In this document: piece by piece, positions 1 to 64,000 of the stretch
How positions within the stretch are numbered: position 1 is the first letter of the stretch
Layout of the letters: each line of letters opens with the position of its first letter
NCBI GenBank assembly: GCA_018825985.1
Contig: JAHKAP010000077.1
Coordinates: forward strand, 566 to 64,565
Source of the DNA: Candidatus Omnitrophota bacterium
GTDB taxonomy: Bacteria; Omnitrophota; Gorgyraeia; Gygaellales; Profunditerraquicolaceae
DNA length: 64,000 nt
Reading direction: 5' to 3'
Position numbers and translations under genes: made by a program
Notes under the pieces: generated by a model
Seen by the model: only the letters and a program-made list of their open reading frames with translations
Database searches by the model: none
What the model was told of the DNA's origin: nothing

Positions 1-1431
1 CAGAAAAACCCGAAACGGCATAAGGAGCATTATCCCCCCAAAAACACAAATAAAAGCCAAGGCGAGCATAGACAATCTCATTGCCGCCGGCACTTCTTTT
101 ATATTCTTAAATTTATCTTTTAGCCGGCCTAAAAAAGCATACTTCTGCACCTTCATAAAAGAAGCTAGGGTCAAGATACTCCCTATTACGGCGCAAAGCC
201 CATAACCTAAATGACCGCTCTGAATACAAGCAAAGATAATAATAAGCTTACTGAAAAATCCGTTAAAAGGCGGGATCCCGGCAATAGACATCGAGGCAAT
301 CAGATTAGTCTTAGCAGTAACCGGCATAATTTTAGCTAAACCTGAGGTTTCTTTTAAATCTCTTGTCCCTAAGCAATAATCTATGGCCCCGGAATTTAAA
401 AAAAGCAGGGATTTAAATATAGAATGGTTAAACAAATGAAATAATCCTCCTAATATACCTAACGGCGTTCCTAACCCAATACCTAAAACTACGTAACCAA
501 TCTGGCTGATGGAATGATAGGCTAAAAGCCTCTTAAGATCCCACTGTGATAAAGCCAGGATAACCGCTACTAATAAGGATGCTGTGCCTAAAAACATCAA
601 CACGCTCAGATATGCCTGGGTTGAGCCGATGATGCTGAAAAAGACCCTGATTAAGGCATAAACCCCTAGGGTCTTGATTAAAATTCCGGAAAGCATAGCT
701 GAAATCGAAGCCGGAGCAGATGGATGGGCATCAGCAAGCCAGGCATGGAACGGCACCAAGGCAGCCTTCAAGCCAAAACCCATTAAAAATAAGGTCCCCA
801 CAAAAGGCAATACGTAGCTGCTGTGCTTAACGCTTAACACCCTGGCTATATCCGCCATATTCAAAGTAGAGGTAAAGCCGTATAAAAAGGCAATGCCAAT
901 AAAAATGAAACAAGAAGCAACTGAACCCATAATTGCGTATTTAAAAGACGCTTCCAGCTCCTCTGCCTCTGTGCCGAATGCCACTAAGGCATAGCTGGCG
1001 ATAGAGGCAATCTCCAAAAACACGAAAAGGTTGAACAGATCTCCTGTAATAATTATTCCGTTCATACCGCAGACCATTAAAGAAAACAGGGTAAAGAACT
1101 TTGGTTTATCGGTGTACCTTTCCATATAACTTAAGGAATATACGGCTACAAAAAATGAAACCAGGCTTACCATAACCAACATAAAAATACTTAACCCATC
1201 TAACACCAGGCTTATGCCAAAAGGAGGAACCCACCCGCCGATTTTGTAAACTAAAATTTTATCGGCTGTTGAGCTTAAATAAACAGCGCAGGATATAGAC
1301 AAAGCCAGGACTACCGCACTGCTTAAAGATATAGCTATCCCGGCAAAATGCCGGACATACTTGCCCAGTAATGAAATTAAAAACGCAGTTCCTAACGGAA
1401 TAATCACAAAAAAAGGAATGATATTTACCAT
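1..1431 (-). CDS. Mrp/Mbh antiporter-like membrane subunit (NuoN/NuoM/MnhD family), 3' partial (runs off window start)
   Basis: Manual minus-strand translation from the ATG at 1429-1431 gives a polytopic membrane protein (MVNIIPFFVIIPLGTAFL...HAWLADAHPSAPASISAML...) typical of the complex I NuoN/MnhD antiporter-like family. It continues beyond position 1. Confidence 0.6.
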   Translation of the reverse strand, partial: MVNIIPFFVIIPLGTAFLISLLGKYVRHFAGIAISLSSAVVLALSISCAVYLSSTADKILVYKIGGWVPPFGISLVLDGLSIFMLVMVSLVSFFVAVYSLSYMERYTDKPKFFTLFSLMVCGMNGIIITGDLFNLFVFLEIASIASYALVAFGTEAEELEASFKYAIMGSVASCFIFIGIAFLYGFTSTLNMADIARVLSVKHSSYVLPFVGTLFLMGFGLKAALVPFHAWLADAHPSAPASISAMLSGILIKTLGVYALIRVFFSIIGSTQAYLSVLMFLGTASLLVAVILALSQWDLKRLLAYHSISQIGYVVLGIGLGTPLGILGGLFHLFNHSIFKSLLFLNSGAIDYCLGTRDLKETSGLAKIMPVTAKTNLIASMSIAGIPPFNGFFSKLIIIFACIQSGHLGYGLCAVIGSILTLASFMKVQKYAFLGRLKDKFKNIKEVPAAMRLSMLALAFICVFGGIMLLMPFRVFL

Positions 1432-1440
1432 ATTCGGGCT

Positions 1441-1779
1441 TTAACCTCTCAGTTTATTTATTTTAGTAATGTCGAAGGTGCCATATTTATCATAAATCCT
1501 AATAGCAATAGAAATGACTAAAGCCGTAACCCCTAAGCCAATAATAATCGAAGTAAGCACCAGCGCCTGAGGTAGCGGGTCAACCATATTCAGGACATTC
1601 TGATCCATAGCTTCAATAGGAGACCTCCCCTGCATACGATACCCTAGTAAAACAAAAAATAGGTTCATGGAATATTCCATAATCCCCAGGCCTATGATCA
1701 TCTTAACTAAGTTGCGTTTGCGCAAAATTCCGTAAAACCCGACGCAAAACAATAATAAACATAACAGATAAAGGCTCAT
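1441..1779 (-). CDS. MnhC/NuoK-like small membrane subunit of the Mrp-type module
   Basis: A 112-aa, 3-TM hydrophobic protein between the MnhB-like and MnhD-like genes, in the size and position expected for MrpC/NuoK. Confidence 0.55.
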   Translation of the reverse strand: MSLYLLCLLLFCVGFYGILRKRNLVKMIIGLGIMEYSMNLFFVLLGYRMQGRSPIEAMDQNVLNMVDPLPQALVLTSIIIGLGVTALVISIAIRIYDKYGTFDITKINKLRG

Positions 1780-2229
1780 CTAACCTTCTTTCTTTGATTT
1801 CTCTAAAATCACCAGGGCCAGGAAAATAGCAAACAGCCCCACCCCTACTTTTATGCCTATGGCTATATTGCTTAAAGGTATACTTCCGGCGCTGAATAAT
1901 TTAAATGACTGGCCCTTGCCTAAAATGTTCAGGAAAAATGAACCGCCTAAAAAACCTAATAAGGCAACCCCTAAAAACATAAGAGCACCGATGCTTTCCA
2001 GATTTGATGCTAAGTTGCTGGAAATTTTGGCAACCGCCGTATCCTTACCAAAAGCAAGCATAAGGTGGACAAATGACAAGGCCACAATCACTCCTCCGGC
2101 AAAACCTCCACCCGGAGAAAGATGGCCATGCAATATAATATATATCCCAAACAGCAAAATCAAACCCACGGTCAAGCGGGTAATGGTCTTAACGATCAAG
2201 CTCATACCTGTCTTCGGATTATAATTCAT
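1780..2229 (-). CDS. MnhB-like membrane subunit (Mrp module)
   Basis: A 149-aa polytopic membrane protein with Gly-rich TM helices, located in the Mrp-like gene string. Confidence 0.45.
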   Translation of the reverse strand: MNYNPKTGMSLIVKTITRLTVGLILLFGIYIILHGHLSPGGGFAGGVIVALSFVHLMLAFGKDTAVAKISSNLASNLESIGALMFLGVALLGFLGGSFFLNILGKGQSFKLFSAGSIPLSNIAIGIKVGVGLFAIFLALVILEKSKKEG

Positions 2230-2230
2230 T

Positions 2231-2752
2231 TTATTTATTCTTCTTTCTTCCCGGACGGCGCAGGACCGCCATTATCCCGATTACAGAAGCAAACAAAACT
2301 GTTGCCTCGCCTAAGGTATCATAAGCCCTGAAGTCCAGAATCACCGCAGTAACAATATTTGCCGCTCCGGTAGAAACCCTGGCCTCGGCTAAATATTTCT
2401 TTACTACCAGCATTAAAGGCTCGCCAAAACGCGGCAATTCCTTTAAGGCAAGCCAGGCGCAAAACATAAATACAGCCATAAAAACTAAGGTTGAAATAGT
2501 ATTAAATACCCAGCGGCCCTCGATTACCAAAGGCAGATCCCTTTTAATTGTAGCCCGGATAAGGATAATTAAACAAAGGATCTCAACCACCAGCTGGGTA
2601 ATAGCTAAATCCGGGGCTTTTAGAATTAAAAAAGCAAGGCAGAGAGCAAAACCAACCGCGCCTACGGCAACTACACTTGAAAGCAAATCCTTTACCTCAA
2701 TAGCTATAATCGCCCCCAAGATCATGAATATTAAAAGTATGTGTAATTCCAT
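2231..2752 (-). CDS. MnhB/DUF4040-domain membrane subunit (Mrp module)
   Basis: A 173-aa membrane protein with a 4-nt spacing to its neighbours in the same operon context. Confidence 0.45.
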   Translation of the reverse strand: MELHILLIFMILGAIIAIEVKDLLSSVVAVGAVGFALCLAFLILKAPDLAITQLVVEILCLIILIRATIKRDLPLVIEGRWVFNTISTLVFMAVFMFCAWLALKELPRFGEPLMLVVKKYLAEARVSTGAANIVTAVILDFRAYDTLGEATVLFASVIGIMAVLRRPGRKKNK

Positions 2753-2753
2753 A

Positions 2754-4409
2754 TTATTTTAACAATACCCAAAAAAGGCCAATCATCCCCAACAATGTCC
2801 AGACTAAATAAGTAGGTAAAACCCCGTTATGTAAATACTGAAGTACGCGACCGATAGAAAATACTAAATTCTTTCCTTGCTCATAGATATCGAACAGTCC
2901 GGCCTGAGCCTTTTTGTAAACTAAAGCTAATACCGGCAACTCTTTGATGGTGTTATAAAAGTCAGTCCCGTTGATTTTATTCTCCTGAATATCCCTGGTT
3001 TCGCTTCCTGTAAATGGGTTATCCTGACGCAAAACAGGCCTTAACCATCTTAATTTAAATATCAAAAGCCCCAGAACTATACCAATGATAATAAGCCAAG
3101 TAGATAACAAAGCAGACCAGGTTCCGATAAAAGAAACCCCCTTTATAACCGGAAATATAAAGTATTTAAGCGGAATTTGATAAGCTAATACGCCGAATAT
3201 CACGCAAGTAATCGCTAATATTAAACAAGGCAGCCACATTTGCCAAGGAACCTCTTTTACTTGCCAGTTTGCTTTCCGGCCTAAAAAAACCGCATGAATT
3301 AGTTTCATAAAACTGGCTAAGGTCAGGCCCGAACCAAACATTGCCGCGGCCAGGCTAAAGATTGCTATAATACGCAATCCCTGATTACCGGTTCCTAATA
3401 GGCTAATAAGGCCCTGATAGATCATCCACTTAGAGACAAAACCGTTAAAAGGCGGAACACCGGATATAGAAAGGCTGGCAATCAAAGAAGAAATATAGGT
3501 AAGAGGCATGGATTTACCTAAACCGCCTAATTTATCGAGTTCAGAGGTTTTGGTACGATATTCTACGTTTCCGGCAGTTAAAAATAAACAGGATTTATAT
3601 ATTGTATTATTAAGCATATGGAATATGCCACCGGCAATGCCAATAGGATTACCGCTGCCTATACCTAAAATCATATACCCTACCTGAGATACTGCATGAT
3701 AACCCAAGAGCCTCTTCATATTATGTTGAACCAAAGCCATCATTACCCCGGCAATAATGGTAAAGGCCCCGGTAATCATAAGAAATATATTCATGGCCTG
3801 GCTCATCGTAAATATATCCAAAGAAATCCTGGTTAATAAATAAATCCCTAATAATTTATCCAGGGAAGCGAGTAAAAAAGCCACAACGGGAATAGGCGCG
3901 GATTTAGCGCAATCAGGGATCCAGGAATGAAAAGGCATTGCCCCGGCCTTGGCAAAACAGGCGATAGCCAGGCATAAGTATGCTAAAGTAGGTAGTAGGT
4001 AGTAGTTAGTAGATAGGGAAATCTTTATTTGGTCCATCTGAAAAGTTCCGGTCATATAATAGATTATACCTATACCAAACAACATTAAGGCATCCGTTCC
4101 TCCCACGATTATAAAAGTCTTTTTTGCTGCTGAGCTGGCATCATCATTTCCCATAATAATAAGAAGATATAAAGTCAGGCCTAAAAAACCCCAACAGACT
4201 AAAAGCAGGATAAGGTTGTTTGCAAACACGGTTCCTATCGCTGCCAAAGCAGTCAAGATTATATAAACATAATACTGGAACGTTTTGGGCTTGCCTTTTA
4301 TAAACTTAAATGAATAAATTAAAATCAAGGCGAGAAAACCAACTATAGCTAAAGCTATAAATCCGCTTAGCGCGTCTAATTTAAACCAGGGATAGAAGAT
4401 ATTAATCAT
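2754..4409 (-). CDS. NuoL/MnhA/MbhH-like proton/sodium-translocating membrane subunit
   Basis: A 551-aa protein with about 14 TM helices and antiporter-like motifs (WIPDCAKSAPIPVVAFL, ISQVGYMILG). Residues 3981-4016 contain a copy of the TAG-rich repeat. Confidence 0.7.
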   Translation of the reverse strand: MINIFYPWFKLDALSGFIALAIVGFLALILIYSFKFIKGKPKTFQYYVYIILTALAAIGTVFANNLILLLVCWGFLGLTLYLLIIMGNDDASSAAKKTFIIVGGTDALMLFGIGIIYYMTGTFQMDQIKISLSTNYYLLPTLAYLCLAIACFAKAGAMPFHSWIPDCAKSAPIPVVAFLLASLDKLLGIYLLTRISLDIFTMSQAMNIFLMITGAFTIIAGVMMALVQHNMKRLLGYHAVSQVGYMILGIGSGNPIGIAGGIFHMLNNTIYKSCLFLTAGNVEYRTKTSELDKLGGLGKSMPLTYISSLIASLSISGVPPFNGFVSKWMIYQGLISLLGTGNQGLRIIAIFSLAAAMFGSGLTLASFMKLIHAVFLGRKANWQVKEVPWQMWLPCLILAITCVIFGVLAYQIPLKYFIFPVIKGVSFIGTWSALLSTWLIIIGIVLGLLIFKLRWLRPVLRQDNPFTGSETRDIQENKINGTDFYNTIKELPVLALVYKKAQAGLFDIYEQGKNLVFSIGRVLQYLHNGVLPTYLVWTLLGMIGLFWVLLK

Positions 4410-4542
4410 GATTTTATTTGAAGCTTTCTCAGGTTTACGGCACGTAATTTACCAAGATTATGCCTATAAACGAGTTCGGGCAAAATTTTGTGCACCAGGC
4501 TAAATTTATCCATAAAGCTTCTGATTACAGCGATTAAACACA

Positions 4543-4665
4543 GATTACAGAGATTAATTAGCGACGAAAAATCGCTGGAATCTTTTTTCCCGCCATGTTA
4601 ATTAAAGTAGTTAACGGGATCCCGCCTGCTGCTAGATTTACTTGGCGGGAAAAATCTCTGTAATC
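4543..4665 (-). ncRNA. Structured intercistronic RNA element with alternative pairings
   Basis: A 13-bp perfect outer stem (gattacagagatt / aatctctgtaatc) encloses an 11-bp stem (ttttttcccgcc / ggcgggaaaaa). A second ggcgggat copy could pair with the same cccgcc strand. There are further small hairpins and a duplicated gattacag. Confidence 0.3.
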
Positions 4666-4682
4666 AAGTTATTTCCCTTTTG

Positions 4683-5315
4683 CTACAAACTTGGGAAAGA
4701 ACTTTTTATTTTAGTTAAATTCCTGGCGATATTTTTAGTATGATGATAAACCTCAGCCGTAAAATCCAGGATATTAAGATACATATTACAGCCTATCGGG
4801 TTACAGACACCATCAATCATCCTCTCGGTATGCTTTTTGCGGTAAACATCAACCAGATTATTCACGCCCTTATGCCCCTTAGAAAGTTCTTTTAAAACAC
4901 ATAATTCGTTCCTACTTAAAGCGTCAACCAAATTATTTAATTCTTCTTCTACTTTATTATACAAAACAACATATTCCTTTACTGTCTCATCGCTAAAAAG
5001 CAATTTCTCTTCAATCTTAATCTCAACCCTTTCTAATATATCCTTGCAGTAATCGCCGATAAGCTCTAAATCCCCCGCCACCTCGGAATACAGAATCGCA
5101 TCCTGTTTCACCTCTTTATTCGTAACTTTAACTAAATCAACCAGCTGGTGGTTTATTTCTTTTTCATAATTATTCAGCTTATCTTCATCTTCCAAAACCT
5201 TAGCTAATAAATCCAGGTCGTGCTCCATAAAGGTTTGAAAGGTAGTCTGCCACATCTTTAAAGACAACTTAGCCATTTCTATGATTTTGTTTCTTATCTC
5301 ATTTAATTGTTCCAT
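4683..5315 (-). CDS. PhoU-domain-like helical protein embedded in the hydrogenase operon
   Basis: A 210-aa all-helical protein. The segment ...ILYSEVAGDLELIGDYCKDILERV... resembles the PhoU LERIGDhA.NIAE repeat. It overlaps the large-subunit gene by 17 nt. Confidence 0.35.
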   Translation of the reverse strand: MEQLNEIRNKIIEMAKLSLKMWQTTFQTFMEHDLDLLAKVLEDEDKLNNYEKEINHQLVDLVKVTNKEVKQDAILYSEVAGDLELIGDYCKDILERVEIKIEEKLLFSDETVKEYVVLYNKVEEELNNLVDALSRNELCVLKELSKGHKGVNNLVDVYRKKHTERMIDGVCNPIGCNMYLNILDFTAEVYHHTKNIARNLTKIKSSFPSL

Positions 5316-6498
5316 GGCCCATTCTTTCTTTAAGCGCTTCTGTCTTGTCTTGAGATAATTTAATCAAATCGAAGCCGTTTAAGATTTTTCTATCTGAGGA
5401 TTTCTCAATAACCGCGGTCCTTTCAGTGCAACAATAACAGGGGTCAACCGCAGCTAAGGTAATTGCCGCATCCGAGATAGTCCCGCCGACTGCCCCTACT
5501 TTATTAGAAGCTACATTCATATAGCTGGGAGCGCGGATCTTATGCCTTATTGGCCGGTTAGTCCCGTCAGACTTTACATAATGGAAACACTCACCGCGGG
5601 GCGCCTCAATCCTTCCTATCCCAACTCCTGCAGGTATTTGTTTAACATTAGCGTCAAATTCTCCCTTGGGCATCTTATCTAAACATTGACGGATAATACT
5701 TATTGACTCTCCTAATTCCAAAATTCTCACTACTGTTTTAGCAAAGATATCCCCCTCTTCCTGGACAATAACCTTCCAATTTACCATATCATAAGCCGCA
5801 TAAGGGTCATCCCGGCGCAGGTCCATGTTTAATCCTGAGGCCCGGGCCGTAGGCCCAACTACGCACCAATCTATAGCCTGTTGTTTGGTTAAAATTCCTA
5901 CCCCTTTAAGCCGGGATTGAATAACCGGATCATCCATAACCGCGCCCTTAAACATAGCCACTATCGGGACTAAATCATCCAAGGTCTTCTTTAATGCCGG
6001 TATGTCTTCATCTAAAATATCCCTTCTCACCCCGCCTATTTTCATCATAGCGTAGTGGTTACGGTTACCGGAAATCATTTCAAACATATCTAAGACCGGC
6101 TCGCGGTATTTCCAGGCCCACATCCAAACCGTATTGTAACCTATAAAATGGCCGGCTAAACCCAGCCATAAAAGATGGCTATGGATCCTTTCTAATTCAG
6201 CGATTATAGTCCGGATATAAAGGGCCTTTTCCGGCACTTGGATCCCAGCTAAATCCTCCATTGCCTGACAATAAGCTATAGGATGGCTATTAGAGCAAAT
6301 CCCGCAGATGCGTTCAACCAAAAAGGCAACCTGGTCAAAATGCTTGGATTCAGATAACTTTTCAATCCCCCGGTGCAAATAACCTATAACAATATCTATG
6401 TCTACTACCTTCTCTCCTTCAACATAGAGCCGGAAATACTCAGGCTCTTCCTGTAATGGATGGTATGGCCCGATAGGAACAACTACTTTATGCGACAT
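5299..6498 (-). CDS. [NiFe]-hydrogenase large subunit, group 4 (MbhL/EchE/NuoD-like)
   Basis: The N-terminal motif RICGICSNSH and the C-terminal motif DPCYCC..R provide the four Ni-Fe ligating cysteines, which NuoD lacks. The 399-aa length fits energy-converting hydrogenases. Confidence 0.85.
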   Translation of the reverse strand: MSHKVVVPIGPYHPLQEEPEYFRLYVEGEKVVDIDIVIGYLHRGIEKLSESKHFDQVAFLVERICGICSNSHPIAYCQAMEDLAGIQVPEKALYIRTIIAELERIHSHLLWLGLAGHFIGYNTVWMWAWKYREPVLDMFEMISGNRNHYAMMKIGGVRRDILDEDIPALKKTLDDLVPIVAMFKGAVMDDPVIQSRLKGVGILTKQQAIDWCVVGPTARASGLNMDLRRDDPYAAYDMVNWKVIVQEEGDIFAKTVVRILELGESISIIRQCLDKMPKGEFDANVKQIPAGVGIGRIEAPRGECFHYVKSDGTNRPIRHKIRAPSYMNVASNKVGAVGGTISDAAITLAAVDPCYCCTERTAVIEKSSDRKILNGFDLIKLSQDKTEALKERMGHGTIK

Positions 6499-6541
6499 TG
6501 AACACCTCGATACGTCTGCCTCAGGCAGACATTTAGTGAAA

Positions 6542-6590
6542 CCCCCGTCGTTTTGATTCGGTTCTACAAAGCAAAACGAACCAGCGGGGG
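6542..6590 (-). ncRNA. Intercistronic pseudoknot-like element
   Basis: cccccg...gttttg...cggttc...caaaac...gaacc...cggggg gives interleaved complementary segments (A-B-A'-B') inside a 6-bp outer stem. An adjacent hairpin gtctgcc-tca-ggcagac lies at 6514-6530. Confidence 0.25.
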
Positions 6591-6605
6591 TAAAAACACC
6601 TTTTA

Positions 6606-7076
6606 TTAATCATTTTTTTTATCTTCATGACTATGTTCATGCTCGTGGTCATGATCATGCCTTAAAGGAAATTCGCCCTGCGGCCATTCTTCAGCCAGAA
6701 GCAGACGCTTGAGATTGGGGTGACCGATGAAATTAATCCCTAATAACTCCCAAATCTCTCTTTCTATCCATTCAGCCCCGATAATTATAGGGGTAATTGA
6801 ATCTACTTTAGGATTTTTCCTATCTTCCAAATTCACCCGCAAGGATATAACTTCGCCAGACGCATCAGCGCTAAAATGATAAATTATCTCAAAGCCATCA
6901 GGGTTTTCCTGCCCTGAGGAAGTAATAAACCTTAAACCTAACTCCTTAAATAATAAGGTTACTGCTGTTTTTAAATCTTTCTGCTTAATTAGGATGTATA
7001 TCCTTCTAGGTGAATGCTCATTATAATCAATTATGGCCCGGGATAATTTTTCCTTAATCTTTTCGCGTATAGACAT
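6606..7076 (-). CDS. NuoC/MbhK-like hydrogenase subunit with His-rich C-terminal tail
   Basis: A 156-aa protein with the complex I 30-kDa subunit fold (GAEWIEREIWELLGI). It ends in HDHDHEHEHSHEDKKND. Confidence 0.75.
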   Translation of the reverse strand: MSIREKIKEKLSRAIIDYNEHSPRRIYILIKQKDLKTAVTLLFKELGLRFITSSGQENPDGFEIIYHFSADASGEVISLRVNLEDRKNPKVDSITPIIIGAEWIEREIWELLGINFIGHPNLKRLLLAEEWPQGEFPLRHDHDHEHEHSHEDKKND

Positions 7077-7184
7077 TATTTATTACTCCTTATCCTCCCA
7101 CGCCTTTTAATAGACGCGTAAAAACTCTGACGGGCTTTGGAGGATTTCGCTAAATTAGCAAAACATAACACTTATTTAAATATC

Positions 7185-7619
7185 CTATACTTTGCTTGTT
7201 GTGTGCTTAACTTTTTCTATTAACTTAACAACGCCGGCAATAATCGCCTCGGGCTTTGGCGGGCAACCCGGAACATAAGCATCCACAGGGATTACTTCGT
7301 CTACCGGACAAGGGCTATTGTAAGATTCTCTAAACATTATCCTTCCGCAGGCGCAGCTACCGATGGCAATCACTAAACAGGGCTTAGGCGCTTGTTCATA
7401 AAGCCTCTTCAATATCCCTTTGCTCTTATAATTTGGCACTCCGGTAACCAAAAGCACATCCGCATGCCTGACACTTCCCGCCAAGGTTATCCCAAACCTC
7501 TCCACATCATGGCGGGGTGTTAAGACATCCAAAATCTCAATGTCGCAGTTATTGCAAGGCGAAGCTGCGGCGTGGAATACCCATAATGATTTAGTGAGAG
7601 CCTTAAGTTTGATATTCAT
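7185..7619 (-). CDS. [NiFe]-hydrogenase small subunit (NuoB/MbhJ-like)
   Basis: Cys pattern ...SPCNNCD...GSCACGR...PGCPP for the proximal 4Fe-4S cluster, in a 144-aa protein. Confidence 0.8.
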   Translation of the reverse strand: MNIKLKALTKSLWVFHAAASPCNNCDIEILDVLTPRHDVERFGITLAGSVRHADVLLVTGVPNYKSKGILKRLYEQAPKPCLVIAIGSCACGRIMFRESYNSPCPVDEVIPVDAYVPGCPPKPEAIIAGVVKLIEKVKHTTSKV

Positions 7620-7620
7620 A

Positions 7621-8532
7621 TTATAATCCTAAAATCGCTAATATTAAACCGATTAACGCTACTAAAGTTAATTTTCCCCAGAAAAACCTGACCGCTTGAT
7701 CGATACGCACCCTGGGATTGGTATTTTTTATCAGGATTATTATGACCAATATAGCGATAAATTTTCCGATTAAAAATAAGGGGCTTAAATCCTTAGCCCA
7801 GAATAGCGTTATTAGAAATATAGGCAAAGTATAAAGCAATAGAGCCTTAATTAGTTTAAAGATCGCCAAAGGAAGACCGGAATATTCAATTAGGGTTCCA
7901 GCCATTATCTCCTGCTCAGCCTCAGAGATATCAAAAGGGGCAAAGCCTAACTTAGCCTGGATACAAAGTATAGCCACTATAAAAGCTATTGCCCCGGAGA
8001 AAGAAATTATATTGGAGCCAAAACTGACCTGATGGGCCAATATATTTCCTAACTGAATACTCCCGCCGGATCTTAGGATAATCGTAATAACGGATAATAG
8101 AAATGGCAGCTCATAAGCTAAAACTAATTTCATCTCTCGGGAAGCGCCTACCGAGGCTAAAGGGTTAGCTGATGCAGATGCCCCGATAATCATAGCTATC
8201 GCCGGTATAGTCATAAGATATAAAACTACAATCAAATCCCCCAAAAAACCCTGACCAGGATAAATAATATTTAGCCCTAAGATAGTGCTAACTAAGCCTA
8301 AGCTTAATACCCCTAAGAAAGGAGCTAAGAGAAATGTGATTTTCGCGCCTTCAGGAAAAATAATCTCTTTGCCTAATAATTTTATAATATCCACAAAGTT
8401 CTGATACCAGGGCGGGCCTACTCTCCATTGTAAGCGGGCAGTAACCTTTCTATCTACCCAACAGGCCAATAGCCCGATAACTACGCTAAACAAGAAACCC
8501 GGAAATATAAAATAATAAAATAGGGCTTTCAT
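7621..8532 (-). CDS. NuoH/MbhM-like membrane anchor subunit
   Basis: A 303-aa polytopic protein adjacent to the small subunit. NuoH-like helices and a charged loop are visible. Confidence 0.65.
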   Translation of the reverse strand: MKALFYYFIFPGFLFSVVIGLLACWVDRKVTARLQWRVGPPWYQNFVDIIKLLGKEIIFPEGAKITFLLAPFLGVLSLGLVSTILGLNIIYPGQGFLGDLIVVLYLMTIPAIAMIIGASASANPLASVGASREMKLVLAYELPFLLSVITIILRSGGSIQLGNILAHQVSFGSNIISFSGAIAFIVAILCIQAKLGFAPFDISEAEQEIMAGTLIEYSGLPLAIFKLIKALLLYTLPIFLITLFWAKDLSPLFLIGKFIAILVIIILIKNTNPRVRIDQAVRFFWGKLTLVALIGLILAILGL

Positions 8533-9020
8533 TTCTTTTTAGGCTGGATATCCTCTCTTAACCATTTCCTGGAACACACTGCCAGGGTATTGCCTATAAA
8601 ATAAATATTCTGCTCAATATTCTCTTCGACTTCCCGAACCTCAATTGCCTTTTCAGGACAATTAGTAACGCATACCGGCATCGCATCAGCCTTAGTTATA
8701 CAAAAATCACAGCGTGAATCCAGGTATGGTATAAAATCCGTAAGAATCGTGCCAAAAGGACAGGCAATAACGCAAGACTTACAGCTGGTGCAACGCATAT
8801 TGTAACGTTTCAATATCCCGTCAGGCTGTTTTTCCAGGGCATCATGATAACAAGAGTTTACGCAAGGCGCTTCTTCGCAATGCCGGCAAAATAAAGTAAA
8901 GGTGGCATATTCGCGTAAAGAGGTAACTCCGTTATTCTGCGGATGATACAAATAACTGCAAGATGCCCGGCACTCCTTACAGTTATTGCAAATATCCAGA
9001 TCGATATATAATCTTTTCAT
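8529..9020 (-). CDS. 2x[4Fe-4S] ferredoxin-like subunit (MbhN/NuoI-like)
   Basis: Multiple CxxCxxCxxxCP-type motifs (CNNCKECRASC, CRHCEEAPCVNSC, CTSCKSCVIACP, CDFCITKADAMPVCVTNCP). Confidence 0.65.
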   Translation of the reverse strand: MKRLYIDLDICNNCKECRASCSYLYHPQNNGVTSLREYATFTLFCRHCEEAPCVNSCYHDALEKQPDGILKRYNMRCTSCKSCVIACPFGTILTDFIPYLDSRCDFCITKADAMPVCVTNCPEKAIEVREVEENIEQNIYFIGNTLAVCSRKWLREDIQPKKK

Positions 9021-9021
9021 G

Positions 9022-9184
9022 ATCAGTAGGTAGTATGTAGTAGATAGTATATAGGGAAACTAAAACCTATCTAACAACTAATATATATTGCTTTAATTAA
9101 TCAGTAGGAAGCATGTAGTAGATAATATATAGAAAAACCAAACCCTACCTACTACCTACTAACTACTATATACTGGTTCATCAG
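9022..9184. repeat. TAG/CTA-rich low-complexity repeat cluster
   Basis: Two direct copies of about 40 bp (9022-9060 atcagtaggtagtatgtagtagatagtatatagggaaac; 9100-9140 atcagtaggaagcatgtagtagataatatatagaaaaacc) plus a compositionally related inverted CTA-rich copy at 9141-9184. A related sequence lies inside coding DNA at 3981-4016. Confidence 0.5.
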
Positions 9185-9996
9185 TCCCAAATATCATGCA
9201 AATCTTTCAGTTGTTCATACGTAAACACCGGACCGTCTTTACAGACATAATACGGCCCGATACGGCAATGCCCGCATTTACCCAGGCCGCAGGACATACT
9301 CTTCTCCATAGAAAGATAGATATCCGGTGGTTTGAACCCTAAGTCCAGTAATTTTAAGGTTACAAATTTCATCATTATGGGCGGGCCGCAGACTATTACC
9401 GCCGCATTATTCAAATCTACGGGCAAGTCCTTTAATATAGTAGTAACTAAACCTACGTTACCACTCCACGAAGGATCTCCCACATCAACCGTGACCATCA
9501 TATTAACTTTATCTAATTTAGCCCACTCAGGAATAAGCCCTTTATAAATAATATCATTAGCGGTCCGCGATCCATAACGTAAGACTACTTTATTGTATTT
9601 ATCCATCGAGCCGAATAACGCGAACAATAACGAACGTAAAGGCGCTAAGCCTACGCCACCGCCAACTATCAAAATATCCTTTCCGGTAAATTTATCCAAT
9701 GGATATCCTAAACCATAAGGGCCGCGGATACCTACGGGCGTATTTGGCTGAATACCATGCAATAACGAAGTAATCTCACCGGCCTTCATTATGGTTATAT
9801 CCATTTTATCCTTGATGTTAGGATCGGATGAAGGAGTAAAAGGGGCTTCGCCGATCCCCGGTAGAGTCAATTCAATAAACTGCCCGGTCTTAAATTCAAA
9901 TGGAACTTTAGGCCTCAACACAAAAGTCTTAATGTTAGGCGACTCTGTTATTATACCTTCTATAATTGCCTCTGTCGGCTTATAAATATTTTTCAT
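9181..9996 (-). CDS. HydG/AsrB-like FAD/NAD(P)H-binding 2Fe-2S oxidoreductase subunit
   Basis: A ferredoxin-NADP reductase-like fold (GQFIELTLPGIGEAPFTPSS; ILIVGGGVGLAPL) with a C-terminal CGLGKCGHCRIGPYYVCKDGPVF 2Fe-2S motif, 271 aa, as in the sulfhydrogenase gamma / anaerobic sulfite reductase B / PyrK family. Confidence 0.75.
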   Translation of the reverse strand: MKNIYKPTEAIIEGIITESPNIKTFVLRPKVPFEFKTGQFIELTLPGIGEAPFTPSSDPNIKDKMDITIMKAGEITSLLHGIQPNTPVGIRGPYGLGYPLDKFTGKDILIVGGGVGLAPLRSLLFALFGSMDKYNKVVLRYGSRTANDIIYKGLIPEWAKLDKVNMMVTVDVGDPSWSGNVGLVTTILKDLPVDLNNAAVIVCGPPIMMKFVTLKLLDLGFKPPDIYLSMEKSMSCGLGKCGHCRIGPYYVCKDGPVFTYEQLKDLHDIWD

Positions 9997-11051
9997 TTAT
10001 TCCTACTTACCTTGTCTTTGACGTCTTTTAAGACTTCCCGGATATCGATCTTTCCCGGGCAAACCTCAATACACCTACCACACCCGCAGCAAGCGGGAAT
10101 ACCCATATTATCTATAAAAAAATCAAATTTCTTAATAAACCTGTTGCGCAGGCGCTGGGTCCTGGTCTTTAAAGGATTAGCTCCTCCGGCAACGCGAGAG
10201 AAATTAGTATACTGACAACAATCCCATCCCTTTAACCGGGAGAATTCATCCCTATCTTTTTCATCCGATAAAAGAAAACAATGGCAGGTATCGCAGATAA
10301 GATTGCACCCTGCGCATTCAACACAGGTAAGCATAAATTTCTGCCAGGTATCCGCACTATAACCGTCTTTCATTAACCTCTGGACCTCAGCCTTAGAAAC
10401 CAGCCCTTGAGGGAGAAGATGTTTCCTTAAACGCTCAATAAAGCTCTCCCTTTTGGCTTTGCGGGCCAACACTTGAGTTTCTTTGGCAGGAACAAAATAA
10501 TCCTTATACCGCTGAATAAACGCTTCCCCTCTATCCGATCCTGATTCAACAATATAACCGTCATTTAAGGGAGATAGATTCAAATCAAAACCAACGGTAG
10601 GATGCGGCAGCACTTCCCAGGCCAAACAGTGACATACATTTTTAAAATCAGTACAGTCACCCGAGATCAAAACCGTATTCTCTCTTCTAGCTCTATACAG
10701 AGAATCTTTTTCCTGGCCCTCTAAAAATACGAAATCCTGAACCTTATGCCCCTGAATATCGCAAGATTTTACCCCAAAGATAACTATCTTTTCCGGCTCC
10801 CTGAAATTAACGCCTTCTTTGAAATACCCGGATACTTTTTCAAGGGGGCTGGTAAAAAAAGTCTTTAGCGGTTCAACTGCCCTGTAAGCGCTAAATCTCG
10901 GAATGTCACCCTTAAACAACCTATTATAGGAATAATCCGTCTTCTCGCCTTCAATCTCTTTGATTAAAGGCGAAAAGACCTTATAGTCTGCGCATAGGCT
11001 GTTAATCAAAAAAGGTAAATCTTTATCTTTAATATAGAATATCTTGATCAT
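9993..11051 (-). CDS. HydB/AsrA-like iron-sulfur subunit
   Basis: A 352-aa protein with CDTCHCF and CCGCGRCIEVCPGKID motifs characteristic of the sulfhydrogenase beta / AsrA family. It overlaps the HydG-like gene by 4 nt. Confidence 0.7.
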   Translation of the reverse strand: MIKIFYIKDKDLPFLINSLCADYKVFSPLIKEIEGEKTDYSYNRLFKGDIPRFSAYRAVEPLKTFFTSPLEKVSGYFKEGVNFREPEKIVIFGVKSCDIQGHKVQDFVFLEGQEKDSLYRARRENTVLISGDCTDFKNVCHCLAWEVLPHPTVGFDLNLSPLNDGYIVESGSDRGEAFIQRYKDYFVPAKETQVLARKAKRESFIERLRKHLLPQGLVSKAEVQRLMKDGYSADTWQKFMLTCVECAGCNLICDTCHCFLLSDEKDRDEFSRLKGWDCCQYTNFSRVAGGANPLKTRTQRLRNRFIKKFDFFIDNMGIPACCGCGRCIEVCPGKIDIREVLKDVKDKVSRNK

Positions 11052-11095
11052 TTTTAATTTGTCTGGGACGGGAATATTTTAGAGGGAAAACTACT

Positions 11096-11113
11096 TTGTG
11101 AAACTAATCACAA
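11096..11113. promoter_or_regulatory. Rex operator (TTGTGAAACTAATCACAA)
   Basis: 17/18 match to the Rex consensus TTGTGAA-N4-TTCACAA. It lies about 45 nt upstream of the hydrogenase-cluster start codon and downstream of the predicted promoter. A rex gene is 1.3 kb upstream. Confidence 0.6.
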
Positions 11114-11160
11114 ATTAACCCTAAAAAAAATTGCAATTCCTACTTTTCTTTAATTTTGTT

Positions 11161-11189
11161 ATAATATCTTATCGGCGTTAAACTGTCAA
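11161..11189 (-). promoter_or_regulatory. sigma70-like promoter for the hydrogenase cluster (TTGACA-N17-TATTAT)
   Basis: On the minus strand, a perfect -35 TTGACA (plus coordinates 11184-11189), a 17-nt spacer and a -10 TATTAT (11161-11166), directly after the ackA stop. Confidence 0.5.
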
Positions 11190-11197
11190 GGGAAAAT

Positions 11198-12424
11198 TTA
11201 GTCGATTTTTAAACTTATAACCCCGGGCTGAACCTTAGTCAGTTCGTAGGCATCCTGGGCAATGCATAGTTCTTCATTAGTAGGTATTACATATACCTTG
11301 ACCCGGGAGCTATCTTTACTTATCTGGGCCTCTACCCCTTTTACTGTCGAAACATTCTTTTCTTCTTCGATCTCTATACCTAAACTCTCCATGCCGCTCA
11401 AGGTATCCTGACGGATTTGAGGATTATTTTCCCCGATCCCTCCGGTAAATATTATAGCGTCAGTTTTGCCTAATACAGCCAGGTAGGCGCCGATATACTT
11501 CCTTAAGCGGTAACAAAATACTTCAATTGCTAATTTCGCCCTCTCATTACCTTTTTCCTGGGCCCAAAATAGATTACGCATATCATTACTAATCCCGGAA
11601 ATACCCATTAAGCCGCTTTTTTTATTCAGAAGCTTATTCAGGTCTTCGGGAGTATAACCTTTCCCGTTTAAATAAAAGATTATAGCCGGATCGATATCAC
11701 CCGAACGAGTCCCCATTACCAAACCTTCCAAGGGGGTAAAGCCCATACTGGTATCTACTGATTTTCCGTGGGCTATAGCTGAAACGCTACAGCCATTTCC
11801 TAAATGACAGGTTATCAGATTCAATTCTTCCTTGGGCATTTTTAGAATCGAAACTAGCCTCCTTTTAACATAAAGGTGGCTAGTACCATGAAAACCATAC
11901 CGGCGTATTTTGTATTTTTCATATAATTCATACGGAATACCGTAAATATAGGCCTTGGGCGGGATAGCATGATGAAAGGCAGTATCAAAACAAGCTACCT
12001 GGATAGCGTTAGGCAGAAATTTCTTGCTAGCCATTATGCCCATAAGATTGGGCGGGTTATGTAGTGGGGCTAAGTCCGCATACTCCTCAATCCTCATGAT
12101 TACTTTCTCATTAATTAAAACTGATTCGGTAAACTCCTCTTCGCCATGGACAACCCTATGGCCTACGCCCTGGATCTCTTCGATAGAAGAAATAACGCCT
12201 TTTTCTTTATCAGTAAGCATATCGATAATAAAATTGATCCCCTGCTCATGGGTAGCGATGGATCCTTCCAACTCAAGTTTCCCCTTAGCGCTCTTCTGAA
12301 TGAAGAAAGATTTTTCTTCGCCGATCCTCTCCAACAGCCCCTTGGCAATAACTTCTTCCTGAGGCATATTAAAAAGCTGATATTTTATCGAAGAACTTCC
12401 GGAGTTAATAACCAGTATTTTCAC
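11198..12424 (-). CDS. ackA: acetate kinase
   Basis: N-terminus MKILVINSGSSSIKYQLF and full-length acetate kinase architecture, 408 aa. Confidence 0.95.
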   Translation of the reverse strand: MKILVINSGSSSIKYQLFNMPQEEVIAKGLLERIGEEKSFFIQKSAKGKLELEGSIATHEQGINFIIDMLTDKEKGVISSIEEIQGVGHRVVHGEEEFTESVLINEKVIMRIEEYADLAPLHNPPNLMGIMASKKFLPNAIQVACFDTAFHHAIPPKAYIYGIPYELYEKYKIRRYGFHGTSHLYVKRRLVSILKMPKEELNLITCHLGNGCSVSAIAHGKSVDTSMGFTPLEGLVMGTRSGDIDPAIIFYLNGKGYTPEDLNKLLNKKSGLMGISGISNDMRNLFWAQEKGNERAKLAIEVFCYRLRKYIGAYLAVLGKTDAIIFTGGIGENNPQIRQDTLSGMESLGIEIEEEKNVSTVKGVEAQISKDSSRVKVYVIPTNEELCIAQDAYELTKVQPGVISLKID

Positions 12425-13062
12425 AGCCGCCCTCTTTTTAATTTATAAACCAGGCTCTCTAATTCCGAGGCCATATCCACATTAGAAACATAGATATTAC
12501 CCGGTAAACTTAAATTTACCGGGGCAAAATTCAAGATCGCCTTGATCCCGCTACCGGCCAATTTTTCGCTTATGCCCTGAGCTTCATCAGCGGGCACAGA
12601 AAGAACCGCAATCTTGATTCCTCTGTTTATAATCAATTCTTTCATCCTGCGGATATCTTCGATCTTTATACCTGCGAGGACCTTGCCGATTTTTTCCGGG
12701 TCATTATCAAAAGCTGCGGATATCTGAAGATTCAGCTCCAAAAACCCCGGATAACCTAAAAGGGCAAAGCCGAGTTTTCCTACTCCTATCAAGGCAATTT
12801 TCCTGACAACATTGGTGCCCAAGATCTTACCGATTTCCTGCCTAAGCGTTTCTACATCGTAACCTATGCCCCGGCGGCCAAATTCCCCGAAATACGAAAG
12901 GTCTTTGCGGAACTGAACCGAAGAAACATTCAAAAACCTGGTGATCTCTTCGGAGGAAGCGACTTTAGTCTTATTCTGGATAAGCCTTTTCAGGCTTCTC
13001 AAGTAAAGGCTGAGCCTGCGCGCAGTCTCCTGGGGAATATGTATATTGGCGTCTATCGGCAT
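12421..13062 (-). CDS. rex: redox-sensing transcriptional repressor Rex
   Basis: An N-terminal winged helix (ARRLSLYLRSLKRL...) plus a Rossmann NADH-binding domain (KIALIGVGKLGFALLGY), 213 aa, with a 4-nt overlap with ackA. Confidence 0.85.
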   Translation of the reverse strand: MPIDANIHIPQETARRLSLYLRSLKRLIQNKTKVASSEEITRFLNVSSVQFRKDLSYFGEFGRRGIGYDVETLRQEIGKILGTNVVRKIALIGVGKLGFALLGYPGFLELNLQISAAFDNDPEKIGKVLAGIKIEDIRRMKELIINRGIKIAVLSVPADEAQGISEKLAGSGIKAILNFAPVNLSLPGNIYVSNVDMASELESLVYKLKRGRL

Positions 13063-13076
13063 ATATTCTTAAAAAA

Positions 13077-14036
13077 TTATGCCCGTATCCGGCTGAGCGC
13101 TTTTATCCTTTTAAGCATATTAGGATGGGTGCTAAATGATTCCAGTAATCTATCGGCAAACCTAAGGCGCACCTGTTTATTCCTTAAAACGGACAGCTCA
13201 GAGGCATCGATTGTTCCGCTGTTGTCCAGGTCCAGCTGCTTTAATTCCCGGATCTCCTTTAACCCCTGCGATGGATCATTTATAAAAAATGCCTTTAAAC
13301 CCTCAACCTCTTTAAGCGATTCCTTATCCGTCCGGGCTGAACTATAAGCTAACTTATATAAACTAGAAGCTAGGAATTTTGGCTGGTTGCCCAAAAGGAC
13401 CGAACCCTGGTCAGCAAAATATTCCCGGATCCGGGATGCATATAGCACTAAAAGATTAGTAATAAAATAGAAAATAAAAGCCGCCATACCTAAAAGCGCC
13501 GTATTGCCTCCTCTTTCATCGCGCCGGCGCCCGAAAAACAGAAACTGCCAGGCGATCCGATACATAATCATCGGGATAACCGATAACAGAGTTATGGTTA
13601 AAACATCCCGGTTCTTTAAATGGCTCAGCTCATGGCCCAAAACCGCTTTAAGCTCATCATCACTCAATAAATTTAAAATACCCTGCGTAACGCAAACCCT
13701 TCCGTCTCGTATACCCCTGCCGAAAGCAAAGGCGTTAGGAAGAGATATCTGGGCGATGCCTATCTTAGGCATAGGAATACCTGCCCTAACAGCCAGGCTC
13801 TCAACCATCTGGAACAATTTAGGCTGGTCCTGCCTTTTGACATATTTGATCCGCATGGTCCATTCTACTATCTTAGGGCCGATGAGGTATTGTATAAACA
13901 TCATAGCCAGTGAGATAGACAGGTAAAAACCAAAACCTCCAATGCCCAAATATGAGCCGATCATTACAATAACTGCGTAAATAATCGCAAACAACGCGGT
14001 AAGTAAAAGCCACATCTTTAAATGCAAAAGCCACAT
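13077..14036 (-). CDS. M48 family zinc metalloprotease (HtpX-like) with C-terminal EF-hand
   Basis: HEXXH motif GHELSHLKNRD and N-terminal TM helices. The C-terminal loop DLDNSGTIDASE (nt 13197-13232) is a canonical 12-residue EF-hand. Confidence 0.75.
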   Translation of the reverse strand: MWLLHLKMWLLLTALFAIIYAVIVMIGSYLGIGGFGFYLSISLAMMFIQYLIGPKIVEWTMRIKYVKRQDQPKLFQMVESLAVRAGIPMPKIGIAQISLPNAFAFGRGIRDGRVCVTQGILNLLSDDELKAVLGHELSHLKNRDVLTITLLSVIPMIMYRIAWQFLFFGRRRDERGGNTALLGMAAFIFYFITNLLVLYASRIREYFADQGSVLLGNQPKFLASSLYKLAYSSARTDKESLKEVEGLKAFFINDPSQGLKEIRELKQLDLDNSGTIDASELSVLRNKQVRLRFADRLLESFSTHPNMLKRIKALSRIRA

Positions 14037-14079
14037 CTTAATATGCCTCCGTTTTTTAAATTATTTACGAATTAGGTAG

Positions 14080-14502
14080 TTATTTTACCACTTCTGCCTT
14101 AATTGTAAACCTCAAAATAGGATTGTCCGGATTATCGGTATTTACATAAACAAATTGCTGGATGGCTCCGGAATAACCTTTAGTCTTAAAAATAACTTCG
14201 ATCCGGGTAGATTCACCCGCCTGTAATTTATTTTTGTCAGCCTTTGAGCCGGTACAACCGCAGGAGGTATTCACATTTTTAATATTTAAAACTTTTCCGG
14301 AGTCATTTGTAAGGTTAAAATCATGCTTTAACTCTACCCCCTGTTTAACCGTTCCGAAATCCCAGATATACAACTCATCCAGAGCTGCCTCGCCGGTCAG
14401 ATTATTTCCTGCGGCAAAACAATTAGGGGAGGTTAAAGACAATAATACTAAGATTAAAACGGCAAATATCCTTTTCATCATAATCTCCAGACTAATAACC
14501 AA
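14080..14502 (-). CDS. secreted DUF1573-like protein
   Basis: Signal peptide followed by ...WDFGTVKQGVELKHDFNLTNDSGKVLNIKNVNTSCGCT..., the characteristic DUF1573 core. 140 aa. Confidence 0.5.
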   Translation of the reverse strand: MVISLEIMMKRIFAVLILVLLSLTSPNCFAAGNNLTGEAALDELYIWDFGTVKQGVELKHDFNLTNDSGKVLNIKNVNTSCGCTGSKADKNKLQAGESTRIEVIFKTKGYSGAIQQFVYVNTDNPDNPILRFTIKAEVVK

Positions 14503-15662
14503 CCTAAACTAAAGAAAACAACTGCCATAATGAATTTAATCCAAACTATATATTTTCGCATGAACTGCGAAAAGTTTACCGAAGTCAAACCAAACATTGC
14601 TAACAAGAATACCGCCAGCAAAGGAATAATAAACATAACATTATAAAGCAAGAGAAAGAAGACCGCCCTTATTTTAAACTCAGAGGCCTTAAGTATAAAA
14701 GCTATGGTTGGCAGATACAGTTGTCCCGTACATACCGCCTCCAATAAACTAACCAGAAAACCAATTGTAACCGCGGTAAAAATTAACTGAAAAATACGCA
14801 GTTTAGGCTTTACGCCTTCAGCCCTGCGGGGATTATGGTAATGAAGCCGGATCAGGGAATGGATCCGTTCCTTAACGCTTTTAGGTAATTGCAAGATCAT
14901 GCCTTGTGAATCCCCTGTCTTGACTAATCTGATCAAGTCGTAAACGCAAAACACTCCTAATATTAAACTTAATATCCCCAGGCAATAATTAATTACCCTG
15001 GCAACTATCCAGAATCCGGAAATCCGGTATAGCCCGTCAAATATCCCTAATCCGATCAAAAGATAAGTTAAAAATACTGTAATTATAAAAAATACCCCGG
15101 TTATCGCCATATCCAGCTTACGGTAACCCTGCAACGCCAGAAAAGAAATGAAAAATACCACCACGGTGAAAGCGCAAGGATTTATCCCATCGACCAACCC
15201 GGCGCCGGTTACAGCCAGAGGAGTAAATGATAAAAAGCGCTCCTTAAGATCAATTGAAAATGAATGATTTTCTTTCTTTGGAGAAGCGTTCAATGAATTA
15301 TCAATAACCCTGATCAGATTTTCATTCACATCTTTTTCACCGCTTACTATATTCCCCTCGAAGAAAAAAACCGGCAGAATAATATTTCCAGACTTAGAGT
15401 ATTTCTCCTGCAGGCTGATAAGCATCTTATAATTTTCAATATTAGTTATATCCCGGTAATCAATTTCAATCCGGCCTTTAAACCTCTCCTCGATCCGGGG
15501 TATTAAATTTTGCCTGGCTGACGCGCAATGGTTGCAGGCAGGAGAATAAAAAAACACTAATCTCGCAAGATCTTTCCGGGATGGTTCCTGGCAAGAAGAA
15601 ATTACAGGACATGCAAAAAATGCCGAGAAGGCGATAAGAAAAATTAACCTGCTAAATTTCAT
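14478..15662 (-). CDS. thioredoxin-like domain fused to a CcdA/DsbD-type thiol-disulfide transporter
   Basis: The N-terminal CNHC thioredoxin motif after a signal peptide. The membrane domain carries GINPCAF and VCTGQ, the two conserved CcdA cysteines. Confidence 0.65.
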   Translation of the reverse strand: MKFSRLIFLIAFSAFFACPVISSCQEPSRKDLARLVFFYSPACNHCASARQNLIPRIEERFKGRIEIDYRDITNIENYKMLISLQEKYSKSGNIILPVFFFEGNIVSGEKDVNENLIRVIDNSLNASPKKENHSFSIDLKERFLSFTPLAVTGAGLVDGINPCAFTVVVFFISFLALQGYRKLDMAITGVFFIITVFLTYLLIGLGIFDGLYRISGFWIVARVINYCLGILSLILGVFCVYDLIRLVKTGDSQGMILQLPKSVKERIHSLIRLHYHNPRRAEGVKPKLRIFQLIFTAVTIGFLVSLLEAVCTGQLYLPTIAFILKASEFKIRAVFFLLLYNVMFIIPLLAVFLLAMFGLTSVNFSQFMRKYIVWIKFIMAVVFFSLGWLLVWRL

Positions 15663-15682
15663 TGGAATAAAAGGAAGGATAA

Positions 15683-16159
15683 TTAAAAAACTGAAAATAT
15701 TTTTATAATCTCTTTCTTATCGGCTGCTTTCTTCAGCCTGTCTACGATAAATTTATCTTTTACCAAGCGCGAGATCCCGGATAAAATCTTTAAATGCCCC
15801 CCAACATTACTTTCAGGAGAAGCCAGAAGAAAAAAAAGATAAGTCTTTTCACCGTCTAAAGCCCCATAATCAATTCCTTCTCTCTTGCGGGCAAAAGCCA
15901 GGATAAAATTTTTCATCTTATCCGACTTAGCGTGGGGTATAGCTACGCCATTGCCTATTCCGGTAGAGCCTAACTTCTCCCGTTTCAAGATCTCATTAAT
16001 CAGGGCCTTTTTATCTTTTTGTTTACCCAACCCAAAGATCAGACCGACCAACTCTTCGACGATTTCTTTTTTAGTATCACCCTTTAAATCTAAATTGATA
16101 TATTTTTCCTTAAGATAAATCAATAGGTCCGGTTCTTGTTTACTCGCGGGATTATTCAC
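15683..16159 (-). CDS. ptsN: PTS EIIA type-2 / nitrogen regulatory IIA(Ntr)-like protein
   Basis: GIGNGVAIPHAK phosphorylation-site motif in a 158-aa protein. It stands alone without PTS permease genes. Confidence 0.65.
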   Translation of the reverse strand: MNNPASKQEPDLLIYLKEKYINLDLKGDTKKEIVEELVGLIFGLGKQKDKKALINEILKREKLGSTGIGNGVAIPHAKSDKMKNFILAFARKREGIDYGALDGEKTYLFFLLASPESNVGGHLKILSGISRLVKDKFIVDRLKKAADKKEIIKIFSVF

Positions 16160-16307
16160 TTATTTGTCATCTCCTTCGATAGATTAAATTTTTATAGGCA
16201 GCCTATGGAGGGATATATTCTACAACATCTTAATCTTATAGAAAAACCCATCTTTTGTCAATACCAATATTGTAAGTATTGTTATAGGGGAACACCCTGC
16301 CGATTAG

Positions 16308-18386
16308 TTAGCGGGGTGTCCCTAAGATTGATTCTGCCGCCCTAATCACGTCTTCGACCGTGATTGCTTTAAGGCATAGAAAGCCTTTTACGCAATTATG
16401 AGCCAGGCATTCAATACAACCTACATCCTTATGCAAAAATACACCCCTCTTGCCTACCGGACCCCAGCGCTTAGGGCTTAGCCCCTCTTGAGACCTGCTA
16501 AATATTGAAACTACCGGCGTACCTAAAGCGCAGGCAATATGCACCGGACCGGAATCATTGGATATAAGCAAACTACATCTCTTTAATACGCTCGCCAACT
16601 GACTGACTGAAGTCTTTCCGCCTAAATTTACCGCCTTATGCTTCATTTGGTATATAACCTCATCAGCAATATGAACTTCTTTCGACCCGGATAAAACAAT
16701 AATCTTAAAACCATGCTTCTCTATGAAGCGTTCCGCAACCTGAACAAATCTTTCAACCGGCCAGATCCGGGACGGACAACTTGCTCCGGGATTGATAGCC
16801 AATATACTATCCCCTTTTTTTATGCCTTCCCCGGCAAAAAGCTCATCTACCCATATTTCAGACTCTTTTCTTAAAGGGAAAAATAATTCTTGATCTTCCC
16901 ACTCAATCCCCAAAGGTTTTAATAAATCAAAATTATATTCTGATTCGCGTTTCTGGCCTAACTGTTTTAAATGCCTGATCTTATCGGTAAATAAAAACCC
17001 GAATTTCCGGTCATAGCCGATCTTTCTGGGTATCCCGGCTGAATAAATAATCAGATGGACCCTGTTCGTAGGATGCAGCGCAATAGCTAAATCAAATCTT
17101 TTTTTCTTCAAATCCCGGGATAATTCCCAGGCCCCTTTCAAGTTCTTATGCTTATTATCTTTATCCAGGATAATTACCTCATCTAGATCAGGATTTTCAA
17201 TCACGATATCTTTAGCATAAGGACTAACCATCATGGCTATATAAGCAGAAGGATACCTCATTCTCAATGCCTTGATCGCCGGAGTAGATAATACAACATC
17301 CCCTATCCTATCTGTCCTGGTTATCAGTATCCGTTTATATTCTTTATCCTGGCCGGCGTACCGGCGTCTTAGTGTCAAGGTGTCCTGACATTGTGATGTC
17401 TTGGCGTCCAATATATCCTGAACCTGCCTTATAACGTCTTTGACCTTAATAACCTCCAGACATTTTAAATCGCCAAACCTGCACTGGGCTTTTTGGCAAG
17501 GCCGGCAGAATATATCTTTTTTAACTATCCTTGAATTCCCGGGCCATGGGCCATATTTAAGCTCATTAGTAGGTCCAAATATTCCTACGGCAGACATCCC
17601 TAAATATCCGGCTAAATGCAGATTCGCGCTGTCATTGGTTATCAAAAGATCGGCTTTTTGTAACAAGCAGGCCAATTGCCTAAGGTTGGTTTTCCCGCAT
17701 AGATCTATCAAAGGATATTCAGAATTCTTAACAATATATCCCGATATCAAAGCGTCATCTTTATCCCCGGCCAAAACTACCTTGGCCCCAAGATCATTTA
17801 TCAAAAATATGATCAATTCCAAAAAATTTTCTTTAGGCCATCTTTTGATATGGCTTCTTGCTCCCGGCGAAACAACAAATATCTTATCGGTTTTAGAGAT
17901 AGAGTTTTCCCTAAATACGCTTTCAATAAAGCCTATATCATCCGGCTTGATATTCAAAGCTACTTTAGCCGGGCCGGTCATATTTTGGTTTCTTGATTCC
18001 AGCCCTAAACTTACCGCTTTATAAAAATGCCTTTCTTTCATATGAATAACATCTCTGGGTATTTTTAAAAAAGGCGAGACCTTGCGCGGCGATTTCAATA
18101 ATATATTTAAGAGGCTGTTGCGCAGGTCTACAACCAAATCAAAATTTTCCTTTTTAAGATCTTTAAATAAAGCTATTTTCTCTTTTAAGCCCGGACTCTT
18201 TTCATAAACGATCACCCTGAAGACATTAGGATTATCCTGAAATATCTCGCTCGGCCGGGGCCCGGTTACAATCGTTATCAAGGCTTTAGGAAAATTAGAC
18301 TTTAAATAATCAAATACCGGCAGGGTCATGATCACGTCGCCGATGTTGCTTAGGGTTATGAATAGGATTTTTTTTACTTCTGTCAT
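16308..18386 (-). CDS. tandem GT9 (heptosyltransferase-like) glycosyltransferase, two fused domains
   Basis: Two GT9 N-terminal signatures: ILFITLSNIGDVIMTLPVFDYLK at the start and ILITRTDRIGDVVLSTPAIKALR near residue 350. 692 aa. Confidence 0.75.
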   Translation of the reverse strand: MTEVKKILFITLSNIGDVIMTLPVFDYLKSNFPKALITIVTGPRPSEIFQDNPNVFRVIVYEKSPGLKEKIALFKDLKKENFDLVVDLRNSLLNILLKSPRKVSPFLKIPRDVIHMKERHFYKAVSLGLESRNQNMTGPAKVALNIKPDDIGFIESVFRENSISKTDKIFVVSPGARSHIKRWPKENFLELIIFLINDLGAKVVLAGDKDDALISGYIVKNSEYPLIDLCGKTNLRQLACLLQKADLLITNDSANLHLAGYLGMSAVGIFGPTNELKYGPWPGNSRIVKKDIFCRPCQKAQCRFGDLKCLEVIKVKDVIRQVQDILDAKTSQCQDTLTLRRRYAGQDKEYKRILITRTDRIGDVVLSTPAIKALRMRYPSAYIAMMVSPYAKDIVIENPDLDEVIILDKDNKHKNLKGAWELSRDLKKKRFDLAIALHPTNRVHLIIYSAGIPRKIGYDRKFGFLFTDKIRHLKQLGQKRESEYNFDLLKPLGIEWEDQELFFPLRKESEIWVDELFAGEGIKKGDSILAINPGASCPSRIWPVERFVQVAERFIEKHGFKIIVLSGSKEVHIADEVIYQMKHKAVNLGGKTSVSQLASVLKRCSLLISNDSGPVHIACALGTPVVSIFSRSQEGLSPKRWGPVGKRGVFLHKDVGCIECLAHNCVKGFLCLKAITVEDVIRAAESILGTPR

Positions 18387-18402
18387 ATAAATTACACTCT
18401 AC

Positions 18403-19425
18403 CTATACCTTCGTATTTTTCACTTGTTCTATCACGTCATCAACGGTAATTACCTTCATGCAGCGATTATCCGGACAATCAACCTCATAGCAGGGAGTAC
18501 GGCACCCGATATCTTTTTTAATGATAATCGTACTGGCTCCCGGATTTGGCCCGGTAATTAATGGAGAGGTTGGGCCGAATAACCCGATAATCTTTTTAGA
18601 GCCTATAGCATTGGCAATATGTAACGGCCCGCTATCCGCGCTAATGAAACAATCCAGTCTTTTAAAAAGAGCTGCCAATTGTTTTAGACTCAATAGCCCG
18701 CAGGCAATTATCGGTTCACTTGATAGCTGAGCCTGAATATCCATGACCAAGCCCCGATCTTCCGGGCCTCCGGTCACTACAACCTTAGCGTGGGATTCTT
18801 TGATCAATCTTTCGATCAAAACAACCCATGATTCTTTAGGCCAGCGCTTAGGCAACCAATTCCCCCCCGGGTTAACCCCTATCAGAAAATCTTCTCTTTT
18901 AATTCCATTTTTATTTGTAAAATATTCGATGAATTTATTGTCTTCTTCATTTATAAAAAATTCAGTATACCTATCCTCCGCCTTAAACCCTGCCTTTTGT
19001 ATTATATTCAGATAATAATCTATGCGATGAACCCGGTCCCTATCCGCAGGCGTTATCCTTTTGGTCAGGAGAAACCCGAGTTTTTTGGTATCATAGCCTA
19101 TCCTTTCAGGTATTCCGGCAAGATAACAGATCAATGCCCTGGTTAAAGAACGATGCAATAAAAATACCAGGCTGAATTTACCGGCCTTAAGAGACCTGAT
19201 AAAAGCAATCTTTCCCCAAAAACCGGAGTGCTTTACTTTTTCGTCAAAAATTATGATTTCATCCAGGTGAGGATTACCTTTTAATACCGGATAACAGCGG
19301 GGCGGGATAACGCAAGCGATAATGGCGTCGGGGAAATTATAACGGATGTTCCTGATCGTAGCGGTAGAAAACAAAACATCACCCAGCCAATTAACATTAA
19401 ATATCAGGATCCTTTTAGTAGCCAT
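18403..19425 (-). CDS. GT9 ADP-heptose:LPS heptosyltransferase (WaaC/WaaF family)
   Basis: ILIFNVNWLGDVLFSTATIRNIRYNFP N-terminus, 340 aa. Confidence 0.8.
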   Translation of the reverse strand: MATKRILIFNVNWLGDVLFSTATIRNIRYNFPDAIIACVIPPRCYPVLKGNPHLDEIIIFDEKVKHSGFWGKIAFIRSLKAGKFSLVFLLHRSLTRALICYLAGIPERIGYDTKKLGFLLTKRITPADRDRVHRIDYYLNIIQKAGFKAEDRYTEFFINEEDNKFIEYFTNKNGIKREDFLIGVNPGGNWLPKRWPKESWVVLIERLIKESHAKVVVTGGPEDRGLVMDIQAQLSSEPIIACGLLSLKQLAALFKRLDCFISADSGPLHIANAIGSKKIIGLFGPTSPLITGPNPGASTIIIKKDIGCRTPCYEVDCPDNRCMKVITVDDVIEQVKNTKV

Positions 19426-20233
19426 TGCGCTTTTCTTTCATAAAAGCATAGTAGCCTGAAGACTGTACCCAAAAGATAAACAGGTTCCCGGCCTTATCAG
19501 AGATCCTTATACGTTTCAATGCAAAAACGTCATCACCGGGAAAATTCCTCCCCGGAGAAGTGGCTACTGCCGCTTTATATCCGGCTTCTTTAACCAATTC
19601 TTTAACCCGTTGATTGAAAAAACCTTTAGGGTAACAAAAAGTATTTATTGGCCGGCCCAGCCTTTCCTCCAATATTTTTTTAGAACTTAAGATTTCTTTT
19701 CTTAACTCATCTTCAGACCTGATTTCCGTAAGCACATGATGGCTTAAGGTGTGGCTGCCGAAGTTAATCAAGCCCGAATCCTGCATCAAAATTACATCCT
19801 CCCAGTTTAATTTATCACCTAAGCCCACTTTATTTCCTATTTCGTCGGTAATAAGAAATATGGTAGCCGGAAGGTTATATTTTTTTAATACCGGAAAGGC
19901 GTAGGTATAATTATCCCAATAGCCGTCATCAAAGGTTATAGCTAATGTTTTAGGAGGTATTTTTCTTTTTTCTTTTATCATCTCTCCTATCTCTACCAGC
20001 GAGACTACATTATAATTCCTCTCTTTCAGGAAACGCATCTGGCGCTCGAATGATCTTGTTGAAACAATCAACCTCGCGCCCCGGGGTACTTCAGGCCTCA
20101 CCGCATGATACATAAGTATGGGCACTATGTAATTTTTACGGAGATAGCCGATATAACTTATGATCAGATACGCTGATACCAAAAATAATGTTATTCCGGC
20201 TATTAATATTCTTAAGGTCTTGCGCTTAAACAT
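19415..20233 (-). CDS. polysaccharide deacetylase (NodB homology domain)
   Basis: An N-terminal TM helix, then TFDDGY and ATIFLITDEIG motifs. Confidence 0.75.
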   Translation of the reverse strand: MFKRKTLRILIAGITLFLVSAYLIISYIGYLRKNYIVPILMYHAVRPEVPRGARLIVSTRSFERQMRFLKERNYNVVSLVEIGEMIKEKRKIPPKTLAITFDDGYWDNYTYAFPVLKKYNLPATIFLITDEIGNKVGLGDKLNWEDVILMQDSGLINFGSHTLSHHVLTEIRSEDELRKEILSSKKILEERLGRPINTFCYPKGFFNQRVKELVKEAGYKAAVATSPGRNFPGDDVFALKRIRISDKAGNLFIFWVQSSGYYAFMKEKRNGY

Positions 20234-21318
20234 TCCCGGTATACCTCCTCTGTACGAACGACCATCCTTTCTAATGAAAATTTATTTTTTATAAAGTCGC
20301 TGGCCTTGGCCCCTAAAGATTCTCTTTTAAGAGGATCAGAAAACAGCTCTGATATAGCCTGAGCCAGGCTATTTTCATCGGCTGGTTTTACCAAAATTCC
20401 GTTCTCTCTATCCCGGATCAGGCTTTTGATTCCGCCTACATCAGTTCCTATTACTGCCAGGCCGCAGGCCATTGCCTCCATTAAACCCAGTCCCAACCCT
20501 TCTTTTAATGAAGGTAGAACAAAAACATCCATTGCAGATAATACTTCCCGGGTATCAGTAACGTTGGCTAAGAAAATAACGCTATCTGTCAGATCAAGCT
20601 CCCGGGTAAGCCTTAATAGATCATTTTTTATTTTTCCTTCTCCGACGATTAAAAGCTGGGCTTCAGGGAATTTAAGCTTCGCCTGCCTAATCGCGCGAAT
20701 CAAATAAATATGGCCTTTTACATTCGAAAGCCTGGCTACGATTCCGGCCACCGGGCCTTTCTTTAAACCAAGTCTCTTCCTGGCGTCTTCTTTAATCTTT
20801 AAACTCTGGATTTTAAACTTATCAACGTCTATTCCATTATTTACCAGCCTGATCTGTTCTTTTTTTAAACCGAAATCCCGGATTAAATGTTCCTCTACCT
20901 GCTCGCTTATAGCGATGACCTTATCTCCCCAGCAGGGAAAAATCCTGCGGGATAACCTGTTTTTGAAAAAACCATGGCAGGTTGTTACGTGAGCTATATG
21001 GCTGTATTTTTTAACTAAACAACCCAGTACCTGGGTTACCCGGGTATGAGAATGAATAATATCTATATGATTATCTTCAATATAAGGCTGCAGGCGGAAT
21101 AGGCTGGATAATATCTTAAAAAAATCAGCTTCGGACTTGGTCTTAATCGGGATAGAAAGAAAATCAACGCCTAAACCTTTAAATTCGTCCAGCAATTCCC
21201 CAGAGCTGGAGGCCAAATAAATATTATGCCCCTTGTCTTTTAAACCCTTACTCAGGGATAAAAGATAGCTGGAGATCCCTCCGGTATTAAGATGGGTGGA
21301 AAGAAATAATATATTCAT
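20212..21318 (-). CDS. GT4 family glycosyltransferase
   Basis: A GT-B fold with a C-terminal EGLGLGLMEAMACGLAVIGTDVGG motif, 368 aa. Confidence 0.8.
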   Translation of the reverse strand: MNILFLSTHLNTGGISSYLLSLSKGLKDKGHNIYLASSSGELLDEFKGLGVDFLSIPIKTKSEADFFKILSSLFRLQPYIEDNHIDIIHSHTRVTQVLGCLVKKYSHIAHVTTCHGFFKNRLSRRIFPCWGDKVIAISEQVEEHLIRDFGLKKEQIRLVNNGIDVDKFKIQSLKIKEDARKRLGLKKGPVAGIVARLSNVKGHIYLIRAIRQAKLKFPEAQLLIVGEGKIKNDLLRLTRELDLTDSVIFLANVTDTREVLSAMDVFVLPSLKEGLGLGLMEAMACGLAVIGTDVGGIKSLIRDRENGILVKPADENSLAQAISELFSDPLKRESLGAKASDFIKNKFSLERMVVRTEEVYRECLSARP

Positions 21319-23405
21319 TACAACAGCTTATTTACCGCCTCCAGGACCTCTTCCCAGGTTATAGAGTTCATGCATTTTTGTTTCTTGCATTTAGATCTGT
21401 AACAGGGAGAACAAGGCAAGTCTTTTTTAATAACAGTATATTTCTTAGCCGGAGGCAAATGCCTCTTGGGGTCTGTCGGCCCGAACAAAGCTATAAAAGG
21501 CGTACCCACACAACTGGCAATATGCATCGGCGCTGAATCCATAGATATATACACGCCGCATTTAGCGATCAAACAGGCGAGTTGATTAATAGTGGTTTTC
21601 CCGCAGGCATTAATAGGTTTTGCGCCCTTTATTGCATTAATCAAATTGCCGGCCTGATCCAGGTCCTCTTGCGCTCCGGTAATAACCACCCGCGTATCCT
21701 GACGGCTCAGTTCATCGCATAATCTGGCTATTTTGGATATCGGCCAAATCTTAGTGGCCCATCTGGCGCTGGCGCTTATATTTATACCCACGATCTTCTG
21801 ATTTAAGCTCAACCACTCCGCACCTAAGAATTCGTTTATATAACGCTCATCTTCGGGGCTAGGCCAGAGTTCCAGGCGAGTGTCTTTCAACTCAATATCC
21901 AGCATCTTTAATATCCTGAACTGATGAGAAACCGGGTCCATTGCCCGCAGATTATCTTTGATCTTATGATTTAATAAAAATCCGAATTTTTTATTATCAT
22001 AACCATACTGATCAAAAGCCAGGGTCAGGCGGGAGAGTATGTGGCTATTACGGTTATTCTGCAAATCAATAACCTTATCAAAATTCTTTCTCCTTAAGTA
22101 CCCCCCCAATTTTAAAAGCCCCCTTAATCCCTTATCCCTGTTTTTAAGATCGCAGACCAAAAGTTCGTCAATATATGGGCAGCGCAAAAGTATACTTTTC
22201 GATTCCTCGCCGACCAGAAAACTGATCTTATAATTTGGCCCGAATTTCTCCCTTATCGCCCGGATCGCCGCAGTAGTAAGTATCACATCTCCCAGGGAAC
22301 TGAATTTAATGACCAGAATCCTGAAATTCGCCAGGGCTTCCCGGTAAACATCAAGTGTATTCTTTACCATCAGCTCTATATTATATTTTTCCTTAACTCT
22401 TTTATAGGCATTCTCAGCGAGCCTGGCAGCCATCTCCTTATCCTGAAAAATCTTAATTACCGCATCTGACATGGCTTGGGGATCAGCCGGAGGAACTAAT
22501 AATCCATTGGCTTTATCCTCGATAATATCGACCACTCCCCCTACCGAAGTTGCCACCACCGGAACACCGCTGGCCTGGGCTTCAATAATGACCCTGCCAA
22601 AGGCTTCATGGGTAGTAGTGGCTAAAACCAAAACATCCAGGTTTTTCATGATCGCCGGGATATCTTTCTGAGTGCCTAAAAATTCAGTACAATGCCAAAG
22701 CCCGAGCCTTTTTACTAATACCTTTAATTCGTCTTTATAAGCCTCCTTGGAAACCGGGGCATCCCCGACGATCCAGATCTTCAGCCTAGGGATCAAACGC
22801 TGGACCTTGGCCATGGCTTTAATAAAATGCAGGTGGCCTTTGATAGGAGTAATCCTTCCGATTATACCGATATGAAAATCATTGCCTTTTTTTTCCGAGA
22901 GCGAGCTATATTTAAATTTATCCAGGTCTACGCTGCGGGGTATCAGCCTAACCTTATCACGGGGCACCAGGAAATCATCGATCATGTGCCTGGCTATAAC
23001 ATTGCTAATAACAATGACTCTTTTCCCCCATCCCATAACCTGGCTAAAAATATGTTTCTTATAATAGCCATGGCATGTAGTTATAAAAATGGCTCTGGCC
23101 CTGCGGCTGGCAAAATAAGCGATCCAGGCCGGAACCCGGGAACGGGCGTGGACAATCTCTATATTCTCTTTTTTGATTATTTCAGATAATTTGGGTATCA
23201 GCCGGAGAGCATTGAATAATGATTTCTTGTGCACCGGCAGCTGGTAATGAAGAGCGCCGCTGGATTCGATCTCCCGGACCAGGTCTCCGCCGTTAGAAAT
23301 AACCACCACCTTATGGCCAAGCTTAACCAGCGAACGGGTTAAGTCCACTACACCAGTCTCCACTCCGCCTACATTTAATTCCGGCAACACCTGAAGTATA
23401 TTCAT
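21318..23405 (-). CDS. GT4-GT9 two-domain glycosyltransferase fusion
   Basis: An N-terminal GT4 domain (ILQVLPELNVGGVETGVVDL ... EAFGRVIIEAQASGVPVVATSVGG), then a GT9 domain (ILVIKFSSLGDVILTTAAIRAIREKFG). 695 aa. Confidence 0.75.
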   Translation of the reverse strand: MNILQVLPELNVGGVETGVVDLTRSLVKLGHKVVVISNGGDLVREIESSGALHYQLPVHKKSLFNALRLIPKLSEIIKKENIEIVHARSRVPAWIAYFASRRARAIFITTCHGYYKKHIFSQVMGWGKRVIVISNVIARHMIDDFLVPRDKVRLIPRSVDLDKFKYSSLSEKKGNDFHIGIIGRITPIKGHLHFIKAMAKVQRLIPRLKIWIVGDAPVSKEAYKDELKVLVKRLGLWHCTEFLGTQKDIPAIMKNLDVLVLATTTHEAFGRVIIEAQASGVPVVATSVGGVVDIIEDKANGLLVPPADPQAMSDAVIKIFQDKEMAARLAENAYKRVKEKYNIELMVKNTLDVYREALANFRILVIKFSSLGDVILTTAAIRAIREKFGPNYKISFLVGEESKSILLRCPYIDELLVCDLKNRDKGLRGLLKLGGYLRRKNFDKVIDLQNNRNSHILSRLTLAFDQYGYDNKKFGFLLNHKIKDNLRAMDPVSHQFRILKMLDIELKDTRLELWPSPEDERYINEFLGAEWLSLNQKIVGINISASARWATKIWPISKIARLCDELSRQDTRVVITGAQEDLDQAGNLINAIKGAKPINACGKTTINQLACLIAKCGVYISMDSAPMHIASCVGTPFIALFGPTDPKRHLPPAKKYTVIKKDLPCSPCYRSKCKKQKCMNSITWEEVLEAVNKLL

Positions 23406-23414
23406 TTTATTTGA

Positions 23415-25382
23415 TTAAATCACCCTGCGTAAAGCATCCTTTACGATCTGTCTATCTTTAAGTATATTTATAACCGGTTTATCGCGGAACAGCCTGATAA
23501 TAAGTGACGATATCCCTGCGGGTTCGCAAAAATAAATATACCTTTTGTCCGCCATATAATTTAGGAATTTTCTATGCCTGGAATCAACCTTAGATCCAAA
23601 AACCACAACATAACGGTTGCTAGAGGCGGCTTCAGAAATCATAGATATGCTTTCTGCTGATACCAGAACTACCTCACTTAAAGCCAGGATACCGCCGACT
23701 GCCTCTGGCACATTATCCTCATTGGCGATTATCAAAAGCTTAGTAAATGAAAAACCCGCTAATTCACCCCTTACAACCTTCTCAACCTTACCGGAAGTCC
23801 GGCGGGAAGTAGTAGCCAGGATATCCGCATTAAGCTTGGAAGAAACTGATTTTAGTTCTTTAATCACCTCTGCGACATCGTTTTTATCTAAGCTGAAATC
23901 TTTGGTATCTCCTCCTATTAACAAACCGATAACAGGATTTTTGCTCCGGGCTGTGGGCTGCGGGCTCTGGGCAACTGATTTCAGCCGCATTAAAAGAGCC
24001 TGGGATTGCTGGTTTAAGTATTCTTCATCAATCAGATTTAAGGCCCCTTCAGTGATCACGATATTTCTTGCCGGGCGCGGATTATCGTGTCTGGGGATCA
24101 GAGCCAAATCAAATTTTTTTTTATTCATGCCCGCAGGACGCATAATAACCAAGGACTTAGCTTGGTTTTCTGAAGAAAGTATCAAATTTACCGGGGCCAG
24201 GAAAGAACCGCAGGAAATAATAATATCGGGCTTTATCCTGACGGCAGCGGCAAAACTATCTTTTTTTAAAAAATACTTCAGACACCTTAGGCACCCCTGA
24301 CAACTATACTTATCGCTTAAGGAACTACCGGCCAATATTGCTAAACGGGACAACTTACTTTTAAATTCCACCGTTAGCATTCGTAAGTTAACCGATATAT
24401 TTTTTTCTTTAAGCAATTCCTGCAAAGCTTTGGCTAAAGCCTGCGACTGCCTGAGATGGCCGGTTTTAGCATCGCTTAAGATTAAAATATTCCTTTCGTC
24501 GGAATATTTCCAGATTTTATACGTCCACAGATAATCTAAGGGGTACTGACGGATAGAATCTTCAAAAATAGCTACCAGGCGCTGGAGGTTATCCCGGACG
24601 TCTAATTCCTGGTCATCGCTCCTTCTTATCTCAAAAGGAGGCTTTAATGTTAATTTTAAATTTGGCCCCTGGATACGAGTAGTATAAACAGGAATTATTG
24701 TAGCATCATATTTTAAAGCCAGGCGTACGGCACCGCTTGGCATTGAAGCGTTCCTGCTGAAAAACTTAACCTGGGTGCCAGATTTACCTCCCTGGTCAAC
24801 AGTCATACCGACCGACTGATTTTCTCTTAATATTGAAATGAGTTGCTTTAGCTGGTTTTCGCGCTTGATCAGCCTGCATCCCTTTTGTTGACGGTAACTA
24901 TTTAAAAGCCGGTTCATCAATGGGTATTTCTGATCCTGCACAAACATATAGAAAGGTATGCCGGCATTCGCCGAAATAATATTGGACAGTTCCCAGCTGC
25001 CTTCATGCATTCCGACAAAGATTATACCTTTGCCTCTTTTAAAACCTGTCTGGATATGCTCCAACCCTTCAATAGTTATATATTTATCAAAATAATCCTT
25101 GTCGATTAAAGGTATAAGAAAAACTTCCATCAAGCACTGAAAAAACCTGCGCAAAGAACCCCTGGCTATCCGAGAAAATTCTTCCGGCTCTTTTCTGTCG
25201 GCAAAGGCAGCGCGGATATTCGAATAAGCTACTCTCCTGCGCTTGGCAGCAATCAAATAATATATATCCCCCAATATCGCGCCCAGGGAAAAAACCGTTC
25301 TTCCGGGGAGGATTCTTAAAACCGGGCCCAGCGTTTTAATCAGGCAATATCCCAGATAATCTGCTACAGAATGTTTGTTCAT
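23415..25382 (-). CDS. lipid A late acyltransferase (LpxL/HtrB family) fused to ELM1/DUF1022-like C-terminal domain
   Basis: The N-terminal half carries the LPLAT HX4E motif (VGMHEGSWEL) and LpxL-like topology. The C-terminal ~300 aa (ILILSDAKTGHLRQSQALAKAL...) resemble ELM1-type putative GT-B proteins. 655 aa. Confidence 0.55.
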   Translation of the reverse strand: MNKHSVADYLGYCLIKTLGPVLRILPGRTVFSLGAILGDIYYLIAAKRRRVAYSNIRAAFADRKEPEEFSRIARGSLRRFFQCLMEVFLIPLIDKDYFDKYITIEGLEHIQTGFKRGKGIIFVGMHEGSWELSNIISANAGIPFYMFVQDQKYPLMNRLLNSYRQQKGCRLIKRENQLKQLISILRENQSVGMTVDQGGKSGTQVKFFSRNASMPSGAVRLALKYDATIIPVYTTRIQGPNLKLTLKPPFEIRRSDDQELDVRDNLQRLVAIFEDSIRQYPLDYLWTYKIWKYSDERNILILSDAKTGHLRQSQALAKALQELLKEKNISVNLRMLTVEFKSKLSRLAILAGSSLSDKYSCQGCLRCLKYFLKKDSFAAAVRIKPDIIISCGSFLAPVNLILSSENQAKSLVIMRPAGMNKKKFDLALIPRHDNPRPARNIVITEGALNLIDEEYLNQQSQALLMRLKSVAQSPQPTARSKNPVIGLLIGGDTKDFSLDKNDVAEVIKELKSVSSKLNADILATTSRRTSGKVEKVVRGELAGFSFTKLLIIANEDNVPEAVGGILALSEVVLVSAESISMISEAASSNRYVVVFGSKVDSRHRKFLNYMADKRYIYFCEPAGISSLIIRLFRDKPVINILKDRQIVKDALRRVI

Positions 25383-26424
25383 TTTTTATAATCTTCAATT
25401 CTATCGCCAGGATCAGAAAACTTAACCCTTGGCACTTATCCATTATACCTAAGCCTGAAAGTCTGACTGCATCTTTTTCAGTAGTAACGATAGCGCTAAC
25501 ACCAAGGCGCTTTGCCTGGTTAATAATATTACCCAGGTCTTGGCGGGTATAATTATGGTGATCGGAAAATTTAAAAGATAAACCTATCTTAGCCTCTAAC
25601 CTAATAATTAATTCCTCAAATGAATCGGGATCGCCAATTCCTGAAAAAACAACAACATTTTTATCTTTAATCGAATCCAGACCCAATAATTGATCATCAT
25701 TACCAAAGAGATAGAAGCCTTTTGGTTGATGCGCCGATTCGAAAATCTCCGCCCGGGAATTAATTCTGGCCAAAAAATCCTTAATATCTTGGATGTCCGG
25801 ATTCAGATTGACCTTGGTTATTACAAAGATGTCGGCGCGCTTAAGCGCAGAAATAGGCTCACGCAGCATCCCCCGGGGTAAACAATGAAAATTACCAAAG
25901 GGGTCGGTAGCGTCTATAACTACAATCTCTAAATCTTTCTTGATCCCCCACTGTTGAAAACCATCATCCAATATAACCATACCGGTTTTATACACCTGGC
26001 AGGCTGTTTTAGCGGACCTGGTCCGGTCAGGTCCTACTATAACCGGGATATTCAACTTTTTGGATAACATATAAGGCTCATCGCCCATAGTAGCGTAGCT
26101 GGAAGCTATGAGCTGAGAGTTAACAGCCTGACCCTTGGCAAGCTTTTTGTAGCCACGGGTTAAAATAGCTATTTTCTTTCCTTTTGATTTAAAAAAACGG
26201 GCAATAAACTCAACTAAGCAGGTCTTACCTGTTCCTCCTAAGGTAATATTGCCAACGCTGATAACTCTGCAACCCAGGCTGGTTTGTCTTAAACTATTTA
26301 AAACAACTAAAATCCTGATAATTAGGCCATATATAATTGCCAGGATAAACAAAAAGAACCTGATTAACCCAGGGACTAAACCCCTGTGTTTACCGATAAT
26401 TATGTTATAAAGATACCTTTTCAT
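25336..26424 (-). CDS. lpxK: tetraacyldisaccharide 4'-kinase
   Basis: P-loop GNITLGGTGKTCLVEFIARF and LpxK length. Its 3' end overlaps the downstream gene by 47 nt. Confidence 0.85.
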   Translation of the reverse strand: MKRYLYNIIIGKHRGLVPGLIRFFLFILAIIYGLIIRILVVLNSLRQTSLGCRVISVGNITLGGTGKTCLVEFIARFFKSKGKKIAILTRGYKKLAKGQAVNSQLIASSYATMGDEPYMLSKKLNIPVIVGPDRTRSAKTACQVYKTGMVILDDGFQQWGIKKDLEIVVIDATDPFGNFHCLPRGMLREPISALKRADIFVITKVNLNPDIQDIKDFLARINSRAEIFESAHQPKGFYLFGNDDQLLGLDSIKDKNVVVFSGIGDPDSFEELIIRLEAKIGLSFKFSDHHNYTRQDLGNIINQAKRLGVSAIVTTEKDAVRLSGLGIMDKCQGLSFLILAIELKIIKNEQTFCSRLSGILPD

Positions 26425-26444
26425 AAACGCTTAACCCCCTAGGG

Positions 26445-26473
26445 ATTATACCGCCAAAAACATAAAACCCCAA
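26445..26473 (-). promoter_or_regulatory. candidate sigma70 promoter for the lpxK/LPS cluster (TTGGGG-N17-TATAAT)
   Basis: On the minus strand, a -10 TATAAT (26445-26450) and a -35 TTGGGG (26468-26473) with a 17-nt spacer, followed by the RBS AGGGGG and the lpxK ATG. Confidence 0.35.
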
Positions 26474-26491
26474 GCCTTTTTGCCTAAGGGA

Positions 26492-26558
26492 GAAAAAATG
26501 GGGTCAGAATTATTTTTTCTAGCACGCAGGCTAAAGAAAAAATAATTCTGACCCCATT
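26492..26558 (-). terminator. intrinsic terminator hairpin (24-bp perfect stem + U-tract) downstream of trpD
   Basis: aatggggtcagaattattttttct pairs with agaaaaaataattctgaccccatt around a 14-nt loop, followed on the minus strand by TTTTT. Confidence 0.6.
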
Positions 26559-26576
26559 CCCCCCCATTTCTGGAGT

Positions 26577-27641
26577 CTATTGATTGCTGAACTTGATTAA
26601 ATCTTCCAGCTTCTTTAAGGCGTTTTTGCTGTCTATGGATTTGCGGGCAATCTCTACCCCTTGTTTGAAATCTTGGGCAGCCCCGGCAGCCAGAAATCCG
26701 GCAGCGGCATTCATCAAAACCACATCCCTCTTAGGCCCTAATTCCTGCCCACTTAAGATATCCAAGATTATCCGGGCATTCTCCCGGGCATCGCCTCCCT
26801 TTATATCTTCCAGTTTAGCCTTTTTTAAACCGAATTCCTCAGGTTCAACATAAAAAGTCTTTATTTCGCCATTTTTTAACTGCGATATCCTGGTCTTTCC
26901 GATAATACTAATCTCATCCAGGCTGCCTTCTCCGTAAAATACTAATGCTGATTTTGTCCCTAAATTATTTAAAACCGCGGCTAGTTTTTCAGTCAGATCC
27001 GGGTTATAAACCCCTAGAACCTGGACATTTGCTGAAGCGGGATTAGTCAAAGGGCCCAGTATATTAAATATAGTCCGGATACCGATTTCTTTCCTGGGAA
27101 CCAAGGCATGCTTCATCGCGCTGTGATATAAAGGGGCATAAAGAAATCCGATCCCAACTTTTTCAATGCACTCCTTAACCTTCTCCGGCTGAATATCGAT
27201 ATTAATCCCCAGGGAGCTAATTACATCGGCGCTTCCGCAAAGGCTGGATACTGAACGGTTGCCGTGTTTAGCAACCAAAAAGTTCGCTCCGGCAACCACA
27301 AAAGCCGTAGCAGTGGAGATATTAAAAGTCTTAGTCCCATCTCCGCCTGTGCCACAAGTATCAATAATAGTCTCATAATCAAGGTTGATCTCATCCCGGT
27401 CAATATCTACAATACTTATATTCGCTTTATCAATCTTGATCTTAACAGCTCTCTCCCGCATTACCAGGGCGGCGCCAGTAATCTCTTCCACGGTCTCTGA
27501 CTTCATCCGCAAAGCAGTGATAAATGAGGCTATCTGGGACACAGTAGCTATACCATCCATGATCTCACGCATTACCGCAACCGCTTCTATTTTGGTCAGG
27601 TTCTCGCCTTTAACCGCTTTCTCGATCATCTCTTTAATCAT
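26577..27641 (-). CDS. trpD: anthranilate phosphoribosyltransferase
   Basis: [20 protein letters not shown] and [16 protein letters not shown] motifs, 354 aa. No other trp genes are adjacent. Confidence 0.85.
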
Positions 27642-27650
27642 TTCCCACCC

Positions 27651-30263
27651 CTATTTCAAATAAACAGTTATATTATTTATCTTCTTTTTCAAAGCCTCTT
27701 TCTTAATTAAATATAAACCGCAGTTTAAAGGTATCTTTTCGCCTTCTACTATAACTTCTTTCACCTGATAGACCTTTTTTTTAGCGGCCCCCTTAATCAA
27801 AGTAATTCTAACAATCTTGTTATGGAAATTTAATTTGAGATCAATGCTCTGTTTAAAAAAGTTAGCCGGGATTAATTTAGGGTCAATACATAGATCTCCT
27901 AAAATAAACCTCACCCCTAATACTTCCTCCAGGAGAGTATAAATATACCAACTGGCTGATCCGGTGAGATAAGAATACAGGCCTCTTCCCTGGCCGTTAA
28001 AATACTCCGGAATAACCGGGCCGATCCTGGCTTCATCCCGAATAGCCATATTATAAATCGAATTTATGGCTTCAAAACCTTCTTCAACAAGGCCCTGTTT
28101 ATATAAAGCGTTGGATAGCATTACAACCATATGATTAAAGAATGCTCCATTCTCCTTATCTCCGTAAACAAATCCAAAAGCCCGGCCCAGATCCATATAA
28201 ACCTGGCCAAAATCCGTATTCAGTCTAAAACCTCCCAGCTTCTTATCCATTAGATGTTTTTTGATTGCTTTCCAGACTTTCTTAGCCTGTTCCTTGCTGG
28301 CGACTCGGCTCATTAAAGCAAGCACCTGAGAAGTAAGCATCATTCTGACCCCGCCCTTAATCCTGCCTTCAGAGCGCTCGGCTGAATTATCATAATATCC
28401 GTTAAAGAAACCCAAAGCCAACCACTCTTTTTTGCTTAACCATGAAGATAGGTGTGCGGATTTATTTTTTAAATCAGATATCAGGCTGTCAATATTTACC
28501 CTGGTTTTTTTCCCGCCCATATTCTTAACCCGGCTAAAGTATTCTCCCAGCCTTGTTTGTTTTTCTTTATAATTATTGTAATTTATCGGCCTTCCTATTC
28601 TATCTAACAACAGGATCAACTCTTCAAACAGCCATACACTATTGGTCTTCTTTTTCAGCGCTTCCAGAAAAATACAAATATCCTTTAAATTATGGGCGTA
28701 CATAAAACTAAAAGCCACACTCTCGCCATTTTCCGCTGCCATATCCAGGCCATCGTTCCAATCAGCATTCTCCAGGCGAATAATATTGTGTGACCCGACA
28801 TTAAAGAATTGGACCAAATGCTGGACTAGGATATGTTCTAAAATACTACCCTGGTATATCCCTTTACCCGGTGAGCGCAATAAATAGTCTTTCTGGGTTG
28901 GGCCTGGAATAATCTCTTTGGCCCGGGAAAACTGATGATCGCTAAAATAAGTCGCTTCTTTTAAAAAAATATCCAGATCCCCGGTTTTATTCAGATAAAG
29001 CCTTAGGGTAAGGTATGGCCAGACGCCATGATCCATCCAAACTCGGTTTATCCGGTTACGGTCAGAGATAAACGAGCCCTCTTTGGTAATTATAGTGGCA
29101 TTAGAGCCGTCTACTCTGATCCCTTTAAAATTATTTAACAAGAATTCTCTCACTCTCGCATTATCCAATAAAAGAAGGCCTAAGGCATCCTGCCACAGGT
29201 CCCGCCACCCCCGGCCTCCCTTGCCGTAATCAAAATGAGGCAGAAAAGAACAGCCGAAAAGCTTTCTTAGGGCAGGCTGCAATTTTACCCAAAGCAGCCA
29301 ACCGTTAAAATTCTTGTCCTTAAAATCAAATTCCAGGGCGCTTAAAACCCCCAGCCAATATTTACTGGTTTTTAGAAAAATATCGTTTATTTTTTTGGGC
29401 GAATCAAGCCTGGAAAATATTTTTTTGGGTTCTTTTGGATCATCTGAGAGTCCCATAACAAAAAAATATTCCTTCTCCTGCCCCGGTTTTAATACCGCTT
29501 CCTTAAATCTTAAGGCGGCGCAGGACTCTTTACCGTCAAGGCAAGGAAGTTTTTTATTTAGCGGCGGCAGATCCTTGGTTATGGCCTGCGGTGAGCACAA
29601 ATCTCCTTCGCCGTAAAAATAATCCAGGCTCGGATACTGGCCTATTGGAGCAATTTTGTCGCTTTCAAAGCCTAAAACAAAATATTGGGTTTTATTAAGG
29701 GTATGCCCTTTTTCGTCAAAGACCATAGATGGCTTTACCAATATGCCATACTTATCCAGATGAATACGGTTGAGCAGAGAACTGACATGGCGATGATCTC
29801 TTAAGTTTTTCTCTGACCGGGCATAAATAGGAATAAATGAGGTAGGGATTATCTTTAAAGGCTTGTGGGTATTATTCTTAATTCTGACCCGCATTACTTC
29901 CGCTGCCAGATTATAAGGAACAAAATTTAAAACCTCTATTTTTAAGGTCTTAGTCTTTTTTATAACCTTTTGATATAAAAAACCGACTTCAAGAATATCG
30001 TCATAAGAAGAAGACAGCCTGATGATCTCATTATTGGTTTTTATAAAGAAGTCCCTGCGGCACAATAGAGAACTGCGCAGGTCTTCAATGCTTGCCGGAG
30101 GAGTGAGAAAATGATCATTATCTTTCTTGATATCTCCGGATAAATTAGGGCTGATTGAACAAAATAAGCTGCCGTATTTATTGGTTAGCGGAAAATAGAG
30201 GTTATAGCGATGAGGCGATTTGACCCTGAAGGTACCCTGATCATCGATAAATTCATAGATCAT
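27651..30263 (-). CDS. GH94/GT36-like glycoside phosphorylase family protein
   Basis: An 870-aa protein. The N-terminus YEFIDDQGTFRVKSPHRYNLYFPLTN resembles cellobiose/chitobiose phosphorylases, and a central ENADWNDGLD matches the GH94 catalytic Asp region. Confidence 0.5.
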   Translation of the reverse strand: MIYEFIDDQGTFRVKSPHRYNLYFPLTNKYGSLFCSISPNLSGDIKKDNDHFLTPPASIEDLRSSLLCRRDFFIKTNNEIIRLSSSYDDILEVGFLYQKVIKKTKTLKIEVLNFVPYNLAAEVMRVRIKNNTHKPLKIIPTSFIPIYARSEKNLRDHRHVSSLLNRIHLDKYGILVKPSMVFDEKGHTLNKTQYFVLGFESDKIAPIGQYPSLDYFYGEGDLCSPQAITKDLPPLNKKLPCLDGKESCAALRFKEAVLKPGQEKEYFFVMGLSDDPKEPKKIFSRLDSPKKINDIFLKTSKYWLGVLSALEFDFKDKNFNGWLLWVKLQPALRKLFGCSFLPHFDYGKGGRGWRDLWQDALGLLLLDNARVREFLLNNFKGIRVDGSNATIITKEGSFISDRNRINRVWMDHGVWPYLTLRLYLNKTGDLDIFLKEATYFSDHQFSRAKEIIPGPTQKDYLLRSPGKGIYQGSILEHILVQHLVQFFNVGSHNIIRLENADWNDGLDMAAENGESVAFSFMYAHNLKDICIFLEALKKKTNSVWLFEELILLLDRIGRPINYNNYKEKQTRLGEYFSRVKNMGGKKTRVNIDSLISDLKNKSAHLSSWLSKKEWLALGFFNGYYDNSAERSEGRIKGGVRMMLTSQVLALMSRVASKEQAKKVWKAIKKHLMDKKLGGFRLNTDFGQVYMDLGRAFGFVYGDKENGAFFNHMVVMLSNALYKQGLVEEGFEAINSIYNMAIRDEARIGPVIPEYFNGQGRGLYSYLTGSASWYIYTLLEEVLGVRFILGDLCIDPKLIPANFFKQSIDLKLNFHNKIVRITLIKGAAKKKVYQVKEVIVEGEKIPLNCGLYLIKKEALKKKINNITVYLK

Positions 30264-30279
30264 CCGACAAAACCTTATA

Positions 30280-30334
30280 TGATAATCCCGCCCTTTTGGA
30301 TTAATTTAAAGATCATAAATCTCCAAAAGGGCGG
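30280..30334. other. 14-bp perfect inverted repeat (cccgcccttttgga / tccaaaagggcggg) with 21-nt loop
   Basis: Read directly from sequence between the convergent ends of the GH94-like gene and a membrane-protein gene. No clear U-tract follows. Confidence 0.4.
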
Positions 30335-30360
30335 GACTAAACGAAAACCTAAAAAATGTT

Positions 30361-31041
30361 TTATTTCTTGGATTTCATTTTATCGAGCAGATCCGACATA
30401 AATTTCCCAGCCAGATCCTTGCAGCCTAAACCAAAGGCTATAGCCAAAGCCAGGCCAAAAGAAGCCAAAATCACGCTGATAGACAACTCAATTATCCTAG
30501 CTCCGATATTCAACTGTTCTAAAGTGATAATTATCGCGAAAACAACGACTGCCGCTTCAACTAATTTTGCCAAAAACTTAGCCTGGTATAATCCGGCGTT
30601 ATTGGCCGCAGTCTGAACTATATTACGCAGAAGTGTAGCCGCAAACATACCAAAGATCAAAATGAATATGGCAGCGATAACATTCGGTATATAAAGGACT
30701 ACCCGATTTAACAGTTCCGCGGCAATAGTCAGGCCGATCGAGTTGATCGCTATCACCATAGCCACTAAAAGCGTAAGCCAATAGCATATCACCCCGAGCA
30801 TCTCTGATAAGCTATAATTTATCCCGCCCTTAGCCAGTAGACTGTTTAATTCGATCCGGTCAGAAAGTTCATCAAGCTTGATCATCTTTAATACTTTCAC
30901 TACCAAAGACTTAATGAATTTGGCGATAATCCATCCAAGAATTAAAATGATAATCACTAAAAGCAGATTACTTAAAAACTGTCCGATTTGCGAAATTAAT
31001 GTTTTAGTCGGTTCGATTAAAACTAATTGCCAACCACTCAT
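30361..31041 (-). CDS. membrane protein with conserved-TM-helix (MscS N-terminal-like) repeats
   Basis: A 226-aa protein with two similar hydrophobic repeat units. The family assignment is tentative. Confidence 0.3.
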   Translation of the reverse strand: MSGWQLVLIEPTKTLISQIGQFLSNLLLVIIILILGWIIAKFIKSLVVKVLKMIKLDELSDRIELNSLLAKGGINYSLSEMLGVICYWLTLLVAMVIAINSIGLTIAAELLNRVVLYIPNVIAAIFILIFGMFAATLLRNIVQTAANNAGLYQAKFLAKLVEAAVVVFAIIITLEQLNIGARIIELSISVILASFGLALAIAFGLGCKDLAGKFMSDLLDKMKSKK

Positions 31042-31239
31042 CCGCCACCTCCTTTTTTTATTATAGCCGCGCTAGAATTCAACGCGCTATCAATTTAGTT
31101 TTATCATAAGTACCATATTATGTCAACCTAAAATCTAAAAAAGCCATGTTAAGAAAAAACCTGTGATCAATATTATATAACCTCATATAAAATGAGGATT
31201 TGTATTGATCTTGTTTAGCGCAAATTCGCTGCAGAATGT

Positions 31240-32634
31240 TTATTTTGCCAATTCTATAACCCGCCAGCTTGAGGCATGATAAGGCAGGGTTCTGTTGCGG
31301 GCTTTGATCCGGCTCAATATATAGTCCGGGTTATCCAGGCTGGCAAGAGGAACCCTGACGATCAGATTCCGGCCTTCATAAAAAACTCGAAGATTCTTGA
31401 TAAATATGGTCTGTTTTTTATCTTTGACCCGGGTGCCAAGTATGCCTAAAGTTATTTTCAATTTCGGCATCAGTTTAAAATCTGTATTCCTGCTATAACC
31501 TAAAAGAAATATGGATATGCCCCGGCCTCGATCAACCTTTCTTCTAAGCTTGAATTTTATGATCAGTTCCCTGCTTTTTAAAGCGTAATATACCGCGGTG
31601 ATCGGACTTTTATTGGCCCTTGACGGCGGAAGCGCGTACTCTTCCACATCCTGCAGATAATCATCAGAGATCAATTCTTTCCATTTTATTTCCGGGGTAT
31701 CCTCATTTTTTAAGAGCAGGTCCGGATAATCACCGAATAATTCTTTCTTGCGGCAGAAAGTAAATAGATAAGGCGGGTTATATTCTATCTGGCTCTGGTA
31801 GGAACTGATGGCTTTATGTTTGTTTTCGATTTCCTGAGGGGTTAAAGAATAATCCTGCCAAGGCGCATCCTCCAGTTTCGGAGGCGGAACCAATTCCATT
31901 TCCGGATGAAAACCCCGGGGTTTGGGCCAGCCGACTACATGGATTATATAAGGAAAAACCTGGGGGTTGACATGCAGATTGTGACTGTTTAAATCCCATA
32001 AAACTATTCTTAAAAACAAATATAGCGCCTGGTGGTCGCGATTAGCATCTCCGGGGTGGGAGACAAAGATCTTATTCGGCTTAAAATCCAGGATAATATT
32101 TTTTATATCTTTGACTATGCTTTCGCCTGTATAAGGAGCGCCAACAGAGAGGGCGTCCTCATAAGAAACCTTATCTACTCTGGTTAACATACTTTTAAAA
32201 GGTTTGGTATCCCCCCAATATTTAGTCAGGATCTCCATCGTCCCCCAATCAGGATAACCCAAGAATATAATATCTTCCCTTTTTAAGCCTAAAGAGGCCA
32301 TTGCCCCGATAGTCTCCCGGCTCCTGACCCGGCCCATATGTAAAAACTCATTTTTTTTAAAAGTTAGGCGTTTTTCATAAACAATAAAAGCCAGTTCATT
32401 ATTATCGCCATTAGTAAAACAAACTACCTTGACCTTGGCCCCTTTAGACAGGGCCTCTTGAATAACCCCGGCAGTGCCGATCGACTCATCATCGGGATGA
32501 GGGGCAAAAACAATAACCCTGTCATCTTGAGTAAAAGATGGGATTGGCCAAATGCTATCGGCAAAGCCAGTCCGTAAAAATAATAAGGTATAAAAGAAAA
32601 TACAGAGATTAATCAGGCGAGAGATATGGAGCAC
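31240..32634 (-). CDS. PIG-L/LmbE family N-acetylglucosaminyl deacetylase with C-terminal extension
   Basis: VIVFAPHPDDESIGTAGVI...CFTNGDNN zinc-binding motif after a signal peptide. 464 aa. Confidence 0.65.
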   Translation of the reverse strand: MLHISRLINLCIFFYTLLFLRTGFADSIWPIPSFTQDDRVIVFAPHPDDESIGTAGVIQEALSKGAKVKVVCFTNGDNNELAFIVYEKRLTFKKNEFLHMGRVRSRETIGAMASLGLKREDIIFLGYPDWGTMEILTKYWGDTKPFKSMLTRVDKVSYEDALSVGAPYTGESIVKDIKNIILDFKPNKIFVSHPGDANRDHQALYLFLRIVLWDLNSHNLHVNPQVFPYIIHVVGWPKPRGFHPEMELVPPPKLEDAPWQDYSLTPQEIENKHKAISSYQSQIEYNPPYLFTFCRKKELFGDYPDLLLKNEDTPEIKWKELISDDYLQDVEEYALPPSRANKSPITAVYYALKSRELIIKFKLRRKVDRGRGISIFLLGYSRNTDFKLMPKLKITLGILGTRVKDKKQTIFIKNLRVFYEGRNLIVRVPLASLDNPDYILSRIKARNRTLPYHASSWRVIELAK

Positions 32635-32643
32635 TTTTTTGTT

Positions 32644-34014
32644 TTAGGCGTCTTCCTGTAGGTAATCAATGAAAGCTTCGACGATCCGGGGGTCAAACTG
32701 GGTACTTTTATTCTCCTTTAGCACAGCTATGGCCTGATTTTTTGTAAAAGCTTTACGGTAAGGCCGGTCCGAAGTCATAGCATCATAGGCGTCCGATACT
32801 ATAACTATACTGGCTAATAAAGATACTTCATCTAATCTTAAGCCTCTGGGATAACCTTTTCCATCCGGGCGCTCATGGTGATCGCGGACTATTGTCAGGC
32901 CAGGCCTTAAGGTCTCTATATTTTCAAGTATCTCTTCGCCGATCTTAGGATGCATTTTGATAACCCGCCACTCTTCATCAGTAAGAGGCTCGGATTTATA
33001 TAATATCTTCTCCGGGATCCCGATCTTACCGATATCATGCAAAATACATATATCTTCCAATAATTTTAACTCCCGAGGAGGAAGCTTCAAATGCCGTGCG
33101 ATATTGACCGCGTAAAAAGCCACCCTTTCTGAATGTCCTTTAGTATAGCCATCCTTGGCATCCAGGACCCGGGCCAAAGATTTTATAGTATCCAGATAAT
33201 GCTGCTGTAATTTATTCTGGGCGTTTTTCAATCCGTCATTCATCTTATTAAAAGCTGAGCCCAGCTCTTCCAATTCATCTCCGGATTTTACTTTGACTTT
33301 ATAATTAAAATTGCCTTTTTCCACTTCCTTAGTCCCTTTGATCAACAGGCGCAAAGGACTAGTTATGCCTCTTCCCACCAGCCAACCTAACAAAAAAGAA
33401 ACAATAATTGCCAGAATCAGGACCCCTAAAATACTCCTGGCTAAAGAAAGCTGCATCTGCCTTATTGACGCGGCCGAAACATCCAATCCCACAATCGCCA
33501 CAACTTCTCCGTTTTGATTACGGACCGGAGCGTATCCGGATAACCAGATGCCCCATTTGTCCGCAATCAGATCATCATCCGCAGCCGGACGGATAAAAGC
33601 TTCTTTCATCCGGGGCATATTGGTAACGTCATAACGCTCTCCGCAATAAGCAATAATATTATTTTTGTCGCCGGCGTCAACCAAAAATAACAAAACATTC
33701 TCCTTATTGCTCTTAATCATGGTATAAACATCATCGATGAGCGGATCAACTATTTTTATCTTCTGCAAAATTGATCTTATCTCTTTATAAGCTAAGGTAT
33801 CCTGGCTTTCCATCTCCGGCTTTATCTGAACGAGTTTATCGCCGTCGATAAGCAGGCTGGATAGTTTTGCCAGGTCGATGATACGTTGGCGTAGATTTTC
33901 TTTCTGCTGGATGACCGCTTTCTGATAGACAAAATAAGTGGTGGCTATCAAGATAATGGTCAGGGCAGAAATAAAAACCAAACTTAATTTTAGCTGAAAC
34001 CCTACTCGCTTCAT
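32644..34014 (-). CDS. HD-GYP domain c-di-GMP phosphodiesterase with periplasmic sensor and HAMP domains
   Basis: An N-terminal TM helix, a ~170-aa periplasmic domain, a second TM helix, a HAMP domain, then HDIGKIGIP ... HHERPDGKGYP. Confidence 0.8.
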   Translation of the reverse strand: MKRVGFQLKLSLVFISALTIILIATTYFVYQKAVIQQKENLRQRIIDLAKLSSLLIDGDKLVQIKPEMESQDTLAYKEIRSILQKIKIVDPLIDDVYTMIKSNKENVLLFLVDAGDKNNIIAYCGERYDVTNMPRMKEAFIRPAADDDLIADKWGIWLSGYAPVRNQNGEVVAIVGLDVSAASIRQMQLSLARSILGVLILAIIVSFLLGWLVGRGITSPLRLLIKGTKEVEKGNFNYKVKVKSGDELEELGSAFNKMNDGLKNAQNKLQQHYLDTIKSLARVLDAKDGYTKGHSERVAFYAVNIARHLKLPPRELKLLEDICILHDIGKIGIPEKILYKSEPLTDEEWRVIKMHPKIGEEILENIETLRPGLTIVRDHHERPDGKGYPRGLRLDEVSLLASIVIVSDAYDAMTSDRPYRKAFTKNQAIAVLKENKSTQFDPRIVEAFIDYLQEDA

Positions 34015-34085
34015 ATTATCTTTTGCCTATTTTTTAATCAGTTTGATCGAAAATCTATCTATATAAAAATAACTCCGTATTCTTT

Positions 34086-35426
34086 TTAAATCATAGGTAA
34101 GTATTTCAAGGCCTTCTTTATCTCATTAGAGGGATAGGAATAATTTTTAAGCTCTCCGGCTAGGAATTTATCATAAGAGGCCAGATCCAGAAAACCGTGG
34201 CCGCTAAAATTAAAAACAATGCACTTTTCTTTATTCTGCTTGGCAATATCAATAGCTACCTTTATAGCATGGGCGGTTTCCGGCGCAGGCACAATACCTT
34301 CGGCCCGGGCAAAGGTTATCGCTGCTTTAAAAATTTCCACCTGCTGACAGCTAAGGGCCTCAATAATTTTATGTTTATGCAGCGCGCTAACCAAAGGAGA
34401 GCAGCCATGGTAACGCAGGCCTCCGGCATGAATTCCCGGAGGGACAAATTTATGGCCCAAAGTGAACATCTTTAAAAGCGGGGTAAGACAAGCCTCATCG
34501 CCAAAATCATAACGATAAAGCCCTTTGGTCAAGCTGGGGCACGATGTTGGCTCAACCGCGATCATTTTAAAGTTATTGTTTTTAAGTTTATCTTTTATAA
34601 AAGGAAAAGCAAACCCTCCGAAATTGCTTCCTCCGCCTACACAGGCAACCAGATAATCCGGTTTTTCACCGGCTAATTTCAACTGTTTTTTAGTCTCCAG
34701 CCCGATCACGGTCTGATGTAATAATACATGATTTAAAACACTGCCTAATGCATAATTGGCTTTCTTATTCTTAGCCGCCTCTTCCACGGCCTCGGAAATT
34801 GCGATCCCCAGGCTCCCCTGGCAATGCGGATCTTCTTTCAAAACATTCCTTCCGGATTGGGTCAATTCCGAAGGAGAAGGAATAACCTCAGCGCCCCAAA
34901 TATGCATTAAAGATTTCCTGAATGGTTTTTGATGATAACTTACCTTAACCATATAAACCCGGCAGCCTAAAGAGAAAATATTACAGGCGAAACTTAAAGC
35001 GCTCCCCCATTGTCCGGCGCCGGTCTCGGTTACCAGCTGCTTTATCCCTTCTTTCTTATTATAATAGGCCTGGGCGACCGCGGTATTGGTCTTATGGCTT
35101 CCGGTAGGAGACACACTTTCGTCTTTATAATATATCCTGGACTTAGTCTTTAGTAATTTTTCCAGGTTCCTCGCCCTTCTTAAAGGAGTCGGCCGCCAGA
35201 GACGGTAAATATCCCGGACTTGAACAGGTATATCTATCCAGTGTTCTGAACTTACCTCTTGGTCGATTAAACCTATCGGGAAAATCGGCCTTAAGGCATC
35301 TTTTTCTAAAGGCTTGCCTGTGCCAGGATTGATAGGGGGAAATAACTTAAAAGGAAGATCCGCAGCTACATTATACCATTGATAAGGTATCTCCTTTTCC
35401 GAAAGACCGAACTTATAATCCCGCAT
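34086..35426 (-). CDS. trpB: tryptophan synthase beta chain, TrpB2-type
   Basis: PLP-lysine region [14 protein letters not shown], 446-aa length and N-terminal extension typical of TrpB2. No trpA is adjacent. Confidence 0.85.
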
Positions 35427-35431
35427 TTATC

Positions 35432-35920
35432 CTATCCTTCTCTTTTGGCTAATTCCCTATCCAGCATGATCAAAGCGGCTCCTTCACCTTTGATCGCCCT
35501 TAAAGTCTCTAAGATCTTGGAGGGGCTTTTCTCTTCTTCAACCTGTTCATTAATGAACCAATGTAAGAATACCCTGCTGGCATGGTCGCCCACATCCAAA
35601 GATAAATCATATAACTTATTAATCATCGCCGTAACTTTTTTCTCGTGGCCAAGAGACTGTTCAAATATCTCTTTGGCTGAAGAAAAATCAACCGGCGGCT
35701 GAGCAATAGCCTGTAAAACCACTTTCACTCCCCGGTCATTCAGAAAATCAAATATCTTCATGGCGTGCTTTTCCTCTTCTTTGGCCTGAACTTTCATCCA
35801 ATGGGCAAAACCTTCTAAATTAACCGATTCAAACCAGGAAGCCATTGACAGATAGAGATAGGCTGAATAAAGTTCATTCTTGATCTGTTCATTTAACGCG
35901 CTATGCAATTTTTTATCCAT
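35432..35920 (-). CDS. ferritin-like iron storage protein
   Basis: Di-iron ligand pattern ...NEQIKNELYSAYLYLSMASW...EEEKHAMK.... 162 aa. Confidence 0.8.
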   Translation of the reverse strand: MDKKLHSALNEQIKNELYSAYLYLSMASWFESVNLEGFAHWMKVQAKEEEKHAMKIFDFLNDRGVKVVLQAIAQPPVDFSSAKEIFEQSLGHEKKVTAMINKLYDLSLDVGDHASRVFLHWFINEQVEEEKSPSKILETLRAIKGEGAALIMLDRELAKREG

Positions 35921-35968
35921 ATTCCCCCCCCTTTTTAGCTTTTTAAGCTATAATGTTTATTAGTGGTT

Positions 35969-35998
35969 ATTATACAATTTTTTAAGGATATTTTCAAT
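35969..35998 (-). promoter_or_regulatory. sigma70 promoter of ferritin gene (TTGAAA-N17-TATAAT)
   Basis: On the minus strand, TTGAAAatatccttaaaaaattgTATAAT, followed by a G-rich RBS (aaaggggggggg) and the ATG. A weak Fur-box-like element TAATAAACATTATAG lies between the -10 and the RBS. Confidence 0.5.
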
Positions 35999-36010
35999 GC
36001 TAAAATACCC

Positions 36011-36379
36011 TTAGTTTACAGATACCTCTTTGCTTTGCTCTCCGCCTTTATTACAATGCGCCCATATCGCCAATTTGTCGCTTTTTTTAAGCGATGGAAT
36101 AATGTAAACAACCGATTGCTTATCGTTATCAGTCTGGGTCTCTAATTGCTGTTCGATGACCTTAATGCCGTTTAGATCAACCTTAACTTCATAGATGTAG
36201 TGCTTAGCCGGGTCAGCCACAGAATGCAATATATCACATTTTACCTCAGAGCCTTGTATGCTCACCTTTATATCCGAAGGCGGATGGGAAAAAACCGGAG
36301 ATGATAAAAAAAGAGTGGAAATAGTCAAAAATACTAATTTACGCATTGCCTGCCCATTTGTAAAGAATATCTGATTCAA
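36011..36379 (-). CDS. small secreted hypothetical protein
   Basis: Signal peptide (MRKLVFLTISTLFLSSPVFS). No recognisable domain. Confidence 0.3.
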   Translation of the reverse strand: MNQIFFTNGQAMRKLVFLTISTLFLSSPVFSHPPSDIKVSIQGSEVKCDILHSVADPAKHYIYEVKVDLNGIKVIEQQLETQTDNDKQSVVYIIPSLKKSDKLAIWAHCNKGGEQSKEVSVN

Positions 36380-37098
36380 TATTCTTTAATATCTAAAGCA
36401 ATATTCCTGTCTATGAACTCGATTATTTTCTTTTGGTCCAGAGTATCCAGGTTATAAAATTCCAGGCCCATACCCGGGAAAAGATGCGGCTGGATATCTT
36501 TTTCTACCAGCCAGGCGACCTTAGCCTCTACCTCTATTATACCAGGTTTGGGCAAAAGCGAAATGACTAAATCCAAAAGTTCACCCGTAGGGTAAGTTTT
36601 TTCTTCGGTAAAAACCAAAACTCCTACCCCGCTTAGATTCAAAACCTTCCCCGAATGTAATTTATCTTCGGACTTGGATTTAAAGCTGATATCGATGCCT
36701 AAATCCAGGCGCTTAAACCTGCGGCGCAATTTCTTATTCTGGATCTCAGATATAGCCTTATCCTCTTCAAAGCTTTTTATGGCTGATTCCTCGTCTATAT
36801 AGATCTCAAAAACCCGGTCCATGCAGACCAGGGATAAAACCTTAGCCAGGTGCGCTGCTACGTTAGCGAATTTTATCCTGCCTTTATGATTTATTACATT
36901 CTTATAGGCTATGGTTAAAACCGATAACCCGGAGTAATCGATCAAATCAACATTCTCAAAATTACATAACAGGTCCTGGTATCCGTTATCCAGGCATAAA
37001 CCTATTTTCTCGATTAAAATCGAAGAGTCAATATCAATATTCCCGGATAGGTCCAATATAACCGCGGACTTAACTTGTCTTAAAGAAACAGTGAGCAT
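36376..37098 (-). CDS. STAS (anti-sigma-antagonist-like) domain fused to PilZ c-di-GMP-binding domain
   Basis: The N-terminal ~110 aa have the SpoIIAA/STAS fold pattern (VILDLSGNIDIDSS...DLIDYSGLSVL). The C-terminal part has the PilZ motifs RRRFKRLDL (RxxxR) and LNLSGVG (D/NxSxxG). 240 aa. Confidence 0.55.
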   Translation of the reverse strand: MLTVSLRQVKSAVILDLSGNIDIDSSILIEKIGLCLDNGYQDLLCNFENVDLIDYSGLSVLTIAYKNVINHKGRIKFANVAAHLAKVLSLVCMDRVFEIYIDEESAIKSFEEDKAISEIQNKKLRRRFKRLDLGIDISFKSKSEDKLHSGKVLNLSGVGVLVFTEEKTYPTGELLDLVISLLPKPGIIEVEAKVAWLVEKDIQPHLFPGMGLEFYNLDTLDQKKIIEFIDRNIALDIKEY

Positions 37099-37144
37099 AA
37101 TCCTCCTTCTAAAATTACAAGACTGCAGATTTTCGGATATTTTT

Positions 37145-38410
37145 TTAAAACAATTTACCTATATATTCAATTGTCTTTTGGGTTGCCCCCCGGTTCTTGC
37201 CGATTAAAGTCTTTGCGCGCTCGCCCAAAGCAACAGCTTCCTGATAATTAACCAACAAATACTTTATTTTTTCCTGAAGCTCAAATTTATTATGAACTAA
37301 CACCGCTGCCTGATTCTTAAGGAAAAGGTCGGCGATATTGCGGAAATTGAACATGTGCGCCCCAAAAATAATCGGTTTGGCAAATATTGCCGGCTCCAAG
37401 ATATTTTGACCGCCATGTTTGACTAAACTTCCTCCTATATAAACAATATCCGCGATAGCGTAGAAATTAAGCAACTGGCCTACGCTATCCACGATAATTA
37501 CCGGACCTTTTTTAGAATTTAATAAACCCGTATTTAAAGAACTGAATAACTGGGGTTGTAAACCAAACTTCTTTATTAATCCGGAAATTTCATTTGAACG
37601 CTCAGGATGACGCGGAGCAATGATCAATCTTAAGTTTTTGATCTGGGCGGATATTTTTATATAAGCCCCTAAAATTATCTCTTCTTCATTAGGGTGGGTA
37701 CTGCCGCAGACCAATATCTTTTCATGTTCAGCAATGCCTAATTTGTTTTTTAGTCCAGCCGCGCCTACATTGCCCTCGGAATAATCCTTAAGATCGAATT
37801 TCACGTTACCGGTTATTTTTACTTTCCCGGGAGCAACCCCCAGAGCCAAGAGCCTCTGGGCATCCTGCTGTGTCTGCATGCAGAATGTATCCACTTTATT
37901 TAAAAGCGGTTTAAGAATAAACTTACAGCAATAATAACCCTTAAAAGAATTATCAGATATCCTGCCGTTGACCACCACTATCGGAATGCCGGAAGCGGAA
38001 ATATAGGAAATAATATTTGGCCAGATCTCAGTTTCCACGATTATAAATAATGATGGCCTAATCCTGGCAATCACTTTCCTGACTATTAAACTCAAATCCA
38101 GAGGAAAATAAAATACAAAATCTCCTTTTGCGGCGATCCTCCTGGCGATCTTATTGCCCGTAGGAGTTACGGTAGAGATAACCAGTTTTTTCCCGGGATA
38201 CTTAACCCTTAAGCCCTCGGCCAGTCCCCTGATTGCCTGAGCCTCTCCTACGCTTACCGCGTGTATCCAGATGGGCTCTTCAAAGCTCAAATCCTTGGGC
38301 AGAACCCCTAAGCGCATCCTAAATCCGGGATATTTCTTCTTTTTAAGGAAAAATACCGGAAGGTAAAATATTACAAATACCAGATAGATAAAGTCATATA
38401 ATATAAACAT
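37145..38410 (-). CDS. waaA: 3-deoxy-D-manno-octulosonic acid (Kdo) transferase
   Basis: IWIHAVSVGEAQAIRGLAEGL motif and GT30 architecture, 421 aa. Confidence 0.85.
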   Translation of the reverse strand: MFILYDFIYLVFVIFYLPVFFLKKKKYPGFRMRLGVLPKDLSFEEPIWIHAVSVGEAQAIRGLAEGLRVKYPGKKLVISTVTPTGNKIARRIAAKGDFVFYFPLDLSLIVRKVIARIRPSLFIIVETEIWPNIISYISASGIPIVVVNGRISDNSFKGYYCCKFILKPLLNKVDTFCMQTQQDAQRLLALGVAPGKVKITGNVKFDLKDYSEGNVGAAGLKNKLGIAEHEKILVCGSTHPNEEEIILGAYIKISAQIKNLRLIIAPRHPERSNEISGLIKKFGLQPQLFSSLNTGLLNSKKGPVIIVDSVGQLLNFYAIADIVYIGGSLVKHGGQNILEPAIFAKPIIFGAHMFNFRNIADLFLKNQAAVLVHNKFELQEKIKYLLVNYQEAVALGERAKTLIGKNRGATQKTIEYIGKLF

Positions 38411-38512
38411 AGTTTATCAAATTCCAATTACCAAATTCTAATAATCAAATAATACCCGGCAATCAATAACCAAAGTAAAGATTTAATTATTCGTTATAAT
38501 CTTCTCTTAAAC

Positions 38513-39373
38513 TTAAGCGCGGGGATGCGCTTTGTCATATACCCCTTTTAATTTCTCGGTAGTAAGATGCGTATATATCTGGGTAGTCGAAAGGTTGGCG
38601 TGGCCCAAGAGCTCCTGGACGCTTCTTAAATCAGCCCCGCGGTTCAAAAGATGAGTAGCAAAAGAATGCCTTAAGGTATGTGGGGAAACCCCCTTTTTGA
38701 TCCCGGCTATCGTGATATATTTCTTAACGATATTCCTTACCCCCCGATCAGTGAGCCGGCCACCCCTTTTATTCAAAAATACTGCCAGGCCGGATTTTTC
38801 ACGGTTATCCAGATAATCCCTTATCGCGCATATAGCCTTATCTCCTATGGGGACGATCCTCTCTTTTTTCCCTTTACCCATTACTTTAATAACGCAGCCG
38901 ATAAAATCCACATCCTCTAAGTTTAAACCAACCAGCTCGCTGATCCTAATACCCGTCGAGTATATGGTTTCCAGCAAGGCCCGGTCCCTAAAGCCCATTT
39001 CATCCTTAGGCAGGCTTGCTTCTATTAAGCGCGAGACCTCTTCTTCAGTCAGGAACGAAGGAAGATGTTTGTCTAATTTAGGGCTAGAGAGGCTCAATAT
39101 CGGATTAGTCTTAAGATAGCCTTCGCGGGTAAGGAATTTAAAAAAAGATCTCAAGGTGGATAGGCGGCGGGAAACGCTCCTGGCGCCTAAGCTTTTTTCT
39201 TTAAGCGCTGCCAGGTATTTTCTTAAAGTCAGGTAATCAACGCATTCAACGGTTTGTTCTTTTAAGAAAAGTTTAAAATGAAGTAAGTCTAACTGGTAAT
39301 TTAAAATGGTATGGCGGGAATAATTCTTTTCAATATCCAGGTAACGCATGAATTTCTCAATATATCTATCCAT
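38513..39373 (-). CDS. xerC: tyrosine recombinase XerC/XerD family
   Basis: N-terminal SAM-like domain and a C-terminal catalytic region with the R..HTLRHSFATHLL..GADLRSVQELLGHANLSTTQIYTH motifs. Confidence 0.85.
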   Translation of the reverse strand: MDRYIEKFMRYLDIEKNYSRHTILNYQLDLLHFKLFLKEQTVECVDYLTLRKYLAALKEKSLGARSVSRRLSTLRSFFKFLTREGYLKTNPILSLSSPKLDKHLPSFLTEEEVSRLIEASLPKDEMGFRDRALLETIYSTGIRISELVGLNLEDVDFIGCVIKVMGKGKKERIVPIGDKAICAIRDYLDNREKSGLAVFLNKRGGRLTDRGVRNIVKKYITIAGIKKGVSPHTLRHSFATHLLNRGADLRSVQELLGHANLSTTQIYTHLTTEKLKGVYDKAHPRA

Positions 39374-39417
39374 AATCCTTTTTTGTTTCCTAGCGCTGCA
39401 ACACTTATCTTGGCGTG

Positions 39418-39542
39418 GGACAATCTCTAAAAAGCGGGAACACGAACTTTTTTGTTTGCGCCCTCTTCAATACTAATCTTGTCGTGGGACAGTCCCCTGA
39501 CCAGACTTCGCCTATAGCTTTCTACGGGGACAGTCCCTGTTG
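39418..39542. repeat. GGGGACAGTCCCC-family palindromic repeat elements (3 copies)
   Basis: gggacaatctc at 39418-39428, gggacagtcccc at 39487-39498 and ggggacagtccc at 39527-39538. The 39487-39542 segment is about 80% identical to 47884-47942. Confidence 0.55.
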
Positions 39543-41582
39543 GCTACCCGGGTCGTCGGTTTCGTTTTTCGAACCTTTATCGTCGTCTGTTTCACTTTTG
39601 TCCTGAGGCAGATTCTTAGAGACAAACCTGCACTTAGGGTAATTGGAACAACCAAAAAAGAAACCCCTTTTGGAACGCCGCTCGATCAATTCTCCTCCAC
39701 AACCGGATTCCGGGCATTTGACCCCGCTGGTTATAGATTTGGAACTCTTGCAAGCCGGATAATCTGAGCAGCTTAAGAATTTACCTTTTCTGCCCCATTT
39801 AATTATCATCGGTTTTCCGCATTTATCGCAAGACTTATCGGAAATAATCACCTCTTTTACAATATTCGCCTGGGCAAAATCCAGGCTGACTTTAAAAGGC
39901 TGGTAAAAATCATTTAACACTTTGAGTTTGTCGATCTTGCCTTCTTCGATCTGATCTAATTCTTCTTCCATCCCGGCGGTAAACTTAACATCAATGACCT
40001 TGGGAAAATATTCCACCAGCAGATCACAGACTTTAAATCCCAGCTCAGTAGGCTGAAGATAACCTTTTAACCTGCGCACATAATCCCTGTACACCAGGGT
40101 ATAAACTATCGGGGCATACGTAGAAGGCCTGCCAATACCTTCCTCCTCCAAAACCTTTATCAATGAACTATCGGAAAACCTTGCCGGCGGCTTGGTAAAA
40201 TGCTGAGAGGGGATCAATCTTTCCAGCCTTAAAACCTCTCCTTTTTCCAAAGTAGGGATGATATTTCTTTTCTTATCATCCTCGCCATTATTATTTTTGC
40301 TGTATACCTTGCTATACCCATCGAATACAAGAACGCTCCCGGAAGCGCTGAACATGTAAATTCCTACGGATATATCAACCGATGTTGCCGAATATACGGC
40401 CGGATTCATCTGGCTGGAGATGAAACGGTTAAAGATCAAATCATAGACTTTATATTGTTCCGGGTTTAAAAAATCTTTAAGGCTCTCGGCAGACCGATTG
40501 ACCATGGTCGGCCGGATCGCTTCATGCGCTTCCTGGGCGAATTTTTTGGTCTTATATACCGGAGGAGTCTGAGGAAGATACTCTTTTCCATATTGCTTTT
40601 GAATAAAATTTCTTGCTTCCTCAAGAGCTTCTTTAGCTACAGAAACTGAATCCGTGCGCATATAAGTTATAAGACCGACCGGCGCTTCTTGCCCGATATC
40701 AATACCTTCGTAGAGCTGCTGGGCAACGATCATAGTTTTAGTAGCATTAAATCTTAATTTGTTAAATGCCTCCTGCTGTAAAGTGCTGGTGATAAACGGC
40801 GGGTCAGGAAAACGCCTCTTTTCGTTTATTTCTATGCCGGAAACCACAAACTTTTTTCCTTTAATATCAGCAGTCAGTTTATCCGCATCGGTCTGGTTAC
40901 CTATTTCAACTTTCTTATCTTCTATCTTAGCCAACTTCGCCGTAAATAGGCCGGCGTCAAGGTGCCCTTGTGTCTTGGCGGCTTTTTCCAGCTCTGCCTC
41001 GACCTCCCAATATTCCTTAGGGATAAAGGCCGCAATCAGCCTCTCCCGCTCAACAATTAATCTTAAGGCAACAGATTGCACCCTTCCGGCGCTTAAACCC
41101 CGTCCGATCTTCTTCCAAAGCAAAGGACTTAAAAAATAACCCACTAACCTATCCAATATCCTGCGGCCGGCCTGGGCTTCGACCATATTAGCGTCAAAAT
41201 CCCGCGATTTACTGAAAGCGGTTTTAACCGCCTGAGAAGTAATTTCATGAAAAACTACCCGCAGGATATTTTTACCCTTAAATATTCTGTCTTTAATATG
41301 CCAGCCGATCGCCTCACCCTCGCGATCAGGGTCAGTAGCAATATAAATAGCCTCTTTTCCTTTGGACATTTTTTTCAGGCTGTCCAGGATCTTTTTTCTT
41401 CCGGAGATAACCACGTAATCCGGTTCAAAATTATTGTCTACATCAACGCCGATCTTTTTTTGGGGCAGGTCGATCAGGTGACCCATGGACGGGACCACCT
41501 CGAAATCGCTGCCTAATATTTTGCTGATGGTCTTGGCCTTGGTCGGCGACTCCACTATCACTAAGCTACTCTTTTTCTTCAT
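39522..41582 (-). CDS. topA: DNA topoisomerase I
   Basis: MKKKSSLVIVESPTKAKTISKILG Toprim N-terminus and C-terminal Zn-ribbon repeats. The last codons (GLSP-stop) are encoded by the palindromic repeat. The exact stop is offset by 1 nt from the ORF-track coordinate by my reading. Confidence 0.9.
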   Translation of the reverse strand: MKKKSSLVIVESPTKAKTISKILGSDFEVVPSMGHLIDLPQKKIGVDVDNNFEPDYVVISGRKKILDSLKKMSKGKEAIYIATDPDREGEAIGWHIKDRIFKGKNILRVVFHEITSQAVKTAFSKSRDFDANMVEAQAGRRILDRLVGYFLSPLLWKKIGRGLSAGRVQSVALRLIVERERLIAAFIPKEYWEVEAELEKAAKTQGHLDAGLFTAKLAKIEDKKVEIGNQTDADKLTADIKGKKFVVSGIEINEKRRFPDPPFITSTLQQEAFNKLRFNATKTMIVAQQLYEGIDIGQEAPVGLITYMRTDSVSVAKEALEEARNFIQKQYGKEYLPQTPPVYKTKKFAQEAHEAIRPTMVNRSAESLKDFLNPEQYKVYDLIFNRFISSQMNPAVYSATSVDISVGIYMFSASGSVLVFDGYSKVYSKNNNGEDDKKRNIIPTLEKGEVLRLERLIPSQHFTKPPARFSDSSLIKVLEEEGIGRPSTYAPIVYTLVYRDYVRRLKGYLQPTELGFKVCDLLVEYFPKVIDVKFTAGMEEELDQIEEGKIDKLKVLNDFYQPFKVSLDFAQANIVKEVIISDKSCDKCGKPMIIKWGRKGKFLSCSDYPACKSSKSITSGVKCPESGCGGELIERRSKRGFFFGCSNYPKCRFVSKNLPQDKSETDDDKGSKNETDDPGSQQGLSP

Positions 41583-41674
41583 TCAATTCTCCTGAAATTC
41601 CGACTTTAACGCGGATTACCGCTGATTTTATCTGCGGATATCCGCGGGCTTTAATATCCGTGAAAATCCGCGCC
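41583..41674. other. intergenic gcggat-palindrome cluster between dprA and topA
   Basis: A perfect 12-bp palindrome gcggatatccgc, flanked by cgcggatta and aaaatccgcgcc, which can close a larger stem. Confidence 0.3.
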
Positions 41675-42766
41675 TTAGTTCCTCACAAATTGTTTACCTG
41701 GTAACTGGCGGATTAATTTTCTCAATTCCAGTTTCAGAAGCAGATGCGCCGCTTCTGTCATATCCATATCCGACCGCTCCAAAATATCATCCAATACTAC
41801 CGGGTAGTTGGAGAGCAGGTCATAGATCAAAAGTTCCCGCTCGGTCAAAGAAAACGGTTCTCTTTTATTGACCAGGGTATCTTTAACAGGAGCAATATTC
41901 AGTTCTTCCAGAATATCATCGATCCCACAAACCAGTTTTGCTCCCTGCTTAATTAATTCATTGGTCCCTTGGGAATTCGCTGTGTCAATTTTTCCGGGAA
42001 GAGCGAAAACATCCCGTCCCTGCTCCAGGGCAAAATCAGCGGTAATCAGGGCTCCGCTATTGCGGGCAGCTTCCGCCACTAAAACGCCCAAACTCAATCC
42101 GCTGATCACCCTATTGCGGCGGGGAAAATTCTGCTTGAATGGCTCGGTATTCATAGGGAATTCCGATATAACAGCTCCGCTTTTAGCGATCTCCAAAGCC
42201 AGCCTTTTGTTCTCCGGAGGATAAATCTGATTGAGACCGCTTCCGATCACAGCAATGGTCCGGCCCCCGGCTTTTAAAGCCCCTTTATGAGCATAAGTAT
42301 CCACACCCCTGGCCAAGCCAGAGACAATGGTTAAACCTTTACCAGATAAATCATGAGCGAACTTCTCGGCGCAAGATAAACCGTAAAAAGAAGCCCGGCG
42401 GGAACCTACAATTCCTAAGCTGAATTTATCTTCTTTTTTTAATTCCCCCTTAACATAAAGTATAATCGGAGGATCGCTGATCTGTTTTAAATTCTCGGGA
42501 TAATCTTCATCTTTATAAGAGATGATTTCTATATCCTGTTTCCTGGCCAGGCTCAATTCTTTATCCAAATCCCCTTCTTTTAAAGAACCGATCTTATCCG
42601 CGATTATGTTGCCGATGCCTGAGGCCCTGATCAATTCTTCCTTCGGCGCTTTCAGGACATTTTGAGGCGTTTGAAAATACCCCAGCAGCCTTTTAAGACG
42701 AATGCTGCCGAGATCTAAAATAAGATTCAGACCAACCAGGGATTCAAATTCAGATATATTCTTCAT
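41675..42766 (-). CDS. dprA: DNA processing protein DprA (Smf)
   Basis: Rossmann-like core [36 protein letters not shown]. 363 aa. Confidence 0.85.
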   Translation of the reverse strand: [363 protein letters not shown]

Positions 42767-43263
42767 ACGATCAACTCAGAAACTTTTTTTACCACTTCCT
42801 TCAAAGAGATATCCGAGGTATCGATATTGTAGTCTGCTAAAGCGTAAAAATGAGAGCGCTCTTTTAAAAGTTCTTTAATTTTATTTACCGGATTATCCAC
42901 ATTTAATAACGGCCGATGCCCGTAATTTTTAGTCCTGGTTAAAATTACTTCCGGACGGGCAGACAGGCAAACCATTATACCGGTATTCTTCATCAAGGCA
43001 ATATTATCTTTATCCATCACAATACCGCCGCCGCAGGAAATAATCTGAAAATCATTCCGGGAAACCCCGACCAAGATTTTTTTCTCCGAGTCCCGGAAAT
43101 AAGTTTCTCCTTTTTGCGCGAAGATTTCAGTAATAGCCAAGCCTTCCTTTATCTCCATCAGATCATCCAGATCAACAAAAGTCATTTCTTTCTGCTTAGC
43201 CAATTCCCTGGCTACGCTGGTCTTTCCGGTTCCCATAAAACCGATCAAGTAAATATTCTTCAT
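42763..43263 (-). CDS. aroK: shikimate kinase (start taken at internal ATG 43261-43263)
   Basis: MKNIYLIGFMGTGKTSVARELAK P-loop. The ORF-track extension to 43293 begins at GTG and adds 10 non-conserved residues. Confidence 0.8.
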   Translation of the reverse strand: MKNIYLIGFMGTGKTSVARELAKQKEMTFVDLDDLMEIKEGLAITEIFAQKGETYFRDSEKKILVGVSRNDFQIISCGGGIVMDKDNIALMKNTGIMVCLSARPEVILTRTKNYGHRPLLNVDNPVNKIKELLKERSHFYALADYNIDTSDISLKEVVKKVSELIV

Positions 43264-43370
43264 ATTGACATTTGCTCGGCTTGCCTCAACCACTCGGCAA
43301 GCCTGCTAAACGCGGCTCCTTGCTCGTCGCCGCAGCAGCCCATAAATCCGACTAAATAAATATTATTCAT
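43260..43370 (-). other. 36-codon upstream ORF duplicating the aroK N-terminus, ATGA-coupled to aroK
   Basis: The minus strand encodes MNNIYLVGFMGCCGDEQGAAFSRLAEWLRQAEQMSI. Its first 11 residues match aroK's MKNIYLIGFMG at 9 positions. Its TGA stop overlaps the aroK ATG. Confidence 0.35.
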
Positions 43371-43380
43371 GCCTCACTGA

Positions 43381-43443
43381 AAATGGGGTCAGAATTATTT
43401 TTTTTCCGAGTCAGATGAATAAAAAATAATTCTGACCCCATTT
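43381..43443 (-). terminator. second copy of the 22-24-bp conserved-stem hairpin (terminator-like)
   Basis: aatggggtcagaattatttttttt pairs with aaaaaataattctgaccccatt. The stem sequence is identical to 26497-26558 but the loop differs. It lies downstream of spoVG. Confidence 0.55.
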
Positions 43444-43455
43444 TTCCTTATTGCG

Positions 43456-43719
43456 TTATTCTTTGTAAGCTGACAAAATCACCGAGCTTAATTGTTCTTT
43501 AAGCTCTTTAGTGGTCGGGTAAACTGTGCTATACCATTTACCGTCTTTGCCCAGATGCCGCGGCATACTCACAAATAAACCCTTGCTGCCGTTAACAACG
43601 CTAAAACCTTTGACCACTATTCCGGCTAAGGCAACATCGGCAAAAGCCTTTAGCTTGGATTCACCGTCAAAGCGATAGATCCGGCTGACCTGGATCAAAC
43701 TATCTTTCATGTCGATCAC
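43456..43719 (-). CDS. spoVG: SpoVG family protein
   Basis: An 87-aa protein with the motifs ...LKAFADVALAGIVVKGFSVVNGSKGLFVSMP.... Confidence 0.8.
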   Translation of the reverse strand: MIDMKDSLIQVSRIYRFDGESKLKAFADVALAGIVVKGFSVVNGSKGLFVSMPRHLGKDGKWYSTVYPTTKELKEQLSSVILSAYKE

Positions 43720-43764
43720 CTCCTTTTGCCTTAATAGACGCAGGAGATGATATTATCTAACTAA

Positions 43765-44805
43765 CTATTTTATTCTTTTTAAGTAACTACTGTAACTGGC
43801 CTTAATATCGCCTAAACAGTCCCCTCCGAATTTCTCAAGGATTGCGTCAGCTAATACATAGGCGCAGACTGACTCCGCCACCACGCCGGCAGCCTCAACT
43901 ACACAAACATCCGAACGCTGGACACTGGCTGAAGCAGTTTTTTTAGTGATAATATTCACTGAGTTCAAAGGATCCATTAAGGTGGCGATCGGTTTCATAC
44001 AAGCCCTTATTACGATATCCTCGCCGTTGGAGATCCCGCCTTCTATGCCTCCGGCATTATTGGTAAAGCGGTGAAACCCTTTTGTTTTAGAATAAAATAT
44101 CTCATCATGAAGAAGAGAGCCAAATTCTTCAGCAAAACCAAACCCTAAACCGATGTCCATCCCCTTGACCCCGGGAATAGACATGATCCCGGCGGCAAGA
44201 CGGGAATCCAAACGCCTGTCCGGCTGAACATAACTTCCTAAACCTGCCGCAGCGCCTTTTATCACCACCTCAAATATCCCGCCTAAAGTATCTTTCTTAA
44301 TAAAAGCCTCATTTATCCTATCTTTTATTAATGCAGAGTCAGACTCTCCGCCGATCAACAATACTTGACTGGATATCTTAACTTTAAAATTTTCCAGAAA
44401 AATCTTACAAACAGCCCCGATACTTACGGTTGAGGCAGTGCTGCGGGCTGAAGCCCTTTCCAGAACTTCACGGCAGTCGCTAAATCCGTATTTTAATAAA
44501 CCGGCCAGATCCGCATGCCCGGGCCGGGGAGACAAAACTTTATTCAATTTCTCTATTCCCCGGTCCTTATTCTGGATCAATAAAGCAATGGGGCTGGCAA
44601 TGGTAACTCCTTTTTTCAGGCCGGAGATTATCTGAACCCGGTCATTTTCTATTTCCATCCGCTTACCCCGGCCAAAACCGGATTGCCGGCGTTTTAATTC
44701 CTGGTTGATCCGGACAGGATCTATTTTAAGCCCTGCCGGAAGGCCTTCCAGGATCGCTATTAACCCTCTGCCGTGCGATTCTCCCGCAGTTAATTGTCTT
44801 AACAT
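43765..44805 (-). CDS. aroC: chorismate synthase
   Basis: MLRQLTAGESHGRGLIAILEGLPAGL N-terminus and GRGKRMEIE motif. 346 aa. Confidence 0.85.
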   Translation of the reverse strand: MLRQLTAGESHGRGLIAILEGLPAGLKIDPVRINQELKRRQSGFGRGKRMEIENDRVQIISGLKKGVTIASPIALLIQNKDRGIEKLNKVLSPRPGHADLAGLLKYGFSDCREVLERASARSTASTVSIGAVCKIFLENFKVKISSQVLLIGGESDSALIKDRINEAFIKKDTLGGIFEVVIKGAAAGLGSYVQPDRRLDSRLAAGIMSIPGVKGMDIGLGFGFAEEFGSLLHDEIFYSKTKGFHRFTNNAGGIEGGISNGEDIVIRACMKPIATLMDPLNSVNIITKKTASASVQRSDVCVVEAAGVVAESVCAYVLADAILEKFGGDCLGDIKASYSSYLKRIK

Positions 44806-44908
44806 ATATTACCTCCTCGAATACAATTATACGCCAACGGCGCATTTAGTGAGATCAGCCGAAGGGCGTCAAATCCATTTGATGCTCTATTAAAGCGCGT
44901 AGGCGGAA

Positions 44909-45490
44909 TTATTTCCACAGCCCCCGGTTATTCTCTCTGGCCTCCTGATATAACTGACGAAAAATATCCGCATATTTTACATTCGGGGATATAGTCATCA
45001 GGGAAGCAAAGCCTTGTTTTACTATCTCGGCGTTAACAAATGTCCCATCCGGCAAATAAACATAAGCCAATAATCTCCCGTATTTATCTTTTCTCTCAAC
45101 GTCAAATTCCAACCTGACATTTCTTCCCTGAACTAAATTCCGGGTAAACTCGTAAGAACGCCGGCCTAATTTCTTGATCTGTTCAGCGTCCTGGTGGCTG
45201 CGCCGGCTATCCCGGAGAAGTTTGCTTGAATCGTGCATCTCCGGAGTGTCGATACCGATCAAACGCACTCTTTCGCCATTCTCAAGTTTTAAAGTATCCC
45301 CGTCAACTGCCCTGGTTACCAGAATATTGTTATAATCGGATTTTTTACCAAAAGGAAAAAATATCTTCCAATCTGAAAAAGAATAATTCTTTCCCGAAGC
45401 CGCAAAACTCAAAGAAACAGCTAAAGTCAGAAAAAAAACAGCCAGCCCGGCAATCCTGATTTTTCTCACTCTCGCTCCTATTTTACGCAA
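44909..45490 (-). CDS. secreted thermonuclease (SNase-like)
   Basis: Signal peptide, then VDGDTLKLENGERVRLIGIDTPE and the conserved basic and acidic catalytic residues. Confidence 0.8.
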   Translation of the reverse strand: MRKIGARVRKIRIAGLAVFFLTLAVSLSFAASGKNYSFSDWKIFFPFGKKSDYNNILVTRAVDGDTLKLENGERVRLIGIDTPEMHDSSKLLRDSRRSHQDAEQIKKLGRRSYEFTRNLVQGRNVRLEFDVERKDKYGRLLAYVYLPDGTFVNAEIVKQGFASLMTISPNVKYADIFRQLYQEARENNRGLWK

Positions 45491-45517
45491 AACTTCATTT
45501 TTATTTTACTCTTTTTA

Positions 45518-47434
45518 TTGGATAAATCAATACTTTTAGATTATAATATAAGTATTATGATTTACGACCGCTTTCAGGAAGAAGCTATAAATTATATCAA
45601 CCAGGGGTACTCAGTAATCGTCTCTGCGCCCACTGGCGCCGGCAAAACCGCTATTGCCGAACATATCATCCAGCTGTCCCTTGAGAATAATATCGGGGTT
45701 ATCTATACCGCGCCGATCAAGGCCCTCTCCAACCAGAAATTCCGCGACTTCCAGCACCAGTTTAAAGATGCCGTAGGTATTTTAACCGGCGATGTCTCCC
45801 TTAACCCTGAAGCTCAAGTCCTGATCATGACCACCGAAATATTCAGGAACAAGATCCTGGACGAACCCCAGAGCCTGGATAAATACTCCTGGGTTATATT
45901 TGATGAAATTCACTATATTGATAATCCGGAAAGAGGAACGGTCTGGGAAGAATCCCTGATGTTTTTGCCTGAACATATCAAAATATTAGGCTTATCCGCC
46001 ACCATCCCGAATATCAAACAACTGACTGAATGGCTGCAATCAATTCATAAAAAAACCATAAAAATGGTAGTGGAAGACAAAAGACCTGTCCCCTTGCATT
46101 TTTTCTTTCAATGCCAAAATCAAATCCTGGATAAAATAGATAATTTAAAGAAGATAAAACCATACCGGGCGAATAAACTAAATTTCCTGATTGATTACCT
46201 GCAGGAAAAAGATGGCTTACCCTGTATTTATTTTGTTTTCGGCAGGAGAAGGGCTGAAGACCTGGCCTGGGAATTGGGAGGATATAATTTCCTTAATACC
46301 AGCGAAAGAGACCAGATATTCTCTCTTTACGAGTCTCTATGCGTTCGCTTTGATTTAAAGAATGAAAAAAGCGCCACTGAATTGATACCCCTGATCAAAA
46401 GAGGGATAGCCTTTCATCATGCCGGAATGCTCCCGACTTTAAAAGAAGTCATAGAAAGATTATTCACCAGCCGGCTCTTAAAAGTAATCTTTACCACTGA
46501 GACCTTTGCCTTAGGGATAAACATGCCCAGCCGCTCGGTGATTTTTGACGAACTAAGGAAATTTTACGGAAAATTTGTCCGGCCGCTAAAAACCCGTGAT
46601 TTTTTCCAGATGGCCGGACGGGCAGGCCGCAGGGGGATCGATAAAGAAGGTTTTGTTTATTCCCGGGTCAATTTAATGAGGATAAACCCTCTGGATGTAA
46701 AAAATGTTATCTACAGCCGGAGCGAACAGGTTAAAAGCCAGTTCAATACCTCATATGCCACCATCTTAAACCTGTATGAAAAATACCAGGATAATCTTTA
46801 TAAGATATACCCCAAATCATTGCATTATTTCCAGGCTAAGAAATACCAGCAGCAAGACGCCTTACGTTTAATGGAAGCGAAATTAAATTTGCTTAAAGAT
46901 ACCGGATATATTCAAAACAAGGCCTTAACCCCTAAAGGACAATTCGCTAAAAGCGTATACGGTTATGAATTAATTCTCTCGGAATTCTACTCCCGGAGCT
47001 TTTTTGAGCAGATGGATGAATTTACCCTGGGGATATTGGCGGTAGCCGCTGTTTTTGAGCCGCGGAAAAACCAACACATCCTTTCCTTATCTAAAAACAG
47101 CAAGAATATCAGGAGGATATGCGAAGAGATGCATGAGACCATAAAACAAAGAGAAATCCGTTATAGAGTACGCCCTCTTACAAAACTGCCCTATTTTCAC
47201 CTGGCCCAGGCTATGGAGGCCTGGCTCCGAGGGACTGAATTTTCCAAGATCCTGCAATTTACCGATACTGATGAAGGCGAAGTAGTGCGCTATTTCAGAA
47301 TGAGCGTGCAGATACTAAGGGAGATTCAGGACATCCCCATAGCCTCCCATACCTTAAAGCAGAGAATCAAAGAGGCAGTCCGGGTAATCAACCGCGATAT
47401 CATCGACGCTGAAAAACAACTCCGCGAAGGCTAA
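45518..47434 (+). CDS. Ski2/HelY-like superfamily 2 helicase with DSHCT-like C-terminal domain
   Basis: Motif I APTGAGKT and motif II DEIHYI. A C-terminal region (EGEVVRYFRMSVQILREIQ...INRDIIDAEKQL) resembles the Mtr4/Ski2 DSHCT domain. The likely true start is the ATG at 45557, since the track start is TTG. Confidence 0.7.
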   Translation: MDKSILLDYNISIMIYDRFQEEAINYINQGYSVIVSAPTGAGKTAIAEHIIQLSLENNIGVIYTAPIKALSNQKFRDFQHQFKDAVGILTGDVSLNPEAQVLIMTTEIFRNKILDEPQSLDKYSWVIFDEIHYIDNPERGTVWEESLMFLPEHIKILGLSATIPNIKQLTEWLQSIHKKTIKMVVEDKRPVPLHFFFQCQNQILDKIDNLKKIKPYRANKLNFLIDYLQEKDGLPCIYFVFGRRRAEDLAWELGGYNFLNTSERDQIFSLYESLCVRFDLKNEKSATELIPLIKRGIAFHHAGMLPTLKEVIERLFTSRLLKVIFTTETFALGINMPSRSVIFDELRKFYGKFVRPLKTRDFFQMAGRAGRRGIDKEGFVYSRVNLMRINPLDVKNVIYSRSEQVKSQFNTSYATILNLYEKYQDNLYKIYPKSLHYFQAKKYQQQDALRLMEAKLNLLKDTGYIQNKALTPKGQFAKSVYGYELILSEFYSRSFFEQMDEFTLGILAVAAVFEPRKNQHILSLSKNSKNIRRICEEMHETIKQREIRYRVRPLTKLPYFHLAQAMEAWLRGTEFSKILQFTDTDEGEVVRYFRMSVQILREIQDIPIASHTLKQRIKEAVRVINRDIIDAEKQLREG

Positions 47435-47435
47435 A

Positions 47436-47850
47436 TTAAAACTTTACGGCCTCACCAACACCGATTTTATGTTTATCCGTAAAGCCGGCGTTAACCTCCA
47501 AAACATACTTTGCGTTGACTTGCGGGGTATAACTAGGACATTCATATTGGCTGCAAGGCGGAACGTTCTTACGGATATCAACTATTATTTTATCCTGGTT
47601 TATCCAAATTATATCCAAAGGAAATTTCATATTCTTCATCCATATATTATGCCTGCCCCTATCCTTAAAAATAAAAAGCATGCCTTCTTTTTCACCCAAT
47701 TTCTCACGAAACATCAAGCCCCTGGACCTGTCTTGCGGAGAATCAACTATTTCAATCTGTATACAAACATTACGGATACAGGCCTGACGGATTTGAGCAT
47801 ATAAAGGAGACAGGAAAAAAATTAATAATAAAATCGGGGACAATCCCCGG
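47436..47850 (-). CDS. DUF192 family protein (start uncertain)
   Basis: Core RGLMFREKLGEKEGMLFIF...WMKNMKFPLDIIWI...VPPCSQYECP matches DUF192/COG1430. The ORF-track N-terminal extension reads through the palindromic repeats and is probably not translated. Confidence 0.55.
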
Positions 47851-47942
47851 GAAACGGGGATAGAAAATAGGAAAAAAAACCTTGGGGACAGTCCCCTTAA
47901 GAACCTTCGTAGATAGCTTTGTACGGAGACAGTCCCTATGTT
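47837..47942. repeat. GGGGACAGTCCCC-family palindromic repeat elements (second locus, 3 copies)
   Basis: ggggacaatcccc at 47837-47849, ggggacagtcccc at 47884-47896 and ggagacagtccc at 47925-47936. The block is homologous to the 39487-39542 segment. Confidence 0.55.
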
Positions 47943-48903
47943 AGGGCAGAATGCCATTTTCTTTATATTTTAAATAGTCTTCTAAGATATTTTTGTGGTC
48001 AAAAGCAAAATCCAAACCCTTTATCTCATCCAGTTTAATTACTTTCAAACCGGCTGCGTCGTCTCCAGCCTTAGGCGTTCCAATACCCCTTGCCAGGAAA
48101 ACCGTACCAATAGTATGAAAACGGGGGTCGCGATCAGGATTAGAATAAGTATGGAATTGCCTGAGATCCTGTAATTCCAGATCGGTCTCTTCTTTCATCT
48201 CCCTCTTAACCGCATCTTCCAGACATTCGCCATAATCTACGAATCCTCCGGGCAAAGCCCAGCCAAAAGGAGGATTACTTCTTTGAATAATCACAATACC
48301 TGTTTGAACGCCTGATACCGGGACTTCGATAATAGCGTCTACAGTAGTAAAAGGCCCGCTTTGTAACTTATGTATGATATATTCTAAATAACTAATAACA
48401 TTCTTATTAAATGCATCCAAAGCTTCCCGGTCATACAAACAGAATATTATCTCCTGAATAGAAGTTTTGTTTTCTTTTAAATGCCTAAATGCCTCTTGGG
48501 CCATAATCTTAGCCGCGGCTACTAAAGAAAATCCTCCTACTCCGCAGCCTAAGGCTGGGAATGCAATAGAATTTACCTTTAATTCATCCGCAACCAGTAA
48601 TGCAGCACGACAGGAATTTCGGATTTTAACTTCATCAGTCTTGAAATCCATTCCCATAGTTGCGGCATGGATAACATATTTAGCCGGCAAATTTCCCGCT
48701 GCGGTTGCAACCGCCTCCCCGATCTTAATAGGCCCTAATTTAGCCGCTTCATCCTCGATATCTTTTCCGCCTTTTCTTCTTATTACTCCGGCAACTCCTC
48801 CGCCCATAACCAATTTATTATTAGCGGCATTGACTATAGCGTCCACCTTCAATTCCGTTATATCGCCTTGAATAATTTTTATCTCAGTGTTTTTTATTTT
48901 CAT
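47941..48903 (-). CDS. MacroD-type macro domain fused to NUDIX hydrolase
   Basis: An N-terminal macro domain (IKIIQGDITELKVDAIVNAANNKLVMGGGVAGVI) and a C-terminal Nudix box GGFVDYGECLEDAVKREMKEETDLE. 320 aa. Confidence 0.75.
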   Translation of the reverse strand: MKIKNTEIKIIQGDITELKVDAIVNAANNKLVMGGGVAGVIRRKGGKDIEDEAAKLGPIKIGEAVATAAGNLPAKYVIHAATMGMDFKTDEVKIRNSCRAALLVADELKVNSIAFPALGCGVGGFSLVAAAKIMAQEAFRHLKENKTSIQEIIFCLYDREALDAFNKNVISYLEYIIHKLQSGPFTTVDAIIEVPVSGVQTGIVIIQRSNPPFGWALPGGFVDYGECLEDAVKREMKEETDLELQDLRQFHTYSNPDRDPRFHTIGTVFLARGIGTPKAGDDAAGLKVIKLDEIKGLDFAFDHKNILEDYLKYKENGILP

Positions 48904-49319
48904 TATTCACCGATAATTTTAACCAACACGCGCTTTTTGCGCTGGCCGTCAAACTCTGCGTAAAATATCTGTTCCCAGGGCCCGAAGTCAAGCCTACCTT
49001 TGGTTATAGCCGCTACCACTTCCCTACCCATGATCGTTCTTTTCAAGTGGGCGTCGGCATTGTCTTCTCCGGTTAGATTATGCTTATATTTATCCTTGCC
49101 AAAAGGAGCCAGTTTTTCCAACCACTCCCCAAAATCCTTATGCAGACCACCTTCATCATCATTAATAAAAACGCTGGAGGTAATATGCATGGCGTTGACC
49201 AAACACAAGCCTTCCTTTATCCCGCTTTTTTCCAATTGATTCTCAACAAGAGGCGTAATATTAATAAACTCCTGGCGATTTTTGGTATTGAACCAAAGGT
49301 AACCTGTATGTGTTTTCAT
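48903..49319 (-). CDS. YjbQ/UPF0047 family protein
   Basis: A 138-aa protein ending ...[18 protein letters not shown]. Confidence 0.65.
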
Positions 49320-50074
49320 TCCAGCCGCTCCAATATTAACCGGTTGTTCACTTGATCGATCTTAAAATTAAAATTTTTTAAAAACGACATCCCCAGCAAA
49401 CCGTCCTTAAAATTTATCCCGCTGACATCATCAAGTAAAACCGCGGCATCCACTTTCTTAGCCTCAACCCCCTGGACCTTTAAACTCTCTAATAGCACAT
49501 ATTGGGCATTGACCTGCCTGCCGTCAGCCACCTGCATTTTAACAATGCTTTTTTTCTTATCCTTATCTACACCCAGCCTTCTGCCTATTTCATTTGATAA
49601 TAAAACAAATGAAGCTCCCGTATCTAATAACATTTCCGCGGAAACTTCATCATTTATCCTAGTCTGCACAAAGATATGACCGCTCTGCCGGGACACCTTT
49701 ACTTCCTTAGGCTTCAAACTCTCCGCTTTAGCCTTGGCCGCTTCTATCCGGGATTCCTCTTCCTGTTTTCTGATCCTGCCTATCCGTTGTTTTTCCCATT
49801 TCTGGCGCAAAAGCGCTGATTCTATCTGATTTGACCGGTATATTTTATCTATATCGCTTTTTCTAAAGCCTACTATACCTAATCCGATATCCAGGCTGAC
49901 ACTGTCCTCGTCTTCACTCTTAATAAAACCCTCGATACTGCGTCCGTTTTTAAGATATACGGTATCTGCCCAGGAATCCTTAATAACAAATAAAAAGATA
50001 AACGTTCCTAAAATTAATTTAAACCTCATTGATTTAGCGCTGATAGATCCCATTATAGCCCGCATCAGTCTCAT
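49316..50074 (-). CDS. retropepsin-like (clan AA) aspartic protease, secreted
   Basis: Signal peptide and [13 protein letters not shown] active-site motif. 252 aa. Confidence 0.7.
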
Positions 50075-50543
50075 TCATCCTCAAAAAAACCAGTTGGATG
50101 ATCCGAGAGTTTTGTTTGATCTTAATACCGTTAAAATTCTCAACCACTAAAACAAATTCACTTTCACCCCGAAAACCGGCATCCCAAATCCCGGTCTGGG
50201 TAAAAGCCCCCAACCTTAAAAGTGAACTCCGGGGAAAAGCAATCCCTACCAGATCCAAAGGCAAGTTAACAACCTCATTGGTCCTTATCTTATATATCCC
50301 TTTTTTAAGCAGCCACCAACCAAATTTATCTTCTGGGTTTTCTTTTCCCGGTACCAATTCAATGCACTCAGAAAGCCTCCTGTCTTTATTCGAGAAATCA
50401 AGAATGCCGCAATCCTTAAATTCAAATATCTTCTTCACAGTCAGATCTATGCCATTTGGGGTGAGTTGAACAGAAAGGTCAATATATTCCGAAATCAGGC
50501 TCTTTTCTTCGATAAATTTCTCTATCTCTTGCCGGTTAAGCAT
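50034..50543 (-). CDS. dcd: dCTP deaminase/dUTPase superfamily protein
   Basis: A 169-aa protein with a jelly-roll dUTPase-like pattern (GIWDAGFRGESEFVLVVENFNG...IIQLVF). Confidence 0.6.
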   Translation of the reverse strand: MLNRQEIEKFIEEKSLISEYIDLSVQLTPNGIDLTVKKIFEFKDCGILDFSNKDRRLSECIELVPGKENPEDKFGWWLLKKGIYKIRTNEVVNLPLDLVGIAFPRSSLLRLGAFTQTGIWDAGFRGESEFVLVVENFNGIKIKQNSRIIQLVFLRMNETDAGYNGIYQR

Positions 50544-50928
50544 CTTTGCCTTTCAACCTTATCCGGATCTCATCCGGCATAACCTTAGGTTTAAAATTAC
50601 TCCCGATATAGACTAAAGTAGTCGCAGCCGAAACGCAAATTTCACCTTTTTGGTTTTTTATTATGTGTTCAAATTTAATCCGGACCGCGGATATTTCACT
50701 TATCTCACTCTCCACTTCTAAAACATCACCGTAAAAAGCCGGGGCCTTATAATCCACAACCTGACGGCTGACCACGAAAAATTCACTCCTGGCCATCTGC
50801 TCTTTTAAAAAAACTCCCCGTTCAGCCATAAATTCAGTGCGGGCCTCTTCCATAAACTTCAGGTAATTGGCGTAATAAACCGGCCCTTCGGAATCAGTAT
50901 GGTGATAATAGATCTTTTCTTTTATCAT
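50536..50928 (-). CDS. acyl-CoA thioesterase, hotdog fold (YbgC/4HBT family)
   Basis: N-terminus YYHHTDSEGPVYYANYLKFMEEARTEF. 130 aa. Confidence 0.7.
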   Translation of the reverse strand: MIKEKIYYHHTDSEGPVYYANYLKFMEEARTEFMAERGVFLKEQMARSEFFVVSRQVVDYKAPAFYGDVLEVESEISEISAVRIKFEHIIKNQKGEICVSAATTLVYIGSNFKPKVMPDEIRIRLKGKDA

Positions 50929-51006
50929 GGAGAACCTTTAAAATTACCTATTTAGCGACATCCCCCGTAGCTCTACCGTCATCCTAAGCAAAAAAACGTA
51001 GGAGGA

Positions 51007-51381
51007 TCAAAGTTTCCTAATAAATTTCTTGAGATATTTTAAACTAACATAAAATATAATTATTCCCGCGCAATCGATTAAAACATCCTCCAGGCTCGGG
51101 CCGCGGGTTGGAACGAAATACTGATGGATCTCATCGGAAACAGCGTAGAGAATAGAAAGCGCCCCCGGCCAGAAAAATAAATTCAGCCTACTGGGGATAA
51201 ACGTCCCTTTAAATGCCCGATATAAAAGTAAGGTCAGGATGAAATATTCGGTTATATGGGATATTTTTCTTAAAACAAAATCCCATAATCCCCAGGGAGT
51301 TTCCAGTGATGAGATGCCGGAAATGTAAAAGATCAACCAACACCAGAATAAAACCGGAAACCAGAGTTTTAATAATTTCAT
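51007..51381 (-). CDS. VanZ-like membrane protein
   Basis: A 4-TM protein with a DEIHQYFVPTRGPSLEDVLIDCAG motif. Confidence 0.6.
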   Translation of the reverse strand: MKLLKLWFPVLFWCWLIFYISGISSLETPWGLWDFVLRKISHITEYFILTLLLYRAFKGTFIPSRLNLFFWPGALSILYAVSDEIHQYFVPTRGPSLEDVLIDCAGIIIFYVSLKYLKKFIRKL

Positions 51382-51383
51382 TA

Positions 51384-51803
51384 TTATTCGCCTATAAGCT
51401 GGATTATTATTTTGCGCTTTCTCGGCCGGTTGTCAAATTCCGCTAAAACTACCTGCTGCCAGGTGCCTAACAAAAGTTTTCCGTCTTCGAAAGGTATGAC
51501 TAAAGATGGGCCCTGGATACTCGCTCTCACGTGGCTAAAACCATTGGCATCGCCCCAGGTCTCATCATGCTTATAAGTCTTATCTGAAGGAATAATCTTC
51601 TCATAAAATTCCCGGATATCCTGGATTAAACCAGGTTCATACTCAAAAGTAGTTACGCCGGCTGTTGAACCAACCACAAATACGGTTAAATTGCCTTTTT
51701 TAAATCCGGATGATTCCAGTATTTCTTCGATCTCAACGCTAATATTGATCAAATCCGGATTACCCTTAGTATCTTTTTGGATAGCCTTAGAGATTATTTT
51801 CAA
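51384..51803 (-). CDS. YjbQ/UPF0047 family protein (second paralog)
   Basis: A 139-aa protein ending ...AEFDNRPRKRKIIIQLIGE. It is a paralog of the 48903-49319 gene. Confidence 0.65.
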   Translation of the reverse strand: MKIISKAIQKDTKGNPDLINISVEIEEILESSGFKKGNLTVFVVGSTAGVTTFEYEPGLIQDIREFYEKIIPSDKTYKHDETWGDANGFSHVRASIQGPSLVIPFEDGKLLLGTWQQVVLAEFDNRPRKRKIIIQLIGE

Positions 51804-52447
51804 CGGCTTCTTTCCACCTTTATCCTTTTACAAAACTTCAATACCGCGCACCTGCTGCACCATGGGCTAACGGGCAGACAGATATTCTGCCCGAAAGTCA
51901 CCATTATGGTATTCAACTTTATCCAGTATAACTTAGGAAAAATTTTTTTCAAGGATTCTTCGCTCTGTTGCGGAATCCTGGTTTTAATCCAGCCTAAACG
52001 GTTAGAGATACGATGGACATGGGTATCCACGCAGATACTGGGTATCTTAAAGCCCAAACCTAAAACCAAGTTAGCGGTTTTTCTGCCCACCCCCTTAAAC
52101 TTCAACAATTCATCTATAGCGCCCGGAACCTTACTTTTATACTCCTGGACTATTTTTTTGCTTATATTTAAGATTATCCTGGCTTTAGTATGATAAAATC
52201 CTGCCGGGTAGATTAACTTTTCTATTACGGATACCGGAAGCTTAGATATTTTCTTAGGAGTGCTGGCTTTCTGAAATAGTTTTCTGCTGGCTTCAATAGT
52301 AGTTTTATCTTTGGTGCGCAGGCTTAAAATACAAGAAATTAAAACCAGGAAGGGATCTTTTCTAAAGGATACAACCGTAACCGACGGAACCTGAAACTTT
52401 TTAATCTGTTTTTTAATTAACTTAAATTGCCTTAAAGCGCTTATCAC
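51800..52447 (-). CDS. nth: endonuclease III (HhH-GPD with 4Fe-4S)
   Basis: HhH GVGRKTANLVL, catalytic VDTHV and C-terminal Cys cluster CLPVSPWCSRCAVLKFC. Confidence 0.8.
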   Translation of the reverse strand: MISALRQFKLIKKQIKKFQVPSVTVVSFRKDPFLVLISCILSLRTKDKTTIEASRKLFQKASTPKKISKLPVSVIEKLIYPAGFYHTKARIILNISKKIVQEYKSKVPGAIDELLKFKGVGRKTANLVLGLGFKIPSICVDTHVHRISNRLGWIKTRIPQQSEESLKKIFPKLYWIKLNTIMVTFGQNICLPVSPWCSRCAVLKFCKRIKVERSR

Positions 52448-53898
52448 GAATTCTTCTTTATGATTGCTGCGGCTGCTTTTAAACCGTTGCTTTTGCTCAT
52501 AATCTTGCCGATGCCCTGGAGTTCGTCCAGCTCAGCCAATACCTTGCCAATTAAAGGAGATGGTTTTAATTTGAATTTTTTTATCAGGTCGTCACCGTTA
52601 ACCAAGCGCGGAATTTCTTTAGTTTCTAAGTCCTTAAAATACTCCCGGACCAGCTTTTTGATCATTTTTTCATGGCGGAGCCGGGAATCTTCGGTAGCGA
52701 AAACTCCTTTGGTTGCCCTCTGGTCAGCCAGGGAAAGTAAAAGCACGCTTAGAGATTCGCTTCCGGTATCCCGGAAAAACCTGAACTTTGCCCGGGGGCT
52801 GACTAAATCGTTATTTGCCAAATAACCCGGCCTTAAATGGCAAAAGGTGATCTGCCTTAACATGCGGGTCTCTTCATTAGAGAGTTTAAGCCGAACACCT
52901 ATATCCTTTATCATTCTTGAGCCTACGGCCTCATGCCCGTAAAAAGTAAATTTACCCTTTTCTTTACGTAAAGTCAACGGCTTACCTATATCATGCAAAA
53001 GCGCGGCCAGTTTAAGCAATTCATAGCGCTTTCTGCCTGATGATATCTCCTGGAACAGATAATCCCGGATCTTGATATTCTTAAAACCGGATTTAATGAT
53101 CAACTCCAGCTGCCTTAAAGTCTCCAGGGTATGCCCCCAAACATCTAAATGATGATAGCGCCCCTGGTTTAATTTATGCAACGGCTTTATTTCTTTAAAT
53201 ATAAGGGGCAATATTTTATATTGATCCAATTCGCCGATAAATTCCCCGGCTCGTCCGGAGGATAAAATCTTAAAAAATTCATCCCGTATCCTTTCAAAGG
53301 ATGTAACGGATAACTTGGTTTTTTTTGACTCCAATAGTTTTAAAGTTTTCGATTCTATGCCAAAGTTAAATAAACTCGCCAGGCTGAAAGCACGCAAGAT
53401 CCTCAATGGGTCTTCATCAAAGGCCTTAGGATTGATCACCCTGATTAATTTTGATTTTAAATCCTTCCTAGCGCCATAAAGGTCAACTACCAAATTATCC
53501 AAACCCGGGCTACAAAATACTTCCTCTAACCCCAAGGCTAAACTATTAATGGTAAAATCACGATCCAGCAGATCATCCTGCAGGGTCTTACCGCGGAAGT
53601 CGCTAAAATCCAGGGTATAGTTAAGGTCATTGATCTTTTTTACCAGGCGGGCGCAACCATGCTCCTGATCCAGGATCACAAAACCAGCTCTTAATTCGCG
53701 GGAGAGTTGCCGGCTAAAATTTATCGCTCCTTTTTTAAGGCAAAAATCCAGATCCGGATTTTCTTTCTCCCTGCCTAGGAAAATATCCCGCAAGGCCCCA
53801 CCTACAATATAAAGCTTAATTCTTTTTACTCGGGCAAAATCAAGGACCGCCTTTAAAATGGGCCTATGTTTATCCTTCCATTCAAGGTAATAATCCAT
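52444..53898 (-). CDS. cca: CCA-adding tRNA nucleotidyltransferase with HD domain
   Basis: The polymerase-beta head LYIVGGALRD..LGRE..DLDF and a C-terminal HD motif LAALLHDIGKP. 484 aa. Confidence 0.8.
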   Translation of the reverse strand: MDYYLEWKDKHRPILKAVLDFARVKRIKLYIVGGALRDIFLGREKENPDLDFCLKKGAINFSRQLSRELRAGFVILDQEHGCARLVKKINDLNYTLDFSDFRGKTLQDDLLDRDFTINSLALGLEEVFCSPGLDNLVVDLYGARKDLKSKLIRVINPKAFDEDPLRILRAFSLASLFNFGIESKTLKLLESKKTKLSVTSFERIRDEFFKILSSGRAGEFIGELDQYKILPLIFKEIKPLHKLNQGRYHHLDVWGHTLETLRQLELIIKSGFKNIKIRDYLFQEISSGRKRYELLKLAALLHDIGKPLTLRKEKGKFTFYGHEAVGSRMIKDIGVRLKLSNEETRMLRQITFCHLRPGYLANNDLVSPRAKFRFFRDTGSESLSVLLLSLADQRATKGVFATEDSRLRHEKMIKKLVREYFKDLETKEIPRLVNGDDLIKKFKLKPSPLIGKVLAELDELQGIGKIMSKSNGLKAAAAIIKKNS

Positions 53899-53900
53899 AT

Positions 53901-54374
53901 CTAAATTTTGAAAATTAAAGCTTTTAAAGAATCCAGGTCAACGATTGCGACTGTGGCCTTACCGTAAAGCCATCCGCTGGCTTCTCCGGGATTAACCATT
54001 AGTTTGGCTGGTTTTTTTATGACCTCAAAACAATGGGTATGCCCATAGACGATCAGGTCTGCCTTCTCCTTATCCGGATCGATCGTATTTAAAGAATGGA
54101 CCAGGGTAATTCTTTTTTTATTCAATTTTATCCTTAAGGGGCCCTGACGGATCCTTCCTTTTGACATCTTTGCCAAGCCAACTTTCTCTCCGTCATTATT
54201 TCCGAATACCCCAATCCATTTGCATTTCAATTTTATTAATTTGATTATCGTAAAGGGAGCGACAAAATCTCCGGCATGCAGGACGAAATCCACTTTTTTA
54301 CGGTTAAAAAACTTAACCGCCTTTTCTATGTTTGGCAGGTTATCGTGGGTATCGGAAAATAAGCCTATCTTCAC
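53901..54374 (-). CDS. YfcE/MJ0936-type metallophosphoesterase
   Basis: MKIGLFSDTHDN...LHAGDF...GHTH motifs, 157 aa. Confidence 0.75.
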   Translation of the reverse strand: MKIGLFSDTHDNLPNIEKAVKFFNRKKVDFVLHAGDFVAPFTIIKLIKLKCKWIGVFGNNDGEKVGLAKMSKGRIRQGPLRIKLNKKRITLVHSLNTIDPDKEKADLIVYGHTHCFEVIKKPAKLMVNPGEASGWLYGKATVAIVDLDSLKALIFKI

Positions 54375-54379
54375 TGGGT

Positions 54380-54808
54380 TTACTTATCCTTCTGATCCAT
54401 ATCCGGATTATCCAAAGTCTCCAATTTATTCATAATAGAATCTTCTACTATTATCGGAACATGGGCCCTGACTGCCAAGGCTATACTATCTGAGGGGCGG
54501 GCGTCAATGACTATAATACCGCCATCCTTGGTCTTTATGGCAAGTTTGGCATGAAAGGTATTTTCTTCAAGTTTATCAATAATAACTTTATCTATGCTAG
54601 CTTCCAAGTCCCTGATTATAGAGAATAAAAGGTCATGAGTCAAAGGACGTGGAGGATTAAAACCACTGATCTTAAGTTTGATGGCTGAGGCCTCATTTAA
54701 ACCGATGACGATCGGCAAAAGCCGGTTTCCGCCTTTTTCCTTTAATACTATCAATTGATCATGCCTTTTTTCATCAATGATTATTTTATTTAATTCCATT
54801 TCAACCAT
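54380..54808 (-). CDS. DUF151 bifunctional nuclease family protein
   Basis: ...ARPSDSIALAVRAHVPI... and GFNPPRPLTHDL match the BFN domain. 142 aa. Confidence 0.55.
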   Translation of the reverse strand: MVEMELNKIIIDEKRHDQLIVLKEKGGNRLLPIVIGLNEASAIKLKISGFNPPRPLTHDLLFSIIRDLEASIDKVIIDKLEENTFHAKLAIKTKDGGIIVIDARPSDSIALAVRAHVPIIVEDSIMNKLETLDNPDMDQKDK

Positions 54809-54830
54809 AGATAAGGCTCCTTATTATAAT

Positions 54831-55301
54831 TTAAGGCTGTTTCACCTTTTCCTTGCCTAAAATATCCTTTAACTCAACCATAAACTGACTGACATCCTTG
54901 AATTGGCGGTAAACTGAGGCAAACCTTACATAGGCGACATCATCTAAGCCTTTTAGCTTCTCCATAATCAATTCCCCGATCCGCGAAGAAGGAACTTCCC
55001 GAACCGGTTTCTTCTGGATGGAGCGCTCCACAAGAGTAACCACCTCTTCCATCTTTTCTATACTGATCGGCCTTTTTTCACAGGCTTTAATGATCCCGCT
55101 TAAGATTTTCTTGCGGTCAAATGCCTGCCTGCGGCCGTCTCTTTTAATGACCATTAAAGGAGCGTTTTCGATATATTCATAGGTAGTGAAACGCTTGCGG
55201 CATTTTATACACTCCCGCCTGCGCCGGATCGCTAATTCGCTTTGCACTGCCCGGGAATCCACCACCTTATCTTCCTTATAACCGCAAAAAGGGCATTTCA
55301 T
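54831..55301 (-). CDS. nrdR: transcriptional repressor NrdR (start at MKCPFCG)
   Basis: An N-terminal Zn ribbon CPFCG...CIKC plus an ATP-cone. The ORF-track start 12 codons upstream is probably not used. Confidence 0.85.
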   Translation of the reverse strand: MKCPFCGYKEDKVVDSRAVQSELAIRRRRECIKCRKRFTTYEYIENAPLMVIKRDGRRQAFDRKKILSGIIKACEKRPISIEKMEEVVTLVERSIQKKPVREVPSSRIGELIMEKLKGLDDVAYVRFASVYRQFKDVSQFMVELKDILGKEKVKQP

Positions 55302-55375
55302 AGTCGCTCCTATATTCTTCCTTTTCCCGCCTGGCAATTTAACTATCGGACGGGATCCCGCCTATGAATTAAATA

Positions 55376-55861
55376 CTATGGGCGGGAAGGCTTAAAATTC
55401 CTTATCTTGATTCCGGCCTCTTTTAAAAAATCTTTGGCCATTTTATCCGGATAACCGTCACTGATAACGATCTCTTTTATCCCGGCGTTGATGAGCATCT
55501 TGGCACAGATAACGCAAGGCTGATTAGTAACATATATTACGCTTTCTTTAACACTGATCCCGTAAAGCGATGCCTGTATAATCGCGTTCTGCTCAGCATG
55601 CAGGCCCCGGCAGAGTTCATGACGCTCGCCTGAAGGAATCTTCATCTTTTCGCGTAAACATCCTATCTCCAGACAATGACCCAGGCCGCTGGGAGCGCCG
55701 TTGTAACCTGTTGCCAACATCCGTTTATTCTTCACTATCACCGCGCCCACATTCCGGCGCATACAGGTGCTGCGCTGAGAGACTAGCCTAGCGATCTGAA
55801 TAAAATATTCATCCCAACTGATCCTTTTCTTCTGAGCCTTTTTTTTGGTTTTATTTATCAT
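55376..55861 (-). CDS. dCMP deaminase (ComEB-like)
   Basis: HAEQNAI and PCVICAKM zinc motifs. 161 aa. Confidence 0.8.
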
Positions 55862-55871
55862 AGATTCCTTG

Positions 55872-57119
55872 TTATTTTGACAGTTCCGGGTATAAGGGGA
55901 ACTTGGAAGTCAAATCCAAGACCCCTTGTTTTATTTTGGATAATTTATCTTCATCATTGCGGAAAGTAACGGCCTGATCAATAAAATCAGCTACCCTGTC
56001 GATCTCGTTTTCTTTGATCCCCCGGGTGGTTATTGCCGGTGTGCCAATGCGGATCCCGCTGGCGAGAGCAGGAGACAACTGATCATAAGGTATCAGGTTC
56101 TTATTCAGGGTAATATTAACCCTGCCTAATAATTCCTGAGCTTCCTTACCGGTTATATTCTTAGAGGTCAGGTCCACTAAAATCATATGGTTATCTGTCC
56201 CGCCGGTGATGATCCTAAAACCCCTCTCCTGTAATTTTTCTGCCATCCGCTTACTGTTCTTTACGATCTGGGACTGATAAGCCTTAAATTCAGCTGTTTT
56301 CGCTTCATAAAATGCTACGGCCTTGGCGGCAATCACATGCATTAGCGGGCCACCCTGCATGCCGGGGAATACAAGAGAATCTAACTTTTTGGCAAATTCT
56401 TTTTTGGCCAGGATAAATCCGCCGCGGGGTCCGCGAAGAGTCTTATGAGTAGTCGAAGTAACGAATTCAGCATAAGGAAGAGGTGAAGGATGGATACCCG
56501 CAGCTACCAACCCGGCGATATGTGCCATATCCACAAAAAGAAAACTGCCGGACTTATCAGCTATTTCTCTTAAGTTTTTGAAATCTATCTCCCTGGGATA
56601 AGCCGAAGCTCCGGCCAGGATAAATTTAGGCTTGTGCTTTTTGGCTAAGTCCTCAATTTGATTATAATCAATCCTCTCAGTCTGTTTGTCTACGCCGTAG
56701 GCTATCTGGTTATAAAAGATACCGGAAAAATTTTTCGGGCTGCCGTGAGAAAGATGACCTCCACAGGCTAAATCCATAGCCAAATAGGTATCTTTCGGCT
56801 CTAAGGCCACAAAATAAACAGCCATATTAGCCTGGGTCCCGGAATGAGGCTGAACATTGGCATATTCAGCGCCGAATAATTCCTTTACCCGTTGGATCGC
56901 CAAATCTTCAACCATATCTACATATTCGCATCCACCATACCAACGCCGGCCAGGATACCCTTCAGCGTATTTATTGGTCATTACTGACCCCTGGGCCTCC
57001 ATTACCGCTAAAGAGGTAAAGTTCTCTGAGGCGATCAATTCCAAATGCTCTTGCTGCCTTTTGATCTCCTGCTGAACCGCCTCATAAACCCGGGGGTCAA
57101 CCTTTTTTAAATGTTCCAT
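55872..57119 (-). CDS. glyA: serine hydroxymethyltransferase
   Basis: [11 protein letters not shown] and [12 protein letters not shown] motifs. 415 aa. Confidence 0.95.
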
Positions 57120-57567
57120 TCTCTATCTTCCTTTCAATCGCCCTGATTTGATTAAGCCTTTTAATGTGCCTTCCGCCTTCAAATTCGGTATTTAACCATA
57201 TCCCTAAGATCTTTAAAGCTTTTTTTTCTTTTGAGAATAAAGCTCCTAACACCAGTATATTACTATCATTATGCCGGCGGGAAAGAACAGCCGCTTTGGG
57301 ATTATAACATAGGGCTGCCCTTACCTTAGGGAATTTATTGGCTACAATAGAATTGCCGATACCGCTCTTACAGATCAATACCCCTCTTTTATATTTTCCC
57401 AGGGAGACACTTCTGGCTAAGGCATAAGCGAACTGGGGATAATCGCAGCGCTTCTCGGAAAAAGCCCCGCAATCCTTAACCTTAAAACCTTTTTTAACCA
57501 GGTAGGTTTTTAATTTATCTTTTAAATTAAAACCGCCGTGGTCAGAGGCTATGGCAATATTCTTCAT
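57097..57567 (-). CDS. rpiB: ribose-5-phosphate isomerase B
   Basis: N-terminus [12 protein letters not shown] and the conserved active-site Cys context. 156 aa. Confidence 0.85.
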
Positions 57568-58634
57568 ATGATCTCGCTTATCCTTTCTATGGCCTGTTTT
57601 ATAGTATCCATGGTCCGAACGTAAAATTCTTTAGGCTTACCTATGGGATCGCTGATATCCATATTATTATCATCAGCGCCTGCTTTAGCAAATTCTTTCA
57701 AAAGGAACAACCTGTTTTTTACCTGGGGGTCAAGCTGGAGGATCCTCTCTTCATGAAAATGTTCCATTACCAGTATTATATCAGATTTATTCAGCATATC
57801 CCTGGTTACTTTCTGAGAAATATGCTTAGATACGTCCATGCCTTCCTCGGCCAGAAGTTCCTTGACCTCCAGGGTCGCTCCTAACCCGCCGAACAACATG
57901 GTTCCGGCGGACAGAACCTCAACATCTTTTATTCCTTTATCTTTTAATTTCTTTTCAAAAATGGCTTGGGCCATAACTGAACGGCAGGAATTACCGGTGC
58001 AAATAAATAAAACTGTCTTTTTTTTGGCCGCCGACTCAATATCTGATCTTTTAATCGCTCCTTCTCTTAACACCTTAAACGGATCCGTGGTAAAATCAAC
58101 TACCGATGATTCTATTCTGACACGGGTACTGCCGGCATCGATTGCAAAATCTACCAGGCCTTTAAAATCCCTGATCGCTTCCTGAAAATTTATGGGTGGC
58201 GGATTACCGGAAATATTTGCCGAAGGACAAACCACATCAACTCCGGATAAATCAATCACTCTTAAGGCGATTTTATCATCCGGCATACGAATACCCACGC
58301 TTCCCTGCCCGTCTATAGATTTTAAAACCAGGGTCAGCGGACCGGGCCAGAATTTATCTATTAGTTTATAGGCTGATACGGGTATTCCGGAAGCAAAATC
58401 CTCAACTCTTTCTTTTTGGGCGATATGCAAAGAAAAAACTTTTTCTTTCGGCCTTTTTTTAATCTCGGCTAATTTATCTACGGCCCTTCGATTCTGGCGG
58501 TTAGCGGCAATCCCATAAACTGTCTCAGTAGGAATAATCACTAAACCGCCTTCTCTTAATATATCCGCTGCCTTATGAAGATATTCTTCCTGCGGATCAT
58601 TGGGGTCAAGTTTAATTATTTTTGTCTGTAACAT
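57564..58634 (-). CDS. YrdC/TsaC (L-threonylcarbamoyladenylate synthase) domain fused to low-molecular-weight protein phosphatase
   Basis: An N-terminal YrdC domain (LVIIPTETVYGIAANRQN) and a C-terminal LMW-PTP P-loop VLFICTGNSCRSVMAQAIF (CX5R). 356 aa. Confidence 0.75.
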   Translation of the reverse strand: MLQTKIIKLDPNDPQEEYLHKAADILREGGLVIIPTETVYGIAANRQNRRAVDKLAEIKKRPKEKVFSLHIAQKERVEDFASGIPVSAYKLIDKFWPGPLTLVLKSIDGQGSVGIRMPDDKIALRVIDLSGVDVVCPSANISGNPPPINFQEAIRDFKGLVDFAIDAGSTRVRIESSVVDFTTDPFKVLREGAIKRSDIESAAKKKTVLFICTGNSCRSVMAQAIFEKKLKDKGIKDVEVLSAGTMLFGGLGATLEVKELLAEEGMDVSKHISQKVTRDMLNKSDIILVMEHFHEERILQLDPQVKNRLFLLKEFAKAGADDNNMDISDPIGKPKEFYVRTMDTIKQAIERISEII

Positions 58635-59117
58635 TTATATTTCAAGTTTTATATTCCTGATTTTTGAACGCATATCTTTCTTATATTGCGAAAGCTTTGC
58701 TTGTATCTTTTTATCAAAAGTTCCAAGAATAGCCAAAGCAAATAAACCAGAGTTTTTTGCTCCGGCTTTTCCAATGGCCATTGAAGCTACCGGAACACCT
58801 CCGGGCATCTGGACCGTAGACAAAAGAGAATCTATTCCTTTAAGGCTGGAGGTTTCTATTGGGATACCGATAACCGGCAAAATAGTATGCGCGGCTATAA
58901 CTCCGGCTAATGCAGCTGCTCCGCCTGCCGCAGCAATAAAAACTTTTACGCCTCTGGCGGGCGCTGCCTCCACATATTTGGCCAATTCTTTAGGTGTGCG
59001 GTGAGCTGATAAAACCTTAACTTCGAAATCCGCCTTAAATTCCTTTAAAACACTGATTGCCTCATTTACCGTTTCTAAATCCGACTGACTTCCCATTATT
59101 ATACTTATTTTATTCAT
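58635..59117 (-). CDS. purE: N5-carboxyaminoimidazole ribonucleotide mutase
   Basis: ISIIMGSQSD...VFIAAAGGAA motifs. 160 aa. Confidence 0.9.
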   Translation of the reverse strand: MNKISIIMGSQSDLETVNEAISVLKEFKADFEVKVLSAHRTPKELAKYVEAAPARGVKVFIAAAGGAAALAGVIAAHTILPVIGIPIETSSLKGIDSLLSTVQMPGGVPVASMAIGKAGAKNSGLFALAILGTFDKKIQAKLSQYKKDMRSKIRNIKLEI

Positions 59118-59140
59118 CTTCCCTCCCCAAATGCTGCCTG

Positions 59141-60439
59141 CTAACTACTACTTACTGCCTTTTGGCCGATATCCCGGCGATAATGCATCCCTTCAAAACT
59201 AATCTTTCCTACTGCCTGGTAAGTATTATCAATTGCCTCTTTTACGGTATTGCCTAAGCCGGTAACTCCCAGCACTCTTCCTCCATTAGTCATATATTTA
59301 GCTGTAGACTGTTGACCGTGGACAGCGGGCCTGATCGTCCCGGAGTGGAAAACTACAATATCTTTTATTTGAGCGGCTTGATCCAGGCCGAATATTTTTT
59401 TATCTTTTTGATAGGCACCTGGATAACCTTCAGAAGCGCAGACTACGCAAACACAAGAGCGCTCATCCCATTTAAACTGGCTGATCTTGCTTAATTTACC
59501 TTCGACAACAGCCAACATTACTTCCAGCAGATCTGATTTCATCCTGGGCAATATTGCTTGGGTTTCGGGATCGCCGAAACGCACATTAAATTCAAGGGTC
59601 TTTGGCCCATCCTTAGTAAGCATAATCCCGGCATAAAGCACGCCCTTATATTCTATGCCTTCTTTAGCCAATCCATCAATGGTCCGGTAAATTATTTTCT
59701 CCAATATCTCTTTAAACAAACCAGGTGTAACTATTGCGGCCGGAGAATAAGCGCCCATACCTCCGGTATTCGGGCCTAAATCATTATTAAATACTCTTTT
59801 ATGATCCTGGGCAGAAGCTAAAGCAACAACTTCTTTTGAATCCGTGATAACCAAGATTGAGGCTTCCTCACCTTCTAAACATTCTTCAATGATAACTTTA
59901 TCTCCGGCAGAACCAAATACCTTATCCTCCATAATCATTCGCAGGGCGTCTTTGGCTTCATCAACTGTTTTAGCTACAACTACGCCTTTACCCTGGGCCA
60001 GGCCATCAGCCTTAACAACGCAAGGTGAACCTTTTTTTTCAATATATCTTTTGGCATCTTCCGGATCATCGAAAACTTTAAAATCAGCAGTGGGAACTTT
60101 GTATTTTGCCATCAGCTCCTTGCTAAAAACTTTGCTTCTTTCCAGATTAGCGGCTCGTTTATTCGGGCCGAATATCTTAAGCCCGGCTTTCTGAAATTCA
60201 TCCACGATACCGTTAGCTAAAACAGCTTCCGGTCCAACCACGGTAAGATCAATCTTTTCTTCTCGGGCAAATTCCAACAACCCAGAAATATCATCGGTTT
60301 TAATCGGGATGCATTCAGCTATATCGGCGATACCGCCGTTACCCGGAGCGCAAAATATTTTCTTAGCCAGTTTAGATTGCGCTATCTTCCACACAATCGC
60401 ATGCTCCCTGCCCCCCGAACCAATTACCAATATTCGCAT
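59141..60439 (-). CDS. purD: phosphoribosylamine-glycine ligase
   Basis: N-terminus MRILVIGSGGREHAI and ATP-grasp architecture. 432 aa. Confidence 0.9.
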   Translation of the reverse strand: MRILVIGSGGREHAIVWKIAQSKLAKKIFCAPGNGGIADIAECIPIKTDDISGLLEFAREEKIDLTVVGPEAVLANGIVDEFQKAGLKIFGPNKRAANLERSKVFSKELMAKYKVPTADFKVFDDPEDAKRYIEKKGSPCVVKADGLAQGKGVVVAKTVDEAKDALRMIMEDKVFGSAGDKVIIEECLEGEEASILVITDSKEVVALASAQDHKRVFNNDLGPNTGGMGAYSPAAIVTPGLFKEILEKIIYRTIDGLAKEGIEYKGVLYAGIMLTKDGPKTLEFNVRFGDPETQAILPRMKSDLLEVMLAVVEGKLSKISQFKWDERSCVCVVCASEGYPGAYQKDKKIFGLDQAAQIKDIVVFHSGTIRPAVHGQQSTAKYMTNGGRVLGVTGLGNTVKEAIDNTYQAVGKISFEGMHYRRDIGQKAVSSS

Positions 60440-60441
60440 AT
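60398..60441. repeat. 44-bp perfect direct repeat, copy A (covers purD codons 1-14)
   Basis: cgcatgctccctgccccccgaaccaattaccaatattcgcatat, identical to 61908-61951. Confidence 0.85.
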
Positions 60442-60448
60442 TTTTCTT

Positions 60449-61894
60449 CTAATATAAAGTTTCGATAAACACGGGAATATTACCCAGATCGACGCTTATA
60501 TTAGCGCTAATGACCGCTTTGGAATATGCCTTAAATGCGGTATTATAATCTGCTACTTCTTTTCCCGATTTATATCTAGGCACTGCCTCAGTGATTAGTA
60601 CCTGTTTTGCCGGTATATCTGAAATTGCGATTTCTCTTTCCTGTACATTATCATTCCAGGCTACCCAGATAGGTTTGCCTTGCTTGGTGAATCTAAAGAT
60701 ATAGATACCGTCTTTTTCTTGGACTGTCTGGATATCGCTCATTTCGCTGCCTCCCAAAATATCGGCCATCTTCCTATAAGTATAATAGGCAAGCTTCTTA
60801 TGGGAAAGGCCGTGGTTTTGGGGATTATGGATTAAACCTACATTATCGAATACTCCATTGGGCCTACCTCCAAAGTTATGCCATTCTGTCAAAGTTACCC
60901 AGAATAATTTCTTGATTCCTTTGGACAGGGAATAGACATACAGCCTGATTAAATCGAGCGCCTGTTTTTCTTCGCTGTGGGATAGCGAAGATTTTCCGGC
61001 TGTCAACGCAGGGAGATTCGGCTGACCGCTATATTGGGCGGTTTCAGTTATAAAAATCGGCGTATTGCCAAACCCGTGTTCTGACAAAGATTGCTTGATA
61101 TTCTGAATATACTCGTCAAGATAGAAAACTTTACCGGCCTGAGAAAAACGGTCGAACAACCAATTATATTGTCCTTCAAAAGGGAACCAGTGAAAGTCAA
61201 AAATATCAAAATACCTGTCTTGCGGATTATCGCGGATTCTGCTTAATTCTTCCAATACGTGTATATAAAATTTTCTTGTTCCGGCAAATCCTTCAGGGCT
61301 TCCTACGCCAGCAATCGCCACCAATGACCTGGGGCTGGCTTCCTTAATTATCTTATAGGACTCTTTTAAGAGACGTGCATAATCTGCTGGAGTACCTTTC
61401 CAAAATAAATCCGGCTCATTGGTTAGCTGCCAGATACTAACTACAGGCGAGCCTGGGGCATCATCAATGCCATCTCCATCATACCTTTCAACCGCTCTCC
61501 TTAAAAAATCTCCATAGGCCTGCATATCATTGGGCATCTGTTCGTTTCGTCGCGGGTTTCTACCCTGATCCCAGGAGCTTGCCGGCAGGATGGTGACAAA
61601 CATTTTTATATTGCTTTTAAATGTTTTCAAATAGAGCTGATCGTGGAAAGCCCAGCGAAATGTGCCTTTTTGGGGTTCAATAAAGTCCCAAACAATCCCG
61701 TTGCGTCCGGCATAACGCACCCATTCAGCTCCCGTTGCGGCTACATCTTCGATCCTGTCTATATCTGGAACTACTGGGCCGTGGATACCAAAAGGCGAAT
61801 CTTCGTTTTTTGAAGTTAACGGTTGAGCAAAAGCGACGCGGATCCCCGCCACAATTATCGCTATCACAAAAAAAGCAGTATTTAATTTATACAT
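60449..61894 (-). CDS. secreted glycoside hydrolase, clan GH-A (GH5-like) TIM-barrel
   Basis: Signal peptide. WQLTNEPD (acid/base NEP) and FITETA (nucleophile-like TE) motifs. 481 aa. The family assignment is approximate. Confidence 0.5.
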   Translation of the reverse strand: MYKLNTAFFVIAIIVAGIRVAFAQPLTSKNEDSPFGIHGPVVPDIDRIEDVAATGAEWVRYAGRNGIVWDFIEPQKGTFRWAFHDQLYLKTFKSNIKMFVTILPASSWDQGRNPRRNEQMPNDMQAYGDFLRRAVERYDGDGIDDAPGSPVVSIWQLTNEPDLFWKGTPADYARLLKESYKIIKEASPRSLVAIAGVGSPEGFAGTRKFYIHVLEELSRIRDNPQDRYFDIFDFHWFPFEGQYNWLFDRFSQAGKVFYLDEYIQNIKQSLSEHGFGNTPIFITETAQYSGQPNLPALTAGKSSLSHSEEKQALDLIRLYVYSLSKGIKKLFWVTLTEWHNFGGRPNGVFDNVGLIHNPQNHGLSHKKLAYYTYRKMADILGGSEMSDIQTVQEKDGIYIFRFTKQGKPIWVAWNDNVQEREIAISDIPAKQVLITEAVPRYKSGKEVADYNTAFKAYSKAVISANISVDLGNIPVFIETLY

Positions 61895-61895
61895 A

Positions 61896-61949
61896 TTACC
61901 TTAGCAACGCATGCTCCCTGCCCCCCGAACCAATTACCAATATTCGCAT
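61896..61949 (-). other. 17-codon leader ORF derived from duplicated purD start (MRILVIGSGGREHALLR), stop 1 nt before GH gene ATG
   Basis: Manual translation of the minus strand gives ATG...TAA-T-ATG(GH). The purD-type GGAGG RBS lies 12 nt upstream of this ATG. Confidence 0.4.
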
Positions 61950-61951
61950 AT
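61908..61951. repeat. 44-bp perfect direct repeat, copy B
   Basis: Identical to 60398-60441. Confidence 0.85.
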
Positions 61952-62003
61952 TACTTTCTTGCCTCCAATACTAACATAGGGCAGTCTAAAACGTCTACAC
62001 CAC

Positions 62004-63134
62004 CTACTCAAGCACAACAATAGGACTTTTACCAAAAGCTATTAAACCCAATCGCCGAGTCTCTAAATCGATTAAAATAATCTGGTTGCCCATTTGACAA
62101 ACAACCTGATCCTCCGGCAAAACTGTTGCTGTAGTTATCGACCATCTCAAAAAAGGAGCATCTAAATTAAACCAAAATCTTTTACCGGTCTTTTTATTTT
62201 CCGCTCTAAACCCCCGCATAACCCAATCACCAGCAAATACGTCCCAGTCACGCATACTCTTTGACCCAAAATAAATAGCCGGTTCATTCCTATACCACCA
62301 TTTCCTGCTTGCATCACAAGCCCCGCTAACAGCTGTTAGTCCGGGAAGATCTTTCAATAAAATCTTTGATTCAATTTCAACACCATCATCATTGATTTTA
62401 CGCCACTGGGCATTTAAAATTGTTTTCTCATCTTTATTGCATGTAAAAAGTTCTACATCCTGATTAGTAGAGCCGGTATCTTTAATTCTCTGTTTATCAG
62501 AACCATTTGCCTTGATTTTATACAATGCGCCATCTTTTAAAGAAATGAAGTAAATCCAGGCATTATTGGTCTTTAAAAAATATGGTGATTTTTCTATTTT
62601 CATATTACTGATAGCGCTGATATCACTAGCAGAAAAATAGAATGGAATAAAAATAGCGTATGATATTATGTTGACGATAATGCTTGCTTTCAAAGAAATA
62701 CAACCTCGGCCTTCTTTACCCTTAAGAATCCAAAAGCAAAAAAACCACTGAATCGACATTGTTGTTAAATAAGATAAAATCAGCATTATAATAATAATCG
62801 GGAAAAAGTTATTGATCGAAGCGTGATTATTTATTGTATTTTTCAATGGCTGTATTCCTATTGCGCCAGCGATCATTGATATGTAATTTGCAAGTATCAT
62901 AATAGAAATACTTCTTCTTAGGCGAACCCCAAATAATCTGGCGATAATTAAACCTTCAAATATACCTATAATTGCGTTACCAATTAGCATATGGCTAGTA
63001 TATAAAACTGATAATGCAGATATGCCGCCCGCATATGCACACTTTGGCGCAAAAAAGAATAAACAATAAATAATCAGCCATAAATACTTCCAATAATTCT
63101 TATATTTACCGTCTCTGGAAAAAGTATTTTTCAT
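62004..63134 (-). CDS. hypothetical membrane protein with C-terminal soluble domain (AT-rich gene)
   Basis: A 376-aa protein with about 5 N-terminal TM helices and a ~200-aa C-terminal domain (WWYRNEPAIYFGSKSMRDWDVFAGDW). No family is recognised. Its base composition is visibly more AT-rich than neighbouring genes. Confidence 0.3.
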   Translation of the reverse strand: MKNTFSRDGKYKNYWKYLWLIIYCLFFFAPKCAYAGGISALSVLYTSHMLIGNAIIGIFEGLIIARLFGVRLRRSISIMILANYISMIAGAIGIQPLKNTINNHASINNFFPIIIIMLILSYLTTMSIQWFFCFWILKGKEGRGCISLKASIIVNIISYAIFIPFYFSASDISAISNMKIEKSPYFLKTNNAWIYFISLKDGALYKIKANGSDKQRIKDTGSTNQDVELFTCNKDEKTILNAQWRKINDDGVEIESKILLKDLPGLTAVSGACDASRKWWYRNEPAIYFGSKSMRDWDVFAGDWVMRGFRAENKKTGKRFWFNLDAPFLRWSITTATVLPEDQVVCQMGNQIILIDLETRRLGLIAFGKSPIVVLE

Positions 63135-63254
63135 ATTTAGTTATTTTTATAAAACGCCGTCATGAATATCGCCCCATAGATTTAAAATAAAAAACCTTAT
63201 TTAAACCACTTTTCAAATATATTAATAAGCCCTGACTGATTTTCGCAGTTATTG

Positions 63255-63345
63255 TCTCTAGCGGGTGACCAAAGGATGGCGGTGACTGGGAGGATCCACG
63301 CCGAGCTAAAGGGACCCAGGAACTGCCTCCTTTGGGCAGGACCCG
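63255..63345. ncRNA. GC-rich structured element (candidate ncRNA/cis-regulatory RNA; strand undetermined)
   Basis: A ~90-nt GC-rich island in AT-rich intergenic DNA. The outer stem gcgggt...acccgc encloses hairpins ggcg-N17-cgcc and ctgcc-tcctttg-ggcag. Confidence 0.25.
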
Positions 63346-63398
63346 CTAATCATAACGGGTAAAACTGCCAAGTTCATTAAATTTTCAGAGAACAGTTA

Positions 63399-63683
63399 TT
63401 AGGCTAGACGCGCGCGGTGTGCCAAAATATTAGCCCAGGTAAACATCATTTCCGCCCATGCCGGATCAGTCTTGTTTCCAGTCTTAAGTTCATTAAAATT
63501 TTTTTTAAAAATATCGAAAGTTTTCTGAAAAGAGAAGGATTTGGGGGCTTTTTCAAGCCAGTTAACATATTCTTCTGTCTCTTCCAGAAATTGGTTCAAG
63601 CGGTTAAGCCTGCCTTCATAAGCCCACCTGCCAAGCCTGCCTAAATTAACTGCAATATTCAAAGCCAACTCTCGCGCATCCAT
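63399..63683 (-). CDS. hypothetical small helical protein
   Basis: A 94-aa protein with no recognisable motif. A 2-nt gap to the next ORF suggests an operon. Confidence 0.3.
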   Translation of the reverse strand: MDARELALNIAVNLGRLGRWAYEGRLNRLNQFLEETEEYVNWLEKAPKSFSFQKTFDIFKKNFNELKTGNKTDPAWAEMMFTWANILAHRARLA

Positions 63684-63685
63684 AG

Positions 63686-64000
63686 TTATCCTAATAAACT
63701 CCTGATTATTTTTTCTATCTGCTTACGGATATCCTGGTCTAAAACTTCCCTGCTAGAATTGCATTGGCCCGGCCTTAAATTAATCACCGAATCAAAATCA
63801 ACCTCATTAGTCTCAAGGTCTATGCCGCCACCCCATAAATCAGCTTGCTTACTGCCGTCATCCAATAATAATTCTTCTTCATCTGAATGAAGTTTGCCTC
63901 CGGCAGCTAGAATCTTACGCTGAATATCAACCACAACCTTAATATAGCCGTCAAAATCCTCAGCTACCTTTTTCAGCGTATCTTCATCGGCTTTCTGCCT
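63686..64000 (-). CDS. hypothetical protein, 5' partial (continues beyond window end)
   Basis: The ORF is open to the window edge (...KADEDTLKKVAEDFDGYIKVVVDIQRKILAAGGKLHSDEEE...). No family is recognised. Confidence 0.3.
   Translation of the reverse strand, partial: RQKADEDTLKKVAEDFDGYIKVVVDIQRKILAAGGKLHSDEEELLLDDGSKQADLWGGGIDLETNEVDFDSVINLRPGQCNSSREVLDQDIRKQIEKIIRSLLG

Follow-up and report, generated by a model that had tools for sequence, protein, structure and literature searches.

The hun operon of an Omnitrophota bacterium: a Rex-linked group 4g [NiFe] hydrogenase with a putative NAD(P)H-type flavoprotein module

Here we describe a minus-strand gene string at one edge of a 64-kb window (the whole stretch of Omnitrophota DNA analysed, 64,000 nt) that, judged by gene order and protein signatures, is a hun operon, predicted to encode a 16-subunit Mrp-linked group-4 [NiFe] hydrogenase together with one PhoU-like accessory gene (Table 1). 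Read along the minus strand, rex and ackA, the stop codon of the former overlapping the start codon of the latter by 4 nt, are followed by a predicted promoter, a Rex operator and then a single string of hun genes, the last of which runs off the window edge. The source contig beyond coordinate 1 carries the rest of the MnhD gene, then hunM, hunN and hunO (MnhE, MrpF and MnhG) and hunP (NuoI/HycF-like), and the full hun operon was recovered in L001. Downstream of hun on the same contig lie a Ni/Co ECF transporter and a V/A-type ATPase operon. All of the genes named in a preliminary description of this DNA were found on the minus strand at the positions it gave, including rex and ackA, with the Rex operator lying, as stated, ahead of the hydrogenase genes. 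Its “MnhB, MnhB” pair is actually an MbhD/MbhE-type gene followed by an MnhB gene, and the string it called tightly spaced contains spacers of 160, 108, 107 and 273 nt in this genome; at the same four junctions in 67 related loci, the medians range from −17 to +6 nt. The hyp genes that it had proposed looking for were not found in the 64-kb window.

Table 1. Genes and sequence features of the rex-ackA-hun region (window coordinates).
Feature	Coordinates	Strand	Description and supporting match
hunL	1..1431	-	MnhD-like; 3′ end cut off by window edge
hunK	1441..1779	-	MnhC/NuoK-like; Pfam Oxidored_q2, E 4e-27
hunJ	1780..2229	-	MnhB-like; Pfam MnhB, E 4e-26
hunI	2231..2752	-	MbhD/MbhE-like; Pfam MbhD + MbhE
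hunH	2754..4409	-	Antiporter-like, NuoL/MrpD type; Pfam Proton_antipo_M, E 2e-57
PhoU-domain gene	4683..5315	-	Pfam PhoU, E 7e-16
hunG	5299..6498	-	[NiFe] large subunit; NiFeSe_Hases + Complex1_49kDa domains
hunF	6606..7076	-	NuoC-like; Pfam Complex1_30kDa, E 9e-28
hunE	7185..7619	-	Hydrogenase small subunit, NuoB-like; Pfam Oxidored_q6, E 6e-27; NuoB family (NCBIfam)
hunD	7621..8532	-	NuoH/MbhM-like membrane subunit; Pfam NADHdh, E 4e-59
hunC	8529..9020	-	Four-cluster HycB/CooF-type ferredoxin, proposed “wire”; Fer4_11
hunB-hunC spacer	9021..9180	-	160 nt; two tandem ~78-nt copies + inverted repeat
hunB	9181..9996	-	AsrB/HydG-like FAD/NAD(P)/[2Fe-2S] subunit; FAD_binding_6, NAD_binding_1, DHODB_Fe-S_bind
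hunA	9993..11051	-	AsrA/HydB-like multi-[4Fe-4S] subunit; Fer4_22 domain
Predicted Rex operator	11096..11113	.	TTGTGAAACTAATCACAA; one mismatch to consensus TTGTGAANNNNTTCACAA
Predicted promoter	11161..11189	-	Sigma-70-like, TTGACA-17 nt-TATTAT; consensus match alone, 11/12 positions
ackA	11198..12424	-	Acetate kinase, GTG start; Pfam Acetate_kinase, E 4e-158
rex	12421..13062	-	Redox-sensing repressor; Pfam Put_DNA-bind_N + CoA_binding

The large subunit HunG contains both Ni-binding motifs, as had been claimed for it (L1, RICGICSNSH; L2, DPCYCCTER), and beyond L2 it has a conserved C-terminal extension of 39 aa. Among solved structures, MbhL (6cfw_L, E 4e-86) and HycE come closest to it, and a 4d/4e assignment had been expected; the CGIC/CYCC signature is instead that of Hun, which is HydDB group 4g. 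Translation of hunC reveals 16 Cys in four groups, three of them of the form CxxCxxCxxxC, and the best solved relatives of the product are HycB3/HycB4 of HDCR and HycB of E. coli formate hydrogenlyase. HunP, whose solved relatives include HycF and MbhN, is by sequence a NuoI/HycF-type 2x[4Fe-4S] subunit, and HunD and HunH-O are NuoH-like and Mrp-like membrane subunits. The PhoU-domain gene overlaps the end of hunG by 17 nt, and its product has the T. maritima PhoU homologue 1sum as nearest solved relative. A PhoU-like gene follows hunG in 27/79 loci and lies between hunD and hunE in L066.

The combination of hydrogenase, HydBG-like and Mrp genes, noticed when this DNA was first described, is already known as the published “Hun” supercomplex, a 16-subunit assembly reported from Omnitrophica, Atribacteria, Elusimicrobia and Kosmotoga (Glass et al., bioRxiv 10.1101/536078; Environ Microbiol 2021), and the same asrA/asrB plus Mrp architecture was noted by Matheus Carnevali et al. 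(2019, PMC6349859). We identify the present locus as Hun because its gene order and CGIC/CYCC signature match those of Glass et al. (bioRxiv 10.1101/536078). The ortholog in Kosmotoga olearia shares 60% identity and all 16 genes, and in our survey Hun relatives were found in at least 597 species genomes. New in the present analysis are the recurrence of a Rex box close to hunA, the strict or near-strict conservation of the FAD, NAD(P) and [2Fe-2S] motifs of HunB, an internal wiring that seems to copy that of formate hydrogenlyase, and the PhoU-like gene as a recurrent accessory of hun loci.

The HydB/HydG-like module was correctly recognised from the outset: its two proteins are homologues of the beta and gamma subunits of P. 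furiosus sulfhydrogenase I, the pair that oxidises NADPH (HunA against beta, 9nez_B, E 5e-33; HunB against gamma, 9nez_C, E 8e-56). HunA has 16 Cys that are invariant across 62 orthologs and by sequence carries about three to four [4Fe-4S] clusters. In HunB, the GGxGxxP motif and the four [2Fe-2S] Cys are present in 66/66 orthologs and the xPF(T/S) motif of the FAD site in 61/66, with E50 and P52-S57 at least 95% conserved. Because HunA falls below the NCBIfam cut-offs of ShyB, HydB and AsrA, and HunB (216 bits against AsrB) below those of AsrB, HydG and ShyC, and thus both below every characterised subfamily's cut-off, any transfer of substrate by homology is indirect. HunAB is an obligatory part of Hun: in each of the 66 loci with a contig long enough to show it, hunA and hunB immediately precede the hydrogenase genes, with median gaps in relatives of −4 nt between hunA and hunB and of 6 nt, with frequent overlaps, between hunB and hunC. 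The 160-nt hunB-hunC spacer of this genome is unusually long by comparison. It contains a long-range inverted repeat of roughly 33 bp that reaches the hunC start codon (MFE −44.3 kcal/mol, z −2.67) and lacks a T-run, and no consensus terminator was called on the minus strand at 9021-9180.

The product of rex scores 246.7 bits against the NCBIfam Rex model NF003995 (cut-off 126). The predicted promoter, the top sigma-70-like match in 16.5 kb, begins 9 nt past the ackA stop codon, and downstream of it, 45 nt upstream of the hunA start codon, is the predicted Rex operator, the sole such site in the 64-kb window (0.01 expected by chance). Among 63 related loci, 25, from several phyla, have a Rex box (one mismatch or none) no more than 75 nt from hunA, as against a single match in the other 1.14 Mb of sequence in these loci; in Kosmotoga olearia, which is cultured, the box lies 15 nt upstream of hunA. 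A consensus Rex box was absent from ~60% of the 63 loci searched. Ten loci, with the labels Omnitrophota, Clostridia and Auribacterota, have the rex gene itself upstream of hunA; in nine the two are directly adjacent, and in this genome ackA lies between them. Comparison across loci makes both the anatomy of the operon and its link to Rex stronger than a single sequence could.

The explanation that we favour, with moderate confidence, is a Rex-gated, NAD(P)H-fed, H2-evolving complex. Its architecture would resemble formate hydrogenlyase or CODH-Ech, in which a soluble dehydrogenase module is joined by a polyferredoxin wire to a membrane hydrogenase, the dehydrogenase module here being the flavin/FeS pair homologous to sulfhydrogenase I beta-gamma. 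Electrons from NAD(P)H would enter at the FAD and [2Fe-2S] cluster of HunB and pass through HunA, HunC, HunP and HunE to the [NiFe] site in HunG; NAD(P)H coupling of this kind is plausible. Evolution of H2 from NADH is uphill by ~18 kJ/mol under standard conditions, and an H+ or Na+ gradient acting through the membrane arm would therefore most likely pay for it, in a reaction that would be reversible. Transcription is predicted to start at the promoter just after ackA and to be gated by Rex at the operator, so that Hun would be made at high NADH/NAD+, suggesting a fermentative redox valve that runs towards H2 evolution. With its NAD(P)H-type flavoprotein module and conserved Rex site, Hun is a good candidate for the disposal of surplus NADH as H2. 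We count the upstream ackA, the Ni/Co ECF transporter and the V/A-type ATPase as context for this explanation. Against it stand the many loci that lack a consensus Rex box, the scores of HunA and HunB below all subfamily cut-offs, the long spacer with its stable inverted repeat between hunB and hunC in this genome, and the possibility that ferredoxin docks on HunP or HunC.

A possible but clearly less probable reading is that Hun uses ferredoxin only, reduced by pyruvate:ferredoxin oxidoreductase and donating to HunABC or HunP, in which case H2 evolution would be exergonic and would pump H+ or Na+ outward as in Mbh, and the NAD(P) site of HunB would be vestigial or have a side role. A vestigial site would not be expected to keep its GGxGxxP and FAD-site residues in 66 orthologs from several phyla. 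Mbh, to which the nearest solved large subunit belongs, is itself ferredoxin-dependent; it accepts ferredoxin at MbhN itself, having to our knowledge neither a flavoprotein nor a HycB-type wire. AsrAB is NADH-linked, and the NCBIfam family description of sulfhydrogenase I, the closest solved homolog of HunAB, gives it as NAD(P)H-dependent. Donation of ferredoxin through HunABC is nonetheless the sole published model (Glass et al., bioRxiv 10.1101/536078), and HydDB gives group 4g a putative coupling to ferredoxin. The ferredoxin-dependent Ech membrane hydrogenase of C. bescii is likewise under Rex repression, and Rex control of hun therefore fits either electron donor.

It is unlikely that Hun runs in the uptake direction, as an ion-pumping H2:NAD(P)+ oxidoreductase that saves ~18 kJ/mol as an ion gradient, as it might in H2-using acetogenic Omnitrophota. 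The cofactor chain would be identical to that of the NAD(P)H-fed, H2-evolving complex, electron transfer from H2 to NAD+ releases energy (standard potentials of −414 mV for H2 and −320 mV for NAD+), and genes for the Wood-Ljungdahl pathway occur in some Omnitrophota that have group 4g hydrogenases; against this, Rex lifts its repression once NADH has accumulated, the opposite of what an enzyme that makes NADH would need, and the operon is linked to the fermentation gene ackA. Very improbable is a separate HunAB, acting as a sulfite/polysulfide reductase or as the soluble partner of another hydrogenase with the 160-nt spacer as a transcription boundary, for although that spacer holds a stable inverted repeat in this genome and HunB reaches 216 bits against AsrB, both proteins are below the Asr cut-offs, no asrC was found in the 64-kb window, no terminator was called in the spacer, and hunAB directly precedes hunC in 66/66 loci.

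Among known systems, P. furiosus Mbh (group 4d, PDB 6CFW) shares with Hun a NuoH/NuoB/NuoC/NuoD/NuoI-type core and an Mrp-derived membrane module, and differs in the aligned L2 motif (CLSC in Mbh, CYCC in Hun). Mbh has 14 subunits, one of them antiporter-like. The Hun of Glass et al. (bioRxiv 10.1101/536078) has the 16 genes in the same order, an AsrAB-like HunAB without AsrC, the same CGIC and CYCC motifs in HunG and the same phyla, with Omnitrophica named and a Kosmotoga olearia ortholog. In contrast, the present copy has long internal spacers, a PhoU-like gene after hunG that the text of that paper leaves unmentioned, and rex-ackA with a Rex operator, whereas the paper makes no mention of Rex and proposes a ferredoxin donor. 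The “enigmatic” group-4 region of Saganbacteria RX5A, with nearest relatives stated to be in Zixibacteria and Omnitrophica, likewise combines asrA-/asrB-like and CooF-like genes with hydrogenase and Mrp-like subunits, but includes a molybdopterin oxidoreductase that is absent here (PMC6349859); a similar insertion occurs in L066. E. coli formate hydrogenlyase (group 4a, PDB 7Z0S) offers the same modular chain from dehydrogenase through HycB (the counterpart of HunC) and HycF (that of HunP) to the small and large subunits, with FdhF, which uses formate, in place of the flavoprotein pair and with no Mrp module. Finally, sulfhydrogenase I beta-gamma (group 3b, PDB 9NEZ) and AsrAB share the FAD, NAD(P), [2Fe-2S] and multiple [4Fe-4S] motifs of HunAB, which falls below all cut-offs of these subfamilies; they work with a soluble group-3 hydrogenase or with the sirohaem protein AsrC, whereas the partner in Hun is a membrane group-4 enzyme.

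The hydrogenase locus at positions 1-13062 of the window, every gene of which lies on the minus strand, is, as judged from its genes and motifs, a rediscovery of the already described, uncharacterised complex "Hun", a 16-subunit Ni-Fe hydrogenase / Na+/H+ antiporter supercomplex (Glass et al., bioRxiv 10.1101/536078). These authors reported that HunAB is similar to AsrAB with AsrC missing, alongside the ferredoxin HunC and Mrp-like subunits, assigned the large subunit HunG to HydDB group 4g with an unusual CGIC/CYCC motif pair, modelled ferredoxin as the electron partner, and named Atribacteria, Firmicutes, Omnitrophica, Elusimicrobia, Bacteroidetes and Kosmotoga as hosts. Matheus Carnevali et al. 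(PMC6349859) described a group-4 hydrogenase, termed "enigmatic", that is accompanied by asrA, asrB, cooF and Mrp-like genes and has its nearest relatives in Zixibacteria and Omnitrophica, and Williams et al. (PMC8542988) reported Mrp-linked group 4g hydrogenases in Omnitrophota genera. Our literature searches found no Hun follow-up work, no Kosmotoga hydrogenase biochemistry and no structure paper for sulfhydrogenase I.

Domain searches bore out all of the gene identities proposed in the preliminary description. The AsrA-like and AsrB-like genes hunAB lie directly 5' of the hydrogenase genes, and HunG carries both of the Ni-ligating motifs that had been noted, L1 CGIC (RICGICSNSH) and L2 CYCC (DPCYCCTER). 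The genes for the ferredoxin HunC, the NuoH-type, small, NuoC-type and large subunits, the Mrp-like HunH-O and the NuoI-like HunP follow in the published 16-gene order across the window and its source contig (L001), on which the remainder of the MnhD gene is succeeded, beyond the window edge, by MnhE, MrpF, MnhG and NuoI-like ferredoxin genes. This source contig is JAHJDV010000001.1 of the Omnitrophota MAG GCA_018812325.1. Two CxxC Ni-ligand motifs, a NuoB-type small subunit and partners of the NuoC, NuoH and NuoI types place the enzyme in group 4 of the [NiFe] hydrogenases; a 4d/4e-like large subunit had been expected, and the literature instead gives group 4g for HunG, a label that we take from there.

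Features of the hydrogenase locus and its upstream region
Feature	Position	Strand	Description
rex	12421-13062	-	NCBIfam Rex 246.7 bits, cut-off 126
ackA	11198-12424	-	acetate kinase
sigma-70-like promoter	11189-11161	-	TTGACA, 17 nt, TATTAT; region's best match; 9 bases past ackA stop
Rex operator TTGTGAAACTAATCACAA	11096-11113		between promoter and hunA start codon; one mismatch to consensus
hunA	9993-11051	-	AsrA/HydB-like, Fer4_22
hunB	9181-9996	-	AsrB/HydG-like, FAD / NAD / [2Fe-2S]
hunC	8529-9020	-	16-Cys ferredoxin
hunD	7621-8532	-	NuoH-like
hunE	7185-7619	-	small subunit
hunF	6606-7076	-	NuoC-like
hunG	5299-6498	-	large subunit
phoU-like	4683-5315	-	PhoU domain
hunH	2754-4409	-	NuoL/MrpD-like
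hunI	2231-2752	-	MbhD/E-like
hunJ	1780-2229	-	MnhB
hunK	1441-1779	-	MnhC
hunL	1-1431	-	MnhD, truncated by window edge

DPCYCCTER is present in all 120 of the best HunG homologs (81-95% identical, with named sources all labelled Omnitrophota). The nearest 50%-identity cluster representative is a Kosmotoga protein (60% identical) that has CYCC too, and the other full-length-matched representatives are at most 49% identical to HunG, except for a NuoC-fused DPCYSCTER protein (57%). The hun operon of Kosmotoga olearia TBF 19.5.1, at CP001634.1 608398-629606, comprises the same 16 genes in identical order. The remainder of the window has a housekeeping character (LPS glycosyltransferases, lpxK, topoisomerase, purine synthesis and similar). 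A 394-aa ORF on the minus strand (14478-15662), for which no Pfam match was obtained, combines a signal-like segment at the N-terminus with a CNHC motif and numerous predicted membrane helices; its synteny with adjoining DUF1573 and M48 peptidase genes is kept in L092, a locus from another Omnitrophota genome.

One genome per species was scanned for HunG relatives, and at least 597, with labels from about eight phyla, encode one; 80 of these loci, the ORFs of which were labelled with the window proteins, were analysed. The labels of the 80 loci comprise Omnitrophota, Elusimicrobiota/Endomicrobia, Clostridia, Nitrospirota, Margulisiibacteriota, Auribacterota, Fibrobacterota and Verrucomicrobiota. 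The order hunA-B-C-D-E-F-G-(phoU)-H-I-J-K-L-M-N-O-P recurs in essentially every one of them. Several variants were observed. In five loci (L038, L041, L043, L047 and L050) hunA-G, phoU-like and hunH are followed directly by hunP, without the Mrp-type hunI-O, and four of these contigs (not L038) go on for kilobases. In L066, from a Nitrospirota-labelled MAG, three extra ORFs of 153, 668 and 310 aa lie between hunB and hunC, where some MAGs have a molybdopterin-domain protein (Glass et al., bioRxiv 10.1101/536078). Directly 5' of hun in L039 (~1-5000) there is a second set of HunA-like, HunB-like and large-subunit-like genes. This set probably represents a sulfhydrogenase operon of group 3b, from which the HunAB module may have evolved; in L041 the upstream matches are limited to additional genes resembling the large and small subunits.

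The genes had been described as tightly spaced, which holds for the relatives by median gap (hunA-hunB -4 nt, hunB-hunC 6 nt, remaining junctions -17 to +2 nt) but only in part for this genome, with spacers of 160 nt at hunB-hunC, 108 nt at hunE-hunF, 107 nt at hunF-hunG and 273 nt at phoU-hunH. The 160-nt spacer contains two tandem copies of ~78 nt and forms, when folded, a long inverted repeat extending to the hunC start codon (-44.3 kcal/mol, z -2.67) and lacking a U-tract; the terminator scan called no terminator there on the minus strand, and the repeat may be a processing or attenuation element. Since no Rfam family exceeded its threshold anywhere in the window, the unusual spacers correspond to no known RNA elements. 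One arm of the spacer repeat, AGTAGGTAGTATGTAGTAGATAGTATATAGGG (9025-9056), matches positions 3987-4018 inside the hunH coding sequence with 3 mismatches (0.00 expected); the hunH stretch encodes SLSTNYYLLPT, and the likeness may reflect a small duplication or compositional coincidence. Both hunA and hunB are present in 66 of the 66 loci whose contig extends far enough upstream. This linkage and the short gaps speak against the HydBG-like genes being a separate transcription unit at the family level, and hun is at that level predicted to be one operon with an obligatory flavoprotein pair.

The phoU-like gene overlaps the end of hunG by 17 nt and follows hunG in 27 of 79 loci; every one of these is on a contig of Omnitrophota type (HunG identity 72-84%), some of them otherwise labelled. 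In L066 a homolog (8401-9018; 140 bits to window 4683-5315) is found between hunD and hunE, not after hunG, and this recruitment at two positions argues that the PhoU-like protein works with Hun. The protein retains the E-x-x-G-D-x-x-x-D motif of the first PhoU repeat, and its nearest solved relative, by weak but consistent sequence matches, is the T. maritima PhoU homologue; a single-sequence AlphaFold model (pLDDT 39.7) was unusable.

The preliminary description had also placed an operator of the redox-sensing repressor Rex between rex-ackA and the hydrogenase genes. A search with the consensus TTGTGAANNNNTTCACAA returned that site as the only one in 64 kb (0.01 expected by chance), and the box recurs in relatives. 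Of the 63 loci for which upstream sequence is available, 25 (labelled Omnitrophota, Elusimicrobiota/Endomicrobia, Clostridia and Nitrospirota, plus two unclassified MAGs) have it, with at most one mismatch, no more than 75 nt from the predicted hunA start, and there is one further match in the remaining 1.14 Mb of the same 63 loci. Kosmotoga olearia has TTGTGAATTTTATCACAA 15 nt 5' of hunA. A rex gene lies 5' of hunA in 10 loci, directly adjacent in nine and with ackA between in this genome. Given the Rex protein and an operator in the promoter region that is kept in orthologous loci, hun can be assigned to the predicted Rex regulon, a link of which we found no mention in the Hun literature. 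Rex control argues for the direction of the reaction (H2 evolution at NADH excess) and not for the donor, because in C. bescii Rex also represses the ferredoxin-dependent Ech hydrogenase (PMC6391272), and the authors of that study stress that Rex targets go beyond NADH-using enzymes. The upstream synteny of the window (PTS EIIA, a 392-aa protein, DUF1573, M48 peptidase and rex) is shared by L092 (2412-21179), in which nfnAB-like genes, hydG, hypC-hydE, a second rex, hydF and an [FeFe] hydrogenase follow in place of ackA-hun; since other redox genes occupy the same synteny, the rex-adjacent site seems to hold interchangeable redox-balancing modules.

No hyp genes were found in the annotation of the 64-kb window. 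In many related loci, many Omnitrophota loci among them, hycI follows hunP and hypF-hypC-hypD lie upstream of hunA, and HunG has a conserved C-terminal extension of 31-58 aa, which would fit classical Hyp/HycI maturation. The extension, which follows DPCYCCTER (window 5299-5418; orthologs in L006-L085), keeps a motif of roughly (D/E)L(I/V)(K/R)LSQEKT across phyla; C-terminal peptides cleaved in [NiFe] maturation are usually poorly conserved. Just past window coordinate 1, the source contig (L001 18581-21137, equivalent to L086 8626-11182) carries hydG and a HypC-HydE fusion directly after hunP. The hydG gene is bona fide (TIGR03955, 536 bits, cut-off 312), and the fusion joins an N-terminal HupF_HypC domain with Cys2, a chaperone domain of the [NiFe] type, to a HydE-like radical SAM domain. 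All 120 of the best fusion homologs keep the HypC domain (58-100% identical; named mostly as Omnitrophota, some Elusimicrobiota), and no paper on the fusion was found in the literature. That this pair makes the CO/CN ligands of the [NiFe] site, an idea that arose because Kosmotoga olearia has hycI-hypF-hypC-hypD at the same place, is weakened both by L092, where the pair adjoins hydF and an [FeFe] hydrogenase, and by the classical hypFCD and hycI genes that flank hun in many Omnitrophota loci; the L092 arrangement suggests that it probably serves [FeFe] maturation.

Among solved structures, HunA and HunB are closest to the beta and gamma subunits of P. furiosus sulfhydrogenase I (9nez_B, E 5e-33, and 9nez_C, E 8e-56, respectively), and since both score under all of the NCBIfam cut-offs for ShyB/HydB/AsrA and AsrB/HydG/ShyC they form a subfamily of their own. 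The GGxGxxP NAD(P) motif and four [2Fe-2S] cysteines are present in 66/66 HunB orthologs and the FAD-site xPF(T/S) motif in 61/66, with core residues at least 95% conserved, and HunA has 16 invariant cysteines. HunC is closest to HycB3/HycB4 of the hydrogen-dependent CO2 reductase and HycB of E. coli formate hydrogenlyase, the solved relatives of HunP include HycF, NdhI, MbhN and NuoI, and those of HunG are MbhL (E 4e-86, 292 bits) and HycE (E 5.5e-80, 272 bits). Hun therefore has the same architecture as formate hydrogenlyase and the CODH-linked hydrogenases, in which electrons would pass from a soluble dehydrogenase through a four-cluster wire, a NuoI-type subunit and the small subunit to the [NiFe] site, the dehydrogenase slot in Hun being taken, on this scheme, by the NAD(P)H-type flavoprotein pair HunAB. 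Sulfhydrogenase I, the closest solved HunAB homolog, is an NAD(P)H user according to its NCBIfam family description, and AsrAB is NADH-linked. On account of this wiring and of both these homologs, we infer that NAD(P)H is more likely the partner of Hun, whereas Glass et al. (bioRxiv 10.1101/536078) proposed ferredoxin. The NAD(P)H and ion-gradient reading first drawn from the window is strengthened by the comparison and appears plausible, in contradiction to the published model.

The contig context fits an ion-coupled fermentative role: ackA precedes hun, and genes for a Ni/Co ECF transporter and an operon for a V/A-type ATPase lie downstream. On the source contig (L086 11185-21070) cbiM-PDGLE-cbiQ-cbiO, which probably encode this transporter, come after the hun-hydG-hypC/hydE string, and the ATPase operon (A, B, D, I and c subunits) is next; rex, ackA, hun, transporter and ATPase together are a roughly 30-kb energy and redox island. 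With E0' of -320 mV for NAD+/NADH and -414 mV for 2H+/H2, electron transfer from NADH to H2 costs ~+18 kJ/mol under standard conditions, and it is feasible only below roughly 10^-3 atm H2. Since one ion over a 150 mV gradient yields ~14.5 kJ/mol, NADH-dependent H2 evolution could be powered by an ion gradient through a membrane arm that has two antiporter-like subunits; run in reverse, Hun could conserve energy from H2-dependent NAD+ reduction.

We tentatively propose, as a reading that is possible but somewhat doubtful, that Hun is a widespread ion-gradient-driven NAD(P)H:H+ oxidoreductase, in effect complex I working in reverse on protons, that vents NADH as H2 under a Rex switch and with a PhoU-like accessory. 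Fermenters would thereby convert their NADH straight to H2 with no need for an electron-confurcating [FeFe] hydrogenase, Rex would turn Hun on when NADH/NAD+ rises, and the PhoU-like protein, recruited at two operon positions, would be an accessory regulator or metal-handling factor. In acetate-forming fermentation and in syntrophy, the thermodynamic bottleneck is the disposal of NADH as H2; electron-confurcating [FeFe] hydrogenases, or Rnf plus Ech, are the known ways around it. If NAD(P)H and H2 are coupled via an ion gradient, Hun, which is common among the uncultured phyla of subsurface and sediment, would offer a third way within a single complex, and be an evolutionary link between membrane hydrogenases and the NADH-oxidising complex I. 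The hypothesis is testable now, because the cultured Kosmotoga olearia shares both the operon and the Rex box. Of the new facts, the most useful are the cross-phylum Rex box, cultured species included, and the strict HunAB linkage with its motif conservation; together they make the NAD(P)H question directly testable.

Among known systems, Hun is not the anaerobic sulfite reductase AsrABC, as that reading needs the sirohaem subunit gene asrC and the window annotation contains no NIR_SIR-type gene, with HunA scoring 101.8 bits (cut-off 323) and HunB 216.2 bits (cut-off 288.6). The group 3b sulfhydrogenases are soluble heterotetramers with a group-3 large subunit (HydA or ShyA) and a delta small subunit; against HydA, HunG reaches 26.7 bits where the cut-off is 880, and against ShyA 45.4 bits (cut-off 700), and only the beta-gamma homologs are shared with Hun. 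Nor does Hun belong to the class of the ferredoxin-coupled, Mrp-linked Mbh (group 4d), which has 14 subunits and no dehydrogenase module, since HunA, HunB and HunC are additional subunits, and HunG is not specifically Mbh-like, MbhL and HycE being comparably distant from it by bit score.

Follow-up and report, generated by a model that had tools for sequence, protein, structure and literature searches.

Palindromic blocks at two operon junctions

The 3' end of topA in this Omnitrophota contig overlaps a block of short palindromes that recurs at a second locus, which raises the question of whether such blocks are a mobile repeat, a transcription terminator, a binding or recombination site, or an RNA signal of the operons in which they lie. 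The repeated palindromes of the original prediction are confirmed: in the window (the whole 64-kb stretch of DNA analysed here), 8 strand-matches to GGGACAGTCCC with at most one mismatch were found against 0.54 expected, and none of 100 shuffles equalled that number. The match positions are 39486, 39527, 47837, 47885 and 47926, with a further copy carrying two mismatches at 39417, and neither a pattern search nor an unfiltered covariance-model search of the window detected GGGACAGTCCC-type sites beyond these six. All six are GGGAC(A/T)GTCCC-type sites, grouped in two intergenic blocks and showing one polarity, that of the sense (minus) strand of the flanking genes, with an identical centre base; read on the minus strand, they give GGGACTGTCCC.

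Both blocks lie in the stop-to-start gap of two consecutive co-directional genes. The gene order, all on the minus strand, is dprA, topA, element, xerC and kdtA at locus 1, and yjbQ, Macro-NUDIX, element and DUF192 at locus 2. Since the flanking genes are all on the minus strand, xerC lies downstream of the element and not upstream, as had been stated. The TopA of the window is identical to one in assembly GCA_018827765.1. GC skew is negative in every 2-kb bin of the window (positions 1–64000, −0.04 to −0.27) and the minus strand carries most genes, which places the whole window on one replichore with its genes co-oriented with replication; within a single replichore, the orientation of the element relative to genes and its orientation relative to replication are one and the same.

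The two blocks have 53 nt in common (39486–39538 and 47885–47937, 81% identity), close to the homologous segment of ~55 bp first proposed, and locus 1 also contains a local tandem duplication of 48 nt (39378–39425 and 39447–39494, 79% identity) that the original prediction had missed. On folding, two palindromes of a block pair as the arms of a single hairpin, 12–13 bp long and interrupted at its centre by a T·T (U·U) mismatch. The six palindromes thus stand as sites, but a better description is two hairpins and two further copies that are partial or extra. Given as the sense strand, locus 1 reads ...GCCAACA-GGGACTGTCCCCG-(27 nt)-AGGGGACTGTCCC-ACGACAAGATTAG... and locus 2 reads ...CATA-GGGACTGTCTCCG-(27 nt)-AGGGGACTGTCCC-CAAGGTTTTTTTT... 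The individual features are given below, where bit scores refer to R1, a covariance model built on an alignment of 72 metagenomic copies of the same family, and L127 is a related contig.

39446..39553, minus strand: full-length module copy of locus 1, in the topA–xerC gap (R1 62.2 bits, E 6e-15 (about 1e-15), model positions 1–83 of 83)
39526..39537, minus strand: 5' arm GGGACTGTCCCC of the locus 1 hairpin, overlapping the last topA codons (sequence, fold, model alignment)
39498..39525, minus strand: long-loop insert of ~27 nt, GTAGAAAGCTATAGGCGAAGTCTGGTCA, of locus 1 (TTTTT at the same place in L127)
39522–39524, minus strand: topA stop codon TAG, within the locus 1 loop insert (sequence)
39486..39497, minus strand: 3' arm GGGGACTGTCCC of the locus 1 hairpin (motif match, sequence, fold, model alignment)
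39446..39485, minus strand: conserved right flank ACGACAAGATTAGTATTG... of locus 1 (alignment to the model consensus ACGACAAGAUAAGuaUuGauuGggAGAU)
39378..39427, minus strand: partial tandem duplicate of locus 1, half arm GAGATTGTCCC (39417–39427) plus right flank ACGCCAAGATAAGTGTTG... (79% identity to 39447–39494)
47885..47937, minus strand: hairpin of locus 2, directly after the Macro-NUDIX stop (R1 24.4 bits, E 3e-4 to 9e-4, model positions 16–43; fold)
47872..47879, minus strand: U8 run starting 4 nt past the locus 2 hairpin (sequence, terminator scan)
47835..47858, minus strand: third palindrome of locus 2, GGGGATTGTCCCC, with a small upstream stem CCCCGTTTCCCGGGG (motif match, sequence, terminator scan, fold)

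The Shine-Dalgarno part of the module has diverged in the locus 1 copy, and the partial duplicate, which is absent from L127, reaches the xerC ribosome-binding site and ATG. The locus 2 hairpin is made up of the 5' arm GGGACTGTCTCC, a long-type loop and the 3' arm GGGGACTGTCCC; a C-to-T change in its 5' arm results in a G·U pair, so that pairing is kept. It is followed by AAGG and then by the U8 run, and the same flank, CAAGGTTTTTTTTCC, is found in L127. The third palindrome of this locus is a degenerate extra unit, located where L127 carries three tandem units. Both window copies are without a GTAG head, reading ACAG and ATAG instead. No acceptable −35/−10 pair of a sigma70 promoter was found inside the element, and a tRNA/tmRNA scan detected none.

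Effects on gene calls

The repeat distorts the annotation of both neighbouring genes. As the original prediction held, topA (39522–41582, minus strand) ends ...QGLSP* within the repeat. In L127, topA stops at a TAG inside GCCAGTAGGG, and the same codon is CAG in the window, which explains why TopA is 5 codons longer here (QGLSP), up to the next TAG. The proposed N-terminal extension of DUF192 is likewise confirmed, as the 173-aa ORF (47436–47957, minus strand) runs through all three palindromes of locus 2 while the Pfam domain starts at residue 66. The length of this gene depends on the route by which it is called, being 92 aa in the window gene call, 173 aa as an ORF and 182 aa in L127, and all three look imperfect. 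The third palindrome may overlap the true DUF192 start, a putative in-frame TTG; starting there would give a 135-aa protein with a signal-peptide-like N-terminus. A coding explanation for the palindromes themselves (the GLSP peptide) was ruled out, because they are in different reading frames.

Other repeats in the window

The window contains a second repeat family at 26491–26558 and 43380–43448, formed by a perfect 24-bp inverted repeat, AAAATGGGGTCAGAATTATTTTTT ... AAAAAATAATTCTGACCCCATTTT. Its sites are spacers between co-directional minus-strand genes, one of them spoVG|aroK; they fold at −33 to −47 kcal/mol, and their A/T-rich shoulders resemble those of bidirectional terminators. An exact direct repeat of 45 nt (CGCATGCTCCCTGCCCCCCGAACCAATTACCAATATTCGCATATT) is present at 60398–60442 and 61908–61952, with the copies 1510 nt apart, and low-complexity repeats of the AGTAGGTAGTAG type occur at 3987–4021, 9013–9083 and 9091–9161, with one inverted copy at 9145–9170.

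Presence and absence in close relatives

Synteny around topA is kept in three relatives, L127, L129 and L130. The closest by TopA identity (L127, 88%) carries the motif at the same two loci, with a full-length R1 match of 77.5 bits. After topA it has a minimal hairpin, GCCAGTA-GGGACTGTCCCCG-TTTTT-CGGGGACTGTCCC-ACGACAAGATAAG, and its three tandem units after Macro-NUDIX are each followed by AAGGTTTT. No copy was detected in 44 kb of L129 (TopA 73% identical) and L130 (71%), where topA and xerC are separated by spacers of 5 and 32 nt, respectively, without the element. Presence in L127 and absence in L129 and L130 indicate a lineage-specific insertion that predates the divergence of the window species from L127.

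A hairpin family in related metagenome contigs

Further copies, for which a search was suggested at the outset, number more than 100 in metagenome contigs: 106 stretches carry GGGACTGTCCCRCGACAAGAT, in 104 distinct contexts. Full-length copies were found in only two Omnitrophota-labelled MAG contigs, L015 (R1 89.5 bits) and L058 (88.8 bits), and for the JGI contigs an Omnitrophota origin is mostly assumed from their similarity to named Omnitrophota contigs. Read from sequence, the family is a module of ~85 nt consisting of an upstream stop codon, AGCGTTGCCAGTA, the hairpin, ACGACAAGATAAG..GGGAG and a downstream ATG. The consensus of 72 copies is AAGCnTTGCCAGTA GGGACTGTCCCC GAA GGGGACTGTCCC ACGACAAGATAAGnnTTGATTGGGAGATAnGCnAAA, followed by ATG.

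Over its 13 pairs, the stem is 98.6% paired in the 72 copies, and 11 core pairs are essentially invariant. The outermost pair, just outside the palindromes, covaries (UA 48, CG 20, UG 1, other 3) and leaves a bulged A, and so does a second pair, the one that closes the loop (CG 70, AU 1). Wobble pairs are few (U·G 2 times, C·A 3 times), and these counts fit RNA and single-stranded DNA alike. RNAalifold predicted this hairpin only, with open flanks. A long-range CCAGU/AUUGG helix that was predicted on the consensus, and that would sequester the ribosome-binding site, showed no compensating changes on reading the alignment and is missing from the RNAalifold structure. The head resembles the GT(A/G)G type, with GCCAGTA-G in 51 of 86 copies and GCCAGCA-G in 10; the T/C of this 'GTAG' covaries with the base 3' of the stem, which indicates that it is paired and not an unpaired tag.

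Arm spacing ranges from 3 to 76 nt. Short loops are GAA (25 copies), GCA (13) and GUA (6), all of which form a C-GNA-G triloop, and the other loops are discrete inserts of 24–29 nt or longer. About a third of the family copies have the long loop of 24–29 nt, with a conserved GCTAA/GCTAT and an AAG end. In some copies, the long insert consists of the hairpin again, inverted and with a UUCG loop, and carries a compensating double change GGGTCAGTCCCC/GGGGACAGACCC, as fits the insertion of DNA copies. Such nested hairpins were observed in the module loop at L147 1114–1242, L170 360–488, L173 4378–4505 and L187 11472–11600, with the form GGG(T/C)CAGTCCCC-TTCG-GGGGACAGACCC, in which A and T are exchanged in a compensating manner with respect to the main stem and the centre is A·A.

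Searches against Rfam gave nothing in the window at gathering scores, in the two window loci with E-values of up to 10 allowed, or in 18 loci of other phyla. A literature search for the motif as a DNA or RNA string returned only eukaryotic primer matches, and a full-text search for Omnitrophota together with REP or extragenic palindromes returned nothing relevant. Given this lack of an Rfam model and of a relevant match in the literature, the hairpin family appears to be undescribed.

Genomic placement

The R1 model gave 145 matches in 617 kb of related metagenome contigs, all co-oriented within each locus. Contig L195 has seven copies in 12 kb, at rsmD|coaD, rpmF|plsX, plsX|fabH, fabH|fabD (two), fabD|fabG and leuD|leuB, and L133 has seven in 9 kb; the density in the window is 2 loci per 64 kb. 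A co-directional ORF stops −1 to 41 nt ahead of the 5' arm in 78 of the 104 contexts, often at the TAA of TAAGCGTTG or the TAG of CCAGTAGGG, and a co-directional ORF starts shortly downstream of the module in 97 of the 104. The downstream genes have diverse housekeeping roles and include argG, argH, proC, carA, leuB/C/D, serS, rplA, rplF, rpsJ, nadD, coaD, rpe, fabD and others. A few copies come immediately after a sigma70-like promoter, a tRNA 3' end or a terminator. Placement after promoters and tRNA 3' ends, as well as between cistrons, identifies the module as part of the transcript and not as a promoter, and the variable loop length excludes a promoter spanning the hairpin. At junctions that are orthologous across species, flank identity is 0.69–0.81, against a synonymous third-position identity of 0.59.

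The core palindrome in other phyla and its link to RAYT genes

A genome scan with one genome per species, in which two cores had to lie 20–50 nt apart, returned at least 120 stretches. Among the matches listed, Planctomycetota was the most frequent taxon, accompanied by Omnitrophota, Kiritimatiellia, Nitrospirota, Desulfobacterota, Acidobacteriota, Actinomycetota, Bacillota, Bacteroidota, Saccharibacteria and Proteobacteria, and the cores were arranged as hairpin doublets, extended single palindromes or tandem arrays. In the fetched loci, the core centre base was A or T at 369 sites and C or G at 4. Copies from Nitrospirota and Desulfobacterota have a common inner stem, ATTTACGG...CCGTAGAAT. 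No strong gene family was enriched beside these cross-phylum loci, where the cluster of Y1 transposases was small; core orientation relative to genes showed no bias across phyla (with crude ORF calls), and GTAG was found in only 18 of 736 flanks of the cross-phylum cores. In an unclassified MAG (L012, ~1035–1135, minus strand), a hairpin doublet lies directly upstream or in the leader of a prepilin-type (GFTLIELLVV) gene, an association with type IV pilin-like genes that was considered incidental, as it involves 2 of about 130 sites.

A clear association with a transposase was found in Firmicutes. In L096, a Eubacterium MAG, a Y1_Tnp gene (E 8e-14) is preceded by CAATTGGGGACAGTCCCCAAA and followed by CAATTGGGGACTGTCCCCAAATGCTAGAC, the two being inverted relative to each other. 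Homologues of its protein, with 69, 56 and 46% identity, are encoded in L240, L241 and L242, respectively, where palindromes with the apex GGGGAC(A/T)GTCCCC occur on both sides of the gene and have genome-specific outer stems (TGTACAAAT, GTACCATT and GCAACAAAA). The centre bases on the two sides of the RAYT gene are opposite in L096 and L240 and the same in L241 and L242; the inverted orientation of the flanking core is thus readable in only two of the four Firmicutes MAGs. Several homologues of the L096 protein are named 'REP element-mobilizing transposase RayT' by their source, and a RAYT gene flanked by inverted repeats is the arrangement that defines RAYT-REP units (Nunvar 2010, PMC2817692). 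In L241 (1201–1932) and L242 (1201–1929), the RAYT gene and its flanking palindromes lie inside the leu operon, between leuA and leuB and co-oriented with them.

The search for a cognate RAYT succeeded in part: RAYT genes of Firmicutes MAGs are flanked by the same 13-nt core, but neither the window nor ~0.9 Mb of Omnitrophota-like loci yielded a Y1 transposase gene. Planctomycete RAYTs (L007-like) were also considered as cognate enzymes and rejected, because their own flanks carry a different repeat, GGGGACAC..AACCGAT. Such a RAYT occurs in L237, L238 and L239 (around 2400–2500 and 3160–3200), with 78–96% identity over 120 database clusters and inverted flanks GGGGACAC(A/T)AACCGAT... and ...ATCGGTT(T)ATGTCCCC, which have only the GGGGACA/TGTCCCC ends in common with the palindrome studied here. 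As these repeats differ, not every neighbouring RAYT is cognate, and the cross-phylum link rests on the Firmicutes clade together with a suggestive array in a Kiritimatiellae contig. The shared 13-nt core would explain why the same palindrome recurs across distant phyla and offers a direct handle on sequence recognition by RAYTs.

Alternative explanations

One alternative is that the module is a selected cis-acting RNA unit that punctuates operons with a stop codon, a hairpin and a ribosome-binding site, and is not mobile DNA, its likeness to REP sequences reflecting origin only. An RNA-binding protein or RNase of Omnitrophota would then recognize the module to process, stabilize or translationally tune cistrons, and the copies would be kept by purifying selection. 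The module is sense-oriented throughout, directly adjoins the start codon and contains GGGAG; the same junctions are filled in several species (rplK|rplA and upstream of proC, carA, leuB and a ymdB-like gene), with flanks more conserved than synonymous sites. Some copies come right after sigma70-like promoters and hence form a 5' leader, nested copies have a UUCG loop, and the near-invariance of the 11 core stem pairs suggests sequence-specific recognition. Against this stand the patchy spread, from none in L129 and L130 through two loci in the window to one copy per 1.5–2 kb elsewhere, the tandem and nested inverted copies, the core shared with RAYT-flanking repeats and the lack of an Rfam family match. 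The window copies are, moreover, decaying, with the head lost, the Shine-Dalgarno part diverged and a different flank at locus 2. On balance, we regard a selected RNA element in place of mobile DNA as rather unlikely.

The remaining alternatives explain less of the data. Terminator function, which had been suggested for both blocks, is plausible only for locus 2: AAGG and U8 come after its hairpin, terminator-like sites are reported there by the scan and L127 has the same flank; across phyla, too, the core is often found between an A-rich 5' and a T-rich 3' sequence. Neither locus 1 nor the main family, however, has a U-tract (the 3' flank is ACGACAAGAUAAG), the next start codon of the same operon follows within ~35 nt, and even at locus 2 the U-tract begins 4 nt past the stem, so it is improbable that the blocks are intrinsic (Rho-independent) terminators sharing a stem sequence by happenstance. 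A set of operators, in which each palindrome is bound as double-stranded DNA by a dimeric regulator with cooperative binding between sites, would account for arms that are near-perfect 11–13 bp palindromes with an A/T centre, for a stem sequence that hardly varies and for the arrays of ~20–28 bp period in other phyla. Nevertheless, an arm distance of 3–76 nt shows no helical phasing, a pair outside the palindromes covaries and extends the stem, the loops are of the hairpin type, and the arms of the nested variant are complementary but non-palindromic. The sites also lie inside transcripts, downstream of promoters, the downstream genes have no common function and no regulator gene is enriched nearby, all of which makes the repeated protein-binding site of the original prediction highly improbable. 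An Xer site was suggested by the adjacency of xerC, which applies to locus 1 only. A dif site is ~28 bp long, with two 11-bp arms around a 6–8 bp centre; sequence inspection revealed no such 11-6-11 architecture, L129 and L130 keep topA and xerC together without the element, and locus 2 and the more than 100 other copies are unrelated to xerC. Simple segmental duplication is contradicted by the different flanking genes of the two loci and by the further copies, and chance by the excess of matches over expectation; an explanation by any of these three has a negligible probability. Of the REP/MITE-like label given to the blocks, a dispersed REP-like palindromic family is what we found, whereas a MITE was rejected: the TAAGCGTTG-like motifs to the left and right of a copy differ from each other, the flanks do not form inverted repeats and there is no target-site duplication.

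A probable REP-type doublet transcribed within operons

We consider it likely that both window blocks are decayed REP/REPIN-type elements with the core GGGGAC(A/T)GTCCCC, transcribed as intercistronic hairpins. Their structure, clustering, position after stop codons, nested and tandem copies, patchy occurrence among lineages and RAYT-shared core place them with REP/REPIN elements. Two cores, split by a 3-nt GNA loop or an insert of 24–76 nt, pair into one hairpin of 12–14 bp, in which the T·T (U·U) mismatch at the centre is invariant and an A is bulged. In Omnitrophota, this doublet is embedded in a module whose flanks are fixed, with AGCGTTGCCAGTA 5' of the hairpin and ACGACAAGATAAG...GGGAG 3' of it, and which lies, always sense-oriented, in the gap between a stop and the next start. 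A RAYT-type Y1 (HUH) transposase probably spread the module in single-stranded DNA form, by extension from the Firmicutes units to Omnitrophota. Once in place, it would be transcribed as part of the operon mRNA, where the hairpin probably acts as a boundary at the RNA level, either an exonuclease block or a processing mark between cistrons. The window copies are eroding; at locus 1, the GTAG head is lost, TopA is extended by the TAG-to-CAG change and half a unit is duplicated, while at locus 2 the hairpin and U8 probably serve as an intrinsic terminator or attenuator after the Macro-NUDIX gene.

Some features do not sit easily with a classical REP family. REP and REPIN sequences are present as many dispersed copies per genome, usually more than 100, and two loci in 64 kb are far below classical REP densities. 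The strict sense orientation, the built-in Shine-Dalgarno sequence, the conserved orthologous junctions and the flanks that are more conserved than synonymous sites are also unusual for a selfish REP, and a selected RNA element would account for them equally well. These differences and the excess conservation leave room for a selected RNA function. It is conceivable, as a tentative extension, that some Omnitrophota turned a RAYT-type REP doublet into a standardized intercistronic cassette of ~85 nt that selection maintains as a signal for RNA processing or translation, while the 13-nt core GGGGACWGTCCCC, observed in repeats of more than 10 phyla among the matches listed, is the cross-phylum recognition element of one RAYT lineage. 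Such a cassette would supply stop codons in two frames, a 14-bp hairpin with a U·U mismatch and a ribosome-binding site, and would punctuate a large share of operon junctions. The window is thus an entry point to a hairpin family that, in some uncultivated Omnitrophota, sits on most operon junctions and includes the downstream ribosome-binding site, and the family would be a natural test case of how selfish REP-type DNA becomes part of operon expression.

Comparison with known systems

The general features and location of the REP class are taken from Di Nocera 2013 (PMC3733652) and Nunvar 2010 (PMC2817692), and those of REPINs from the abstract of Bertels & Rainey (PMC3337134). REPs are extragenic and for the most part follow coding regions, where the neighbouring genes are unidirectional or convergent. 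Like REP and REPIN sequences, the hairpin family described here is short, GC-rich and imperfectly palindromic, has a mismatch in its stem and a short loop, and forms doublets that pair into a longer hairpin, as in REPINs. It also resembles REPs in its clusters and tandem copies, in its location between co-directional genes just after stop codons and in the GT(A/G)G-like head of most family copies. The likeness extends in part to RAYT-REP units, given that the same 13-nt core flanks RAYT genes in four Firmicutes MAGs, inverted in L096 and L240. Unlike REP and REPIN sequences, each arm is itself palindromic, the orientation is strictly sense, and there are conserved flanks of ~13 and 40 nt, with stop codons and a downstream ribosome-binding site; the T of 'GTAG' is base-paired, no RAYT was seen in the Omnitrophota loci examined and the window has few copies. 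Further counterparts are long-stem REPs of the GTAG-24 type (PMC3733652), which have stems of 12–13 bp with a mismatch or bulge and loops of 2–4 nt to ~27 nt, but differ in stem sequence and phyla, and no GGGAC/GTCCC string occurs in the text of that paper.

With intrinsic terminators, the likeness is confined to locus 2, a GC-rich hairpin followed by a U-run, whereas locus 1 and the main family are without such a run and have a stem sequence common to many loci and phyla. The REP/BIME sequences of E. coli offer a functional parallel. They differ from the module in occurring in both orientations, and we know of no ribosome-binding-site module in them. Nonetheless, their hairpins, like that of the module, lie ~0–20 nt from the upstream stop codon, inside operons, where they reportedly act as mRNA stabilizers and as stop-codon-proximal modulators of translation.
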